Part shown: positions 1 to 14,452 of the stretch, piece by piece | Position numbering within the stretch: position 1 is the stretch's first letter | Layout of the letters: every line of letters begins with the position of its first letter | IMG/VR virus record: IMGVR_UViG_2700989509_000022 | Reading direction: 5' to 3' (one strand) | DNA length: 14,452 nucleotides | Source: a virus | Lineage: Duplodnaviria > Heunggongvirae > Uroviricota > Caudoviricetes | The notes under the pieces: model-generated | Told to the model about the DNA's origin: nothing | Database searches by the model: none | What the model saw: the letters and a program-made list of their open reading frames with translations, nothing else | Program-made: the position numbers and the translations under genes

Positions 1-751
1 CCGGAGACTCCGGATCAACGGCAATGCTGACCACCGTCTTTTCCTGTGGTGGGTTCTGTTGCTGGTGGGTGTGAGGCGGTAGCGCAATATTTTTTGTGCG
101 CTGCTTCAGTATGCTGGTGGCGGTCTGCTCTCCCGGCACGATGTCGCTTTCACGGTACATTGAGCGGATTTTTTCCGCACGCCCCCCCAGCGAACGACGT
201 AATACCGCTTCCGGTAGCGCGTCCGCCACCTGATTGCGGACCGCCCACCAGGATAATTCAGCCAAAGATAATTCACGCTCCTGCGTACCGCTTATTGCGT
301 GACCGATGACGTCAATCATCCATGCTGACAGGTTTTGATGAGCAAGTTGCTCGAGTGATTCGGATGTCTGGTCACGCAGCTGGTTGTCGCAGTGCCAGCA
401 CAACACCATTGCGCCGGTACCATAACGGTGAATGACAGTTTCGCTGTGATGATAATCGCCGTGTGGCCACTGGCAGGATTTAATATGGCGCAACAGCCAG
501 TCAGACAATGCACCAGCACCACCAGCAGCACGAATCACCCGTGCGTTACTGAAAAACGGCAGCAATGTTTTGTCTTCCACCAGCGGCTGGCGAACGGCAG
601 GAACGACCCCGGACGGCAGATTACGCATGCTTTTCGGTTCCGGCTCCATCAATACCCGGGTATTGTGGAATACTGGCATGGATTCACGGCCCGGCTTAAC
701 GATCACCAGCCCGAGTTCCGGTACCAGAACAGGTCGAAGTAATACCCGCAC
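1..751 (-). CDS. Prophage late-region protein, Cys/His-rich (possibly YdfU/DUF968-like); N-terminal part only, continues past the window start
   Basis: Frame verified open from 751 to 1 on the minus strand. GTG start at 751 with GGAGG 4 nt upstream, 2 nt after the stop of the upstream ORF. Contains CQWPHGDYHHSETVIHRYGTGAMVLCWHCDNQL. Family assignment is from memory and weak. Confidence 0.45.
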   Translation of the reverse strand, partial: MRVLLRPVLVPELGLVIVKPGRESMPVFHNTRVLMEPEPKSMRNLPSGVVPAVRQPLVEDKTLLPFFSNARVIRAAGGAGALSDWLLRHIKSCQWPHGDYHHSETVIHRYGTGAMVLCWHCDNQLRDQTSESLEQLAHQNLSAWMIDVIGHAISGTQERELSLAELSWWAVRNQVADALPEAVLRRSLGGRAEKIRSMYRESDIVPGEQTATSILKQRTKNIALPPHTHQQQNPPQEKTVVSIAVDPESP

Positions 752-752
752 G

Positions 753-1031
753 TTACCTCCAGATGCGTTGCTGGAATGTGCGAGACGGACGCGGTGGGCG
801 TTCAGAGTAAGGAAGCCTGACGGAGATTATCCAGTGACGGTAGTCGAGACTAAGGGCTTTCTTAACCTCGTATCCGCGCCTGCGGTAACACTGAATTGTC
901 CATTCAGCCTGCTCTTCAGTACATGGAGGGTGTTGGAACCATTCAGACTTGAATGCGTGAGAATACCGCTCGTGCGTGCAGGCAAGAACGGGCGAATTAT
1001 CAGAATTGTAATATTTTACGTTGCGTGCCAT
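753..1031 (-). CDS. Hypothetical prophage protein (92 aa); may be the frameshifted N-terminal part of the downstream gene
   Basis: ORF in the track; sits between the Rem-like gene and the 1..751 gene on the same strand. C-terminal 20 residues are P/R/S-rich and look like out-of-frame sequence. Confidence 0.35.
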   Translation of the reverse strand: MARNVKYYNSDNSPVLACTHERYSHAFKSEWFQHPPCTEEQAEWTIQCYRRRGYEVKKALSLDYRHWIISVRLPYSERPPRPSRTFQQRIWR

Positions 1032-1097
1032 CGGTTTTCTCCGGTGGCACGGTGTTACTCAGCGGGAGTTCAGCCCCGCGCAAGATTGTAGATGAGT

Positions 1098-1349
1098 TTA
1101 TTCTTCTGCAAAAGCTGAAAAGCCTGCTTTTATTCCGATCTCTTTCAGTGCCTGTAATGAAGTGACAAACTCACCTTCGCGCAAGATAAATCCGTCTGTC
1201 ACTCGACCATCCACAAAATTAATTAACGCAGCCCCATTCTTTCGCAAACACATAATGCGGTAATGACTAACAAGATTTCCATTTTCAACGCACACAGCAT
1301 AGAGGCCATCTTCACAAAAAATTTTACGCAGTTCTTCGATGTTCATCAT
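1098..1349 (-). CDS. Rem-like small prophage protein (83 aa)
   Basis: 83-aa ORF immediately downstream of hok on the same strand, matching the rem-hokD neighbourhood and the 83-aa size of Rem in the K-12 Qin prophage (recalled, not searched). Confidence 0.55.
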   Translation of the reverse strand: MMNIEELRKIFCEDGLYAVCVENGNLVSHYRIMCLRKNGAALINFVDGRVTDGFILREGEFVTSLQALKEIGIKAGFSAFAEE

Positions 1350-1464
1350 CAGAATCCTTCCGGATAATTAGCTCTCCCCTTTAAGGGACCATCCCTCTTA
1401 TCCCTGCGCGCTACTTAAGTATTTTTGATTCTATTCCGGCGCCGTCCAGAACTTCAAACGCGTT

Positions 1465-1497
1465 GAAAATAAAAACAAAAACCCGCCGAAGCGGGTT
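1465..1497 (-). terminator. Rho-independent terminator on the minus strand, downstream of hok
   Basis: Plus-strand AACCCGC-CGAA-GCGGGTT hairpin at 1480..1497 preceded by an A-rich tract; on the minus strand this reads as a GC stem followed by TTTTGTTTTTATTTT. Confidence 0.7.
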
Positions 1498-1565
1498 AAG
1501 TGCGGGTGCGTTGAGGATGCCTGACACATCAGAGGTGGCGAGGGATTTCTCCCTCGCCGGGTCTC

Positions 1566-1721
1566 TTACTCCTCAGGTTCGTAAGCTGTGAAGACAGCGA
1601 CCTCCGTCTGGCCGGTTCGGATTCGTACCTCGCAGAGGTCTTTCCTCGTTACCAGTGTCGTCACTATGACGGTTAAACAGATGACGATCAGGGCGATTAA
1701 CATCGCCTTTTGCTGCTTCAT
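1566..1721 (-). CDS. hok: Hok/Gef-family type I toxin (51 aa)
   Basis: MKQQKAMLIALIVICLTVIVTTLVTRKDLCEVRIRTGQTEVAVFTAYEPEE matches the Hok/Gef membrane toxin pattern, closest to HokD/RelF as I recall it. ATG at 1721 with AAGGAG 9 nt upstream. An in-frame upstream ATG at 1778 may reflect the mok frame. Confidence 0.8.
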   Translation of the reverse strand: MKQQKAMLIALIVICLTVIVTTLVTRKDLCEVRIRTGQTEVAVFTAYEPEE

Positions 1722-2033
1722 AGCCTGCTTCTCCTTGCCTTCCGGCACGTAAGAGGCTAACCTACATGTGTCTAGCATAAATTGGCCTCAGATTAATGTT
1801 AAGCGTCTTGCAGGACGCGTAATGTTAACTGGGGCTTTTCTCTATCTGCCTTTGGTGTTCATGCCTGAGACAGATAGCCTCAAGCACCCGCAGCCATTCT
1901 ACTTAACTCCCGTTACCCCGCCAATATGAAATCAGTCAGAAAGGCGATCCATAAGAATAATGAATTCTGTAAGGCAATAGTCTCACTGTCTAACATATCT
2001 TACCTGATTACTTTACAATATAATAATTCATAG

Positions 2034-2678
2034 TTAAATCAAATGAATGTCATCATCCAATAATTCATTAGTAGTAATACTACCTTTTTTGAAAAAATTT
2101 TCATTTGCCTCAGCAATTTTTGCATCATTAACAAATTCATCACACATCCCAAAATAATGAAAAAATCTATTTAGTTTACATATTCCAATGGTATAGTGCC
2201 CTTTAGGTGTTTTGTCCACATAAACACGATTTGCTTTTATAATATGCATCTCATAATCATCTATATGTGGATGAACGATGCGAAATGATGCAGATGCAGT
2301 TGGATAGTTTTTGCGCCGCCCCCCATTTATTACGGGTTCAAATAACACTTCATTTTTACCTTTGAATTCATTGCAGTCAGGACATACTACACATAGATTC
2401 TTAGGTTCAAAAATAAAACATAGATATTGAGATTTTGGCACAATATGCTCTATAGGAGCAGCTTGTGCAGCTCTTACCCCAATAGGCTCATGACAATATA
2501 CACATTCTAGCTTTTGTTCTTCTCTGTAATGATTTCTAATTTCTGCACGGAGAACTTGCAAATCATCATCTCCCCAGTTGGTATGCTTAAAATCTGGAGA
2601 AGACAATTTTTTCTCAATAATATCTAATGACTCTGCGCTGAATCTAATTGGATTTTTAATTTTTGGCATAAATTTCAC
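2034..2678 (-). CDS. HNH endonuclease, PtuB-like (Septu-like nuclease component)
   Basis: CVYCHEP ... IEHIVPKS ... CVVCPDCNEFKGKN gives CxxC, a catalytic His and CxxCxxCN, i.e. an HNH ββα-metal motif. Visibly AT-rich. Start is GTG at 2678 or ATG at 2669, with AGGTG upstream. Overlaps the upstream ATPase by 14-23 nt. Confidence 0.7.
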   Translation of the reverse strand: MKFMPKIKNPIRFSAESLDIIEKKLSSPDFKHTNWGDDDLQVLRAEIRNHYREEQKLECVYCHEPIGVRAAQAAPIEHIVPKSQYLCFIFEPKNLCVVCPDCNEFKGKNEVLFEPVINGGRRKNYPTASASFRIVHPHIDDYEMHIIKANRVYVDKTPKGHYTIGICKLNRFFHYFGMCDEFVNDAKIAEANENFFKKGSITTNELLDDDIHLI

Positions 2679-4029
2679 ACACCTGAGATACGGAATTTAC
2701 GAGTTCATTAATAGGGTCATTACTATTAACGTTTTCAAGGAGAAGCTGGAGTTGTTTTAATTCACGCCAATTATCATCTGTTACTAACTTAGCAGTCTTA
2801 ACTTTTGAAAGTAAATTGAAAGCTAATCTGGCAATGTATTCATTCATAATGCCAGGGGCATCAAATAGTTCCGCAAGTTGATAGTCTGCAGACCGGTTGC
2901 TAAAGTATTTTGCTTTATAAAGATAACTTTTCGACAAAGATGTTATATAACAACCTTTATTCGGCAAATTGGATATTATTTGTGGTGAATGAGTTGCAAT
3001 TATGAATTGACAACCTGAGTAAGTTAAAAATGCTTTTGTTAACATAATGATAAACTCTTCCTGCCATCGAGGATGCAAGCTTATTTCCGGTTCATCAATT
3101 AGTATTATAGAACCATCAGTTATATGCCCTGCAATTCCAAGCAACATCACTAATAAACATTGTTCTCCCGAGCTCGCACGTTTAAGTGACATGGGACCAT
3201 AGCTTTTTTTTATGAGTCGCATATCCATCAATCTCATGAAGCCAGCGTTCATAAGTTTAAGAATTGATCTAGAAAAATAATTATTCGCATAAGTCGAGCC
3301 AACCAATGTTTCACCATTGGTAAAATCGACTGACAAGGTTACAGCCCTACGTTCAGGTTCAAATCGATTAATTTCAACCAGTGCTTCGTAAATATCATGA
3401 CGTGATTCGGAGTTTAACTTTAAGAGACTCTCAATATTCTTCCTGTCAATTTTTATATTGTATTTTAAATATAACTCCTTAACTTCCGTTAATATCTCAT
3501 CTGAATATACACCAATGAAGTTATAGTCAGGAGTGTCCGGTCCGTTGTAAGTTGGTTTAAATACAAACTCTATATGGGGCTCAAAATCAATAGAATGAAA
3601 AACATCGAGTAAATTTGCAGGATTTTCTGAATAAGCAAGTTTCTCTAGCCAACCTCTCGCTGCTGAAGATAAAAGGGATACGGCATTTGATACGCCGAAG
3701 GGGCCTTCTCCACGCATACCCACATAGCGATAATTATTTTCTTTCCTTTGGTGATTTAATGACCTACGCCCTGGAGGGAATTTATCGAATGGGCTGGTAG
3801 ATACGGCAATTAACTTTGGTGTTATTTCTCTGTCAAATAATGGATTAAAAGTTTTCAAGAAATGAACATCTTGAATACAGTCTTTAGCAATCTGAGATAA
3901 CAATCTGCTTTTTCCAACGCCATTTTTACCTACAATTACTGTAAAAATATTCGCATTATCAGAAACATCACCTTCTACAGCAAGTTTTAAGGTTCGACTA
4001 TCATGATGGGTATAATATAGTCTTTTCAT
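2656..4029 (-). CDS. ABC/AAA_21-type ATPase, PtuA-like (Septu-like ATPase component)
   Basis: Walker A VGKNGVGKS, signature-like ASSGEQ, Walker B IILIDEPEISLHP and H-loop IIATHSPQI in a 457-aa ORF. AT-rich, and the stop overlaps the start of the HNH gene. Confidence 0.75.
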   Translation of the reverse strand: MKRLYYTHHDSRTLKLAVEGDVSDNANIFTVIVGKNGVGKSRLLSQIAKDCIQDVHFLKTFNPLFDREITPKLIAVSTSPFDKFPPGRRSLNHQRKENNYRYVGMRGEGPFGVSNAVSLLSSAARGWLEKLAYSENPANLLDVFHSIDFEPHIEFVFKPTYNGPDTPDYNFIGVYSDEILTEVKELYLKYNIKIDRKNIESLLKLNSESRHDIYEALVEINRFEPERRAVTLSVDFTNGETLVGSTYANNYFSRSILKLMNAGFMRLMDMRLIKKSYGPMSLKRASSGEQCLLVMLLGIAGHITDGSIILIDEPEISLHPRWQEEFIIMLTKAFLTYSGCQFIIATHSPQIISNLPNKGCYITSLSKSYLYKAKYFSNRSADYQLAELFDAPGIMNEYIARLAFNLLSKVKTAKLVTDDNWRELKQLQLLLENVNSNDPINELVNSVSQVCEIYAKN

Positions 4030-4413
4030 TTTATTTTTCTCTCATTAAAATGCTCTTAATTAAGAATACCTATGCCTTTAACAGGCTCATAGTTATGATT
4101 TGTGATGCTTTCAAAAGGGTATGTAACTAAGTATTGAACTCTACACCTAAGATTCTAAGATTTTTAAATTAAAGTAGTTAAACATGCTTTTGATTGTACT
4201 CATTCTATGTCCATCGTTGCTGCATGTCTAGATATCGTGCCCCGCTATTGTTATGTAATGATATGATGGACGCCCTGTCTGAAGCAGCCAGTGAAATATT
4301 TTTACTGTCTGCGTTTTCTACAGGAGTAAATCACATGAGCACAATCAGAGTTGTTGGTATTGATATTGACCTGTGCCCAATTTTTTGAGACATATATTGG
4401 TACGCTCTTGGCA

Positions 4414-4435
4414 CAGGGCTGCTGCTGCAGCCCTG
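4414..4435. repeat. Perfect 9-bp inverted repeat with 4-nt loop (CAGGGCTGC-TGCT-GCAGCCCTG)
   Basis: Read directly; lies within 10 nt of the stop of the recombinase remnant on the minus strand. No U-tract, so not a canonical terminator. Confidence 0.6.
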
Positions 4436-4441
4436 ACAGCT

Positions 4442-5010
4442 TTAGACTTCGATCGATTCAGAGATCTCTAATGCATCATCAACTTCTATACCCAGATAAC
4501 GAACTGTGCTTTCCGTTTTCTTATGGCCCAACGGAAGTTGGATCACCCGGAGATTCTTAGTTTTCTTGCAGACAAGGCAAGGTTTTGTTCTTCTCATGGA
4601 ATGTGTGCTGTAAAGCGAATCTTCGAGACCAAGCTTTTCTCCCCCCTATGAAAGATTCGGTTATATTGCAGGATTGATATGTGTTGGTTAGTACCGACCC
4701 GAGATCGGAACAAGTAGTCTTTACTGCGTAAATTGCCAAGCTTTATCAATGCAGAAACAGCTTCTCTTGTCCCTTTGGTTATCTCAAATTGGATAGGACT
4801 GCCAGTTTTTCAGTTGCAGCACCGTAGCTCTGCTTGAAACCGAGCTAAATCACGCGTTTTACCTTCCAGTTCAAGCCGGATTTGGAGCCCCCAGATATGA
4901 GATATCTGAAGTGGTCTTTTTGGGCCTATGATACTGTCTTTGTTCCTCGGTGACGTATTCATACTCAAATCTCCTGCAATGTGGAAGATTTGAGTATGGT
5001 TGTCTCTCAA
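4442..5010 (-). pseudogene. Decayed tyrosine recombinase/integrase with at least two frameshifts
   Basis: Minus-strand translation ending at stop 4442..4444 gives KNLRVIQLPLGHKKTESTVRYLGIEVDDALEISESIEV, a typical tyrosine-recombinase C-terminus (compare Xer DLRVIQELLGH...Y). The preceding frame (4557..4739) carries RRFALQHTFHEKNKTLPCLQEN, the HxxR box region. No single long ORF remains; the 4810..5010 piece is in a third frame. Confidence 0.55.
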
Positions 5011-5067
5011 GAGCGAAATAGGTCAACTATAACTAGTTGTTGTGCATGTACGAATTCTGCCAATTAA

Positions 5068-5910
5068 TTATTGACAATAAAAAATTCTGGAATGTTCGAA
5101 ATCATCATATCGAATTATAATCTGGTTGACTGCATCTATTGTTGGCGCCATTTCAGTTATAATATCTCGATAACCTAAAGAGTTAAATACATTTACTAAG
5201 GCCTCACACCGCAGGCCAATAGCAATTACGACATTATAAATTGCCAGCCGTTTATTTTCTTGTTTAACTGCAAGAGTGAGTTCGATAGCAGTAGTTTTAT
5301 CGCTTTGGATTGCATTATATAGAGATACTATATTTGCCATATCATCAGAGAATGTATGTATTGAATCACAAAGAGGGACGTAATAGGCATGATAGTGTGT
5401 TTCCCAGCCAATTACTTCGAAAAGCTTTTTGGTTCCAGGATATTCAGGTGTATTTGGCCACAATCTATTAAACATATCAGTTAGCTCTTTTCCGATACGA
5501 ATCCTTTCATCTGCTGCTGGATTAGTCATTTCTTTGGATTTTAAACACTCCAGCCACCGTTTCCCATTACTATGAACTAATTTCTTACTACCCTTGAGTA
5601 ATGCTTGTGCATTTTTTCCATCATCAATTGCTATATAAAATTGATTGGCAGCCTGTTCCATTATAACTCTAGTTAATACTTCCGATGCTGAAAAGGCTCC
5701 GGTACTCAAAGAAAATATAGCCTGATTACTAAGTTCATTCAGTACATTAAAGTAATGTAAAACCATCAATTTTTGTTCCACCCCCTTTAGGTTATCTATT
5801 TTATTTTTATGCCTCTCAAATTTCGCATGGATATATTTATTTATCGCGGCTATTTTTTTTACATCTTCGTCGAAATCAAACGGGCAACGTCCAAACGATT
5901 TTTTCCTCAT
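5068..5910 (-). CDS. Hypothetical protein (280 aa), AT-rich cargo gene of unknown function
   Basis: ATG at 5910 with AGGAGG 5 nt upstream. Composition differs from the flanking prophage genes. I recognise no catalytic motif. Confidence 0.8.
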   Translation of the reverse strand: MRKKSFGRCPFDFDEDVKKIAAINKYIHAKFERHKNKIDNLKGVEQKLMVLHYFNVLNELSNQAIFSLSTGAFSASEVLTRVIMEQAANQFYIAIDDGKNAQALLKGSKKLVHSNGKRWLECLKSKEMTNPAADERIRIGKELTDMFNRLWPNTPEYPGTKKLFEVIGWETHYHAYYVPLCDSIHTFSDDMANIVSLYNAIQSDKTTAIELTLAVKQENKRLAIYNVVIAIGLRCEALVNVFNSLGYRDIITEMAPTIDAVNQIIIRYDDFEHSRIFYCQ

Positions 5911-6349
5911 ATATTCCTCCTGTTTTACAATCTCCCATAAGTTGGAAAATTATACACTGGAGATTACCTATAAATAACTGCGCACGATAGCTAGTCAGTG
6001 CAAGAAGTACAACCAAGTGAACGGTGCGTATCAGATACCTAGCTTAAAGTTCGCGATAGCCGTACTCTGTGTATTAGCTCAGACATTACCTGACAGGTTG
6101 AGTAGATAGAATCGAATCAAAGCTGACAGTCTGGTTTGGACTGTGGGGTCAACCGATGGATGCAACACACAGCGATCTACAGACATTACTAACATAGCGG
6201 TGTATTAATCATCGGGGAGCAGATCAGACTAACATTAAGCATTAGTAGTAATTTGCAGAGCATCCGTTTCTTACACAAAGCAAACCCCCACGCTAGCCCA
6301 ACCCTGTGCCACACAATGTCAATTCACATCTGAACTAATGCTCTTTAAT

Positions 6350-6624
6350 CTAGTAACGTCTAAAATATCGAACATTTCCCTGATAAAATGCCAGTATGCG
6401 CTGCATAACTTCACTCATTGTGGTGGTTTCTTCCGGCAGTTCTGCCTGCGCTGGCTGTTCCTGCTGAACGTTGTTATAAGCCACACGCCAGGTGTACGCG
6501 CTTTTATCAACAAAACCAGCCTTTTTCAGTTCCCATAGTTCGTTCAGCACTTCTTCACGCGCGCAGCAAGTTCTATGGATGTGGCTTTTCCCATTGCTTT
6601 CAGTGCGTCAAAAACAGTCTCCAT
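6350..6624 (-). pseudogene. Ren-like winged-helix protein gene, apparent single-base frameshift
   Basis: ATG at 6624 with GGGAGG 6 nt upstream gives [26 protein letters not shown] then TGA. The adjacent frame continues [26 protein letters not shown]...[18 protein letters not shown] with no ATG. The joined product resembles lambda Ren as I recall it, and the gene sits directly after the P-like gene as ren does in lambda. Confidence 0.5.
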
Positions 6625-6656
6625 AAATTTCCTCCCGGTAAAAATTACTTCTCAAC

Positions 6657-7322
6657 TCAGACAAGCCCAGCCGCTTTCCGGCGTTCATATTCCTGTTTCA
6701 GCAACTCAATTGGCGTTGGCCCCGACGGGCGTTTGGGTGCCGCCAGTTGTCGCCGGACTGGCGGAACACTCAGGCCGTTACTAACATGCTTTGCCCATTT
6801 CGTCAGCTGCCGTTCTGCAAGCCGTTTTAACTCCCCTTCGGTCATCTGCCGCTCAATCCCCTTTGAACGCATCTCGAGGCAAATGTGATACAGCACAGGC
6901 TGAGACCACGGGTATTTATCGCTCCCGTCGTATCGCCAGGACTCGTTGCGCCAGCGACGGTACTCCTCCATCACGGCATCCACCGTCAGACCGAATGGAT
7001 TGGCTCCGCTTTCAGAAATCAGCGCCACAAACTCAGCCAGGTCCGGAGGCCATGTTTCACCCGCCCGGCAGCGGTCCATGCACTGGCGGCAGACCTGTCG
7101 GATTTGCTGCTCAGTCATCGCACCAATCTGTGCAATCCAGAGCTTCGAAGGTGCGGCCCCGTTCTTCTGGGTCCAGCGGTTCGAATAAACCTCCCCCATG
7201 AGTTCCCACAGCTTCCAGGCCGTTTCCGTCGCTGATAAATCCGTTTTCACGTTCCCACTGCTCACGTGCTGCCCGAATTTCCTGAACTGCCCGTGATGCG
7301 GTGTCACCTGGTGCTGCTGCAT
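6657..7322 (-). CDS. Replication protein P-like (helicase loader)
   Basis: YPWSQPVLYHICLEMRSKGIERQMTEGELKRLAERQLTKWAKHV parallels the lambda P C-terminal region (recalled). ATG at 7322 with AGGGGG 6 nt upstream. The first ~210 nt overlap the O-like gene out of frame; alternative in-frame starts exist at 7199 and 7118. Confidence 0.7.
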   Translation of the reverse strand: MQQHQVTPHHGQFRKFGQHVSSGNVKTDLSATETAWKLWELMGEVYSNRWTQKNGAAPSKLWIAQIGAMTEQQIRQVCRQCMDRCRAGETWPPDLAEFVALISESGANPFGLTVDAVMEEYRRWRNESWRYDGSDKYPWSQPVLYHICLEMRSKGIERQMTEGELKRLAERQLTKWAKHVSNGLSVPPVRRQLAAPKRPSGPTPIELLKQEYERRKAAGLV

Positions 7323-8151
7323 GGTTTACCCCCTTGCTGACTGGTTTAACCTGCGCCCTGACGTGATTTACGTGACGGGCGAATTTCTGCTCCCACTGAA
7401 TCTGCGTAAACACTTTCCCCTCAGCAGCCCAGTAGTCCCGGAAGGCGGCAAGTTCAGCAGGTGTGAATTCTGTCTCCGGCAAAGCCATCCCCCACAACGC
7501 AGCCCGTCGTCGAAAATCCCGTGACGGATACCAGCTATCGGTCATCGGAAATTTTTCGATGGGTTCGCTCAGGCCATCCAGGAATACAGGAGGTGCAGCC
7601 TGTAACGACAAAACTTTCTGCTCACTGGTCGGAGCACTCTCGCGTGCGTTATGTGTGGGGTTTAGCTCTTTGGGTTCCTTTGGGTTCCGTGATCCGTTTT
7701 TGGGTGTCTTTGATGGAAAATTTGGGTGTCTTTGGTTATTTTCCATGCAGCTAAGAGTTCCGTTTTTGGGTCTGTTTTGTGCTGAAACATAACCATTTTC
7801 GGTACTGTTTTTATTAACAGCACCGATTTTACCCACCTTTAAAGACTCCCGTTTTTGGGTGTATTCAGGCTCGGCAACACTTTCTTCTACACCGATAAGT
7901 CGGTACACCACAATTTGCTTTGTTCTGCCTTTTCTCTCACCGGTATCAACAATTAACCCAATCTCCATCAGGTGTCGTAAGCTGTCCTGCACAGTCTTTT
8001 TGTTCAGTTCCGTTACTTCTGCCAGTGCAGATACAGACGGGTATGCACACAAATCGGCACCGCACATATCAGCAAGCCAGGTCAATACTGACTTACTGGA
8101 TGAACTGCCGGTTTTCACCTTTTTAGCCCATCGTAGTGCATCGATACTCAT
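7111..8151 (-). CDS. Replication initiator, O-like HTH N-terminus with DnaT-like C-terminal region
   Basis: N-terminus MSIDALRWAKK...SVSALAEVTELNKKTVQDSLRHLMEIGLI is a winged-helix/HTH. It sits between the YdaT-like and P-like genes as O does in lambdoid phages. ATG at 8151 with a G-rich RBS; the track extends the ORF to 8226. Confidence 0.65.
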   Translation of the reverse strand: MSIDALRWAKKVKTGSSSSKSVLTWLADMCGADLCAYPSVSALAEVTELNKKTVQDSLRHLMEIGLIVDTGERKGRTKQIVVYRLIGVEESVAEPEYTQKRESLKVGKIGAVNKNSTENGYVSAQNRPKNGTLSCMENNQRHPNFPSKTPKNGSRNPKEPKELNPTHNARESAPTSEQKVLSLQAAPPVFLDGLSEPIEKFPMTDSWYPSRDFRRRAALWGMALPETEFTPAELAAFRDYWAAEGKVFTQIQWEQKFARHVNHVRAQVKPVSKGVNHAAAPGDTASRAVQEIRAAREQWERENGFISDGNGLEAVGTHGGGLFEPLDPEERGRTFEALDCTDWCDD

Positions 8152-8674
8152 ACGACCCCCTGGCAGACATTTGTTTATCTGCAAAGTAATATTGATATTG
8201 CTGACGATACGCATGCTTGAAAGCAATAGCTTTTTCTATAAGCTCGTCAGTCTCACGTTCCACAACAGATGGATCCGCAAAAAGCAGCCCGGACTCCACC
8301 ACATCGCCATATTCTTTGTTTAATCCGGCGATCATGTACGTAATGCTTTTTCCATCACTGATCTCACGATACAGCCTGAAATCACTAATTCGGATAGCCT
8401 CCATAATTGCCGGAATCAGCGCCGTGAATTTTTTCCGCTTATCCCTGGTGTCGATAGCTTTCCAGCGTTCGAATATCTTCACCCGGTTAACGCACAGCGC
8501 CCGTTGATCAACCTCGCCATCATTAAACGTGACGCGTTGAACATCGATGTTCGGACGTTCTTTCAGAGCCCAGAATGCTTCCGTGATTAATATCGTCGCC
8601 TGCTCCTGTGTCATTCCTGGTCGGCATACCCAGGCATCCAGAGCCTCACAAACCTGTTCAGGGGTGATTTTCAT
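8123..8674 (-). CDS. YdaT-like (CII-position) prophage regulatory protein
   Basis: MKITPEQVCEALDAW... and KIFERWKAIDTRDKRKKFTALIPAIMEAI resemble Rac YdaT as I recall it. It occupies the position after the cro-like gene. Confidence 0.5.
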   Translation of the reverse strand: MKITPEQVCEALDAWVCRPGMTQEQATILITEAFWALKERPNIDVQRVTFNDGEVDQRALCVNRVKIFERWKAIDTRDKRKKFTALIPAIMEAIRISDFRLYREISDGKSITYMIAGLNKEYGDVVESGLLFADPSVVERETDELIEKAIAFKHAYRQQYQYYFADKQMSARGSYEYRCTTMG

Positions 8675-8885
8675 TGTTCAACCGCCCCGCCCGCTTTGCC
8701 TTACGATATTCGTCATAAACTTTGGGGTCGTACTGAAGTTCCCCGCCGGATGCCTCTTGCAGGCGCATCGCGCGACCTTCAGGAACCAGTTCCCCCCATT
8801 GAGAAACAGCAGATGGATCAACACCAGCAGCTTTCGCTACTTTGGCTTTCGTCCCATAAAAATTAATTACGTCTGATTTAAACAT
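8658..8885 (-). CDS. DicC/Cro-like HTH regulator (75 aa)
   Basis: MFKSDVINFYGTKAKVAKAAGVDPSAVSQWGELVPEGRAMRLQEASGGELQYDPKVYDEYRK, divergent from the repressor gene. ATG at 8885 with GGAGG 5 nt upstream. Confidence 0.75.
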   Translation of the reverse strand: MFKSDVINFYGTKAKVAKAAGVDPSAVSQWGELVPEGRAMRLQEASGGELQYDPKVYDEYRKAKRAGRLNNENHP

Positions 8886-8962
8886 CACCCCTCCAAAGTT
8901 GAGTTTTCTCAATAGTAATCACTCAAGGAATCTCAAGTCAAGGGTTATTAAGATATCTAAAT
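8886..8962. promoter_or_regulatory. OR-like divergent promoter/operator region between the cro-like and repressor genes
   Basis: Minus-strand TTGACT (8936..8941), 18-nt spacer, TACTAT (8912..8917). Inverted repeat TTGAGTTTTCTCAA at 8899..8912 abuts the -10. The repressor ATG at 8963 has no Shine-Dalgarno, so it may be leaderless like lambda cI from PRM (inference). Confidence 0.55.
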
Positions 8963-9370
8963 ATGAACGAGAAAACTTTAGGTCAACGAATTAGAGAAAG
9001 ACGCAAACAGGTTGGTTTAAGTCAAAACGATTTAAGCAAAGCTGCTGGCGTATCTGGCTCATCAATTTCACTATGGGAAAGCGACCATACAGCCCCGCGC
9101 GGGCAAAATTTGCATCGCCTGGCTGAGGTATTGCAATGTTCACCAACTTGGATACTGTTTGGTGACGAGGATAAAACACCAGATCCACCAGTTGCACTCA
9201 ACAGCGCCTTAGACTTATCGGAAGATGAGTTGGAGATGTTGCGATTGTATCGCGCACTTCCAAAATCAGAGCAGCAAGCACAAATCAGCGAACTCCGTGC
9301 CCGCGTTGAGAATTTTAATCGCCTATTCACCGAGCTACTAGAAGCTCGCAAACGTAACAAACATCAATAA
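8963..9370 (+). CDS. DicA-like XRE-family HTH repressor (135 aa)
   Basis: QRIRERRKQVGLSQNDLSKAAGVSGSSISLWE is an XRE HTH; LQCSPTWILFGDEDK and the C-terminal RARVENFNRLFTELLEARKR match Qin DicA as I recall it. Confidence 0.8.
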   Translation: MNEKTLGQRIRERRKQVGLSQNDLSKAAGVSGSSISLWESDHTAPRGQNLHRLAEVLQCSPTWILFGDEDKTPDPPVALNSALDLSEDELEMLRLYRALPKSEQQAQISELRARVENFNRLFTELLEARKRNKHQ

Positions 9371-9423
9371 CCCCCCTTCACAAATTTTAAAGTCTTACAT
9401 TTCAATGTATTGGCTTTATTTTG

Positions 9424-9484
9424 CATTAAATATTGAGTTTTCTCATCAAAAGCACTTGACCAATATTCATGAGAAAACTAAATT
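9424..9484 (+). promoter_or_regulatory. PL-like promoter with two copies of the operator motif
   Basis: TTGACC (9456..9461), 17-nt spacer, TAAATT (9479..9484). TTGAGTTTTCTCA at 9433..9445 and its reverse complement at 9469..9481 flank or overlap the promoter. Confidence 0.5.
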
Positions 9485-9561
9485 ACGATCCATCAAGACA
9501 CCGCACGGTGTTCTCAGCAAACAGTTCCGCTACCCCGGCGTTAAGGGGAAATGAGGTCAAC

Positions 9562-9714
9562 ATGGATACTATCGATCTTGGCAACAACGAATCTCTGGTG
9601 TACGGCGTGTTCCCCAACCAGGGCGGTACGTTCACCGCGATGACATATACCAAAAGCAAAACGTTTAAAACCGAATCTGGCGCGCGTTGCTGGTTAGCCA
9701 GAAACACTGACTGA
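9562..9714 (+). CDS. Small prophage protein, YdfA-like (50 aa)
   Basis: ATG at 9562 with GAGG 5 nt upstream. It is the first gene after the repressor, as ydfA is after dicA in Qin. Similarity is recalled, not searched. Confidence 0.5.
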   Translation: MDTIDLGNNESLVYGVFPNQGGTFTAMTYTKSKTFKTESGARCWLARNTD

Positions 9715-9750
9715 TGAGGCTGACGATGGAATTTAAAGATTTACCGTCTG

Positions 9751-10668
9751 ATGTACAGAAAACAGCAGCTCATACATTGCATTCTGTGCTGCGAGAAATC
9801 GGGAAAGATATTGCAAGCGAGCCAGCAACAGGAACCGGAAAAAGTCTGCACCGCCTGCGGTCAGAGCGGTGGCGGCAACTGCCCTGATTGTGGCGCGGTG
9901 ATGGGTGACACAACATACCAGGAAATATTCGATGAAGAGAATCAGCCTGAAGTTCAGGAAAATGATCCGGAGGAAATGGAAGGTACTGCACATCAGCACA
10001 AGGAGAACACTGGCGGCAATCAGCATCATGCCAGCGATAGTGAAACTGGCGAGGCGTCAGATCCCTTAATTAAGGCGAACAGTCATCATAATCTCACATC
10101 CACCAGCAGAGCGGGGATTCATCTGATGATCGACCTTGAAACCATGGGAAAAAATCCCGATGCCCCGATTATCTCAATAGGCGCAATATTTTTCGATCCG
10201 CAAACCGGAGATATGGGACCAGAATTTAGCAAGACCATCGATCTGGATACTGCTGGCGGAGTCATTGATCGTGACGTCATTAAATGGTGGCTGAAGCAAT
10301 CACGTGAAGCGCAGTCTGCCATTATGACCGATGAAATCCCGTTAGATGATGCACTACTGCAATTGCGGGAATTTATCGACGAAAACTCCGGTGAATTTTT
10401 TGTTCAGGTCTGGGGTAATGGGGCCAACTTCGACAACGTGATTTTACGCCGTTCATACGAACGACAGGGTATCCCCTGCCCGTGGCGCTACAGCAACGAT
10501 CGCGATGTACGCACAATCGTTGAGCTGGGGAAAGCCATAGACTTCGATGCCAGAACTGCTATCCCATTCGAAGGTGAGCACCATAATGCACTTGATGACG
10601 CTCGTTACCAGGCAAAATACGTTTCAGCTATCTGGCAAAAACTGATCCCGAGTCAGGCTGATTTTTAA
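9751..10668 (+). CDS. DEDDh 3'-5' exonuclease-domain protein with Cys-rich/acidic N-terminal region; start uncertain
   Basis: Exo motifs MIDLET (D-x-E), WGNGANFD and HHNALDDA (H-x4-D). Possible starts: 9751 (no SD; CxxCC...CxxC...CxxC zinc-ribbon-like), 10126 (MIDLETMG with GGGGA upstream), or a frameshifted fusion with the 54-codon ORF at 9726..9887, which has a good RBS. Confidence 0.7.
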   Translation: MYRKQQLIHCILCCEKSGKILQASQQQEPEKVCTACGQSGGGNCPDCGAVMGDTTYQEIFDEENQPEVQENDPEEMEGTAHQHKENTGGNQHHASDSETGEASDPLIKANSHHNLTSTSRAGIHLMIDLETMGKNPDAPIISIGAIFFDPQTGDMGPEFSKTIDLDTAGGVIDRDVIKWWLKQSREAQSAIMTDEIPLDDALLQLREFIDENSGEFFVQVWGNGANFDNVILRRSYERQGIPCPWRYSNDRDVRTIVELGKAIDFDARTAIPFEGEHHNALDDARYQAKYVSAIWQKLIPSQADF

Positions 10669-10683
10669 TGTTCAACCCTAATT

Positions 10684-10709
10684 GCCGCTAACCGTATATA
10701 GTTAGCGGC
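10684..10709. repeat. Perfect 9-bp inverted repeat with 8-nt AT-rich loop (GCCGCTAAC-CGTATATA-GTTAGCGGC)
   Basis: Read directly; lies between the exonuclease stop and the xis start. No U-tract follows. Confidence 0.6.
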
Positions 10710-10720
10710 GGTTATGAGAT

Positions 10721-10930
10721 ATGGCTATGAGCAGCTTATTTTTAACCGAAGATGAATTGCTAATATTAACAGGCTGCAAATATGCAAGCCACCAGCGAAA
10801 ATGGTTAATGGAAAACGGGCTTCCGTTCTATACCAATCGTAGTGGCAAACCGATTGTCAGCCGGGATCTATTTACCTGCAATAAAACTTTACCACCACGC
10901 GAGGTAGAGCCGAATTTTGGTGCAATCTGA
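10721..10930 (+). CDS. xis: Excisionase-like protein (69 aa, DUF4224-like)
   Basis: Small ORF immediately upstream of int; its TGA overlaps the int ATG (TGATG). LTEDELLILTGCKYASHQRKWLMENGLPFY resembles lambdoid Xis-position proteins (recalled). Confidence 0.65.
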   Translation: MAMSSLFLTEDELLILTGCKYASHQRKWLMENGLPFYTNRSGKPIVSRDLFTCNKTLPPREVEPNFGAI

Positions 10931-11955
10931 TGGGAAGACGAAGGAAAAATCCTGAACACGAAAAATTACCTCCAAATGTATACCCAAATAAATATAGTTA
11001 TGTATGGAAACCAACATCCAGAGAATCTGTAACACTAACCGCCATCAAGGATGGTTTAGCTGCTTTATGGAAAAAGTATGAGGAAACTGTAAATAATCAC
11101 GATCGTGCAATGACATTCGGTCGCTTGTGGGAAAAATTCCTCGCCAGCGCCTATTACAGTGACCTTAGTCCAAGAACACAAAAAGATTATCTGCAACATC
11201 AAAAAAAGTTGCTTGCCGTATTCGGTAAGGTACCAGCGGATGCCATAAAACCAGAACACATCCGTCGATACATGGACAAAAGAGGGGAGCAGAGTAAAAC
11301 GCAAGCCAACCATGAAAAAAGCAGTATGTCCCGCGTTTACAGTTGGGGGTATGAGCGAGGTTACGTGAAGGGTAACCCATGTGCAGGTGTAAGTAAATTC
11401 AAGGCCAAAAACCGCGAACGATATGTAACCGACAAAGAATACCAGGCAGTATTAAGCGTTGCACCTCTTCCTGTTTTTATCGCAATGGAAATTGCCTATC
11501 TGTGTGCAGCGAGGGTTTCCGATGTGTTATCACTGAAATGGGAGCAGATTGGAAACGACGGGATCTTTATCCAGCAAGGGAAAACAGGGAAAAAACAGAT
11601 AAAAGCATGGAGTCCACGATTACAGGCGGCGATCGAAAAAGCAAAACAGTTACCAGCATCCGTCTATGTAATCAGCAATCAATATGGCAACCGATATATG
11701 TACAAAGGCTTTAACGAAATGTGGGTAGAAGCAAGAAATCGCGCAGGCAAAATTTCAGGTATTTTAACCGACTTCACCTTTCATGATCTGAAGGCGAAAG
11801 GAATTTCAGACTATGAAGGAAGCAGCCGGGATAAGCAACTTTTCTCTGGTCACAAAACCGAGGGGCAAGTGCTAATCTATGACAGGAAGGTTAAAGTTTC
11901 ACCAACACTTGATGTCCCGTTACCTGAAAATATTCCAAGAAAATATTCCAAGTAA
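10930..11955 (+). CDS. int: Tyrosine-recombinase phage integrase
   Basis: 341-aa ORF with C-terminal catalytic region (...FHDLKAKGISDY...SGHKTEGQVLIYDRK...), ending 52 bp from the 3' end of tRNA-Ser. Confidence 0.9.
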   Translation: MGRRRKNPEHEKLPPNVYPNKYSYVWKPTSRESVTLTAIKDGLAALWKKYEETVNNHDRAMTFGRLWEKFLASAYYSDLSPRTQKDYLQHQKKLLAVFGKVPADAIKPEHIRRYMDKRGEQSKTQANHEKSSMSRVYSWGYERGYVKGNPCAGVSKFKAKNRERYVTDKEYQAVLSVAPLPVFIAMEIAYLCAARVSDVLSLKWEQIGNDGIFIQQGKTGKKQIKAWSPRLQAAIEKAKQLPASVYVISNQYGNRYMYKGFNEMWVEARNRAGKISGILTDFTFHDLKAKGISDYEGSSRDKQLFSGHKTEGQVLIYDRKVKVSPTLDVPLPENIPRKYSK

Positions 11956-12007
11956 TTCCAAGTGTGATTTTTGTCACTGACTTAATGATGTGTAAGTGAT
12001 TGAATTT

Positions 12008-12097
12008 TGGCGGAGAGAGGGGGATTTGAACCCCCGGTGGAGTTGCCCCCACTCCGGTTTTCGAGACCGGTCCGTTCAGCCGCTCCGGCATCTCTCC
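12008..12097 (-). tRNA. serU: tRNA-Ser (anticodon CGA)
   Basis: Reverse complement reads GGAGAGATGCCGGAGCGGCTGAACGGACCGGTCTCGAAAACC...GGTTCAAATCCCCCTCTCTCCGCCA: type II tRNA with long variable arm, anticodon loop CUCGAAA, encoded CCA. The serU-mtfA-asnT context fits E. coli. Confidence 0.93.
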
Positions 12098-12190
12098 GTT
12101 CAGATGGTTGCCATGATGCCAGGAAATTTGGCATTTTAACAGTCCCTGTCCGTGCAATTTTGTTCAAGTGACGAGTTTGCGAGCAAAACG

Positions 12191-12988
12191 ATGATTAAGT
12201 GGCCCTGGAAAGTACAAGAATCAGCACATCAAACTGCCCTTCCCTGGCAGGAAGCACTATCGATCCCCCTTTTAACGGGTCTGACGGAACAGGAACAAAG
12301 CAAATTAGTCACTCTTGCCGAACGTTTTTTACAGCAAAAGCGGCTTGTTCCTTTACAGGGCTTTGAACTGGATTCATTAAGAAGCTGCCGGATAGCACTT
12401 CTATTTTGCCTACCCGTTCTGGAGTTAGGACTGGAATGGCTGGATGGTTTTCATGAAGTCTTAATTTATCCTGCGCCATTTGTGGTCGATGATGAATGGG
12501 AAGACGATATCGGTCTGGTGCATAACCAACGTATTGTTCAGTCAGGTCAGAGCTGGCAGCAAGGGCCTATCGTTTTGAACTGGTTGGATATACAAGATTC
12601 TTTTGATGCTTCTGGTTTTAACCTGATTATTCATGAAGTCGCTCATAAGCTGGACACCCGTAACGGCGATCGCGCCAGCGGAGTTCCCTTTATTCCGTTG
12701 CGTGAGGTTGCTGGCTGGGAACACGATCTTCATGCTGCAATGAACAACATTCAGGAAGAAATCGAATTGGTTGGCGAGAATGCGGCGAGCATTGATGCTT
12801 ATGCTGCCAGTGATCCTGCTGAATGTTTTGCCGTACTTTCTGAATATTTCTTTAGCGCCCCAGAACTTTTTGCTCCTCGTTTCCCTTCATTGTGGCAACG
12901 TTTCTGCCAATTTTATCAACAAGATCCTTTGCAGAGACTGCATCGCACTAATGATACAGACTCGTTTTCGGCGACGAATGTTCATTAA
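12191..12988 (+). CDS. mtfA: MtfA (Mlc titration factor A), zinc-dependent peptidase
   Basis: [22 protein letters not shown]... with HEVAHKLD (HEXXH) motif, 265 aa, located between tRNA-Ser and tRNA-Asn as in E. coli. The track ORF starts 13 codons upstream at 12152. Confidence 0.9.
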
Positions 12989-13041
12989 TTAACAACTTTG
13001 CAGATTAATTAACCAATTGAAATGACTTATGAAATTTAGTG

Positions 13042-13070
13042 TTGACAGACAAGGTACCGCTAAGTAATAT
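13042..13070 (+). promoter_or_regulatory. tRNA-Asn promoter (sigma70 consensus-like)
   Basis: TTGACA (13042..13047), 17-nt spacer, TAATAT (13065..13070), followed by GC-rich discriminator GCGCCCC; the tRNA starts at 13089. Confidence 0.7.
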
Positions 13071-13088
13071 GCGCCCCGTTCACACGAT

Positions 13089-13164
13089 TCCTCTGTAGTT
13101 CAGTCGGTAGAACGGCGGACTGTTAATCCGTATGTCACTGGTTCGAGTCCAGTCAGAGGAGCCA
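13089..13164 (+). tRNA. asnT: tRNA-Asn (anticodon GUU)
   Basis: TCCTCTGTAGTTCAGTCGGTAGAACGGCGGACTGTTAATCCGTATGTCACTGGTTCGAGTCCAGTCAGAGGAGCCA, 76 nt, anticodon loop CUGUUAA. Locus identity is inferred from the mtfA neighbour. Confidence 0.93.
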
Positions 13165-13253
13165 AATTCTAAAAATTCGCTTTTTTAGCGCAATGTCACT
13201 GACCTTAGTTGAACATTGTTTTTTAACGGATAGCGGGTTTTTAACATCTTAAG

Positions 13254-13288
13254 CGCCCTCGACCTTTATGGTTGAGGGCGTTTTGCTA
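13254..13288 (+). terminator. Rho-independent terminator downstream of tRNA-Asn
   Basis: CGCCCTCGACC-TTTAT-GGTTGAGGGCG stem-loop followed by TTTTGCT. Confidence 0.65.
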
Positions 13289-13535
13289 TGAACGCCATCA
13301 CCATTTTCCCCTCGATTATAAAACTTGAGTTATTCAGTAGTCTCCCCTCTTGCAACTCACCCCCAAAACTGCCTAACGAAAAGTTATTAATTTTCAATCA
13401 TATTGCTATCAGGATTTACATTTTTTCGCTGTGCTAGAAAGGGGTAAGCGTACAGCCTGAACCGTCTGGTCAGAATCTGACGAATTAGACAAAGTGGTGT
13501 CCACCAAATAAGTAGTGGGAACCAAAGTATCAGAT

Positions 13536-13916
13536 ATGCAGAAAAATGTGACTCCCGGCAGGCGAAAAGGCTGCCCTAATTATCCTCCCGAATTTAAACA
13601 GCAGCTCGTTGCTGCCTCCTGTGAACCCGGGATATCCATCTCAAAACTTGCTCTTGAAAATGGCATTAACGCCAATCTGTTGTTCAAATGGCGACAACAA
13701 TGGCGCGAGGGAAAGCTGCTATTACCTTCTTCAGAGAGCCCCCAGCTACTTCCTGTGACTCTCGATGCAGCTGCCGAACAGCCAGAATCGCTCGCAGAGG
13801 ACCCGGAAACCCTCAGTATCAGCTGTGAGGTAACGTTCCGGCACGGGACGCTCCGCTTCAATGGCAATGTCAGCGAAAAGCTCCTGACTCTGCTGATACA
13901 GGAACTGAAGCGATGA
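13536..13916 (+). CDS. tnpA: IS66-family accessory protein TnpA (orfA)
   Basis: MQKNVTPGRRKGCPNYPPEFKQQLVAAS... is typical of IS66 orfA (recalled). The track ORF begins at GTG 13515; ATG at 13536 preferred. Confidence 0.8.
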   Translation: MQKNVTPGRRKGCPNYPPEFKQQLVAASCEPGISISKLALENGINANLLFKWRQQWREGKLLLPSSESPQLLPVTLDAAAEQPESLAEDPETLSISCEVTFRHGTLRFNGNVSEKLLTLLIQELKR

Positions 13917-14260
13917 TCCCGTTACCTTCCGGGACCAAAATTTGGCTGGTTGCCGGTATCACCGATATGAGAAATGGCTTCAACGGCCTGGCTGCGAAAG
14001 TACAGACGGCGCTGAAAGACGATCCCATGTCCGGCCATGTTTTCATTTTCCGGGGCCGCAGCGGCAGTCAGGTTAAACTGCTGTGGTCCACCGGTGACGG
14101 GCTGTGCCTCCTGACCAAACGGCTGGAGCGTGGGCGCTTCGCCTGGCCGTCAGCCCGTGATGGCAAAGTGTTCCTTACGCAGGCGCAGCTGGCGATGCTG
14201 CTGGAAGGTATCGACTGGCGACAGCCTAAGCGGCTGCTGACCTCCCTGACCATGCTGTAA
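13913..14260 (+). CDS. tnpB: IS66-family Orf2 (TnpB)
   Basis: MIPLPSGTKIWLVAGITDMRNGFNGLAAKVQ...; start overlaps the tnpA stop (ATGA). Confidence 0.85.
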   Translation: MIPLPSGTKIWLVAGITDMRNGFNGLAAKVQTALKDDPMSGHVFIFRGRSGSQVKLLWSTGDGLCLLTKRLERGRFAWPSARDGKVFLTQAQLAMLLEGIDWRQPKRLLTSLTML

Positions 14261-14309
14261 ATCTCTTTATCCTGGTTGTCACAGAATAAGCCCGGTAAAA
14301 TACGGGCTT

Positions 14310-14452
14310 ATGAACGACATCTCTTCTGACGACATCTTCCTGCTGAAACAGCGCCTGGCCGAACAGGAAGCGCTGATCCACGCCCTGCAGGAAAAGCTGA
14401 GCAACCGGGAGCGCGAAATAGACCATCTGCAGGCGCAGCTGGATAAACTCCG
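14310..14452 (+). CDS. tnpC: IS66-family transposase TnpC, N-terminal fragment (truncated by window end)
   Basis: ORF open to the window end: MNDISSDDIFLLKQRLAEQEALIHALQEKLSNREREIDHLQAQLDKL, the coiled-coil N-terminus typical of IS66 transposases. Confidence 0.75.
   Translation, partial: MNDISSDDIFLLKQRLAEQEALIHALQEKLSNREREIDHLQAQLDKL

Follow-up and report, generated by a model that had tools for sequence, protein, structure and literature searches.

The window analysed here, 14,452 nucleotides of IMG/VR virus record IMGVR_UViG_2700989509_000022, belongs to a Qin/Rac-like lambdoid prophage integrated at tRNA-Ser(cga) of E. coli, and it carries an AT-rich block next to hok. The question is what this block consists of and how it came to its place. 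The first-pass annotation described it as a cargo island at 1780–6349 that replaces the nin-region genes between ren and hok and that arrived on a small integrative element of its own. We propose an array of two cassettes in a hypervariable slot, assembled through palindromic sites and then frozen, and give this whole reading a probability of about 0.7.

The block occupies a hypervariable accessory site between the replication module (O, P, DUF1627, and DUF977) and hok/sok. Coordinates are those of the window, and all features described below, except the palindromic sites and the 13-nt inverted repeat, lie on the minus strand. The conserved anchors on the hok side are the hok/mok frame (1566–1778; Pfam HOK_GEF, 1.3e-23), which is outside the cargo and in which RefSeq annotates hokD at 1567–1722 in the identical locus L001, and the sok antisense RNA/hok mRNA leader (1716–1889; Rfam RF01794, 113.5 bits, E 1e-25). 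The first 180 nt or so of the claimed island, of which 1780–1889 are sok RNA/hok leader, are conserved hok side and not cargo; the edge is placed at about 1962 because homology to related prophages reaches 1916–1961. At the other end, 6252–6418 is the 3′ end of DUF977 with its downstream flank, and the cargo therefore stops at about 6261, beside a deletion scar (6286–6626). In the scar, the DUF977 3′ end and flank, to about 6418, are joined to the 5′ part of DUF1627 (6420–6626); blastn matches the DUF977 side to L008 7554–7718 and L011 10756–10900, and homology to intact DUF1627 genes begins at 6420–6479. The replication protein P gene (6657–7322; Pfam Phage_lambda_P, 1.1e-16) is the conserved anchor on this side. 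The cargo core of the annotated span stands but its ends do not, the real extent being about 1962–6261 (4.3 kb). The Ren-like ORF at 6350–6550 is not ren, as RefSeq has a truncated DUF1627 pseudogene at 6424–6626, and the nin-region genes were not replaced, since rusA, DUF968, and Q of this phage type sit beyond hok. The adjoining prophage genes DUF1627, DUF977, and DUF968 are also degraded.

The AT-richness of the block and of its three large genes was borne out. GC is 36.6% over 1962–6261, against 0.512 in the left flank and 0.473 in the right; in sliding windows it is 0.30–0.38 over 1800–4200 and 5000–6000, and 0.45–0.58 in the flanks. GC3 is 0.21 for PtuB, 0.28 for PtuA, and 0.27 for the DUF5677 gene, against 0.38–0.66 for prophage genes. 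All annotated island genes and the recombinase pseudogene were found, namely the ATPase/HNH pair, the 280-aa protein, and the recombinase remnant, with the two spacers (4030–4441 and 5911–6349). The array reads [ptuB-ptuA] '>' dead recombinase '<' [DUF5677] '>', where the angle marks are palindromic sites.

The slot is variable, as had been expected. Related prophages present other cargo between the same anchors (loci L002–L006, L008, L011, L163, and L164, plus E. coli genome-survey rows), including AbiL (AbiLi and AbiLii in L002), an alpha/beta hydrolase, the adhesin gene paa with a fimbrial gene, a methyltransferase, FRG, SIR2, AIPR, and a KwaB-like gene, among others. A divergent DUF5677-family gene occupies the same Qin-like slot in TK3888. 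Neither uniform composition nor constancy at this position was found. The whole island is present in 19 RefSeq genomes (99.6–100% identity over the island) and in eight IMG/VR copies.

The recombinase remnant (4445–4962), delimited by tblastn with an intact 200-aa protein and labelled "frameshifted; internal stop" in RefSeq, is what is left of a small tyrosine recombinase, now dead. Comparison with L007 and L008 shows that 73 bp have been deleted, and with them residues ~43–78, among them the catalytic Arg-I; an in-frame stop and a frameshift near residue 133 add to this, and all copies checked over the recombinase region share identical lesions. The ancestral type has 200 aa and the catalytic domain only. 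Among the matches listed, intact recombinases are 78–97% identical across Gammaproteobacteria, and intact units are found on prophages, plasmids, ICE-like elements, and chromosomal islands. The unit measures 709 bp, and in six contexts unrelated to one another its edges are sharp; all intact units retain a perfect inverted repeat of two 13-nt arms around a 13-nt spacer, which in the window (4960–4998) overlaps the recombinase start codon. The stretch 4400–5018 matches the intact unit of L008, which is itself surrounded by other cargo. FimB/FimE invertases are also about 200 aa long with the catalytic domain only, but the recombinase reaches 24 of the 222 bits that the FimB/E model requires, and no invertible segment was identified.

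Intact recombinases sit between palindromes of opposite polarity (24-nt consensus GTCCGCT-N10-AGCGGAC), and the same palindromes bound the adjoining cargo cassettes. In the window, the '>' site of the recombinase unit and a 9-bp GC hairpin, just past the recombinase stop, occupy 4400–4441 (GTACGCTCTTGGCACAGGGCTGCT, one arm mutation); position 4400 is the start of the 709-bp unit common to L008 and L010–L013. The '<' site at the 5′ end of the unit (5002–5025, GTCTCTCAAGAGCGAAATAGGTCA) is decayed and aligns with the intact GTCCCTTATGAGCGAGGAGTGGAC of L011 and others. The '>' site at the replication-side edge of the slot (6262–6285, ATCCGTTTCTTACACAAAGCAAAC) is also decayed, with 8 of 24 positions changed and the flank conserved in alignment with the intact GTCCGCTCTTGGCACAAAGCGGAC of L011, L008, and L164. 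The Septu cassette (1962–4399) abuts the '>' palindrome at its right end, and its hok-side '<' site is missing together with about 225 bp of flank: homology to L002–L006 and L008 ends at 1916–1961, and in L008, L011, L163, and L164 the '<' site lies about 225 bp further on. Of the seven recombinase-bearing loci checked, six have palindromes with at most two mismatches (L013, the seventh, has weaker matches), against none of the five recombinase-less slot variants checked. Homologues of the recombinase in Proteus and Idiomarina have the same palindrome arms nearby, as has a homologue of 53% identity in L149.

These associations suggest that the recombinase acts on the palindromes, which could also be generic recombination-prone or terminator-like repeats. 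The cargo would then be ordinary morons, taken up by illegitimate recombination or by homologous recombination guided by the flanks, and the recombinase and palindromes would be passengers, such as a selfish mini-element or REP/REPIN-like repeats, with no part in cassette movement. Palindromes do far outnumber the recombinase, a homologue being near only 2 of 120 A-type-site loci (up to 8 kb covered at each), and in Alphaproteobacteria they are REP-like and placed directly after stop codons. The sharp-edged '> recombinase <' unit resembles a small autonomous element, as RAYT genes between REPs do, and the Septu cassette has its left junction away from any site. We nevertheless hold this explanation to be rather unlikely. 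At five positions, homology end-points in 5,426 E. coli genomes come to within ~7 nt of a site edge, as independent breakpoints, and one '<' gene '>' cassette, 99.3% identical in a prophage slot and in an RM/DarT island of a chromosome, has both edges at sites. Sites bound the slot even in L164, a locus without the recombinase, and homologous recombination, or a recombinase in trans, could still make use of the repeats.

The island is composite, with a recombinase+DUF5677 module that also occurs without Septu in P2-like prophages. In those of S88 and IHE3034, the tail-fibre assembly and tail-sheath genes flank the module (~90% identity); 4478–6227 is 86–90% identical to the S88 module, and the match ends exactly at the S88 '>' site. 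The non-coding region upstream of DUF5677 (5911–6227) travels with the gene and is 85% identical to the P2-slot copy, and its last 44 nt (6184–6227) also adjoin the intact recombinase in L008. It is quite improbable, then, that a single integrative element, now decayed, makes up all 4.5 kb and entered through its own integrase-mediated site-specific integration. A tyrosine recombinase remnant does stand amid the AT-rich block, and the island is always met as a single unit; the recombinase type, however, has no arm-binding or core-binding domains, its unit differs from the cargo in GC (44.7%), and intact copies in the same slot of other prophages are flanked on both sides by quite different cargo. 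A search of both island edges, proposed earlier, found no direct repeats, and no 4.3-kb block with att-like direct repeats at unrelated sites was found in the 5,426 E. coli genomes or IMG/VR. The idea of an integrative element is thus borne out only in part: the remnant is there but does not come from a classical integrase, and the island holds at least two cassettes, of which the Septu half is absent from the P2-like copies.

According to the two-cassette reading, the cassettes would have been put together or swapped through the palindromic sites. The recombinase would then have been lost, three sites mutated, and the fourth deleted, along with the DUF977/DUF1627 deletion; thus immobilised, the array would afterwards have spread with the prophage. 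With the sites of the window mutated or lost, the cargo is presumably frozen. Septu is tied to the recombinase by position only, from which we infer its arrival via the sites; distant Septu relatives on viral contigs have neither sites nor recombinase.

Several known systems resemble this arrangement. The pdif modules of Acinetobacter plasmids are discrete accessory modules bounded by short, inversely oriented recombinase-type sites in many contexts; the palindromes found here are unlike dif, each junction has two sites ('>' N18 '<') and not one common site, and a dedicated small recombinase takes the place of host XerCD. Integrons also have arrays of single- or few-gene cassettes beside a tyrosine recombinase, and attC junctions likewise have two pairs of inverted binding-site-like arms, but the present recombinase is probably not IntI and has the catalytic domain only, and cassettes lie on both sides of it, with genes in both orientations and no attI/Pc arrangement. 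With REP/REPIN and RAYT it shares a single-copy gene between inverted palindromic repeats much commoner than the gene, doublets with fixed spacing, and, in Alphaproteobacteria, repeats just past stop codons; the protein, however, is of the Phage_integrase (tyrosine recombinase) family and not an HUH Y1 transposase. The P2/P4 prophage hotspots (Rousset et al. 2022, PMC9122126; PMC13586616) are fixed slots among conserved phage genes with fast-swapped defence cargo, and the DUF5677 module of the island is found in the P2-like slot as well. The present slot differs in lying between replication genes and hok/sok of Qin/Rac-like lambdoid prophages and in being bounded by palindromes, often with a small recombinase; at the level of words, those two papers make no mention of such palindromes, repeats, or recombinase. 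The palindrome/recombinase cassette architecture appears to be undescribed so far.

The expectation that such a slot carries defence was confirmed by the ATPase/HNH pair, which is Septu. Type I Septu, with PtuA and PtuB, was reportedly described by Doron et al. 2018, and the PtuAB structure reportedly by Li et al. 2024. ptuA (2656–4029) encodes an ABC-type ATPase of 457 aa that matches PADLOC PtuA (PDLC00283, 1.2e-165; residues 2–455 against a 448-position model) and Pfam AAA_21 and AAA_15, with Walker A G34-K40-S41, SSGE286, Walker B D312-E313, and H347 intact. It overlaps by 23 nt with ptuB (2034–2678), which encodes an HNH nuclease of 214 aa from GTG (211 aa in RefSeq) with a full-length match to PADLOC PtuB (PDLC00325, 1.1e-83), a match to Pfam HNH, and intact motifs CVYC59, E77-H78, N94, CxxC96, and C102-N103. 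A weak candidate sigma-70 promoter for ptuAB, TAGACA-17-TAGAAT (10 of 12 consensus matches), lies at 4202–4230; consensus sigma-70 sites in the region show no excess over shuffles. In its two-gene organisation, ATPase and nuclease families, PADLOC matches, and catalytic motifs, ptuAB agrees with type I Septu and is an intact, putatively functional operon of that type; at megablast level, this allele is seen only inside the 19 RefSeq and eight IMG/VR copies of the island. Retron Eco7/Ec78 (type I-A) has the effector pair PtuAB in common with it, but the retron-Eco7 PtuA and PtuB equivalog models are distant (66/500 and 30/150 bits), and no reverse transcriptase ORF or retron ncRNA was detected in the window; the operon is a stand-alone Septu, not retron-borne.

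The DUF5677-family gene (5068–5910) encodes a 280-aa all-alpha protein, modelled as a helical bundle with a HEPN-like core. It holds an invariant E/R/E/Q/N set plus a C-D-S-x-H constellation. The HEPN Rx4-6H motif is only partly kept (R267 in 40 and H273 in 32 of 47 sequences); in this the protein differs from HEPN defence RNases such as AbiV-like proteins and Csm6, and its invariant residues lie elsewhere. No sequence-level match to HEPN families was found, Foldseek gave no match in PDB and BFVD, and PADLOC has no model for it. The gene moves between phage hotspots independently; in an Erwiniaceae lambdoid prophage it directly follows gene P, beside DUF4365 and a GAPS4-type nuclease. It is most likely a single-gene defence or toxin effector; an Enterococcus DUF5677 gene that was tested is not among the genes reported to defend against six phages (PMC12632615).

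That the block is junk, silenced and decaying and without a function at present, is highly unlikely. One of its four genes is a pseudogene, its prophage neighbours DUF1627, DUF977, and DUF968 are degraded, and AT-rich DNA is a typical H-NS target; against this, ptuA, ptuB, and the DUF5677 gene have kept their full length and their motifs in all copies, and a dN/dS of ~0.35 for DUF5677 indicates purifying selection. The island copies are ~99.9% identical and so have had little time for decay, which tempers the argument from intact genes. That Septu, recombinase, and DUF5677 form one three-part system, for instance a phase-variable or recombinase-regulated defence locus, is barely credible despite their close spacing on one strand, a recombinase of FimB/FimE size, and an inverted repeat over its start codon, since the recombinase is dead in all island copies and far below the FimB/E cut-off, the components also occur apart, and no inverted-orientation variants were seen.

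We therefore return to two cassettes carrying defence cargo. In Septu EcB88, the Walker A/B and HNH residues are required, infection is abortive, and tRNA-Tyr is cleaved (PMC13096335), and PMC12673091 describes degradation of tRNA-Tyr by retron-Eco7 PtuAB. By homology with these systems, the PtuA ATPase would restrain the PtuB HNH nuclease until infection, and the released PtuB would cleave tRNA-Tyr and/or nick DNA, so that infection aborts. Together, Septu and DUF5677 may protect the lysogen.

The window holds the early region of a lambdoid prophage adjoining tRNA-Ser(cga) (12008–12097), with the integrase gene at 10930–11955 and, beyond the tRNA-Ser(cga) end of the prophage, mtfA and tRNA-Asn. 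On the minus strand, a cro-like gene (8658–8912) is followed by a YdaT-like gene (8123–8674), the gene for a DnaT-domain replication protein (7111–8226) and that for a lambda-P-like protein (6657–7322); then come the island region, sok/hok (1566–1889), rem (1098–1349) and a degraded DUF968 gene. This is the architecture of a Qin/Rac-type cryptic prophage, according to the RefSeq annotation of the identical locus in strain FORC 064, and the window prophage is probably cryptic. Backbone genes are degraded at 81–752 (a DUF968 pseudogene) and 6286–6626 (a DUF1627/DUF977 fusion), and in relatives the island region is broken by IS481 (E2348/69) or IS3 elements. Between the immunity region and xis/int, a 305-aa ORF (9751–10668) has a Glu/His-rich N-terminal part and a C-terminal part that appears to resemble a DEDD-type exonuclease; it is unlike the large "exonuclease" gene at the equivalent position of FORC 064. 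After tRNA-Asn, 13515–14452 contains candidate IS66-like ORFs (TnpA-like, 13515–13916; TnpB-like, 13913–14260), assigned by reading of the translations and by the IS66 annotation elsewhere in L001, the comparison locus identical to the window.

The hok/sok locus is recognized by a Pfam HOK_GEF match (1.3e-23) and an overlapping sok antisense RNA (Rfam, 113.5 bits against a gathering score of 59). The segment 1780–1889, which the first-pass annotation had placed in the island, is conserved sok RNA and hok leader and not cargo, and homology with related prophages extends to 1916–1961 on the hok side; the cargo proper is 1962–6261. At the other edge, the gene taken as Ren-like (6350–6550) has no Ren homology and no Pfam or PADLOC match. 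It is made of a DUF1627 5′ fragment and a DUF977 3′ end, a fusion scar in which the 5′ part of DUF1627 (homology from 6420; RefSeq pseudogene 6424–6626) abuts the final bases of DUF977 together with the flank downstream of that gene (6252–6418). Nor did the island replace nin-like genes, as had been proposed: the rusA/DUF968/Q block of this phage type is found downstream of hok. The composition shift is real, and all the genes described earlier are present. GC is 0.30–0.38 in 1800–4200 and 5000–6000 against 0.45–0.58 in the flanks of the same profile; the island as a whole (1961–6261) has a GC of 0.366 against 0.512 and 0.473 for the left and right flanks, and GC3 is 0.21–0.28 in the three intact cargo genes against 0.38–0.66 in prophage genes.

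Related prophages with flanking genes 88–97% identical carry other cargo between the same anchors, so that the slot is neither uniform in composition nor invariable, and its earlier reading as a variable position and defence hotspot is supported. The alternative cargo comprises AbiLi/AbiLii, an alpha/beta hydrolase, a Paa adhesin with a fimbrial gene remnant, a SAM methyltransferase or eight small ORFs; a wider sweep added FRG, SIR2, AIPR, a KwaB-like gene with QueH, adenosine deaminase with SIR2, a Sll1717-type ATPase, and SMEK with a methyltransferase. Of 5,426 complete E. coli genomes, 19 carry this same island at 99.6–100% identity, E2348/69 among them, and it is also present in eight IMG/VR contigs. 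Strain 2013C-4974 was rejected as an independent context, being the same tRNA-Ser prophage with an IS3-associated deletion. The island is a genuine cargo island in a defence hotspot. As such it is ordinary: one more slot of this kind, placed in Qin/Rac-like lambdoid phages between hok/sok and the replication genes, with one predicted Septu allele. Two by-products outweigh it, namely the DUF5677 gene as a candidate effector and the palindromes that mark cassette boundaries.

The Septu pair is formed by ptuA (2656–4029) and, directly downstream with a 23-nt gene overlap, ptuB (2034–2678). PtuA (457 aa) gives a full-length match to PADLOC PDLC00283 (1.2e-165), has Pfam AAA_21 and AAA_15 above cut-off and retains Walker A (G34-K40-S41), SSGE286, Walker B (D312-E313) and H347. 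PtuB (214 aa) matches PADLOC PDLC00325 over its full length (1.1e-83) and Pfam HNH at 23.9 bits against a cut-off of 21.4, with CVYC59, H78, N94, C96xxC99 and C102-N103 intact. No reverse transcriptase-like ORF was seen by eye in the window's 40-aa ORF list and no retron RNA in the Rfam scan of the window, so that ptuAB is, by its sequence, a stand-alone type I Septu. Defence by Septu EcB88 requires both enzymatic activities and is abortive infection-like, via tRNA-Tyr cleavage (PMC13096335), and the PtuAB pair of retron-Eco7 is reported to degrade tRNA-Tyr as well (PMC12673091). By homology, a tRNA-Tyr-cleaving abortive-infection mechanism is likely for the allele of the window, which is present in the reference EPEC strain E2348/69. 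At the megablast level the Septu segment is confined to this island, and the closest viral-contig relatives of PtuA are 41–50% identical.

The third intact cargo gene (5068–5910) encodes a 280-aa protein with a Pfam DUF5677 match (3.3e-9) and a full-length match to PHROG 4167. Sequence searches of PADLOC, NCBIfam and PDB gave no match, and Foldseek searches of PDB and BFVD gave nothing significant. The family is small, with 53 members at E ≤1e-3 among 1.84 billion representatives; a profile search returned 52 relatives, chiefly from Pseudomonas, Burkholderia and Erwiniaceae. Invariant residues lie on one helix (E77, R81, E85, Q86, N89, Y92) and at C181-D182-S183-x-H185, S188, R221 and Y225. 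The modelled protein has a predicted four-helix up-down core of the HEPN type, with a candidate Rx4-6H motif, RYDDFEH (267–273; consensus RHDxFDH), whose R occurs in 40 of 47 sequences and whose H in 32; a scan at E up to 5 matched no HEPN Pfam family in any of these 47 relatives.

The surroundings of DUF5677 genes point to defence. In P2-like prophages of E. coli B2 strains the gene is flanked by those for tail-fibre assembly and the tail sheath. The window copy differs from these alleles by 7.6% of nucleotides, with the same length and a dN/dS of 0.33–0.36, so that it is under purifying selection. A homologue in an Erwiniaceae lambdoid prophage directly follows gene P, beside DUF4365 and a GAPS4-type nuclease; the full order in this locus (L030, 7001–14817) is gene P, DUF5677, DUF4365, NADAR with PRTase-CE, and a GAPS4-type PD-(D/E)XK gene, which looks like another post-replication defence slot. 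In strain TK3888 (L163, 2984–4009), a 341-aa protein annotated as DUF5677 is the sole cargo of the same Qin-like slot, and BLASTP detects no similarity between it and the window protein. In Pseudomonas sp. B22129 (L028, 6756–7858), an 82-aa ORF precedes the DUF5677 homologue with a 4-nt start overlap, and the two may form a toxin-antitoxin-like arrangement; such an ORF is absent from the E. coli copies. The sole experimental mention of DUF5677 that was found concerns an ORF enriched beside Bacillota serine recombinases and tested in E. faecalis, which is not among the protective genes listed (PMC12632615). With moderate confidence, we consider DUF5677 an effector with a HEPN-like core that acts as a single gene, in defence or as a toxin. 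Being compact and selectable, with a HEPN-like fold and a place in at least two kinds of phage hotspot, this single gene may reasonably be considered a possible new defence effector.

Between the Septu and DUF5677 genes lies a dead recombinase gene (4445–4962). The segment 4478–6227, comprising this remnant, DUF5677 and 317 nt upstream, is 86–90% identical to a module in P2-like prophages of S88, IHE3034 and dozens more strains, in which the recombinase is intact (194 aa). In addition, strain 2012EL-2448 has, in its copy of this Qin-like slot, an intact 200-aa recombinase to which 4400–5018 is 88–92% identical; there, other cargo lies on both sides of the recombinase and DUF5677 is precisely absent. 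The window copy has three lesions: a 73-bp deletion of residues ~43–78, including the catalytic Arg-I, an in-frame stop and a frameshift. The intact 200-aa homologue matches the catalytic domain only (Phage_integrase 21–166 of 172; XerC model 127–281 of 295), and the protein of comparison locus L008 shows LRGCD (Arg-I by eye, near residue 51), H148-S-M-R151, LGH174 and VRY183. Intact homologues thus carry the catalytic residues of the tyrosine recombinase superfamily, and the window copy is without the Arg-I segment. L008 also has, at 3454–3737, two adjacent recombinase-gene fragments (76–78% identity) between two hypothetical cargo genes, which points to a second unit, older and decayed, within that slot.

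The first-pass annotation had taken the remnant as a sign that the cargo arrived on its own small integrative element, since decayed. This idea of mobility holds in part, in an unforeseen form, and the decayed integrative element is abandoned. A classical phage or ICE integrase is ruled out by the 200-aa, catalytic-domain-only protein and by the lack of direct repeats at the island edges, where a repeat search found none that were att-like; a 35-nt inverted repeat of 77% identity (4225–4259/5963–5997) was treated as chance and is not conserved in the S88 module. The best NCBIfam match of the recombinase is the XerA/integron-integrase model (53.9 bits against a cut-off of 220), and the Xer, integron-integrase and FimB/E models all score the intact protein far under their cut-offs. 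A 13-nt sequence and its perfect inverted copy (CATACTCAAATCT / AGATTTGAGTATG), 13 nt apart, overlap the recombinase start codon at 4960–4998; this repeat is kept in all units (also L007, L008 and L010–L013) and could be an operator or a translational hairpin. An invertible switch served by a FimB/FimE-type invertase, suggested by the protein size and this repeat, was rejected: the match is far below cut-off (NF007371, 24.4 bits against 222), no orientation variants were seen, and the spacer is too short to invert.

The remnant is a member of a widespread small-recombinase family, tied to palindrome-bounded cassettes and named only generically in every source. The recombinase is present in 869 of 5,426 E. 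coli genomes and is kept at 78–97% identity among the 120 matches listed, in Escherichia, Providencia, Proteus, Pantoea, Erwinia, Sodalis, Pectobacterium, Idiomarina, Pseudoalteromonas and Cycloclasticus. It associates with accessory cargo generally, not with defence alone. In marine metagenome or genome contigs (L014–L018), Idiomarina (L019–L020) and Proteus (L021–L025), the recombinase is 82–89% identical; its neighbours in these loci are modules for arsenic and copper resistance on ICE-like backbones and, next to gcvP, a module of the eptA-pmrAB type, and in Proteus they are TIR, SMC-like ATPase, SIR2+DUF87 and DUF4365 genes.

The most interesting lead of the analysis is the association of this recombinase with short palindromes at cassette boundaries. 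Homology of a 709-bp recombinase unit ends sharply at its edges in six unrelated contexts (a CFT073 island, two Qin-like slots, a plasmid, a chromosomal locus near ypjA and the window). Both this unit and the cargo genes next to it end in 24-nt palindromes (arms GTCCGCT/AGCGGAC), whose 10-nt centres take either of two polarities, nearly reverse complements of each other: '>' CCTGGCACAG and '<' CTGAGCGAGG. The strain IPCEC31 slot reads '<' gene '>' REC '<' gene '>' '<' gene '>' DUF977, where REC is the recombinase gene, and the S88 module reads '<' hyp REC DUF5677 '>'. In prophages and islands of E. coli, accessory-gene cassettes meet at a conserved 66-bp doublet, '>' N18 '<', with exactly 18 nt between palindromes (comparison loci L011, 9548–9613; L010, 4841–4906; L013, 3984–4049 and 5371–5436). 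An origin of the doublet as a deletion derivative of the 709-bp unit is unsupported, the N18 spacer being unlike the unit's internal ends.

Sites with at most two mismatches were found in six of seven recombinase-bearing loci, the seventh (L013) having weaker matches only, and in none of five recombinase-less slot variants. When the IPCEC31 slot was compared with all E. coli genomes, homology end-points fell within ~7 nt of site edges at five separate positions, a clustering for which a rough chance estimate is <1e-7. One '<' gene '>' cassette is common to this slot and a chromosomal RM/DarT island at 99.3% identity, with the two sites as the limits of the shared segment. Both boundary sites are present without a recombinase in a Qin-like slot that carries FRG, and in the TK3888 slot a '<' site lies on the hok side of the 341-aa gene. 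The same arms occur beside recombinase homologues in Proteus and Idiomarina, and beside a 53%-identical homologue in the site-rich locus L149. The junction palindromes appear unlike integron attC in sequence. An Rfam scan of the window and the site-rich loci returned sok and tRNAs only and no palindrome family, and a literature search returned no relevant paper for the palindrome sequences or for REPIN with a tyrosine recombinase. Word searches of the two main P2/P4-hotspot studies (PMC9122126, PMC13586616) returned no mention of recombinases or palindromes in hotspots.

The sites call for caution, as palindromes of this kind also occur outside the recombinase context. A scan with the '>' pattern, using one genome per species and fetching each locus at ≤8 kb, gave at least 120 loci; among the matches listed, many are in MAGs of Pseudolabrys, Xanthobacteraceae and other Hyphomicrobiales, as REP element-like doublets just after stop codons. 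A recombinase homologue was present in 2 of the 120 loci listed, so that sites greatly outnumber the gene, as REPINs outnumber RAYTs. In these MAGs (e.g. L048, L099, L106, L122 and L124, among the scan loci L032–L151) the palindrome is highly repeated, usually paired with a second unit, GTCCGCTTTCGGGGGTAAAGCGGAC, ~20 nt off, and often located right after the stop codons of genes ending in ...EVIE*; it resembles a REP/REPIN-type family that lacks annotation. Eight palindrome copies in 8 kb are combined with the 53%-identical small recombinase in locus L149. A causal link between palindrome and recombinase is hypothetical.

In the window the layout is the canonical one, [cargo] '>' REC '<' [cargo] '>', and every recombination component is damaged. 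The '>' site at 4400–4423 has one arm mutation, the '<' site at 5002–5025 is heavily mutated, the slot-edge '>' site at 6262–6285 is changed at 8 of 24 positions within a flank that is ~80% conserved, and the hok-side '<' site is absent together with ~225 bp of flank. The Septu cassette abuts a '>' site in cassette position, with neither a partner site nor another known context; a viral-contig search with PtuA returned identical island copies and three distant Septu loci only, the latter without sites or recombinase. The recombinase and site lesions are common to every examined copy of the island; therefore, decay probably preceded its spread, and the cargo is now fixed in the prophage lineage.

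We tentatively propose, at a probability of about 0.3, that a highly conserved ~200-aa, catalytic-domain-only tyrosine recombinase and the 24-nt GTCCGCT-N10-AGCGGAC palindromes constitute an undescribed cassette system; that their association is functionally real is a little easier to accept, and still doubtful. The palindromes would bound accessory and defence cassettes, which would be swapped through them among otherwise unrelated elements: the hotspots of lambdoid and P2-like prophages, plasmids, ICE-like elements and chromosomal islands. If true, the system would be nature's counterpart to recombinase-mediated cassette exchange, or a counterpart to pdif modules. A 2026 P2/P4 hotspot study states that it leaves open how exchange with other mobile elements takes place (PMC13586616). 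The coincidence of boundaries and palindromes, tied to a small recombinase, offers a concrete and testable mechanism by which defence cassettes would hop from one mobile element to another, unrelated one. If true, it would provide a mechanism for the exchange of defence genes between kinds of mobile element, a gap left by that survey, and would also explain how cargo becomes fixed after decay of the recombinase and its sites, as in the window.

Follow-up and report, generated by a model that had tools for sequence, protein, structure and literature searches.

A lambdoid Escherichia coli prophage carries, between hok/sok and the replication gene P, a cassette with two overlapping genes for an ATPase and an HNH nuclease, and the question raised by this locus is whether the pair is an anti-phage defence system and, if so, of which type. 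The window examined here is the whole 14,452-nucleotide stretch of DNA. A first-pass annotation had read the pair as Septu-like (PtuA/PtuB) cargo of the prophage, while allowing for a distinct ATPase-HNH family.

Gene structure and conservation of the pair

The following features were delimited in the window:

2656..4029, minus strand: ptuA, 457-aa ABC/SMC-type ATPase (ORF with profile, motif and fold evidence)
2034..2669, minus strand: ptuB, 211-aa HNH nuclease (ORF with profile, motif and fold evidence)
4030..4236, minus strand: non-coding region upstream of ptuA that moves with the cassette (Klebsiella variicola homology and promoter scan)
2021..4236, no strand assigned ("."): mobile ptuAB cassette, the unit common to unrelated prophage backgrounds (blastn against K. 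variicola loci)

The ATPase ORF was found as previously described (457 aa, 2656-4029, minus strand). The HNH ORF had been given as 214 aa, and such an ORF does exist at 2034-2678 on the minus strand, GTG 2678 being the start of the longest mechanical ptuB ORF; however, the conserved start is the ATG at 2669, from which a 211-aa protein beginning MPKIKNP is read. RefSeq uses the identical start, which also agrees with the consensus N-terminus of the homologues. Because the conserved ptuB start is this ATG, the overlap between the two genes, real as it is, amounts to 14 nt rather than 23 nt. The genes ptuA and ptuB are translationally coupled and lie on the same strand, forming one operon. In RefSeq they appear as WP_000827089.1 ("AAA family ATPase") and WP_001124204.1 (HNH endonuclease).

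The pairing was counted in 58 loci from other species, 52 of which contain the ptuA 3' end; in all 52, a ptuB homologue lies directly downstream on the same strand, and the stop and start of the two genes usually overlap. The same pair occurs among unrelated neighbours in Pseudomonas and Klebsiella. Compared with the K. variicola copy, dN/dS was 0.14 for ptuA and 0.22 for ptuB, and both genes are under purifying selection.

Profiles, motifs and predicted folds

All the ATPase motifs noticed earlier were found in PtuA: Walker A (G34-KNGVGK-S41, with K40 as the catalytic Lys), an ABC signature-like motif (S286-SGEQ-290, in which Q290 is the canonical signature Gln), Walker B (I308-ILIDEPE-315, with D312/E313) and the H-loop (H347). 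K40, SSGEQ 286-290, D312/E313 and H347 were invariant in an alignment of 52 homologues. The PADLOC PtuA profile PDLC00283 matched with an E-value of 1.2e-165 and 549.9 bits, residues 2-455 aligning to positions 3-447 of 448, and the Pfam families AAA_21 (74.3 bits) and AAA_15 (61.8 bits) each scored above their cut-offs. A profile search also links the protein to the solved PtuA of Ec83 (profile positions 26-363). The earlier remark that the ATPase is short for a PtuA did not hold for stand-alone proteins, given best PADLOC PtuA profiles of 432-483 positions and a solved chain of 465 aa from the E. coli Septu system. The AlphaFold model of PtuA (pLDDT 82) contains three C-terminal helices within residues 392-456. 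When this model was compared with the PDB using Foldseek, the top matches were only PtuA chains (E 3e-9 to 1e-6, probability 1.00), with modest TM-scores of 0.2-0.34.

The HNH motif of the ptuB product is likewise complete. Its motif residues (ATG numbering), namely a zinc finger formed by C56xxC59 and C96xxC99 together with H75, N91, N100 and K103, were invariant or nearly so in an alignment of 56 homologues. The PADLOC PtuB profile PDLC00325 matched with an E-value of 1.1e-83, residues 7-212 of the 214-aa GTG ORF aligning to positions 2-205 of 213; Pfam HNH scored 23.9 bits (cut-off 21.4), and phrog_36683 matched over 211/211 positions. A phmmer search of PtuB alone against the PDB gave no sequence match, and the profile search links it to the solved PtuB chains 9n69_F, 9e8z_E and 8ee7_C. 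The PtuB model (pLDDT 85, C-terminal helices at 155-203) retrieved exclusively PtuB chains as top Foldseek matches, the first being the E. coli Septu PtuB 8eea_G (probability 1.00, TM-score 0.49), and the TM-scores were again modest (0.44-0.49). Overall, the PADLOC Septu, Pfam AAA_21/AAA_15 and HNH profiles were all positive, the PADLOC Septu matches were full-length, and the single-chain models matched solved PtuA and PtuB chains first and best, so the Septu-like reading of the ATPase-HNH pair stands.

A plain PDB sequence search with PtuA ranked AriA first, over the Walker B segment. This result would fit a pair belonging to another ABC-ATPase/nuclease family, that is, PARIS (AriA/AriB), OLD/Gabija, AbiL or the PADLOC candidate PDC-M01, as would two sets of partial matches: AriA, AbiLi and PDC-M01A align with the Walker B region, and PDC-M01B aligns with PtuB. 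The ABC ATPase core of AriA is indeed related to that of PtuA. However, the rival matches either cover no more than some 80-170 residues or fall 450 bits or more short of PtuA PDLC00283; the AriA match itself is partial (E 2.9e-22 over residues 270-353, with AriA profiles covering about 80-130 residues), and about 45 PtuA chains come before AriA among the Foldseek matches. Moreover, the partner nuclease is of the HNH type, not the Toprim/DUF4435 type of AriB, and no Toprim partner is present at the pair. Membership of one of these other families is therefore very unlikely.

The pair was further compared with type I-A retrons (Retron-Eco7/Ec78 and Eco4/Ec83), which are Septu type II and whose PtuA/PtuB effector folds are homologous to those found here. 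Septu type I differs from type II in having no associated reverse transcriptase (RT) or ncRNA (PMC8565338). A retron effector half, with an RT and ncRNA nearby, is suggested by weak partial matches to the PADLOC ATPase_I-A and HNH_I-A models and to the NCBIfam retron-Ec78 PtuA/PtuB models, and by the presence of retron PtuA and PtuB among the best PDB folds. Against this, neither an RT ORF nor a retron RNA occurs anywhere in the window: no RT-sized ORF lies beside the pair, and the only RNAs found with Rfam are sok and two tRNAs. What lies upstream of ptuA is instead a conserved non-coding stretch of 207 nt and, beyond it, a degraded (frameshifted) recombinase gene, and no RT adjoins the pair in any homologous locus whose genes were inspected one by one. 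The NCBIfam equivalog cut-offs are 500 bits for PtuA (NF041760) and 150 bits for PtuB (NF041761), and the scores reached only 65.8 and 30.5. Retrons also add msDNA that sequesters PtuAB, and their PtuA proteins (542-552 aa) exceed this one by about 90 aa and contain inserts that bind msDNA; all of these are absent here. We consider it extremely unlikely that the pair is a retron effector.

Since the pair has neither a reverse transcriptase nor a retron RNA nor a Toprim partner, it is assigned to stand-alone Septu type I. The locus is, with a probability of roughly 0.86, a stand-alone Septu type I ptuA-ptuB anti-phage system whose 2.2-kb cassette, complete with a predicted promoter, forms a self-contained unit in the hok/sok-to-P interval. 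The term Septu type I (PtuA/PtuB) follows the definition of Doron et al. 2018 and of PADLOC. The pair is already recognised by standard defence-gene profiles, and the assignment is correct, not new. Literature searches found no mention of WP_000827089, WP_000827088 or WP_001124204 and no published experiment on this Septu cluster, and searches combining Septu with E2348 or hokD returned nothing relevant to the locus.

Extent of the cassette and its putative promoter

A blastn comparison of the window with the K. variicola loci L010-L012 gave a single block of 2224 columns at 2021-4236 (85.3% identity), beyond which no window homology was found in these loci. The K. variicola copy sits in a prophage. 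Within 4030..4236, the promoter scan identified a promoter-like element, TAGACA-17 nt-TAGAAT at 4230-4202 (10/12 matches), upstream of ptuA. Promoter-like sites in this region were no more numerous than in shuffled sequences. The 85%-identical K. variicola cassette has exactly the same element, just upstream of which the homology stops. We infer that this element may serve as the ptuAB promoter. An invertible promoter switch under the FimB-sized recombinase was also considered, and the inverted-repeat scan gave short AT-rich pairs indistinguishable from chance.

The low GC content attributed earlier to the pair is real (0.34 at 2021-4236 and 0.48 in the rest of the window), but the AT-rich tract extends to about 6270 (0.37 at 1962-6273) and thus also covers separate cargo, namely the degraded gene for a recombinase and, at 5068-5910, a DUF5677 gene. 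These two genes were considered as parts of the system but rejected, as the segment in common with the Klebsiella cassette is 2021-4236 alone and the DUF5677 gene occurs in P2-like prophages without ptuAB. Full-length matches to the DUF5677/recombinase segment were found in 54 genomes vs 19 for the ptuAB segment.

Prophage setting and distribution

The first-pass annotation had placed the pair where the Qin prophage carries relBE next to hokD, and this is right: collinearity between the window and Qin extends past rem and hokD to position 1735 and is lost where Qin has relE-relB. The hok/sok-to-P interval carries different cargo in Qin, mEp460, PPompW, Rac-SA53 and 689R5, and this variability, together with the presence of the same cassette in a K. 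variicola prophage, bears out the description of the pair as prophage cargo (a moron). Of 5426 complete E. coli genomes, 19 contain an identical ptuAB locus, among them that of the EPEC reference strain E2348/69, where the pair is E2348C_RS06550 and RS06555 and is labelled "AAA family ATPase / HNH endonuclease". Among INPHARED phage genomes, no DNA match to the cassette was detected beyond the hok flank, and protein matches were only distant. IS insertions and pseudogenes show that the prophage around ptuAB is decaying in some strains.

This setting bears on two other explanations. One is that the pair serves mainly to maintain the prophage (addiction) or to compete with other elements, a toxic nuclease being restrained by its ATPase. 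The pair does adjoin hok/sok and takes the place of the Qin relBE genes, and PtuAB released from a retron is toxic to E. coli (PMC12640716). However, all tested Septu family members protect against phages, and the same interval also holds non-toxin cargo such as the Paa/AdfO adhesin, so a mainly addictive role appears unlikely. Addiction and defence roles are not mutually exclusive. The other explanation is that ptuAB is an inactive remnant whose ORFs no longer make a working system, which would be in keeping with the decay of the surrounding prophage in some strains and the frameshift in the adjacent recombinase gene. In contrast, both ORFs are intact in 19/19 complete genomes carrying the locus, all catalytic residues are present, dN/dS is 0.14-0.22 and the promoter-like element is conserved, leaving little room for this explanation.

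Comparison with characterised PtuAB systems

PADLOC divides PtuA and PtuB into about 50 sequence clusters, and the stand-alone Septu type I system identified here falls into one of them. This cluster is marked in PtuA by STSPFDKF, D[YF]QLAELF and the signature Gln, and in PtuB by a four-Cys zinc finger. This PDLC00283/PDLC00325 cluster is spread over Proteobacteria and Bacteroidota; Bacillus was absent from the motif-based genome scan, which detects exact motif carriers only. Septu systems of Bacillus were reportedly validated by Doron et al. Compared with Septu type I in general, for which PDLC00283 and PDLC00325 are the nearest profiles, the pair has the same operon order (ABC ATPase, then HNH nuclease) without an RT; type I systems are also carried on mobile elements and islands, and no difference at the level of system type was seen. 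The suggestion of a distinct ATPase-HNH family therefore fails at that level, yet it captures the fact that the cluster is very far from the experimentally studied Septu systems compared here.

The first of these is the Septu system of E. coli ATCC 25922 (8EE4, 8EE7, 8EEA, 8SUX), a PtuA6:PtuB2 complex with ATP-inhibited DNA nicking. Its PtuA (465 aa, vs 457 aa here) likewise combines an ABC head with C-terminal helices, but sequence likeness is confined to the surroundings of Walker B (residues 304-359), and Foldseek identity is about 15%. Its PtuB is the best structural match of our PtuB model (8eea_G), and the profile aligns to 8ee7_C over residues 50-187. In the ATCC 25922 PtuA, Leu reportedly replaces the signature Gln and the protein is reported to be without ATPase activity (PMC12819146), whereas Q290 is invariant in the present cluster. 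True ATP hydrolysis, beyond ATP binding alone, is plausible in this cluster because the Gln reported missing from the solved E. coli Septu PtuA is invariant here.

[quoted passage not shown] EcB88 loses defence upon mutation of Walker A/B or of H75/N91 (PMC13096335), and in another E. coli Septu system H75A and K103A abolish defence (bioRxiv 10.1101/2022.06.16.496414). The catalytic His and Asn numbers of EcB88 coincide with H75 and N91 of the PtuB described here. Coinciding residue numbers (H75, N91 and K103) prompted the idea that EcB88 or the system of Wang et al. is identical to the one described here; for EcB88 this was rejected, its sequences and PADLOC clusters being different. Similarity to the EcB88 PtuA is limited to 139 aa, comprising the Walker A and signature-to-H-loop segments, with 29% identity, and the EcB88 PtuB has no significant BLAST similarity (E 0.64) and, by our own reading of its sequence, lacks the CxxC...CxxC arrangement. 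EcB88 falls into PDLC00271 and PDLC00344, which are nearer to the retron I-A effectors.

Proposed mechanism

[quoted passage not shown] C-terminal helices as expected are predicted in both our models (PtuA 392-456, PtuB 155-203). By analogy with characterised Septu and retron PtuAB, PtuA would oligomerise via its ABC head and middle domain, and its C-terminal helix pairs would clamp the helical C-terminal part of PtuB. In an uninfected cell, the nucleotide state of PtuA would hold the HNH nuclease silent until a phage cue frees it. The freed nuclease might then nick or cleave DNA, or cut tRNA as in EcB88 and Retron-Eco7. Phage replication would thereby be halted and the infected cell would arrest growth or die, protecting the lysogen population and the prophage. 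Targets do vary among the relatives, from DNA nicking in ATCC 25922 to tRNA-Tyr cleavage in EcB88 and Eco7 and ssDNA cleavage in Eco4. The target and trigger suggested for this cluster are drawn from these relatives, and given how distant the characterised systems are, neither the substrate (DNA or tRNA) nor the trigger or the oligomeric state can be carried over with confidence.

Significance

The importance of these findings lies mostly in annotation. Because RefSeq gives only "AAA family ATPase" and "HNH endonuclease", the genes in 19 complete E. coli genomes can be renamed ptuA and ptuB (Septu type I). The locus also provides one more case in which the hok/sok-to-P interval of a lambdoid prophage carries defence genes. 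Since almost no sequence is shared outside the ATPase core, the cluster may differ from the three studied PtuAB types in trigger, substrate or nucleotide cycle; separately, the hok/sok-to-P interval may be a defence hotspot, and the neighbouring DUF5677 gene, which is also found at a P2-like prophage cargo site, may be an undescribed defence gene. We put these possibilities forward tentatively. At 2.2 kb, with a predicted native promoter and an E. coli origin, the cluster is a handy, compact representative for Septu work. It represents a branch outside the structural and mechanistic studies compared here (ATCC 25922 Septu, EcB88 and retron I-A PtuAB) and therefore could reveal the range of DNA-versus-tRNA target choice and of ATP control within the family.

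Assignment of ptuAB to Septu type I

The overlapping ATPase and HNH nuclease genes were found to be an ordinary Septu type I pair carried as prophage cargo and already catalogued. Both open reading frames (ORFs) and every ATPase motif named in the first-pass annotation were recovered from the six-frame ORF list and by motif inspection:

2656-4029 (-): ptuA ORF, 457 aa, ATG start
2034-2678 (-): ptuB longest ORF, 214 aa, GTG start
PtuA residues 34-41: Walker A, GKNGVGKS
PtuA residues 286-290: ABC signature-like motif, SSGEQ
PtuA residues 308-315: Walker B, IILIDEPE
PtuA H347: H-loop, ATHS
PtuB, GTG-start numbering: C59xxC62, H78, N94, C96xxC99, N103
PtuB, ATG-start numbering: C56xxC59, H75, N91, C93xxC96, C99, N100

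RefSeq and the homologue alignment agree in placing the true ptuB start at ATG 2669, with a predicted product of 211 aa (N-terminus MPKIKNP); from there, ptuB overlaps the ptuA stop by 14 nt.

The profile search suggested by the first-pass annotation, which had read the pair as Septu-like prophage cargo, bore this out. Both proteins matched PADLOC profiles over their full length, PtuA hitting PDLC00283 (E 1.2e-165, residues 2-455 on positions 3-447 of the 448 in the profile) and PtuB hitting PDLC00325 (E 1.1e-83, residues 7-212 in GTG-start numbering on positions 2-205 of 213); Pfam AAA_21, AAA_15 and HNH were also matched above cut-offs. The NCBIfam retron-Ec78 PtuA and PtuB equivalogs gave weak matches, far under cut-off. 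Neither a retron RNA (by Rfam) nor an RT ORF (in the ORF list) was found in the window; because Septu type II is the RT-associated form in the PADLOC definition (PMC8565338), ptuAB is type I by that definition. The system type is thus known, and the PDLC00283/PDLC00325 cluster is already in profile libraries, with PtuB also in PHROGs (phrog_36683). The HNH part of PtuB is matched as well by PADLOC PtuA models of 726-733 aa.

The pair differs from the studied systems. The PtuA signature glutamine Q290 is invariant in this cluster, whereas for the solved stand-alone PtuA a Leu at this position and a lack of ATPase activity have been reported (PMC12819146). We compared the pair with the EcB88 sequences from the supplement of PMC13096335. 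For PtuA, the alignment was limited to the surroundings of Walker A and to the signature-to-H-loop segment (29% over 139 aa); for PtuB, the pairwise comparison was not significant (E 0.64). In PADLOC, EcB88 falls into clusters PDLC00271 and PDLC00344, close to retron I-A effectors, rather than into PDLC00283/PDLC00325. The match to ATCC 25922 PtuA (8EE4) is confined to residues 304-359. A literature search found no experimental work on the PDLC00283/PDLC00325 cluster.

Predicted structures

AlphaFold models were built on alignments of 52 (PtuA) and 56 (PtuB) homologues, with pLDDT of 82 and 85, respectively. In the PtuA model, an ABC head is accompanied by a middle domain (~116-262) and, at the C-terminal end, by three helices (392-456); the PtuB model has an HNH core and C-terminal helices (155-203). 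In Foldseek searches of the PDB with these single chains, the best folds were PtuA and PtuB chains: ~45 PtuA chains ranked ahead of the first AriA chain, and the top PtuB matches were exclusively PtuB chains, led by 8eea_G (E. coli Septu complex), with retron PtuB next and Cas9 HNH domains after that. Because the TM-scores were modest, as expected with flexible multi-domain chains at ~15% identity, we take the predicted folds as supporting evidence, not as decisive alone. A profile search of PDB sequences linked the PtuA family to Ec83 PtuA over positions 26-363, and the PtuB family to the PtuB chains 9n69_F, 9e8z_E and 8ee7_C.

Prophage setting and neighbouring cargo

The window covers the right-hand portion of a lambdoid prophage and also holds a cI/cro-like pair, YdaT, DnaT-like and P replication genes, rem, and hokD with sok RNA. 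Its landmarks are:

1566-1889 (-): complete hok/sok type I toxin-antitoxin, hokD/mok ORFs; Rfam sok 113.5 bits at 1716-1889
4411-4441 (-): GC-rich hairpin CAGGGCTGCAGCAGCAGCCCTG, right after the stop of a degraded recombinase, upstream of the ptuA promoter region
10930-11955: integrase, adjoining tRNA-Ser(cga) and mtfA
12008-12097: tRNA-Ser(cga), beside the integrase

The window is collinear with the cryptic prophage Qin up to 1735, just beyond hokD, and the divergence falls exactly at Qin relE-relB, where the pair had been placed by the first reading. The hok/sok locus lies 145 nt downstream of ptuB. Compared with loci L013, L014 and L020-L022 from other genomes, the interval from hok/sok to the replication genes (~1962-6420) is a site where lambdoid phages carry variable cargo:

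Qin: relBE-ydfV-flxA
mEp460: 449-aa hypothetical protein
PPompW: Paa/AdfO adhesin
Rac-SA53 and 689R5: unrelated genes

Relative to mEp460, the cargo spans ~1962-6273; a Klebsiella variicola prophage shares 2021-4236 only (85.3% identity). The different cargo in related phages and this shared segment support the reading of the pair as prophage cargo. Its noted AT-richness holds (GC 0.34 for 2021-4236 vs 0.48 for the window outside 1962-6273), but the low-GC tract extends beyond the pair and takes in other cargo. The identical ptuAB locus occurs in 19/5426 complete E. coli genomes, in all of which the two genes carry no label beyond "AAA family ATPase" and "HNH endonuclease"; the E2348/69 copy lies in another prophage, beside potC, and there hokD and ptuB are separated by an IS481 insertion.

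The shared K. variicola segment takes in 207 nt upstream of ptuA, where a promoter-like TAGACA-17 nt-TAGAAT is identical in both species. As a promoter scan of the region as a whole gave no enrichment over shuffles, we infer a putative ptuA promoter here from its conservation in the two sequences. The hairpin CAGGGCTGCAGCAGCAGCCCTG, absent from the terminator-scan output, may insulate ptuAB against read-through.

A second, separate low-GC cargo lies beside ptuAB:

4442-5910 (-): short tyrosine recombinase, FimB/FimE-sized and frameshifted (194-200 aa in intact relatives); DUF5677 protein, intact, 280 aa (phrog_4167)

In P2-like prophages this DUF5677 gene lies between tail-fibre-assembly and tail-sheath genes (L015 7983-9516, L019 6001-6843), the P2 Z/fun cargo site, in some cases together with the recombinase and in others alone; the short recombinase is found beside other variable genes in ~800 E. 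coli genomes. The DUF5677 protein had no PADLOC match; it is possibly an undescribed defence or exclusion gene. Elsewhere in the window are:

9751-10668 (+): 305-aa protein of the early region, Rv2179c-like 3'-5' exoribonuclease domain (E 2.8e-67); site annotated 'exonuclease' in E2348/69 and others
13089-13164: tRNA-Asn
13515-14452: ORFs past mtfA and tRNA-Asn, which we take to resemble the first genes of an IS66-family element (TnpB-like sequence at 13913-14260)

Conservation and gene pairing

The catalytic residues of PtuA and PtuB are all invariant over homologues at 42-90% identity, and against the 85%-identical K. variicola copy ptuA has a dN/dS of 0.14 and ptuB one of 0.22. A scan seeded with motifs and run on one genome per species yielded 58 loci in Gamma- and Betaproteobacteria, Bacteroidota and a few other taxa. 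In all 52 loci holding the ptuA 3' end, a ptuB homologue comes next on the same strand, with the ptuA stop and ptuB start overlapping in most; the remaining 6/58 lie at the end of a contig or consist of an N-terminal piece of an interrupted ptuA. The neighbours of the pair vary from taxon to taxon, which indicates that ptuAB is a self-sufficient module.

In Pseudomonas benzopyrenica (L056/L068) and Stenotrophomonas maltophilia (L044/L069), ptuA is in two pieces on one contig, its N-terminal half several kb away from its C-terminal half, and is therefore split there by an insertion, which may be a mobile element or an embedded system. In Marinomonas rhizomae (L042 3374-5008), the PtuA C-terminal part and PtuB read as one ORF, possibly a fusion or a sequencing frameshift.

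Proposed mechanism

The mechanism for ptuAB is inferred from characterised relatives. Stand-alone E. coli Septu forms a 6:2 PtuA:PtuB complex with ATP-inhibited DNA cleavage or nicking activity (PMC12640716; PMC12819146), with the helical C-terminal domain of PtuB clamped by pairs of PtuA C-terminal extensions (PMC12819146). Septu EcB88 and Retron-Eco7 each deplete tRNA-Tyr instead, via cuts in the variable loop, and both require Walker A/B and H75/N91 (PMC13096335), and H75A or K103A abolishes defence in another E. coli Septu (bioRxiv 10.1101/2022.06.16.496414). Because the present proteins carry the corresponding ABC head, middle domain, HNH core and C-terminal helices, an ATPase-gated nuclease freed on infection is, by analogy, the best-supported mechanism here: PtuA would act as the ATPase gate on the PtuB nuclease, infection would release PtuB, and the released nuclease would lead to growth arrest or abortive infection.

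Follow-up and report, generated by a model that had tools for sequence, protein, structure and literature searches.

The minus strand of the DNA analyzed here carries, at positions 4442 to 4962, the inactivated gene of a 200-residue tyrosine recombinase that consists of a catalytic domain only, an identification that the analyses below confirm. The window, by which we mean the whole stretch of 14,452 nucleotides, is Escherichia coli DNA and belongs to a lambdoid (Rac/Qin-like) prophage. In our view the best explanation, and a probable one, is that the gene is a dead member of a group of recombinases associated with cassette arrays built on short core sites, and that the window is a fossil of this system. 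The intact cargo genes on either side of such a dead gene would then illustrate how mobile cargo becomes a fixed part of a phage genome.

Results

A dead recombinase gene among intact cargo in a lambdoid prophage

Read from right to left, the window begins with tRNA-Asn, mtfA and tRNA-Ser(cga) beside an intact integrase gene of 341 codons (10930-11955). Leftward follow a Rv2179c-like exonuclease gene, repressor/Cro-like genes, YdaT and the DnaT-like and P replication genes (to about 6657), and then a DUF1627 remnant, the pseudogene region, sok/hokD (sok at 1716-1889) and rem. E. coli E2348/69, FORC 064 and 16 further complete genomes contain near-identical DNA. The pseudogene and its intact neighbors are as follows:

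5068-5910, minus strand: intact DUF5677 cargo gene, 280 residues, upstream of the pseudogene (Pfam PF18928, E 3.3e-9; no PADLOC match)
4442-4962, minus strand: tyrosine-recombinase pseudogene, ATG at 4962 and TAA at 4444-4442 (tblastn E 3.5e-74; pseudogene in PGAP)
2656-4029, minus strand: intact gene of Septu PtuA, an AAA ATPase of 457 residues (PADLOC E 1.2e-165; Pfam AAA_21/AAA_15)
2034-2678, minus strand: intact gene of Septu PtuB, an HNH nuclease of 214 residues (PADLOC E 1.1e-83; Pfam HNH)

The PtuA and PtuB genes overlap on the same strand and provide the adjacent PtuA ATPase and PtuB HNH nuclease by which Septu is recognized; they form a predicted type I Septu pair with a presumed role in defense.

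Three lesions inactivate the gene

Three-frame translation of the minus strand shows the recombinase divided between frames, without an intact ORF. When the window was searched by tblastn with an intact homologue (L003:8043-8645) as the query, residues 1 to 132 aligned within a single frame to 4962-4648, the alignment containing an internal gap and a stop, and residues 137 to 200 aligned to 4636-4445 in another frame. The joint E value of both segments is 3.5e-74; the runner-up match in the window has an E value of 0.73. An earlier, sequence-only reading had placed the C-terminal catalytic region of a minus-strand tyrosine recombinase, split across frames and lacking an intact ORF, at 4442-5010. 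The recombinase, its strand and its broken frames are borne out, and catalytic motifs are indeed readable; what lies there, though, is the entire gene with an internal deletion, and the interval was slightly overlong at its upstream end, the gene running from the ATG at 4962 to the stop codon at 4444-4442.

Alignment of the DNA with four intact genes, to which the pseudogene is about 91% identical in nucleotide sequence, mapped the lesions:

4842-4848, minus strand: 82-bp internal deletion, junction at 4848/4847, its placement ambiguous within these bases (alignments to the four intact genes)
4810-4812, minus strand: 1-nt insertion at 4810 that creates an in-frame TGA at 4812-4810 (alignments and tblastn)
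4641-4648, minus strand: 1-nt deletion in a G run, at about 4645/4644, that causes a -1 frameshift (alignments to intact genes)

The 82-bp deletion takes away about codons 39 to 66, including the KLRGCDL box with the catalytic Arg-I (R51), a residue that is invariant in the family alignment (A4). H148-x-x-R151 (HSMRR), H174 (LGH) and the tyrosine nucleophile Y183 (VRY) can still be read, and the complete catalytic set R-K-H-x-x-R-H/W-Y does not occur in one frame of the window copy. With Arg-I deleted, a stop acquired and the frame changed twice, the window copy is a pseudogene of a family member, and the recombinase is dead, as the sequence-only reading had proposed. The ratio of nonsynonymous to synonymous differences is raised in the pseudogene (19:25 to 29:26, about 1) compared with that among intact copies (9:27 to 24:34, 0.3 to 0.7). 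RefSeq/PGAP has a feature at exactly 4442-4962, [quoted passage not shown] (e.g., E2348C_RS06545), and the pseudogene per se is ordinary and was annotated before.

Could the resemblance be coincidental, or the locus be functional through recoding? The sole support for either is the absent intact ORF, and we dismiss both. Once the frames are corrected, a recombinase match is found across the full length (E 3.5e-74), which rules out a chance resemblance of motifs. Frameshifting would be unable to rescue function because the invariant catalytic Arg is lost with the 82 bp, and this loss, together with the raised nonsynonymous-to-synonymous ratio, rules out a functional gene expressed via recoding.

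All 18 E. coli genomes with at least 80% coverage of a 4300-5100 query are at least 99% identical to it and have the same lesions, and the same is true of all 11 IMG/VR contigs with DUF5677. Because all these copies are near-identical and share their lesions, the decay is older than the spread of the prophage lineage. The segment had no match among the INPHARED phages. An intact orthologue with the same neighbors was sought, and every copy with DUF5677 and PtuAB as neighbors bears the lesions of the window. About 780 further E. coli genomes carry an intact homologue with 87 to 92% nucleotide identity to the pseudogene.

The intact homologues form a large family of small recombinases

The intact homologue is a 603-bp gene for a protein of 200 residues and was found in about 800 of 5426 E. 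coli genomes. The contexts of these copies include islands of B2 strains (e.g., Nissle 1917), a CP4-57-like region and a conjugative plasmid, and strain WCHEC035123 (locus L004) has an intact copy in the same prophage slot as the window. The family is very large and unusually conserved: it comprises at least 8000 clusters (90% identity) at an E value of ≤1e-10, is carried by at least 547 GTDB species representatives and retains 76 to 96% identity across Escherichia, Proteus, Providencia, Pantoea, Idiomarina and Pseudoalteromonas.

The Pfam model Phage_integrase (PF00589) matches intact homologues with 54 to 69 bits against a cutoff of 27.1 (best E value, 5e-19), and the match is to the catalytic domain only; arm-binding and core-binding domains are absent from the 200-residue protein. 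No named NCBIfam family was reached at its cutoff by the intact protein, XerA included. The XerC and XerD models gave 49.6 and 32.1 bits against cutoffs of 335 and 330 and matched in their C-terminal halves only, and the IntI models (TIGR02249/PRK15417) gave 15.9 to 17.6 bits against cutoffs of 265 and 435. With scores so far under the cutoffs, the Xer or integron-integrase identity that had been considered at the outset is abandoned. Models of FimB/FimE-type invertases (PRK09871/PRK09870) likewise reached only 18 to 27 bits against cutoffs of 221 to 222, the PRK09871 match being full-length but weak (E 2e-6 to 8e-6). At the sequence level, matches in the PDB are to Xer proteins only (E about 1e-3). 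The AF2 model, which is of low confidence (pLDDT 63.6), gave generic Xer/Cre/lambda-Int matches with Foldseek at a TM score of about 0.3. The pseudogene family and the prophage integrase at 10930-11955 are not detectably similar (BLASTP E 0.24) and differ in their Pfam domains, in agreement with the earlier claim that the two are distinct.

Core sites divide the surroundings of intact genes into cassettes

In Enterobacterales, a 24-bp core, GTCCGCTC-8 bp-GAGCGGAC, with inverted 8-bp arms recurs around intact recombinase genes. Two types of spacer occur in it, L (CTCGCTCA) and R (TGTGCCAG); compared as its reverse complement, the R spacer departs from the L spacer at 2 of 8 positions. As many as 11 cores lie in 20 kb where about 1 would be expected, and matches that arise by chance carry spacers of unrelated sequence. 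The cores are intergenic and nearly always of a single polarity relative to the recombinase gene, and they lay out arrays that can be written as R [1-3 genes] L·R [genes] L·R ... L-rec-R ... [genes] L(·R).

A cassette consists of one to three genes, in either orientation, between an R-core and an L-core. The recombinase gene is bounded in the opposite way, by an L-core upstream and an R-core downstream, and hence sits in the linker of an L·R junction. Adjacent cassettes are joined by an L-core, about 12 to 18 bp and an R-core, which together make an imperfect palindrome of about 72 bp; the spacing between the 30-mers is 12 bp in 23 of 34 junctions. The L·R junction was found in 816 E. coli genomes, compared with 802 for the recombinase, and always in unannotated DNA. 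Rfam has no family for the sites or the hairpins. An attC-like model, in which the junctions fold into hairpins, was not supported, as the L- and R-cores of a junction are not more complementary to each other (18.9 of 30 positions) than non-partners are (20.4). Given this lack of excess complementarity, and given that single cores are also found alone, each with complete inverted arms, we regard the cores as likely double-strand sites and not as attC-like folded sites.

The cargo of the arrays is mixed. Among 81 cassette ORFs, those related to defense include SIR2-HerA (two), PD-T7-1 (two), PD-T7-5 (two), HEC-08, a Lit-like Peptidase_U49 and DUF4238 (three), and others encode ArsB/ArsR (arsenic resistance), LysR and, among metabolic functions, NUDIX, GNAT, SDR and MFS proteins.

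The polarity of the cores bears on the possibility that the gene is the relic of a FimB/FimE-like invertase and that the module was an invertible switch, like that of hin, toggling neighboring genes. A length of 200 residues and the weak full-length matches to invertase models (PRK09871, E 2e-6 to 8e-6) would suit such an enzyme, the L- and R-cores around the gene are mutually inverted, and two loci (L015 and L017) contain site blocks of reversed polarity, showing that L x R events take place or that independent arrays exist. The match, however, amounts to 25 to 27 bits against a cutoff of 222, and L x R exchange should be hindered by the spacers, which disagree at 2 of 8 positions when aligned in inverted orientation. 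Moreover, in the 16 Enterobacterales loci that were mapped, the module's flanking cores, wherever detected, point the same way relative to the gene; the flanking array sites are equally uniform in 13 of the 16, the reversed ones being the blocks in L015 and L017 and one site in L006. In the slot variants examined, the cores at the boundaries of the prophage slot are also constant in orientation, and what varies between loci is which cassettes are gained, lost or replaced, with no inversion observed. An invertase relic thus strikes us as very unlikely.

The recombinase gene and its edges are conserved as a module

Homology between loci extends from about 65 bp 5' of the ATG of the intact recombinase gene to about 50 bp past its stop codon, and the flanks are unrelated. 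It begins within the L-core and stops within the R-core, to within 0 to 3 nt of the latter. Directly 5' of the ATG lies a Shine-Dalgarno (SD)/anti-SD hairpin, which pairs the SD in 66 of 77 distinct members; shuffling of the upstream sequence gives an expectation of 48. Stem changes between lineages are compensatory (AAATCTCC/GGAGATTT, GTCCTCC/GGAGGAC and CAGACTCC/GGAGTCTG), and we infer that sequestration of the SD represses translation of the recombinase. A GC-rich hairpin follows the stop codon of the module, at 4414-4435 in the window copy. The upstream hairpin is also preserved:

4963-4995, minus strand: anti-SD/SD hairpin ACTCAAATCTTCC-N8-GGAGATTTGAGT, with one mutation relative to intact copies (conserved family-wide)

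Inverted repeats (IRs) mark both edges of the module, matching at 15 to 16 of 16 or at 17 to 20 of 20 positions in many lineages (at most 13 in shuffles). Enterobacterales and Pseudomonas/Betaproteobacteria have different repeat sequences at the same position. Outside Enterobacterales the arrays are much sparser, and often the IR-gene-IR module is present alone.

The acting enzyme could in principle be a different one, either host XerC/XerD or a phage or plasmid helper, with the cores being real sites and the recombinase gene a frequent passenger cassette. Modules driven by host Xer have a precedent in the pdif modules of Acinetobacter, and many core-bearing arrays and slots lack the recombinase gene and yet differ in cargo (L102 and L103, for example). 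The recombinase gene nevertheless differs from the cargo in its arrangement, being bounded L...R and not R...L. Throughout Gamma- and Betaproteobacteria the gene stays between its two IRs, whose sequence covaries with the protein lineage, and the junction and the gene are present in near-equal numbers of E. coli genomes (816 and 802). The dif sites are 28-bp XerC-6 bp-XerD sites with an 11-6-11 architecture, to which the 8-8-8 core is unlike; pdif-type Xer modules were rejected on the same comparison with GTCCGCTC-8 bp-GAGCGGAC. We consider another enzyme unlikely and favor the recombinase itself as the enzyme that acts on the cores, a role that its embedding in the junction, its co-occurrence with the cores and the breakpoints described below all suggest.

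Breakpoints between related loci fall at cores

Strain UTI89 has an empty site, a single R-core (GTCCGCTTTGTGCCAAAGGCGGAC) between the same exact flanks that enclose a 4.3-kb array in Nissle. The Nissle array has an R-core at either end, and the right-hand R-core keeps the empty-site half. One cassette (WP_000161640.1) is found in three places: it adjoins the recombinase in an array on an E. coli plasmid (L006), lies 5 kb from the recombinase in an array of Erwinia aeris (L012; 92% over 1015 bp) and stands alone in a lambdoid prophage slot (L102). When the three are aligned, homology starts at the R-core spacer and is lost at the right arm of the L-core. Cassette 1 of L004 recurs between a junction and an L-core in a CP4-57-like island, and the HEC-08 cassette of Nissle occurs together with the recombinase in a second context, the ends of the match falling at cores. 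These comparisons show exchange of DNA precisely at the cores, including the insertion of a whole array at one R-core.

The comparison of Nissle with UTI89 resembles the attB, attL and attR of a 4.3-kb element, and a dead recombinase beside accessory and defense genes within a prophage is what the remnant integrase of a conventional integrative element (a satellite, a small island or a second prophage) would look like, with att sites at the ends and the repeated cores unrelated to it. Such an element is hard to reconcile with a 200-residue protein that has no arm-binding or core-binding domain, with a gene that lies mid-array between its own pair of cores instead of at an element end, and with internal sites every one to three genes, at which single cassettes move independently and leave breakpoints at internal cores. 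We rate this explanation as quite unlikely. The earlier idea of an element within an element is accordingly retained in part: there is foreign material in the prophage, but it does not amount to another phage or island that brought an integrase of its own. From the comparison of loci, the embedded material appears to be the fossil of a site-delimited gene-cassette array in a recurrent accessory slot of lambdoid prophages.

The prophage slot and the remains of its sites in the window

In related lambdoid prophages, the slot separates the replication genes (DUF977/DUF1627 side) from sok/hokD, with an R-core as its left boundary and an L-core (…TCGCTCAAAGCGGACTAG) as its right one. These boundary cores have the same orientation across the slot variants examined. 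The content of the slot ranges from three cassettes plus an intact recombinase (L004 and L089) to two genes (L103) or one (L102), and includes SMODS+SLATT with a recombinase pseudogene (L104) and an anti-phage dGTPase with a stub of the recombinase module (L106). Constant outer half-sites with changing content are the outcome expected of exchange at both R and L.

The window retains the following traces of sites and limits, found with a position weight matrix (PWM) or by comparison with related loci:

6259-6288, minus strand: decayed R-core GGGGTTTGCTTTGTGTAAGAAACGGATGCT at the left (replication-gene side) end of the array (PWM 17.1 bits)
6158-6258, minus strand: tentative ends of a first cassette whose gene is deleted, then a very degraded L-core at 6158-6187 (visual likeness to both ends of cassette 1 in L004; PWM -7.2, not significant)
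4999-5028, minus strand: degraded L-core at the 5' edge of the recombinase module, left arm destroyed (homologous position; PWM 0.2 bits, alone not significant)
4397-4426, minus strand: R-core (…CCCTGTGCCAAGAGCGTAC) at the 3' edge of the module, right arm with one mismatch, outer GTT lost (homologous position; PWM 0.3 bits, alone not significant)
1961-1962, no strand: right limit of the insert, backbone homology on the sok/hokD side resuming at 1961

Only one of these residual sites, the R-core remnant at 6259-6288, is statistically significant: it scores 17.1 bits, and 200 shuffles reached 11.5 at most. The PWM scores that rank next in the 4.5-kb segment are individually not significant and fall exactly on the two borders of the pseudogene (4397-4426 and, third in rank, 4999-5028); the R-core at 4397-4426 overlaps the GC hairpin at 4414-4435. 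On the left, window positions 6252-6415 correspond to L004 4695-4857 (81% over 165 bp), which comprises the R-core junction and the prophage flank, and the homology at this junction stops 5 to 7 nt beyond the core. On the right, window positions 1961-1 correspond to L004 10476-12436 with 97% identity, and the L-core of L004 lies 237 nt further in. The terminal right L-core of related prophages is absent from the right end of the window. An empty slot, in which the window's own left and right flanks would be joined, was seen in none of the complete E. coli genomes.

Taken together, the segment from about 6288 to 1962 is best read as a presumptive fossil array composed of a decayed R-core, DUF5677, the dead recombinase and PtuA/PtuB. 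DUF5677 and PtuAB may have arrived as cassettes; we infer this from their position, as the window has one significant site only and no right-end site. Among 90 loci examined, none has DUF5677, PtuA or PtuB as a site-flanked cassette. Since the recombinase is dead and the cores are mutated or deleted while the cargo is intact, the defense genes would now be locked into the prophage.

Discussion

Our work connects an annotated pseudogene with a type of gene array in which the positions of cores, cassettes and recombinase follow a common plan. How might such arrays work? We hypothesize that the recombinase binds the inverted 8-bp arms of a core, with strand exchange across the 8-bp spacer between them. 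Cassettes would then be integrated, excised or swapped through R x R and L x L events, in the manner of integron cassettes or of recombinase-mediated cassette exchange, and L x R events would be disfavored by spacers that disagree at 2 of 8 positions. The conserved SD-sequestering hairpin would hold translation of the recombinase low. In the window, Arg-I and the reading frame are lost, the left R-core and both cores of the module are mutated and the right L-core is deleted, which would leave the cargo fixed.

With somewhat more doubt than confidence, we propose that these arrays represent an unrecognized cassette platform of Proteobacteria that is integron-like and mechanistically distinct from integrons. 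Its 200-residue recombinase, encoded inside its own junction, would shuffle cassettes of one to three genes among islands, plasmids and prophage landing pads via heterospecific 24-bp L- and R-cores, and the platform would amount to recombinase-mediated cassette exchange as it occurs in nature. The novelty of the cassette system is probable and not certain because our coverage of the literature is limited to open full text; in this incompletely covered literature we found no description of the recombinase's site architecture or of its cassette arrays. The part of the tyrosine-recombinase classification considered here (PMC8138268) has no obviously corresponding subgroup.

If the proposal is correct, about 15% of E. 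coli genomes and hundreds of proteobacterial species carry a cassette exchange that is not an integron. It would move Septu, SIR2-HerA, PD-T7-1/5, dGTPase, SMODS-SLATT and HEC-08, together with other adaptive genes, between prophages, plasmids and islands, and would provide a concrete mechanism for the fast turnover of the "defense hotspots" of temperate phages. The L- and R-cores would serve as a simple signature by which new cargo and defense genes can be found, and a very small recombinase with short heterospecific sites might be of use in genome engineering. The window would represent an end state, in which recombinase and sites have decayed and the cargo has become fixed in the phage genome.

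The prophage slot is similar to the hotspots of P2/P4 phages and satellites in that a fixed position of the prophage backbone has highly variable anti-phage cargo (PMC9122126); the cargo between the replication genes and sok/hokD includes Septu, dGTPase, SMODS-SLATT and others. No dedicated recombination sites or recombinase were described as mediating exchange at the P2/P4 hotspots (Rousset et al. 2022, PMC9122126), whereas the slot described here is bounded by R- and L-cores and sometimes has the recombinase inside.

FimB/FimE invertases have a similar size of about 200 residues, are essentially a catalytic domain, act on short inverted repeats and provide the sole small-recombinase model that aligns over the full length. 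The family described here scores far under their cutoff and is associated with the turnover of cassettes and not with the inversion of a promoter segment.

The system would work like integrons and pdif modules but probably belongs to neither. As in the pdif modules of Acinetobacter plasmids, modules lie between two inverted short recombination sites, and a given module occurs in several replicons, its breakpoints falling at the sites. The differences are in the 8-8-8 arrangement of arms and spacer, with another sequence and two spacer types, in the dedicated small recombinase gene that is embedded in the arrays, and in the presence of the system in chromosomal islands and prophages besides plasmids.

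The likeness to integrons is the broadest. Both have a tyrosine recombinase with arrays of cassettes that hold one to a few genes and are mostly of promoter-less size, both have imperfect palindromes of about 70 bp between the cassettes, and both carry diverse adaptive cargo, much of it anti-phage, and in both, insertion at one resident site leaves the site repeated at both ends. The recombinase described here, however, has 200 residues, lacks the N-terminal domain and scores 16 to 17 bits against the IntI cutoff of 265. Its gene is located within a junction in the middle of the array, whereas the integron integrase gene is at one end beside attI, and the cassette genes are present in either orientation. 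Finally, the attC site is recognized as a folded single strand, whereas the junction described here consists of two independent 24-bp cores that are presumably of the double-strand type.

Decayed and paired copies of the recombinase

Pseudogenization of this 200-aa tyrosine recombinase seems to be recurrent. Independent decayed copies lie in the comparison loci L090 (6638-7240), L104 (a variant of the prophage slot; 2818-3217), and L016, L017 and L021 (~10001-10600). The copy of STEC1585 has a stop codon inside the gene, that of EC21Z-014 is partial and frameshifted, and those of Providencia heimbachae, Leclercia and Rahnella carry frame breaks or premature stops. A single array can also hold two diverged recombinase modules (~76 to 80% nucleotide identity), as seen in two of the loci:

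L008, 9995-10603 and 13850-14458: paired recombinase modules
L015, 1225-1827 and ~3900-4590: paired recombinase modules

Core polarity and an unrelated repeat

In L015 (5065-9736) and L017 (14067-15874), blocks of cores run in the polarity opposite to that of the recombinase gene. An inversion between an L-core and an R-core may have produced such blocks, or they may be independent arrays that abut one another. An unrelated repeat of ~170 bp (75 to 80% identity) recurs beside or within arrays of different genera:

L005, 7829-8007
L007, 5243-5417
L015, 3728-3908, 5516-5686 and 10990-11169

Edges of the insert and of the prophage

Directly past the right limit of the insert in the window lies sok with hokD, and every related prophage has this sok/hokD flank next to its cassette slot. 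An IS481-family element has inserted between hokD and PtuB in E2348/69 (L001, 5392-6480); the window is without it. Just beyond the left end of the array is a DUF1627 remnant, a second decayed gene of the region, which the RefSeq annotation of relatives gives as a frameshifted partial pseudogene. Farther along, the window has a 305-aa open reading frame at the place that a 2.4-kb exonuclease gene takes up in most related prophages. Most related genomes match the whole window in two pieces. The attachment site of the prophage is likely the tRNA-Ser(cga) gene, which directly follows the intact integrase, with mtfA and tRNA-Asn beyond it.

Window, 1716-1889, minus: sok antisense RNA (Rfam RF01794, 113 bits)
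Window, ~6400-6620, minus: DUF1627 gene remnant
Window, 9751-10668, plus: 305-aa open reading frame, Rv2179c-like 3'-5' exoribonuclease domain
Window, 12008-12097, minus: tRNA-Ser(cga)
Window, 12152-12988, plus: mtfA (Peptidase_M90)
Window, 13089-13164, plus: tRNA-Asn

The DUF5677 cargo gene

The DUF5677 gene of the insert (window 5068-5910, minus) had no match in PADLOC. According to a preprint (PMC12632615), the DUF5677 domain was picked for anti-phage testing and is enriched beside small serine recombinases in Bacillota.

Follow-up and report, generated by a model that had tools for sequence, protein, structure and literature searches.

A prophage spacer as the probable upstream edge of an imported DUF5677 cargo unit

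Genes and features at the locus

The window, that is, the whole stretch of DNA analysed here (14,452 nucleotides of the viral record IMGVR_UViG_2700989509_000022), is a lambdoid prophage of the Qin/Rac type in reverse orientation. It is decaying, since both the gene at the ren position and the small recombinase gene of the cargo region are frameshifted (Table 1). We analysed the spacer that separates the ren-position gene, whose reading frame ends with the TAG at 6350-6352, from a 280-amino-acid gene that starts with the ATG at 5910 on the minus strand. An identical locus is present in EPEC E2348/69, where the spacer (NC_011601, 1276802-1277240) is 99.8% identical, and the whole spacer occurs at 99% identity or more in 17 complete E. 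coli genomes (E2348/69 and 16 others). A reading made from the sequence alone had named the upstream neighbour ren; the gene does occupy the ren position, but it is a DUF1627 gene and not a homologue of lambda Ren. Downstream, a complete Septu defence system (2034-4029, minus strand) shares its cargo region with the 280-amino-acid gene. The sok/hokD locus forms the far side of what we describe below as a cargo hotspot, and in E2348/69 an IS481-family element is inserted beside it. Two tRNA genes lie about 4 kb past cro and the repressor gene of the immunity region (about 8.7-9.4 kb) and may mark a prophage end or attachment region there.

Table 1 Positions of features in the window and of related sites in other records
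Feature	Position	Strand	Evidence or remark
tRNA gene	13089-13161	plus	Rfam RF00005, 72.6 bits
tRNA gene	12011-12097	minus	Rfam RF00005, 57 bits
Replication protein P	6657-7322	minus	Pfam Phage_lambda_P
ren-position gene, frameshifted	~6350-6626	minus	RefSeq DUF1627 pseudogene in E2348/69; rest continues in another frame
Spacer	5911-6349	minus	Read towards the DUF5677 gene
Lambdoid backbone 3′ of the ren-position DUF1627 pseudogene; outer part of hotspot boundary	6290-6349	minus	83-87% identical, same position in Evi, Tritos and 204576
Decayed boundary hairpin	6261-6289	minus	Reads GGGGGTTTGCTTTGTGTAAGAAACGGATG; in-register alignment with intact copies
Filler, 34 nt, this lineage only	6227-6260	minus	Missing in P2-type, Buttiauxella and BS0013 versions
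IS scar, 47 nt: left terminal repeat and start of IS leader, ISSen4-like, IS3 family	6180-6226	minus	89% identity over 46-47 nt
Distal segment of leader	6111-6179	minus	Common to P2-type and Buttiauxella cassettes, not BS0013; 94% identical to P2-type
Degenerate, outward-facing partial boundary repeat CACAGTCCAAACCAGACTGTCAG	6123-6145		Inverted partial repeat seen in SF-468 and IHE3034
Core leader, all contexts	5911-6110	minus	83-90% identity in P2-like prophages, Buttiauxella and BS0013
Predicted -35 TTATTT, weak	5972-5977	minus	2/6 consensus positions, 17-nt spacing
Dyad arms AATCTCC and GGAGATT, 7 bp	5959-5965 and 5929-5935		Bracket the predicted -10
Predicted -10 TATAAT, perfect	5949-5954	minus	Invariant
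Shine-Dalgarno motif AGGAGG	5916-5921	minus	5 nt before ATG; counted from the motif, the A at 5910 is base 6
DUF5677 gene, 280 aa	5068-5910	minus	Pfam PF18928
Near-perfect 15-9-15 palindrome CATACTCAAATCTCC-N9-GGAGATTTGAGTATG	4960-4998; L010 4565-4603; L011 4143-4181		Overlaps recombinase start codon
Small tyrosine recombinase, frameshifted pseudogene	~4478-4962	minus	
PtuA (Septu), 457 aa	2656-4029	minus	PADLOC PDLC00283, E=1e-165
PtuB (Septu), 214 aa, HNH	2034-2678	minus	PADLOC PDLC00325, E=1e-83
sok antitoxin RNA, hok/sok type I toxin-antitoxin locus (hokD)	1716-1889	minus	Rfam RF01794, 113.5 bits
Hairpin-18 nt-hairpin joints	L064 1321-1386; L095 6888-6953; L121 13872-13937; L003 ~2690-2760		
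Sites similar to parts of the leader (upstream of essD; strain MS1685)	L157 3001-3064; L158 3001-3055		

The 280-amino-acid protein matches Pfam PF18928 (E=3.3e-9) and PHROG 4167 (unknown function), and is named DUF5677 in RefSeq. Searches of PADLOC and NCBIfam gave no match to it. The family is tiny, with six matches among 5.8 billion clusters; we found no relatives in the phage collection and a single one in the plasmid collection, itself a duplicate of an E. coli genome record. A defence role for the protein was considered and rejected: PADLOC gave no match, and in PMC12632615 the DUF5677 gene of a lactic acid bacterium (Gram-positive), one of nine ORFs assayed in Enterococcus faecalis, is absent from the list of five active ORFs.

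The same sequence-only reading had described the spacer as about 440 bp long, coding-poor and of mid-range GC, a description that proved accurate, coordinates included. The longest ORFs overlapping 5911-6349 have 46, 41 and 38 codons' worth of amino acids, a search of all ORFs of at least 20 amino acids in the spacer returned no PHROG match, and no feature is annotated in it in any of the 17 genomes. Its GC content (0.40-0.455) falls between those of the DUF5677 gene (0.33-0.38) and the ren-like gene (0.45-0.50), so that 'mid-range' is correct with respect to both neighbours, the AT-rich cargo gene and the backbone. A stretch of 439 bp without an ORF is statistically unremarkable in random sequence; it is unusual for the tightly packed early region of a prophage, and its unannotated status is reproducible. 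Judged by its matches in other genomes, the spacer is a mosaic of pieces that differ in origin.

Backbone flank and insertion-sequence scar

We compared the spacer with 50,697 phage records by blastn. The backbone matched only at 6263-6349, in the lambdoid phages Evi, Tritos, 204576 and mEp460, and phage backbone similarity ends at 6263-6274. A further search matched 1593 E. coli genomes, and roughly the lower half of the matches listed covers the flank only (6266-6349, about 83-88% identity). In Evi and Tritos this flank lies directly 3′ of the ren-position gene and is followed by quite different cargo and then by hokD. Between the ren-position gene and hokD, Evi carries an acetyltransferase and a regulator, Tritos a 444-amino-acid ORF, and the window the DUF5677 gene and Septu. 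Because one site holds different cargo in Evi and Tritos, we conclude that the interval between the ren-position gene and hokD is a variable cargo hotspot. A boundary hairpin stands on both sides of the cargo in these two phages.

Inward of the flank and its hairpin, the window has a short filler that is peculiar to its lineage; in the P2-type, Buttiauxella and BS0013 versions the IS scar or the leader follows the hairpin directly. The scar, which reads TGATCTGCTCCCCGATGATTAATACACCGCTATGTTAGTAATGTCTG on the minus strand, matches the outer left end of the complete 1.22-kb IS in the mEp234 and PhiR12_5 records, which RefSeq names 'IS3-like element ISSen4 family'. Like solo ends and scars of the IS3 family, it consists of a left terminal repeat and adjoining leader, here 47 nt that begin with TGA and are 89% identical. 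The similarity to the IS ends after these 47 nt, and therefore only a scar is present. Unlike a complete ISSen4-like element, it has no transposase, right end or recognisable target duplication, and a search of 1900-6700 found no inverted partner of the IS end. The sequence-only reading had allowed for a recombination junction in the spacer, and these matches bear that out: the backbone ends in a decayed hairpin, an IS3-family scar follows, and the remainder appears to have been imported with the DUF5677 gene.

Boundary hairpin

The boundary hairpin is a 24-nt element with the consensus GTCCGCTTT-GTGCCA-AAAGCGGAC. Intact hairpins with which the window copy aligns stand at the corresponding position in Tritos and Evi, on either side of P2 Z-region cargo and on either side of a chromosomal unit in E. 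coli SCU-101; by manual alignment the window copy has four mismatches to the pattern and a broken stem. Set against the consensus GTCYGCTNTGNGCNARRAGYGGAC with an intact 9-bp stem it falls outside, and we class it as a decayed member. A scan of the window for the hairpin pattern, allowing up to three mismatches, gave no match and hence no second copy anywhere in the window; the far end of the cargo is without its inverted partner. The hokD-side partner of Evi and Tritos lies about 240 nt beyond the point at which the homology of the window to the hokD side ends, and the window has lost it along with some 240 nt of backbone. What the window carries, the Septu genes plus the DUF5677 unit, is therefore a composite cargo that has been partly degraded.

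The boundary hairpin was already known, as the inverted repeat of the P2 Z region. It is annotated as 'left/right inverted repeat' of that region in GenBank AJ512680 and AJ512683, and in the 'proviral Z-region' entries of P2-EC46, P2-EC58 and P2-EC30 it lies inside the features 'left inverted repeat' and 'right inverted repeat'. The repeats of the P2-like Z/fun region (AJ512676, AJ512680 and AJ512683) have the same core hairpin and the same outer flank, CTAATCTGACA-GTCCGCTNTGNGCNARRAGCGGAC-ATT, as the window, and in both settings the element stands where conserved backbone gives way to variable cargo. The Z regions of IHE3034 and SF-468 even hold the very same DUF5677 cargo, so that the window agrees with a P2 Z-region-type cassette in hotspot position and in shared cargo. 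It differs in its backbone, which is lambdoid of the Qin/Rac type, in its site between the ren-position gene and hokD, in the decay of its hairpin and in the missing partner.

Copies of the hairpin are abundant. A 38-nt consensus query matched 69 phage records, mostly P2-like, and pattern scans detected the hairpin in at least 120 viral contigs. Among the matches listed, P2 G or FI genes lie within 400 nt at 123 of 265 hairpin sites, and ren-like lambdoid genes at 16 of the 265; neighbouring copies in viral contigs, again among the matches listed, face inwards in 21 of 26 pairs, around cargo of 0.5-3.2 kb. Back-to-back hairpins with a conserved 18-nt linker (CTTYAGCTCAGTYA...) join tandem cassettes, and it is behind such a joint that the DUF5677 unit stands in BS0013. 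Hairpins also occur outside prophages: on the chromosome of E. coli SCU-101 (L011 2475-5710) an inward-facing pair bounds a non-prophage unit with an ETEC_3214-family gene, a 200-amino-acid integrase (93% identical to the recombinase of SF-468) and a 366-amino-acid hypothetical gene. At stem pair positions 4/21, the 87 distinct copies from viral contigs include C-G 34 times, T-G 28 times, C-A 11 times and T-A 6 times. A T-G pair at this position is tolerated only in RNA or in single-stranded DNA read inwards towards the cargo. T-G outnumbers C-A, a hint of strand-specific folding, with the reservation that the 87 copies are not independent. A likeness to Tn3-family or shufflon sites, which we presumed from the GGGG... 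ends and the GTGCCAA core, was dropped after the GenBank annotation had identified the element.

Leader and predicted promoter of the DUF5677 gene

Most of the spacer inward of the hairpin belongs to a travelling unit. The segment 5911-6227 together with the DUF5677 gene is about 90% identical in the P2-like prophages IHE3034 and SF-468, where the unit sits in the classical Z/fun position, flanked by the tail-fibre assembly gene G on one side and the sheath gene FI on the other. Leader and gene are also found in a Buttiauxella MAG and in 'Bacterium BS0013', and the core leader accompanies the gene in about 56 of 5426 complete E. coli genomes. In BS0013 this leader carries, at another point, what by eye alone appears to be a scar from the right end of a related IS. 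We rejected the possibility that a long leader is conserved across the DUF5677 family, as relatives at 53% identity have an unrelated upstream region of 136 nt.

The expectation that the spacer holds the promoter of the 280-amino-acid gene, made from the sequence alone, is supported by a plausible candidate. The most plausible predicted promoter has its perfect -10 at the end of the longest nearly invariant block of the leader (TATTTATAGGTAATCTYCAGTGTATAAT), 32 nt upstream of AGGAGG. Transcription from it would start near 5942 and give a 5′ UTR of about 30 nt. A consensus promoter scan did not call this promoter because its -35 is poor; the only call was a weak plus-strand promoter that points away from the gene. 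No intrinsic terminator was predicted in the spacer. The symmetry of the dyad that brackets the -10 is kept in the P2-type allele by one double change (CTCC/GGAG to CTTC/GAAG), a single event, and hints at an operator or a hairpin around the -10.

Between the window and the P2-type version, the leader diverges by 14% from -100 to -1, by 10-12% from -200 to -100, where the window lineage also has a 19-nt deletion, and by 6% from -317 to -200. The corresponding values for the coding sequence are 11-14% at third codon positions and 5-6% at first and second positions. As the leader diverges about as much as third codon positions, we conclude that most of it drifts at about the neutral rate. The distal part (-317 to -200) lies below third-position divergence, which could reflect constraint or more recent exchange; BS0013 does not have this better-conserved part.

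The unit resembles phage morons in that its gene is foreign and AT-rich (GC 0.33-0.38), comes with a predicted promoter and a leader of its own and occupies a known variable spot, and in that the same leader-gene unit occurs in unrelated phages. It is unlike them in that no terminator turned up, either downstream of the leader or among the predictions for the spacer, and in that its promoter is a prediction.

Origin and meaning of the spacer

We interpret the spacer as the upstream edge of imported prophage cargo, composed of junction debris and of the promoter and leader of the DUF5677 gene, and put the probability of this reading at about three in four. The outer 90 bp (6261-6349) is lambdoid backbone that ends in a decayed copy of the hairpin repeat marking the borders of exchangeable cargo. 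An ISSen4-like element of the IS3 family would have inserted just inside this border and later been deleted, with 47 nt of its left end remaining at 6180-6226. About 270 bp (5911-6179) would have arrived with the DUF5677 gene, and the proximal 200 bp of these would be the gene's own leader. In the lysogen, the gene would be transcribed from a sigma-70 promoter with a perfect -10 and a weak -35, and its transcript would carry a 5′ UTR of about 30 nt with a strong Shine-Dalgarno motif. During lytic growth, readthrough from the early rightward operon might also reach the gene, given that the orientation is the same and that our search detected no terminator. Elsewhere the spacer would have no function of its own and would be junction debris drifting at about the neutral rate.

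Nothing in the spacer is of a new kind. By itself it is of little importance: it indicates how an uncharacterised prophage gene (DUF5677) is probably expressed, and it proves to be junction debris in place of a concealed gene or RNA. Its broader value is modest but practical: one short hairpin marks cargo borders in P2-like and in lambdoid prophages, with identical cargo behind both, and so offers a sequence handle for cargo boundaries, including those of defence systems, in enterobacterial prophages. Nilsson, Karlsson and Haggard-Ljungquist reportedly proposed in 2004 (Mol Biol Evol 21:1) that the Z/fun-region cassettes of P2-like coliphages move by site-specific recombination, and the hairpin allows this proposal to be tested. 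A later paper (PMC9122126) cites the 2004 work for a variable locus of P2 that contains anti-phage genes.

Possible cassette exchange and a small recombinase

A larger system may lie behind these borders, although we regard it as doubtful. The hairpin would then be the site of a cassette-exchange system common to unrelated temperate phages (the P2-like Z region and the lambdoid ren-hokD interval) and to chromosomal islands, with cassettes moved by a putative recombinase. If this were true, defence and conversion genes would be shuffled between phage families in an integron-like manner. One candidate enzyme is a tyrosine recombinase of about 195 amino acids, consisting of the catalytic domain only, that is encoded by some cassettes. 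In the SF-468 cargo it has 194 amino acids and matches Pfam Phage_integrase, while scoring below all NCBIfam cut-offs; DNA similar to its gene is present in many complete E. coli genomes among the matches listed. The palindrome at its start codon occurs in one copy per locus in every context, and its 15-9-15 architecture resembles, by analogy, either a core site of the lox/dif type or a hairpin that hides the start codon.

Integrons offer a functional analogy only. In attC sites and cassette arrays, as here, imperfectly palindromic sites separate promoter-poor or promoter-bearing cassettes, which may stand in tandem; unlike integrons, the hairpins form one inward-facing pair per cassette, and neither an integron integrase nor attI is present. 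The hairpin sequence is unrelated to attC core sites, save for one chance GTTAAGC in Evi.

The same observations raise the question of whether 6261-6349 is a still-active site at which a recombinase swaps cassettes, so that the main role of the spacer would be recombination and not expression. This we consider unlikely. Inward-facing hairpin pairs do bound cargo in P2-like, lambdoid and chromosomal loci, hairpin-18 nt-hairpin units do join tandem cassettes, and the same DUF5677 cargo does lie behind the hairpin in P2-like and lambdoid backbones, but homologous recombination across a shared repeat explains this pattern equally well. The window copy itself, with its four mismatches and broken stem, argues against activity, as does the deletion of its hokD-side partner. 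The cargo of the window has a single recombinase gene, which is a pseudogene, and most hairpin-bounded cassettes lack this recombinase. Since inverted hairpins flank the recombinase cargo of SF-468, we searched for inversion of that unit with a synthetic inverted junction and found the inverted cassette in none of 5426 complete E. coli genomes. An invertible, phase-variable switch operated by the small tyrosine recombinase was accordingly rejected as far as inversion of the whole cassette is concerned.

RNA and coding alternatives

Compared with an active recombination site, we rate an RNA in the spacer as somewhat more improbable still. The sequence-only reading had suggested a small RNA, and the leader (about 5955-6180) might encode a structured RNA that regulates in cis, or a small RNA that partners the DUF5677 protein, for instance an RNA antitoxin or sensor, for which RNA-associated abortive-infection systems provide the model. 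Covariance models gave this no support: none of the families in Rfam 15 reached its gathering score in the spacer, and at E<=10 the only match within 5800-6450 was a DnaX chance match outside the spacer. The minimum free energy on the gene strand (-124.7 kcal/mol) was no better than that of shuffles (-116.4 +/- 6.4; z = -1.3), and the other strand gave z = +1.4. RNAalifold on five distinct leader variants returned a covariation term that was positive (+1.4), and of 68 pairs one was compensatory; the test has little power because there are only about five such variants. A constant association speaks for an RNA, as the leader accompanies the DUF5677 gene without exception in four genomic contexts; so do the divergence of just 6% in its distal part, the one compensatory double change in the stem around the -10 and the defence-rich neighbourhood with Septu ptuAB at 2034-4029. 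Yet the window lineage tolerates a 19-nt deletion, BS0013 does without the distal part, the relatives at 53% identity have a short and unrelated upstream region, the tandem repeats typical of type III antitoxins are absent, and divergence is near that of third codon positions. With Rfam, single-sequence folds and RNAalifold all giving no support, we set aside a structured RNA in the leader.

The sequence-only reading had also suggested a decayed nin gene. More broadly, the spacer might be what remains of a coding gene, from the nin region or another moron, that has broken down in this cryptic prophage; we consider this hardly credible. In its favour, the prophage does decay, in its frameshifted ren-position gene as in the neighbouring recombinase pseudogene, and a 38-amino-acid ORF (6079-6195, minus strand) is open in P2-type copies with four synonymous and four non-synonymous differences from IHE3034 (manual comparison). 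Against it, this ORF has no Shine-Dalgarno motif, begins within the IS scar and has no counterpart in BS0013; none of the small ORFs matches a PHROG; all E. coli matches lie in unannotated DNA; and distant-mode blastn, down to about 65-70% identity against the 50,697 phage records, matched only the backbone flank and the IS scar, with no alignment to ninA-ninH or to any other phage gene.

Further resemblances of the leader

Returning to the spacer as the edge of imported cargo, we note several resemblances of its leader to other DNA. Within the window, the 40 nt at 5963-6002, just upstream of the -10, resemble in inverted orientation (77.5%, E=0.002) a stretch at 4221-4259, about 75 nt upstream of a short ORF (4335-4388; MSTIRVVGIDIDLCPIF) that looks like the putative start of a transposase. 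A search for the origin of this match led only to related DNA in unannotated island remnants. We treat as chance a partnership between the recombinase palindrome and the dyad around the -10, which have only 7 nt in common and do not co-vary in P2-type alleles. The 64 nt at 6070-6133 match, at 78% identity, a non-coding stretch that precedes the essD holin gene by about 160 nt in the Rac-like prophages of about 790 E. coli genomes, and about 6116-6170 has an 87% match in a third context, in strain MS1685. These two resemblances may reflect a shared regulatory or recombination fragment.

Follow-up and report, generated by a model that had tools for sequence, protein, structure and literature searches.

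In bacteriophage lambda, the replication origin lies inside the initiator gene O, and O and the helicase-loader gene P overlap by only a few bases. The locus described here resembles the lambda O-P module in several respects: an initiator gene is followed directly by the gene for a P-family loader, in an early operon near cI/cro-type regulators; lambda P itself (PF06992; 8v9t/9oa1) is a homologue of the loader; and putative iteron-like repeats are found inside the initiator gene, as ori is inside O. It differs from that module in that 212 nt are common to both genes. It differs also in the initiator itself which, unlike lambda O, is composed of a winged helix-turn-helix (wHTH), a DnaT-like domain and a C-terminal extension, without a match to Phage_rep_O. 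The similarity to Escherichia coli DnaT is evident from a match to PF17948 and from the correspondence of initiator residues 194-282 to DnaT residues 82-170, but in the phage protein the DnaT-like region is preceded by an origin-binding N-terminus and followed by a tail of approximately 64 residues; it is this tail which overlaps the loader gene.

Two proteins read from one strand in different frames are also known from lambda Rz/Rz1 and from phiX174 A/B/K/E. In contrast to those systems, the overlap reported here is terminal and reciprocal rather than a small gene within a larger one, and it involves two essential partners, each with its own ancestral domain, with the dominant frame switching midway. 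In the O-like/P-like (VdhL-related) modules of Vibrio phages, the loader gene likewise adjoins a lambda-O-like gene; the word "overlap" is absent from the paper describing the VdhL-related loaders (PMC11087808). A search of the open-access literature on lambdoid modules, ydaU/ydaV and lambda P loaders returned no description of this particular overlap. Phages are well known to contain overlapping genes on one strand, and the overlap reported here is a new and well-supported example.

The window analyzed is a stretch of 14,452 nucleotides from a virus of the Caudoviricetes (IMG/VR record IMGVR_UViG_2700989509_000022), in which both genes are encoded on the minus strand (Table 1). A preliminary description, made from the letters alone, had reported an overlap of about 210 nt, with the initiator stop at 7111 and the loader ATG at 7322, preceded by a strong ribosome-binding site. 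The coordinates proved to be exact, and the Shine-Dalgarno (SD) sequence AAGGGGG was calculated to pair with the 3' end of 16S rRNA at -11.8 kcal/mol, the strongest duplex energy of all positions in the initiator-only part of the window. The loader (P) frame is the initiator (O) frame +1, such that position 1 of each P codon is position 2 of an O codon, and the SD of P is situated within the O coding sequence at codons Lys273-Gly274-Val275. Downstream of 7322, the P frame contains further in-frame ATGs at 7199 (Met42), 7118 (Met69) and 7079 (Met82). The neighboring genes encode YdaT-like, Cro/CI-like and DicA-like proteins, and the locus was therefore assigned to the early-right region of a Rac/PPompW-type prophage. 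Over positions 7000..7450 (451 bases compared), the window is 100% identical to the complete E. coli genome NCTC9112.

Table 1. Features of the overlapping initiator (O) and loader (P) genes; positions are those of the window unless given as residues.
Feature	Position	Strand	Description
Initiator ("O-like") gene	7111..8151	minus	ORF from ATG 8151 to TGA 7113..7111, 346 aa
Lambda-P-like helicase loader gene, long form	6657..7322	minus	ATG 7322..7320 to TGA 6659..6657, 221 aa
Probable dual-coding overlap, 212 nt	7111..7322	minus	O residues 277-346 and P residues 1-70
Shine-Dalgarno site AAGGGGG	7329..7335	minus	6 nt upstream of the P ATG
Probable P start ATG	7320..7322	minus	O His277 (cAT) and first base of Ala278 (G)
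Internal ATG, P Met42	7197..7199	minus	Conserved residue within helix 29-46; probably not the main start
ATGACTGA	7111..7118	minus	P Met69 ATG (7118..7116) overlapping the end of O at its stop TGA (7113..7111)
Upstream overlap part	7212..7319	minus	O linker and helix 287-302 (SRAVQEIRAAREQWERE) over P residues 2-37
Downstream overlap part	7114..7211	minus	P residues 38-70 (AWKLWELMGEVYSNRWTQKNG...) over O residues 314-345
Winged HTH	initiator residues 1-85	minus	Pfam HTH_36, weak
Disordered linker	initiator residues 89-197	minus	AlphaFold model
DnaT-like DNA-binding domain	initiator residues 201-267 = 7351..7551	minus	PF17948, E=6.5e-17
Initiator C-terminal part		minus	Short linker, then helix 287-302 and an acidic tail, 307-346, predicted to be disordered (AlphaFold)

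The loader matched PF06992 over residues 56-188 (E=1.1e-16; 61.4 bits against a cut-off of 26), and residues 19-220 were covered by PHROG 109, "P-like helicase loader" (a profile of 236 positions; E=4e-63). When the predicted model was supplied to Foldseek, the best matches were the lambda P chains of 9oa1 (197-211 columns, probability 1.00, TM approximately 0.46-0.51), with which the model aligned almost end to end. By sequence, and by predicted fold and domain order, the loader is a member of the lambda-P family. Profile positions 67-188 of the loader matched residues 80-202 of lambda P (8v9t/9oa1), and approximately 66 residues are therefore expected upstream of this region in the loader; lambda P itself has 79 residues upstream of the point which aligns with loader residue 67.

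Domain I of lambda P (residues 1-29) is flexible and probably disordered, and the first 29-40 residues of the protein have been termed the "N-terminal lasso" (PMC12661323). In the AlphaFold model of the loader, residues 1-28 are predicted to be disordered (pLDDT < 50) and are followed by a helix at residues 29-46 (pLDDT approximately 86-88), which spans Met42. Loader homologues are 215-223 aa in length and reach down to 48-56% identity; throughout this range the reading frame carries no stop and starts with Met, and residues 1-37 are variable, with insertions and deletions. An alignment of 29 homologues revealed strong conservation from approximately residue 38 (AWKLWELMGEVYSNRWTQKNG), with W50, K53, N54, G55, P58 and W62 invariant, all of them encoded upstream of 7118. 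A disordered segment of 28-37 variable residues ahead of a conserved domain matches the lasso layout of lambda P, with loader residues 38-70 opening the domain that corresponds to lambda P domain II. An AWxLW motif upstream of Met42 is also conserved, including in stand-alone P genes; two such genes in Erwinia, which adjoin host genes and have no overlapping ORF, retain PAWRLWDLM and PVWQLWDTM at this position.

The DnaT-like domain of the initiator was confidently folded in the AlphaFold model and is a member of the PF17948 family (61.5 bits; cut-off, 25). The NCBIfam DnaT model, aligned over the residues given above (of 179 in DnaT), scored 91.5 bits, which falls far short of its equivalog cut-off of 201 bits. 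The initiator matched PHROG replication initiation families, those labeled "replication initiation O-like" matching the N-terminus weakly, and Pfam returned no match to the lambda O family (Phage_rep_O) at E<=0.01. The name "O-like" used in the preliminary description is thus apt for position and role, but not for homology, the protein being a wHTH plus DnaT-like initiator with no lambda O match in Pfam. Two sets of iteron-like repeats were found inside the gene: at 7687..7865, a 24-nt unit built around the core CCGTTTTTGGGT occurs four times, and at 7669..7734, TTTGGGTGTCTTTG occurs three times. In other E. coli prophages, unrelated N-terminal domains (for example, DUF1376 or T5orf172-type) precede an initiator C-terminal half of 81-90% identity. 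It had been considered that the O-like protein might end before 7322; its homologues run on past that point and, in an alignment of 28 of them, the tail was alignable to its end at 51-57% identity and contained a conserved segment, SRAVQxIxxA, together with a terminal acidic motif.

The extent to which the arrangement is conserved was assessed by a locus scan, in which one genome per species was retained to give 37 Enterobacterales loci; loci L038 and L039, which contain more distant P relatives unalignable over Lys53, were left out. The hosts included Escherichia, Citrobacter, Enterobacter, Klebsiella, Salmonella, Pectobacterium, Erwinia, Rahnella, Serratia, Rouxiella and Limnobaculum, among others. 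An upstream ORF in the -1 frame of P was present in 33 of the 37 loci, with an overlap of 149-242 nt (mode 215, then 212), and in these loci it ended 17-68 nt past the Lys53 codon of P: 53-68 nt past it in 29 loci, and 17-20 nt in two others. The O frame stops approximately 11-12 codons earlier in L019 and L037, both of them intact, which suggests that the extreme tail of O is dispensable. The O frame also ends early in a Leclercia locus (L034), which carries a frameshift at the G-run adjoining Met42. Across loci, an ATG was found 42-57 codons upstream of Lys53, in many cases with a P-frame stop 0-2 codons before it. The +1 relation is kept even in Vibrio phages D75 and 199E37-1 (approximately 30% identity), with overlaps of 212 and 194 nt, respectively. 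The replication module as such is widespread: of 5,426 E. coli genomes that are complete, 1,253 carry it, in up to six copies each.

Taken alone, the window does not distinguish this overlap from chance. In the O-only part, 15 of 304 codons read in the +1 frame are stops, which corresponds to a chance of approximately 3% for 70 open codons, and the first 41 P codons remained open in 59% of synonymous resamplings of the O codons; the overlap is significant only once related loci are included. Across loci, the P frame between Met1 and Met42 contained no stops in 1314 codons, against the 55 that would be expected if +1 stops were as dense as in the O-only parts (4.2%). Resampling was then evaluated over 26 lineages, each with one representative and below 85% nucleotide identity. 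The product of the O-codon resampling probabilities for an open P frame was 1e-7.1; conversely, with the P amino acids held fixed, the O frame reached its observed stop in a mean of 19% of synonymous resamplings, for a product of 1e-20.7, and for both products the phylogenetic relatedness of the lineages means that multiplication overstates the significance, the direction remaining clear. In divergent relatives, both frames are kept open beyond the expectation from chance.

The candidate starts of the loader were compared over the 33 overlapping loci. The mean SD energy was -9.5 kcal/mol at Met1 (ATG 7322), -5.5 kcal/mol at Met42 (7199) and -4.0 kcal/mol at Met69 (7118), against -2.7 kcal/mol at background positions. 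Met1 was encoded by ATG in 33 of 33 loci, a figure which is biased by the choice, in each locus, of the ATG with the best SD or of the first ATG; the codon at Met42 was ATG in 30 loci and CTG in three, and that at Met69 was a non-start codon in 9 of 33. Ranked within its own initiator gene, the SD of Met1 fell within the top 0-8% in 30 of the 33 loci and at or below 15% in the remainder. In all 33 loci, the O codon at the P start reads NAT and is followed by G; because the encoded O residues vary (His, Asn, Tyr or Asp, then Ala, Val, Gly or Glu) while NAT plus G is retained, it is the ATG itself that is conserved and not the O residue. By similar logic, the GG of O Gly274 is near-invariant, although it lies within a variable linker, because it belongs to the SD of P. 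An independent start for the loader is conserved within the initiator gene; judged by SD pairing, it is weaker in the two Vibrio phages, in which the energies at the first ATG are -3.5 and -3.8 kcal/mol. Since the start and its SD are conserved and stops are absent, we infer that the first 37 or so residues of the loader are translated, and initiation at ATG 7322 is the likely source of the protein.

Alternatively, the loader might start only at Met42 (ATG 7199), in which case the overlap would be 89 nt and the 41 open codons upstream would be untranslated. This possibility, which had also been raised in the preliminary description, is consistent with the ATG present in 30 of the 33 loci, with an SD of moderate strength (up to -9.3 kcal/mol), with the many database proteins of approximately 180 aa which start there, and with phrog_33198, a PHROG family which begins at Met42. 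Furthermore, neither the alignment nor the entropy by codon position detected amino-acid constraint on P residues 1-37. On the other hand, the codon is CTG in L021, L023 and L024, the SD is weaker than that of Met1, and Met42 falls in the middle of the confidently predicted helix; the P frame conserves the AWxLW motif ahead of it, also where P stands alone. A start restricted to Met42 would, moreover, leave the upstream ATG, its strong SD and the stop-free stretch unexplained. We consider this alternative improbable, and favor initiation at 7322.

To determine how constraint is divided between the two frames, entropy was scored by codon position across loci. For the DnaT-like domain, which is encoded by the initiator only, entropies at positions 1, 2 and 3 of the initiator frame were 1.17, 1.07 and 1.57, and a comparable initiator-type coding pattern was obtained within the overlap at O residues 277-300 (1.15, 1.00 and 1.46). 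A loader-type pattern was looked for at these same O residues and was absent. At approximately O residue 311 the pattern flipped from O-type to P-type; loader residues 42-70, within the overlap, gave 0.80, 0.65 and 1.27 in the loader frame, and the loader-only region gave values of about 0.8, 0.65 and 1.54. Third positions of P are thus less free in the overlap than in the P-only region (1.27 versus 1.54, p=0.008), a reduction which fits avoidance of stops in the O frame. Within the stretch where P retains K-N-G, the O protein shows E/K and R/W exchanges which are silent in P.

A similar division is seen in the predicted structures. The O helix at residues 287-302 overlies residues 10-26 of P, which are predicted to be disordered, and the ordered helices of P, from residue 29, overlie the tail of O (residues 307-346), for which pLDDT is 30-39 in the AlphaFold model. 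According to these models, the ordered part of each protein would be laid over the disordered part of the other. In viral overlaps, one frame has been described to dominate constraint at each site, and overprinted parts to be disordered (PMC8227390; bioRxiv 10.1101/229690), which is the pattern observed at this locus. A structured RNA element coupling the two genes at the loader start was also considered, and was dropped: the RNA over 7280..7400 was no stabler than shuffled sequence (z = -0.27).

Together, the presence of the overlap in 33 of 37 loci, the conserved start and the two frames kept open support the option of real dual coding which the preliminary description had listed, and the overlap is most likely genuine and conserved, both of its frames being translated. 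Besides or instead of independent initiation, an initiator-loader fusion might be produced by a programmed +1 frameshift of ribosomes in the shared stretch. P does lie in the +1 frame of O, a G-run, CAUGGGGGAGG, occurs at 7200..7190, and the 482-position profile phrog_15931 is matched by O over residues 161-345 as well as by P over residues 10-221, so that fused members exist. Independent initiation is favored, however, by the conserved SD and ATG, which make a frameshift unnecessary, and the RNA structure noted above is insignificant. No stalling stop or rare codon was noticed on unsystematic inspection of the O frame, and the fused proteins in databases are mostly single-member clusters; for the phrog_15931 fusions, as for the frameshifted Leclercia copy, errors or pseudogenes are the simpler explanation. 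We regard a programmed frameshift as very improbable.

It is less credible still that the loader starts at Met69 (ATG 7118) by termination-reinitiation coupling at ATGACTGA, the second alternative start to have been proposed, which would reduce the overlap to 8 nt. ATGA-type junctions are a common form of translational coupling, and this start is the one used by PGAP in NZ_LR134079 and in the Rac-SA53 record. However, the six invariant residues from W50 to W62 and the P-type codon pattern all lie upstream of it, a non-start codon takes its place in 9 of the 33 loci, its mean SD is the weakest of the three, and lambda P extends 79 residues upstream of the equivalent point. A start at 7079 was rejected on homology. 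Finally, the notion that the long initiator tail is a frameshift or sequencing-error artefact, or that this copy is a pseudogene, can draw on the frameshift which L034 does carry and on the single-member fused proteins in databases, but it has next to no likelihood, given the same stop position and alignable tail in 33 loci and the Vibrio phages, the identity to a complete E. coli genome over 7000..7450, and an O frame kept open against expectation; the earlier suggestion that the C-terminus of O is extended by a frameshift fails on the same shared architecture.

Initiation at ATG 7322 is at variance with many existing annotations. In the RefSeq PGAP annotation of NCTC9112 (NZ_LR134079), as in the Rac-SA53 record, the loader is 153 aa long and starts at the equivalent of 7118; in the PPompW/Stx2a records it is 140 aa long and starts at the equivalent of 7079. 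Protein databases contain loader clusters of 221-223, approximately 180, 153 and 140 aa, and the 221-aa form is already present in NCBI as "replication protein". Database lengths reflect the choices of gene callers, and the start was therefore judged from locus analysis at the DNA level. The 153-aa RefSeq loader is almost certainly too short; the short annotations omit 68-81 residues at the N-terminus, and with them the invariant positions and the opening helices of the lambda-P-like fold. Since no NCBIfam model matched when NCBIfam was searched with the loader, the start chosen by PGAP is not explained by NCBIfam. Gene callers which penalize long same-strand overlaps will repeat the error. 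A widespread loader gene is, in consequence, often annotated too short.

We propose the following account of the locus. Translation of the initiator would begin at 8151 and run to the stop at 7111, and the loader would initiate at its own SD and ATG (7335..7329 and 7322), at a point of the initiator gene that separates the DnaT-like domain from the C-terminal helix; a single early transcript would yield both proteins. The computations show that, from approximately 7322 to 7212, selection acts on the initiator (the linker and helix 287-302), the loader frame encoding a variable N-terminal tail, predicted to be disordered, whose position matches that of the lasso (domain I) in lambda P. From approximately 7211 to 7111, selection acts mainly on the loader (the first helices of the domain II equivalent), the initiator frame encoding an acidic tail, predicted to be disordered, whose length is still maintained. 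Each gene would have overprinted its neighbor, so that a disordered segment was only ever laid over a structured one. The overlap would, in addition, physically tie the C-terminal module of the initiator to its own loader, and recombination would swap the origin-binding N-terminal domains upstream of the overlap, in the disordered linker.

Whether the overlap is a selected "interlock", and not just compaction, is a more speculative matter, and we offer this idea tentatively, as possible but unlikely. If it holds, the shared DNA may encode the loader-facing C-terminal helix and tail of the initiator together with the lasso and first helices of the loader, and the cognate pair may be rendered inseparable by the recombination which shuffles origin-binding domains. 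Ribosomes on the initiator may also cross the loader start, thereby helping to set the ratio of initiator to loader. In addition, Met1 and Met42 might both be used, giving rise to loader isoforms with and without the lasso.

This locus is a clear example of two essential, presumably interacting replication proteins which share DNA, and constraint passes from one frame to the other, with predicted order placed over predicted disorder. Single-base changes exist which abolish one of the two products and leave the other protein unaltered, and they make the overlap directly testable. The locus provides a natural system for the study of overprinting, and of module linkage in mosaic phage genomes.

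The loader, a lambda-P-like helicase loader gene, is annotated inconsistently among E. coli: the RefSeq PGAP model in strain NCTC9112 encodes a 153-aa protein, from a sequence identical to the window (100% across the 451 bases compared), and a 221-aa form is also found in other NCBI records, under the name 'replication protein'. Downstream of the loader, where RefSeq places a DUF1627 pseudogene, the minus strand of the window carries nothing but short ORFs. At the opposite end of the module, the overlap between the YdaT-like gene and the O-like initiator gene is likewise annotated in the PPompW phage records.

Features flanking or within the initiator and loader genes, and loader genes at related loci
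Feature	Location	Strand	Remarks
YdaT-like gene	window 8674..8123	minus	29-nt overlap with initiator start (ATG 8151), window 8123..8151
Iteron-like direct repeats	window 7669..7865		within initiator gene, linker-coding part
DUF1627 (YdaW-like) pseudogene	window ~6420..6625	minus	frameshifted and truncated; RefSeq annotation; 3' of loader
153-aa loader (RefSeq PGAP)	NZ_LR134079.1 2044079..2044540 (L040)		= window 7118..6657
Stand-alone lambda-P-like gene, Erwinia sp.	L028 2492..3118		without initiator gene upstream
Stand-alone lambda-P-like gene, Erwinia sp.	L035 2474..3043		without initiator gene upstream

In Leclercia adecarboxylata NCTC13032 (L034, ~2650..2690), the loader frame passes into the frame of the initiator tail directly after Met42, and the change is sited at a G-run (MGGNILEPVDAEEW...); this is a frameshift, and either marks a pseudogene or reflects a homopolymer sequencing error. 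The PHROG family phrog_15931 is a single profile of 482 positions that is matched by initiator residues 161-345 as well as by loader residues 10-221, and the profile positions covered by one match partly coincide with those of the other; the family seems to be a mixture of normal and fused or frameshifted initiator-loader proteins.

The module is also carried by PP818812.1 ('Actinobacillus phage vB_Apl-pPE4'), where it is 93-97% identical to its E. coli counterpart, a closeness that is unexpected given a Pasteurellaceae host. The stand-alone lambda-P-like genes of Erwinia, which may be remnants or domesticated loaders, sit between genes of host type (a TtcA-like ATPase; a PTS transporter).

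Within the linker-coding part of the initiator gene, a 24-nt repeat unit with the core CCGTTTTTGGGT occurs in four copies (at 7687, 7753, 7786 and 7842), and a second direct repeat, TTTGGGTGTCTTTG, in three (at 7669, 7699 and 7721); at the protein level, their trace is a series of recurring PKNG motifs in the disordered linker. The lambda ori is located within the O gene, and these iteron-like repeats are possibly the replication origin of the prophage.

Follow-up and report, generated by a model that had tools for sequence, protein, structure and literature searches.

Five candidate operators of a probable P22/Qin-type immunity switch around the DicA-like repressor gene of a lambdoid Escherichia coli prophage

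The architecture of the immunity switch of phage P22 was described earlier than 1988. The dicC-dicA-dicBp locus of the Qin prophage in E. coli K-12 has been studied by Bejar et al. in 1988, Yun et al. in 2012 and Ragunathan and Vanderpool in 2023. Its dicA/dicC architecture has been known since the first of these studies, as far as that work is reported in later papers (Bejar et al. 1988, through PMC10448788 and PMC3441716). In this locus the operator Oc overlaps the -10 of the dicC promoter, the start of which was mapped by 5'RACE; DicA binds Oc, a single base change abolishes the binding, and DicA represses dicC and activates dicA, while Om and Oa, the equivalents of OR2 and OR3, showed no DicA binding when tested singly in vivo (PMC3441716). 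DicA also represses dicBp and Rem derepresses it (PMC10448788), DicC gives ChIP-seq peaks on both sides of dicA (PMC11430063), and the dicA mRNA is leaderless by differential RNA-seq (PMC4681348). The P22 repressor recognises an 18-bp symmetric consensus, ATTTAAGATATCTTAAAT, of which the central 4 bp are uncontacted, and its Val33 packs against the TpA step of the half-site (PMC4267663, PMC5175364).

The DNA analysed here, referred to as the window, is a stretch of 14,452 nucleotides (IMG/VR virus record IMGVR_UViG_2700989509_000022) and is the early and immunity region of an E. coli lambdoid prophage. Positions 8600-9800 show 99.9% identity to a prophage remnant beside tRNA-Ser, mtfA and yeeJ in E. 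coli CFSAN004176, and 776 of 5426 complete E. coli genomes (~14%) contain at least 80% of this segment. Over its full length the repressor shares 53-56% identity with K-12 DicA, which together with its HTH_3 match bears out its naming as DicA-like in an earlier note on this DNA, and the other gene assignments of that note were equally right; RefSeq annotation of homologous regions agrees with the assignments of the module genes. With the repressor of HannyBb, an isolated phage, it shares 96% identity. In Pfam and PHROGs it matched only HTH families, with no match to Peptidase_S24, and the protein ends at residue 135. The gene has no Shine-Dalgarno sequence, and its mRNA is probably leaderless, because that of K-12 dicA is. 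The cro-like gene is divergent from it across an intergenic region of 77 bp. Table 1 provides an overview of the features.

Table 1. Positions of the candidate operators, promoters, genes and other features within the window.
Feature	Position	Strand	Sequence or description	Evidence
OR1 candidate	8899..8912		TTGAGTTTTCTCAA, perfect 14-bp palindrome	dyad scan, homology, conservation
OR2 candidate	8923..8936		TCAAGGAATCTCAA, 8/10 half-site matches	dyad scan
OR3 candidate	8948..8961		TTAAGATATCTAAA, 8/10 half-site matches	dyad scan
OL2 candidate (promoter-distal)	9433..9446		TTGAGTTTTCTCAT	pattern search, conservation, P22 homology
OL1 candidate (promoter-proximal)	9469..9482		ATGAGAAAACTAAA	pattern search, conservation
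Candidate operator DNA for repressor dimer			AGTTGAGTTTTCTCAATA	
PR-like promoter, cro-like gene	8912..8941	-	TTGACT (8941..8936), 18-bp spacer, TACTAT (8917..8912)	
PL-like promoter, ydfA operon	9456..9484	+	TTGACC (9456-9461), 17-bp spacer, TAAATT (9479-9484)	
DicA-like repressor, 135 aa	8963..9370	+	short C-terminal domain	HTH_3 domain
Cro/DicC-like protein, 75 aa	8658..8885	-	GGAGG ribosome-binding site	P22_Cro family E=1e-17
YdaT/cII-like protein	8123-8674	-		YdaT_toxin match (Pfam/PHROGs)
O-like replication protein	7111-8226	-		Pfam/PHROGs
P-like replication protein	6657-7322	-		Pfam/PHROGs
ydfA-like (DUF1391)	9562..9714	+	first gene of PL-like operon	Pfam/PHROGs
Truncated exonuclease	9751-10668	+		Pfam/PHROGs
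Integrase	10930-11955	+		Pfam/PHROGs
Rem homologue	1098..1349	-	probable antirepressor	96% identical to K-12 Rem
PtuA ATPase	2656-4029	-		PADLOC E=1e-165
PtuB HNH nuclease	2034-2678	-		E=1e-83
sok antisense RNA of hok/sok module	1716-1889	-		
tRNA gene	12011-12097	-	just beyond integrase	
tRNA gene	13089-13161	+	beyond integrase	

The module has the features of the Qin type, namely a DicA homologue of ~135 aa without a peptidase, a divergent P22_Cro gene, YdaT-like and ydfA neighbours, and palindromic candidate operators at both promoters, the one on the dicC side and the one that follows the repressor gene. Window and Qin share the gene order (YdaT-like, cro/dicC, repressor/dicA, ydfA), a repressor of 135 aa, the C-terminal halves of both regulators, in the cro/dicC promoter a site at its -10 and start, a downstream promoter with one site upstream of its -35 and another over its spacer and -10, the -35 hexamers, and a Rem at 96% identity. 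They differ in the operator, which is TTGAG-N4-CTCAA in the window and TTAGT-N4-ACTAA in Qin (Oc = TTGTTAGTCATAACTAACAA), in the recognition helix of the repressor (SGSSISLWES against SHVSVSQWER) and in that of Cro (DPSAVSQW against RLASLYSW). On sequence evidence, the window allele is heteroimmune to Qin. Both dicF and dicB are absent from the operon of the window, and Rfam found no DicF in the window; other strains with the same immunity allele do carry dicB downstream (L096).

Outside the switch, the window carries a Septu anti-phage defence pair (2034-4029, minus strand), PtuA and PtuB, the reading frames of which overlap. Iteron-like direct repeats (CCGTTTTTGGGTGT and TTTGGGTGTCTTTG, three times each) lie at 7669-7865 inside the O-like gene, which is the usual place for a lambdoid origin, and a tandem GAAAATATTCCAAG repeat is found at 11926-11952, at the 3' end of the integrase gene. 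The two tRNA genes, which are Ser and Asn in an annotated near-identical genome, mark the prophage end. The prophage is defective, because the PL operon is ~3.2 kb shorter than in phage HannyBb (at 9705-9825) and the exonuclease reading frame represents only the C-terminal third of an 823-aa protein.

The earlier note had reported three copies of a 13-bp operator-like motif flanking the repressor gene. In a pattern search of the 14.4-kb window, TTGAGTTTTCTCA was found exactly at 8899-8911 (+) and 9433-9445 (+), whereas the third copy is inverted and inexact, reading TTTAGTTTTCTCA on the minus strand at 9470-9482 with 12 of 13 positions matching; the first copy had thus been given one base too long (8899..8912), and the third lies one base further on than the 9469..9481 first reported. 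No further copies occur in the whole window at up to two mismatches. The motif corresponds to a 14-bp palindrome, TTGAG-N4-CTCAA, perfect at 8899-8912, and this dyad symmetry is a feature absent from the earlier note. A full-text literature search with the motif strings returned nothing relevant, just unrelated eukaryotic primer sequences.

Repeats of this kind could be conserved AT-rich promoter sequence, or low-complexity matches arising by chance, and not protein-binding sites. The regions are AT-rich, the window holds 17 repeated 13-mers in either orientation (~11 separate repeat loci), and a dyad scan with TTGAGNNNNCTCAA that allowed up to two half-site mismatches showed no window-wide enrichment, with 11 matches against 8.1 expected; the six matches with two mismatches beyond the switch (4190, 4457, 4774, 4897, 5806 and 13249) are at chance level. 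However, the other five matches all fall within 8899-9482, and the dyad symmetry and the local shuffles argue against such an origin. A 13-mer common to both intergenic regions flanking the repressor gene (77 and 191 bp) appeared in 2 of 5000 dinucleotide-preserving shuffles. The cro-repressor intergenic (OR) region contains three sites where 0.06 are expected, a number reached in none of 20000 local shuffles, and without OR1 it still contains two against 0.04 (P=0.0003); the OL region downstream of the repressor gene contains two against 0.10 (P=0.004). Five sites clustered within 600 bp were obtained in one of 300 whole-window shuffles. Together with the conservation and co-variation described below, this leaves chance or AT-rich sequence a highly improbable explanation. 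The idea that a fourth GAGAAAACT copy, at 8968-8980, is a further operator was rejected, because this copy lies inside repressor codons 2-6 (CGAGAAAACTTTA) and is lost in Buttiauxella, where the peptide is different; it is kept only where the peptide MNEKTL is kept.

All three copies count as candidate sites, but the candidates number five and not three. OR1 overlaps the -10 of the cro-like promoter by one base, as the earlier note had proposed for the first copy and its putative PR, spans the predicted start of this promoter (~8905) and is the positional homologue of Qin Oc and P22 OR1. The OR2 candidate is located in the spacer of the same promoter, touching its -35, and its support is weaker than that of OR1. 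The OR3 candidate, ending 2 bp before the ATG, overlaps a -10-like hexamer of the repressor's own promoter, TAAGAT (8949-8954), which is found 8 nt before the ATG. On the other side of the gene, OL2 lies just upstream of the -35 of the leftward-operon promoter, with its centre ~52 bp upstream of the predicted start. OL1 fills the spacer of the ydfA-operon promoter and overlaps four bases of its -10, TAAATT, so that the proposed overlap of the third copy with a putative PL also holds; it is homologous to P22 OL1 and to the dicBp-proximal site of Qin, and by our reading of the K-12 sequence the dicBp sites occupy the same places as OL2 and OL1. The sites are spaced by 24 bp (OR1-OR2), 25 bp (OR2-OR3) and 36 bp (OL2-OL1), and no third OL site of the P22 OL3 kind, ~19 bp upstream of OL2, was found at up to two mismatches. 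The dyad centres are TTTT, GAAT, ATAT, TTTT and AAAA for OR1, OR2, OR3, OL2 and OL1, and the half-sites of the three strongest sites are TTGAG or TTTAG. The promoter hexamers are consensus matches only, with two in 8600-9800 against 1.6 expected, and are conserved in homologues: the PR-like -35 is identical in Qin dicCp and P22 PR, and the PL-like -35 is also conserved in Qin dicBp.

Downstream of the PL-like promoter, the transcript leader (9493-9561, +) is highly conserved and is also found in loci L001, L004, L006, L009 and L014. It contains, in this order, a CATCAAG motif, a hairpin (ACACC-GCAC-GGTGT) and GTTCCGCTACCCCGGCG; in other genera the hairpin is replaced by AATCAC...GTGATT, and the leader of the more distant loci L010-L013 has a hairpin with a GAAAGA loop that is reminiscent of nut boxB. 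Rfam gave no match for the leader and nothing above noise in 9371-9600, and RNAalifold support is weak.

Conservation was assessed in 26 distinct OR and 51 distinct OL sequences from loci with the same or a similar repressor, taken from GTDB genomes, IMG/VR, phage HannyBb and E. coli chromosomes, with Buttiauxella included. Minor alleles per column amounted to 0.21 for OR1, 0.50 for OR2 and 0.00 for OR3, which is invariant in all 26 distinct sequences, and to 0.36 for OL1 and 0.93 for OL2, compared with 1.17 for the -35 hexamer and 2.7 to 13.3 in the 7-10-bp gaps between sites and hexamers. The gaps thus vary freely while the sites do not, contrary to what AT-rich promoter sequence or chance would suggest. 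The conservation of OR3 could instead come from its function as promoter (-10) or start-codon sequence. In two Buttiauxella loci, the repressors are just 75-76% identical and the flanks mostly different, and yet (T/C)TGAGTTTTCTCAA is kept at all three positions named by the earlier note. Since the motif is conserved in related immunity regions including these, with sites kept and gaps variable, the claim came through the test that its author had set for refuting it.

Another reading takes the two OL copies as the arms (9433-9446 and 9469-9482) of an RNA or DNA hairpin in repressor read-through transcripts, e.g. with a role in processing or attenuation. For the 71-nt stretch the predicted folding energy is -11.2 kcal/mol (z = -2.8 relative to shuffled sequences), and Buttiauxella likewise has the TTTT and AAAA centres in opposite orientation. 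However, no U-tract follows, a comparable hairpin is not conserved, because the two OL sites in Qin and in P22 have unrelated centres, and the copy at 8899 would be left unexplained. Any palindromic site that occurs twice necessarily gives a pair of inverted repeats, so that we regard the hairpin as a by-product, and we attach very little probability to a role of this structure in place of operators.

Between immunity types, the operators change with their regulators. With offsets given from the repressor gene, the palindromes are TTAGT-N4-ACTAA in K-12 Qin (OR -66, -16; OL +73) and in L009 (OR -66, -16; OL +78), TTAGA-N4-(C/T)CTAA in L012 (OR -66, -16; OL +42, +76), GTAAC-N4-GTTAG in L013 (OR -57, -32; OL +49) and ATAAC-N4-GTTAT in L014 (OR -63, -38, -18; OL +45, +79). 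A site at -57 to -66 from the ATG is present in all five loci, one at -16 to -18 in four of them and one at -32 to -38 in two (L013 and L014); two downstream sites 34 bp apart occur in L012 and L014, and in the other loci only one passed the scan threshold. The half-sites co-vary with the recognition helices of both regulators, repressor and Cro-like protein; the repressor helices compared were SGSSISLWES, SHVSVSQWER, SHVTISQWET and SSVSVFKWES. The -35 hexamers (TTGACC, TTGACT) stay constant between immunity types and the palindromes are replaced, which is the signature expected of operators and again argues against conserved promoter sequence as the source of the repeats.

The sites might be used by the Cro-like protein alone, or by the YdaT/cII-like factor, with the DicA-like repressor acting elsewhere. 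Activators of the cII type recognise direct repeats at -35 regions and not palindromes, unlike the palindromic sites found here. As regards the Cro-like protein, co-variation does not discriminate between it and the repressor, because the HTH regions of the two are inherited together in one module. A locus of Citrobacter braakii (L006, 1418-2000), which looks like a natural recombinant, has a Cro-like recognition helix nearly the same as that of the window and a different repressor helix; both TTGAG and TTAAG half-sites occur in its operators, and its OR3 matches that of the window exactly. The combination of a shared Cro-like helix and an identical OR3 with a different repressor helix speaks for use by Cro alone, as do the K-12 DicC ChIP-seq peaks at both regions (PMC11430063), and the retention of OR3 beside a different repressor helix, like the match of OR2 and OR3 at only 8 of 10 half-site positions and the negative result for Om and Oa in K-12, counts against repressor operators. 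Against a role of Cro alone, K-12 DicA itself binds Oc and represses dicBp (PMC3441716, PMC10448788), and the DNA-binding domain of the window repressor is a close homologue of that of P22 c2, a repressor whose own sites are homologous and lie at the same positions. Use of the sites without the repressor is therefore improbable, and L006 could help to separate Cro specificity from repressor specificity.

Residues 1-72 of the repressor are 47% identical to the DNA-binding domain of P22 c2 (PDB 1adr/2r1j; E=2e-15 to 1adr), and the operator geometry is as in P22, with an 18-bp symmetric site, 5-bp core half-sites and four central uncontacted bp. A scan with TTAAGNNNNCTTAA recovers the six footprinted operators of P22, three upstream of c2 at -64, -41 and -16 relative to its ATG and three downstream at +51, +70 and +105 relative to its stop; the OR sites of the window lie at -64, -40 and -15, and the OL1-OL2 spacing is 36 in the window and 35 in P22. 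The DNA alignment with P22 runs through OR2-OR3 and through OL2-PL, and sequence homology is found between window and P22 for OR2 (TCAAGGAATCTCAA and TAAAGGAATCTTTA), OR3 (TTAAGATATCTAAA and TTAAGATGACTTAA) and OL2 (TTGAGTTTTCTCAT and TTAAGTTTTCTTCA). Both PL hexamers, TTGACC and TAAATT, are identical in P22, with a spacer of 17 in the window and ~16, judged by eye, in P22. However, the half-site is TTAAG in P22 and TTGAG in the window, one base different per half-site; the recognition helix carries N32, V33 and Q37 in P22 and G32, S33 and L37 in the window; and the strong sites of the window have TTTT or AAAA centres. In addition, P22 has OL3, for which the window shows no counterpart, and its c2 of 216 aa has a RecA-cleavable C-terminal domain, whereas the 135-aa window repressor ends in an unrelated short one. 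A changed specificity on an unchanged binding geometry is coherent with G32/S33/L37 and TTGAG, with the assignment of residues to bases a putative one. In sequence terms, the window allele follows the binding mode of P22 c2 but is heteroimmune to P22.

On the combined evidence of the observed sequences, where they lie relative to the promoter hexamers, how well they are conserved, how they co-vary with the HTH regions, and the homology to P22 and Qin, we consider it very likely that a prophage immunity switch of the P22/Qin type has five operators here and that the motif copies make up three of them. Control of both early promoters by the DicA-like repressor, as the earlier note had proposed, is likewise supported by comparison, because experiments have established binding and repression in P22 immC and Qin, to which the region is homologous. 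For the window itself we infer the following on binding, cooperativity, activation and the respective roles of repressor and Cro. Dimers of the 135-aa repressor would bind 14-18-bp symmetric sites, with half-sites TTGAG/CTCAA separated by four uncontacted A/T base pairs. Repressor at OR1, possibly aided by OR2, would block the cro-like promoter and, by analogy with DicA at Oc, may stimulate the weak leaderless repressor promoter from OR1, whereas repressor at OL1 and OL2 would block the TTGACC-17-TAAATT promoter of the ydfA operon. The same sites are very probably also bound by the Cro-like protein, presumably with other preferences, and OR3 is the likely shut-off site for repressor synthesis, through the Cro-like protein or excess repressor, because it overlaps the -10 of the repressor promoter.

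Derepression is expected to proceed through the antirepressor and not through RecA cleavage, because the repressor lacks an S24 domain and the window contains a Rem homologue. This Rem is 96% identical to K-12 Rem, while the repressor is just ~55% identical to DicA, which suggests that Rem targets a conserved part of the repressor (e.g. LQCSPTWILFGDEDK) and could act across immunity types. A near-identical Rem serving heteroimmune DicA alleles could thereby co-induce several otherwise independent prophages in one cell. As for specificity, the change from TTAAG to TTGAG loses the TpA step that P22 Val33 packs against, N32G, V33S and Q37L may be paired with this change of the half-site, and A44 and R46 may lie at positions that read the central A-tract. 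The combined proposal, that the allele is a natural single-base switch from P22 c2 specificity and that one Rem co-induces several cryptic prophages, is tentative, and we regard it as possible but rather doubtful.

The type of switch is ordinary and well understood, and the result leaves the current understanding of phage switches unchanged; what is new, in a modest way, is the operator sequence and the five-site map of a common heteroimmune allele, an immunity type found in ~14% of complete E. coli genomes and in phage HannyBb. Some strains of this immunity type have the operon of the cell-division inhibitor dicB under the control of the switch. The map lets one predict homo- or heteroimmunity of co-resident prophages, and the locus offers a close natural comparison for the structurally characterised P22 c2-operator complex.

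The arrangement had originally been likened to the OR and OL of lambda on either side of cI. Lambda and the window share the logic of a divergent repressor and cro, a tripartite OR (a candidate one in the window) with sites ~24 bp apart, further operators at the promoter beyond the repressor gene, and, probably, a leaderless repressor mRNA. A sequence relationship between the 17-bp lambda operators and those of the window is not detectable, however, and the window shows only two OL sites and no S24 peptidase domain. Lambda has three operators at each of OR and OL; the OR of the window comprises one perfect site and two 8/10 sites and its OL the two sites seen at up to two mismatches. Oc, the Qin site implicated in activation and the equivalent of OR1, has its centre at ~-57 relative to the repressor start, compared with -42 in lambda. 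The likeness in layout is thus supported, but the closest model for this locus is P22 immC and Qin dicAC, not lambda.

Follow-up and report, generated by a model that had tools for sequence, protein, structure and literature searches.

A dicBF-type early-left operon of a defective Qin-like prophage, very probably shortened by one internal deletion

We analyzed positions 9371-10930 of a 14,452-nucleotide stretch of viral DNA (IMG/VR record IMGVR_UViG_2700989509_000022, Caudoviricetes), which is referred to below as the window. This interval is very probably the dicBF-type early-left operon of a defective Qin-like lambdoid prophage of E. coli, in the form left by one internal deletion of about 3.0 kb. 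Such an event represents ordinary prophage decay. The features of the interval and its surroundings are collected in Table 1.

Table 1. Sequence features of the shortened operon and the adjoining prophage regions (window coordinates)
Feature	Position	Strand	Evidence or remark
rem, antirepressor	1098..1349	-	PGAP 'protein Rem' at corresponding place in L005 and L003
Candidate operator copy TTGAGTTTTCTCA	8899..8911	+	in the divergent region between cro and the repressor, immediately before cro
DicA-like immunity repressor, 135 aa	8963..9370	+	Pfam HTH_3, E=1e-16
Two inverted candidate operator copies	9432..9483	9433-9445 on +, 9470-9482 on -	bracket the early-left -35 element
dicBp-like early-left promoter (TTGACC, 17 nt spacer, TAAATT)	9456..9484	+	consensus scan
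Conserved operon leader including ydfA ribosome-binding site	9490..9561	+	four-way alignment
ydfA homologue, DUF1391, 50 aa, intact	9562..9714	+	Pfam DUF1391, E=3.7e-26
Chimeric 53-aa ORF, good SD	9726..9887	+	in a different frame, overlapping the beginning of the 305-aa ORF
305-aa exonuclease ORF	9751..10668	+	residues 124-295 = Rv2179c-like domain
Spurious first 25 codons, MYRKQQLIHCILCCEKSGKILQASQ	9751..9825	+	alternative-frame reading of the 121-aa gene 5' end
Deletion junction, 4-bp microhomology GCAA	9825..9828	.	three-way alignment, base by base; common to both parental sequences
Exonuclease 3' remnant, codons 545-825, pseudogene without own start	9826..10668	+	PGAP, alignment, PHROG
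CxxC-x7-CxxC zinc-knuckle-like motif in acidic linker	9847..9891	+	native interior of the full-length protein
Complete Rv2179c-like / DexA-like DEDDh 3'-5' exonuclease domain	10120..10635	+	Pfam PF16473
Excisionase (DUF4224)	10721..10930	+	Pfam DUF4224, E=2e-15; phrog_1266 excisionase
Tyrosine integrase	10930..11980	+	Pfam Phage_integrase; ORF open over 10930-11955
tRNA-Ser(CGA), attachment site at prophage end, adjoining mtfA	12008..12097	-	ARAGORN, Rfam, annotation context

Between the repressor and xis lie a DUF1391/YdfA gene and an ORF whose exonuclease domain is of the DEDDh (Rv2179c-like) type. Pfam matches confirm these two genes, which had been listed in an earlier note made from the sequence alone; that list overlooked the overlapping 53-aa ORF, although its presence had been sensed as a possible frameshift. 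The repressor is identical to WP_001003379.1 in the related genomes L001, L003, and L005, and shares 56% identity with K-12 DicA over 128 aa. PGAP labels the ydfA homologue in L001 as a DUF1391 family protein, and reports the integrase gene of L001, L002, and L005 as frameshifted near its 3' end. No ORF of the interval matched N, kil/cIII, bet/exo, or RecT (ORF list and Pfam), in agreement with the earlier statement that neither N nor kil/cIII nor a recombination module is visible there. Rfam at the gathering threshold detected no RNA gene in 9371-10930, and a terminator scan of the interval gave candidates on the minus strand only, no more than expected from shuffled sequences.

Of the hallmarks of a dicBF-type operon, a DicA-type repressor, a dicBp-like promoter, and a leader before ydfA are present. 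The dicBp promoter lies upstream of ydfA (PMC10448788), and the position of the window promoter corresponds to it. Its CTTGAC -35 element is invariant among the window, K-12 Qin, L002, and L003, and the four-way alignment shows the leader to be nearly invariant relative to the K-12 dicA-ydfA spacer. The inverted candidate operator copies lie in an inverted repeat with 18-nt arms of 89% complementarity. Three copies of the 13-mer occur in the window at no more than two mismatches, versus a chance expectation of about 0.7; with three copies also reached in 7 of 200 shuffles, the operators have weak statistical support. The candidate operator sequence is immunity-specific and differs in K-12 and L002, in contrast to the conserved -35 element and leader. 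The copies of TTGAGTTTTCTCA are putative operators of the DicA-like repressor.

The deletion junction was resolved by comparison with two related prophages. Sequence of the L003 type ends at 9828 and sequence of the L002 type begins at 9825. In BLAST alignments, window positions 551-9828 correspond to L003 positions 1-9269 (99.3% identity) and positions 9825-10716 to L003 positions 12305-13195; relative to L003, 3,039 bp are absent from the window. Codon 34 of a 121-aa gene is thereby joined out of frame to codon 545 of an exonuclease gene. The start of the 121-aa gene (L003 CDS 9167-9532) corresponds to window position 9726, which lies in a different frame (9726 mod 3 = 0) from the start of the 305-aa ORF (9751 mod 3 = 1). 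Codons 1-34 of the 53-aa ORF are the 5' end of the 121-aa gene, and its last 19 codons and stop are exonuclease sequence read out of frame. The 121-aa gene represents an alternative module (phrog_33007, PHROG function unknown); it was also considered as a variant of ydfB or ydfC, with which it had no evident similarity when the unaligned sequences were inspected side by side. Within the segment that L003 has and the window lacks, Rfam matches DicF at positions 9979-10030 (72.5 bits), and Pfam identifies DicB and DUF1482. The window contains no dicF sRNA gene according to Rfam, and neither the ORF list nor Pfam gave a dicB or ydfD ORF in 9371-10930.

The possible frameshift suspected across 9726-9890 has turned out to be a frame-related event of another sort, the fusion of two genes rather than a single-base shift. 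Two overlapping 5' ORFs in different frames do resemble a frameshift when viewed without comparison, and one could ascribe them to an error of sequencing or assembly that interrupts a gene which is intact in reality. We regard such an error as having practically no chance of being the explanation. The sequences flanking 9825-9828 come from two genes, which relatives carry at a distance of 3,039 bp from each other, and on this ground a single-base frameshift was rejected. Moreover, the identical junction (9800-9855) recurs in L001 and L006-L012, eight separate assemblies from different projects with a complete genome among them, and is therefore not a sequencing error. A neighbouring IS66 is present in some of the junction-bearing assemblies and absent in others.

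We propose that a deletion within the prophage, which is integrated at tRNA-Ser(CGA) next to mtfA, joined the two genes through GCAA. Lost in this event would be the remainder of the 121-aa gene together with a small reverse ORF, the DicF sRNA gene, dicB, ydfD/DUF1482, and the first 544 exonuclease codons. The frame of the 121-aa gene now reads on to the stop at 9887 and encodes a 53-aa chimeric peptide, while the exonuclease frame happens to be open upstream to ATG 9751, giving an illusory 305-aa ORF.

The composition of the 305-aa ORF was established by comparison with its full-length homologues. In the RefSeq (PGAP) annotation of L001, a pseudogene marked 'incomplete; missing N-terminus' has exactly the coordinates that correspond to window 9826-10668. 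Within the ORF, residues 26-305 equal residues 546-825 of the L002 exonuclease with one substitution (99.6%), the full-length phrog_2082 model is matched at positions 540-823 of 823 only, and database homologues span only about 90-92% of the 305-aa query. When aligned with full-length homologues, the ORF lacks the native start (MSKVFICAA...) and residues 1-545; likewise, the YdfE-like N-terminal and central RecE-like regions that define phrog_2082 membership are absent from it. Its residues 1-25, which start with MYRKQQLIHCILCC and contain three of its Cys, have no counterpart in any full-length homologue aligned. The exonuclease 5' end is thus abnormal, as had been noticed before, but the 'unusual Cys-rich acidic N-terminus' is actually composed of these 25 alternative-frame residues and a conserved internal linker of an 824-825-aa protein. 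The CxxC-x7-CxxC motif of this linker is invariant in four full-length homologues and aligns with RecE residues 518-531, CNACGQTGGDNCPDCG.

In-frame start candidates occur at 9751, 9811, 9898/9901, 9976, and 10126. ATG 9751 is essentially devoid of an SD sequence (duplex energy of -0.9 kcal/mol), and SD-like sequences are found at ATG 9976 (-9.5 kcal/mol) and ATG 10126 (-7.3 kcal/mol). The earlier remark that the start is ambiguous is therefore well founded, and the reason is that the real start was deleted. The earlier note had also named, as evidence against its own reading, a conserved full-length homologue with a defined start and a known role. Such homologues with a defined start were found; as to their role, the label 'exonuclease' was found and no demonstrated function.

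The PF16473 match of the DEDDh domain scores 226.3 bits versus a cut-off of 27, and covers model positions 2-177 of 177 (ORF residues 124-295). The predicted catalytic residues are all present: D128 and E130 (MIDLET), D228 (ANFDN), and H278...D283 (HNALDD). A role of the exonuclease in defence was also considered, for which PADLOC gave only a weak generic DEDDh match (E=2e-5), and our literature search found no paper joining Rv2179c-like domains with prophages. The domain of the full-length homologue matches PDB 8kel, a 227-aa 'Exodeoxyribonuclease' (E=3e-5) that we take to be phage T4 DexA, and the MIDLET motif of the window aligns with FIIDFET of 8kel.

The completeness of this domain, with all DEDDh motif residues kept, lends itself to another reading, that the 305-aa ORF or an internal-start product is a working stand-alone DEDDh exonuclease, domesticated under DicA/Rem control in an operon whose shortening was selected. 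Stand-alone proteins of such a fold exist (8kel), the SD-like sequences at 9976 and 10126 could serve the internal starts, and nine or more genomes have inherited the arrangement. We nevertheless find domestication very improbable. The annotated start at 9751 is without an SD sequence and lies inside the coding sequence of another gene, and in the intact genes examined (L002-L005) the domain is accompanied, at a minimum, by the central RecE-like region. The shortened form is absent from phage records and, among the matches listed, from all other complete genomes. The copies within the lineage differ by 0-1 base in 1,560; therefore, their persistence reflects recent clonal inheritance and is not evidence of selection. 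An equally slim chance is given to the proposal that the deletion was selected, having removed DicF, DicB, and YdfD and left a stand-alone exonuclease of about 180-255 aa made from an internal start under DicA/Rem. The remnant is probably non-functional, as suggested by the lost start and the PGAP annotation. It may still yield some product, given the undamaged DEDDh domain and the two internal ATGs with SD-like sequences.

The distribution of the junction is narrow. When 5,426 complete E. coli genomes were searched, the whole query 8900-11000 was found in CFSAN004176 only, and all 24 other genome matches listed begin at window position 9825, under an annotated 'exonuclease'. None of the 50,697 phage records spans the junction, and all 12 matches listed begin at 9825. 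A natural short isoform of the exonuclease was also considered, and was rejected since the junction is spanned by no phage record and by one same-lineage genome in these two collections. Many database entries of 280-530 aa exist; most of them bear the label 'partial' and begin at an internal position of the protein. Shorter families in phage records include one of 530 aa and a domain-only one of 264 aa that may be incomplete.

As to the origin of the junction, no exact undeleted parent was found among the genomes examined, and as a consequence a deletion within one prophage and illegitimate recombination between two are indistinguishable by their product. The left-side sequence type is found in L003, whose attachment site is a different one, adjoining yccA, and the two same-site relatives examined, L002 and L005, carry ydfB-ydfC in place of the 121-aa gene. 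This pattern would suit microhomology recombination between two Qin-like prophages in one genome, which would have the same end product and consequences. The left flank up to 9828 is of the L003 type (99.3%) and the right flank of the L002 type (99.4%), the L003 exonuclease being only 91% identical to the latter; in addition, the region has several matching places in E. coli genomes, with a median of 2 per genome and a maximum of 15. On the other hand, L005, which shares the attachment site, matches window positions 1-9693 at 99.7% identity, leaving only 9694-9828 as 'foreign', and such module mosaicism occurs among intact relatives (L002 versus L003 versus L004). An inter-prophage event would also usually rearrange or delete the intervening chromosome, of which there is no sign within the window, and the flanks (tRNA-Ser, mtfA, tRNA-Asn) are in standard order. 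We thus consider recombination between prophages an unlikely, if not negligible, source of the junction.

In the operon as shortened by an internal deletion, the DicA-like repressor would bind the TTGAGTTTTCTCA candidate operators around the dicBp-like promoter. In Qin, Rem relieves DicA repression of dicBp (PMC10448788). Derepression, for example by the Rem homologue of the window, would be expected to produce a transcript covering ydfA, the 53-aa ORF, the exonuclease remnant, xis, and int, which would no longer yield the toxic DicF, DicB, and YdfD. The DEDDh domain would at best be weakly translated, either from the internal starts at 9976 and 10126 or by reinitiation at ATG 9901 after the stop at 9887. 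Selection for the loss of these three toxic functions is a plausible explanation of why the deletion has persisted.

The related prophages share the order repressor, ydfA, ydfB-ydfC or the 121-aa gene, dicF, dicB, ydfD, 824-825-aa exonuclease, xis, and int. This standard long operon was found in L002, L003, L004, L005, and ON470580 (a record that includes host flank); the exonuclease gene is about 2.47 kb long and is split into two CDSs in ON470580. The interval thus bears a secondary 3.0-kb deletion within a standard dicBF-type operon, and the earlier designation of a minimal early-left operon does not hold for its native state. The absence of N and bet/exo is not special either, as the intact relatives and K-12 Qin are without them too: no N or cIII/kil/gam/bet/exo gene is annotated in the same interval of L002, L003, and L005, and the described composition of the dicBF operon includes none (PMC10448788). 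Accordingly, the region should not be taken for a new minimal lambdoid regulatory architecture, and an exonuclease with a novel Cys-rich N-terminal domain should not be catalogued. It provides a base-resolved example of cryptic-prophage decay, in which toxic dicF/dicB/ydfD cargo was lost and a chimeric pseudo-ORF was gained that gene callers report as a 305-aa protein.

Among the closest known systems is the dicBF operon of K-12 Qin (dicA, dicBp, ydfA, ydfB, ydfC, dicF, dicB, ydfD, ydfE, intQ), which has the gene order of the intact relatives and whose regulation and toxicity have been described (PMC10448788). Both elements have a 135-aa DicA-type repressor, a divergent cro/dicC-like gene, a ydfA homologue preceded by the conserved -35 element and leader, xis/int at the end, and a Rem antirepressor elsewhere in the prophage. 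Unlike Qin, the window is without dicF, dicB, ydfD, and genes at the ydfB/ydfC position; it differs further in immunity specificity (operator sequence) and in attachment site (tRNA-Ser/mtfA versus the rspB side). Over the first 258 aa of the full-length exonuclease, the K-12 ydfE pseudogene has 96% identity to it. Qin kept the 5' part of this gene, cut by IS2, whereas the window element kept the 3' part.

The full-length exonuclease family of Qin-type lambdoid prophages and phages (phrog_2082) is named 'exodeoxyribonuclease VIII' in some records. The window ORF has in common with it the entire DEDDh domain and the acidic linker with CxxC-x7-CxxC, but is without the first 544 residues and the native start, and has an unrelated 25-residue out-of-frame leader instead. 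With stand-alone Rv2179c-like/DexA-like exonucleases (PF16473; 8kel), the window domain has in common the DxE, D, and HxxxD motifs and the end-to-end Pfam match; in contrast to them, it is what remains, at the C-terminal end, of a large protein with several domains, and has no native start. RecE (exonuclease VIII) of Rac occupies the same operon place, between kil-type genes and xis/int. Homology connects RecE residues 278-591 with residues 264-627 of the full-length exonuclease (38% overall, and much higher over about 455-591), including the Cys motif and acidic stretch. The BLASTP alignment with K-12 RecE stops at RecE residue 591, before the C-terminal nuclease domain. The 5'-3' nuclease domain of RecE was not found in the full-length protein, which bears the DEDDh 3'-5' domain in its place, and a recT partner following the exonuclease and preceding xis is present neither in the window nor in L002, L003, and L005. 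The widespread 825-aa Qin-type 'exonuclease VIII' thus combines a RecE central region and zinc-knuckle linker with a DEDDh 3'-5' C-terminus, a combination that explains its misleading annotation.

Based on ORF listing, Pfam and tRNA scans, the window represents the immunity and early region of a lambdoid prophage. The genes that the earlier note placed in 9371-10930 were correctly listed, and neither ORF listing nor Pfam gave homologues of N, kil, cIII, bet, exo or recT in this interval. Its description as a minimal operon, however, has to be abandoned, since intact relatives hold dicF, dicB and ydfD between ydfA and a full-length exonuclease gene, and these were deleted in the window.

Features of the window and of the lost segment
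Feature	Position	Strand	Details
rem	1098-1349		
hokD/sok	1566-1889	-	type I toxin-antitoxin locus
PtuA ATPase	within 2034-4029	-	457 aa; PADLOC E=1e-165
PtuB HNH nuclease	within 2034-4029	-	214 aa; PADLOC E=1e-83
Degraded integrase	~4440-4960		PGAP pseudogene; adjoins Septu-type system
DUF5677 protein	5068-5910		adjoins Septu-type system
DUF1627 remnant	~6420-6625	-	frameshifted, truncated
Replication P	6657-7322	leftward	
DnaT-like O protein	7111-8226	leftward	
YdaT-family protein	8123-8674	leftward	at cII position
P22-Cro-like gene	8658-8912	leftward	
HTH repressor	8963-9370	rightward	135 aa
DUF1391/YdfA protein	9562-9714	rightward	50 aa
305-aa ORF	9751-10668	rightward	Rv2179c-like DEDDh exonuclease domain match, residues 124-295
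DUF4224 excisionase	10721-10930	rightward	
Tyrosine integrase	10930-11955	rightward	
tRNA-Ser(CGA)	12008-12097		adjoins prophage element, with mtfA
IS66-family element	13443-14452	+	TnpA-like ORF 13515-13916; TnpB 13913-14260; then start of transposase
121-aa gene	lost		codons 35-121 (L003 as reference, here and below)
66-aa reverse ORF	lost		
dicF	lost		Rfam 72.5 bits in L003
dicB, DUF1482/ydfD	lost		Pfam
Exonuclease	lost		codons 1-544

Among 5,426 complete E. coli genomes searched with 8900-11000, 4,808 matched, and the entire stretch was present in one only (CFSAN004176). The other 24 matches listed all begin at 9825, under a gene annotated 'exonuclease'. PGAP annotates 9826-10668 in CFSAN004176 as a pseudogene ('3'-5' exoribonuclease domain-containing protein, incomplete, missing N-terminus'). 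The intact relatives (L002 and L005, at the same mtfA site as the window; L003 and L004, at other sites; and ON470580, a phage-collection record including host flank) carry a longer operon, in which the repressor and ydfA are followed by ydfB-ydfC or, alternatively, by a hypothetical gene of 121 aa, and then by a small reverse ORF, dicF, dicB, ydfD/DUF1482, an exonuclease of 824-825 aa (split into two CDSs in ON470580), xis and int. The gene order is the same in K-12 Qin, where the ydfE pseudogene shares 96% identity with residues 1-258 of the 825-aa exonuclease; the window repressor is 56% identical to K-12 DicA and equal in length.

By BLAST, window 551-9828 corresponds to L003 1-9269 (99.3%) and 9825-10716 to L003 12305-13195 (91%), while 9825-13443 corresponds to L002 9001-12618 (99.4%). 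In a three-way alignment the left parental sequence ends at 9828 and the right begins at 9825, so that the crossover lies within a GCAA common to both parents, with an imperfect GAGCCAG match just upstream. The loss is 3,039 bp relative to L003 and about 2.94 kb net relative to the same-site L005; no Rfam match to dicF was found in the window. Such a junction could reflect an internal deletion of one prophage or, less probably, recombination between two resident prophages.

The fusion is out of frame, because the 121-aa gene (start at 9726) is in frame 3 and the exonuclease in frame 1. The former frame runs to a TGA at 9885-9887, which makes a chimeric ORF of 53 aa, and the exonuclease frame is open upstream of the junction to ATG 9751 by chance. 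In the protein alignment, residues 26-305 of the 305-aa ORF match L002 residues 546-825 at all positions but one, a substitution, and residues 1-25 (MYRKQQLIHCILCCEKSGKILQASQ) have no counterpart in homologues, which is why database homologues span only ~90-92% of the query. No Shine-Dalgarno sequence precedes ATG 9751. The start is ambiguous because the true one (MSKVFICAA...) was lost in the deletion.

The earlier note also suggested checking 9726-9890 for a frameshift. Gene calls give the exact 305-aa product on at least 10 contigs, which belong to different assemblies. CFSAN004176 and the further assemblies L006-L012 carry the 56-bp junction string unchanged, and over the whole 1,560-bp interval they show 0-1 base difference from the window. 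Since the junction is identical across separate assemblies, the deletion is real and is inherited within one E. coli lineage. Because the lineage copies are near-identical, nothing about selection follows from its persistence. No phage record spans the junction. The IS66-family element, inserted downstream of tRNA-Asn (between it and yeeJ), is common to some of these genomes (L007-L009) and absent from others (CFSAN004176 and L006); the window therefore comes from a sub-branch of the deletion lineage. In CFSAN004176, rem is truncated by an ISEc23 (IS66-like) insertion (L001 1-1304 versus window 1-1238), whereas the DUF968, hypothetical and rem segment is uninterrupted in the window, as in L005. 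The two thus have the deletion in common and differ in IS content.

The Cys-rich, acidic N-terminus regarded as unusual in the earlier note belongs to the interior of a large conserved protein, where it is an ordinary linker. Of its seven cysteines, three (C10, C13, C14) lie in the leader that is a spurious alternative-frame reading, and four make up a CxxC-x7-CxxC motif (9847-9891), invariant in all four full-length homologues, and this motif and the following acidic stretch are homologous to Rac RecE ~510-591. The wider alignment pairs RecE 278-591 with residues 264-627 of the full-length Qin-type exonuclease, the homology ending just ahead of the RecE C-terminal part, which is the 5'-3' nuclease domain. 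The Qin-type protein has instead a DEDDh domain, whose nearest solved relative is 8kel, a 227-aa exodeoxyribonuclease that we take to be phage T4 DexA. The 825-aa protein is a domain-swapped relative of RecE with the central region and zinc-knuckle linker (RecE 278-591) in common, a kinship that accounts for 'exodeoxyribonuclease VIII' annotations; it has no recT partner. The 825-aa 'exonuclease / exonuclease VIII' is widespread (L002 7367-9844; L014 4787-7387). The otherwise intact L003 copy (10674-13148; strain Z1322HEC0003) reads MIDLKTMG versus MIDLETMG in all others at residue ~649; Lys replaces Glu of the DxE metal-binding motif, and this copy may be catalytically dead.

The repressor-ydfA spacer contains a promoter-like site, TTGACC-17-TAAATT (9456-9484). 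The -35 element of this site and the downstream leader (9490-9561) show conservation with the K-12 dicA-ydfA spacer, and the flanks are immunity-specific. The 13-mer TTGAGTTTTCTCA occurs once just upstream of cro (8899) and in two inverted copies around the -35 element (9433 and 9470), a placement that seems to fit the published DicA operators at dicCp and dicBp (PMC10448788). According to the same work, the dicBp transcript covers ydfABC, dicF, dicB and ydfDE, DicA is not cleavable via RecA, Rem is an antirepressor of DicA, and strong dicBp induction is toxic owing to DicB and DicF (PMC10448788). Derepression in the window would yield a transcript of ydfA, the 53-aa ORF, the exonuclease remnant, xis and int, presumably free of toxic products. 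A protein with the exonuclease domain might arise by reinitiation at ATG 9901, downstream of the 9887 stop, or from the SD-preceded ATGs 9976 and 10126.

Several other features were observed. The hokD/sok locus (sok Rfam score 113.5 bits; hokD annotated in relatives) lies close beside rem. The two-gene Septu-type anti-phage system within the prophage has the appearance of a defence islet that was inserted with the replication region on one side and the late-regulation region on the other. The DUF1627 remnant downstream of replication P, a PGAP pseudogene in L001, L003 and L005, is another sign of prophage degradation. In L001, L002 and L005, all the mtfA-site relatives examined, PGAP reports the integrase (10930-11980, +) as frameshifted; because the 341-aa ORF is, in our reading, open through the apparent catalytic-Tyr region, the frameshift lies at the extreme C-terminus.

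The 305-aa ORF holds a complete PF16473 family domain and only the C-terminal third of the phrog_2082 protein family. Its pseudogene status is already flagged in current RefSeq annotation, and it is a case of ordinary prophage decay. Among known systems, a RecET module is rejected, both the RecE nuclease domain and recT being missing. The lambda-type pL operon does not match the window either, and N and bet/exo are absent from the intact relatives as well. The repressor, promoter and ydfA are those of a Qin/dicBF-type operon, whereas dicF, dicB and ydfD are lacking because they were deleted. Judged by sequence, the element is best described as a decayed early-left operon of the Qin/dicBF type and would work like one.
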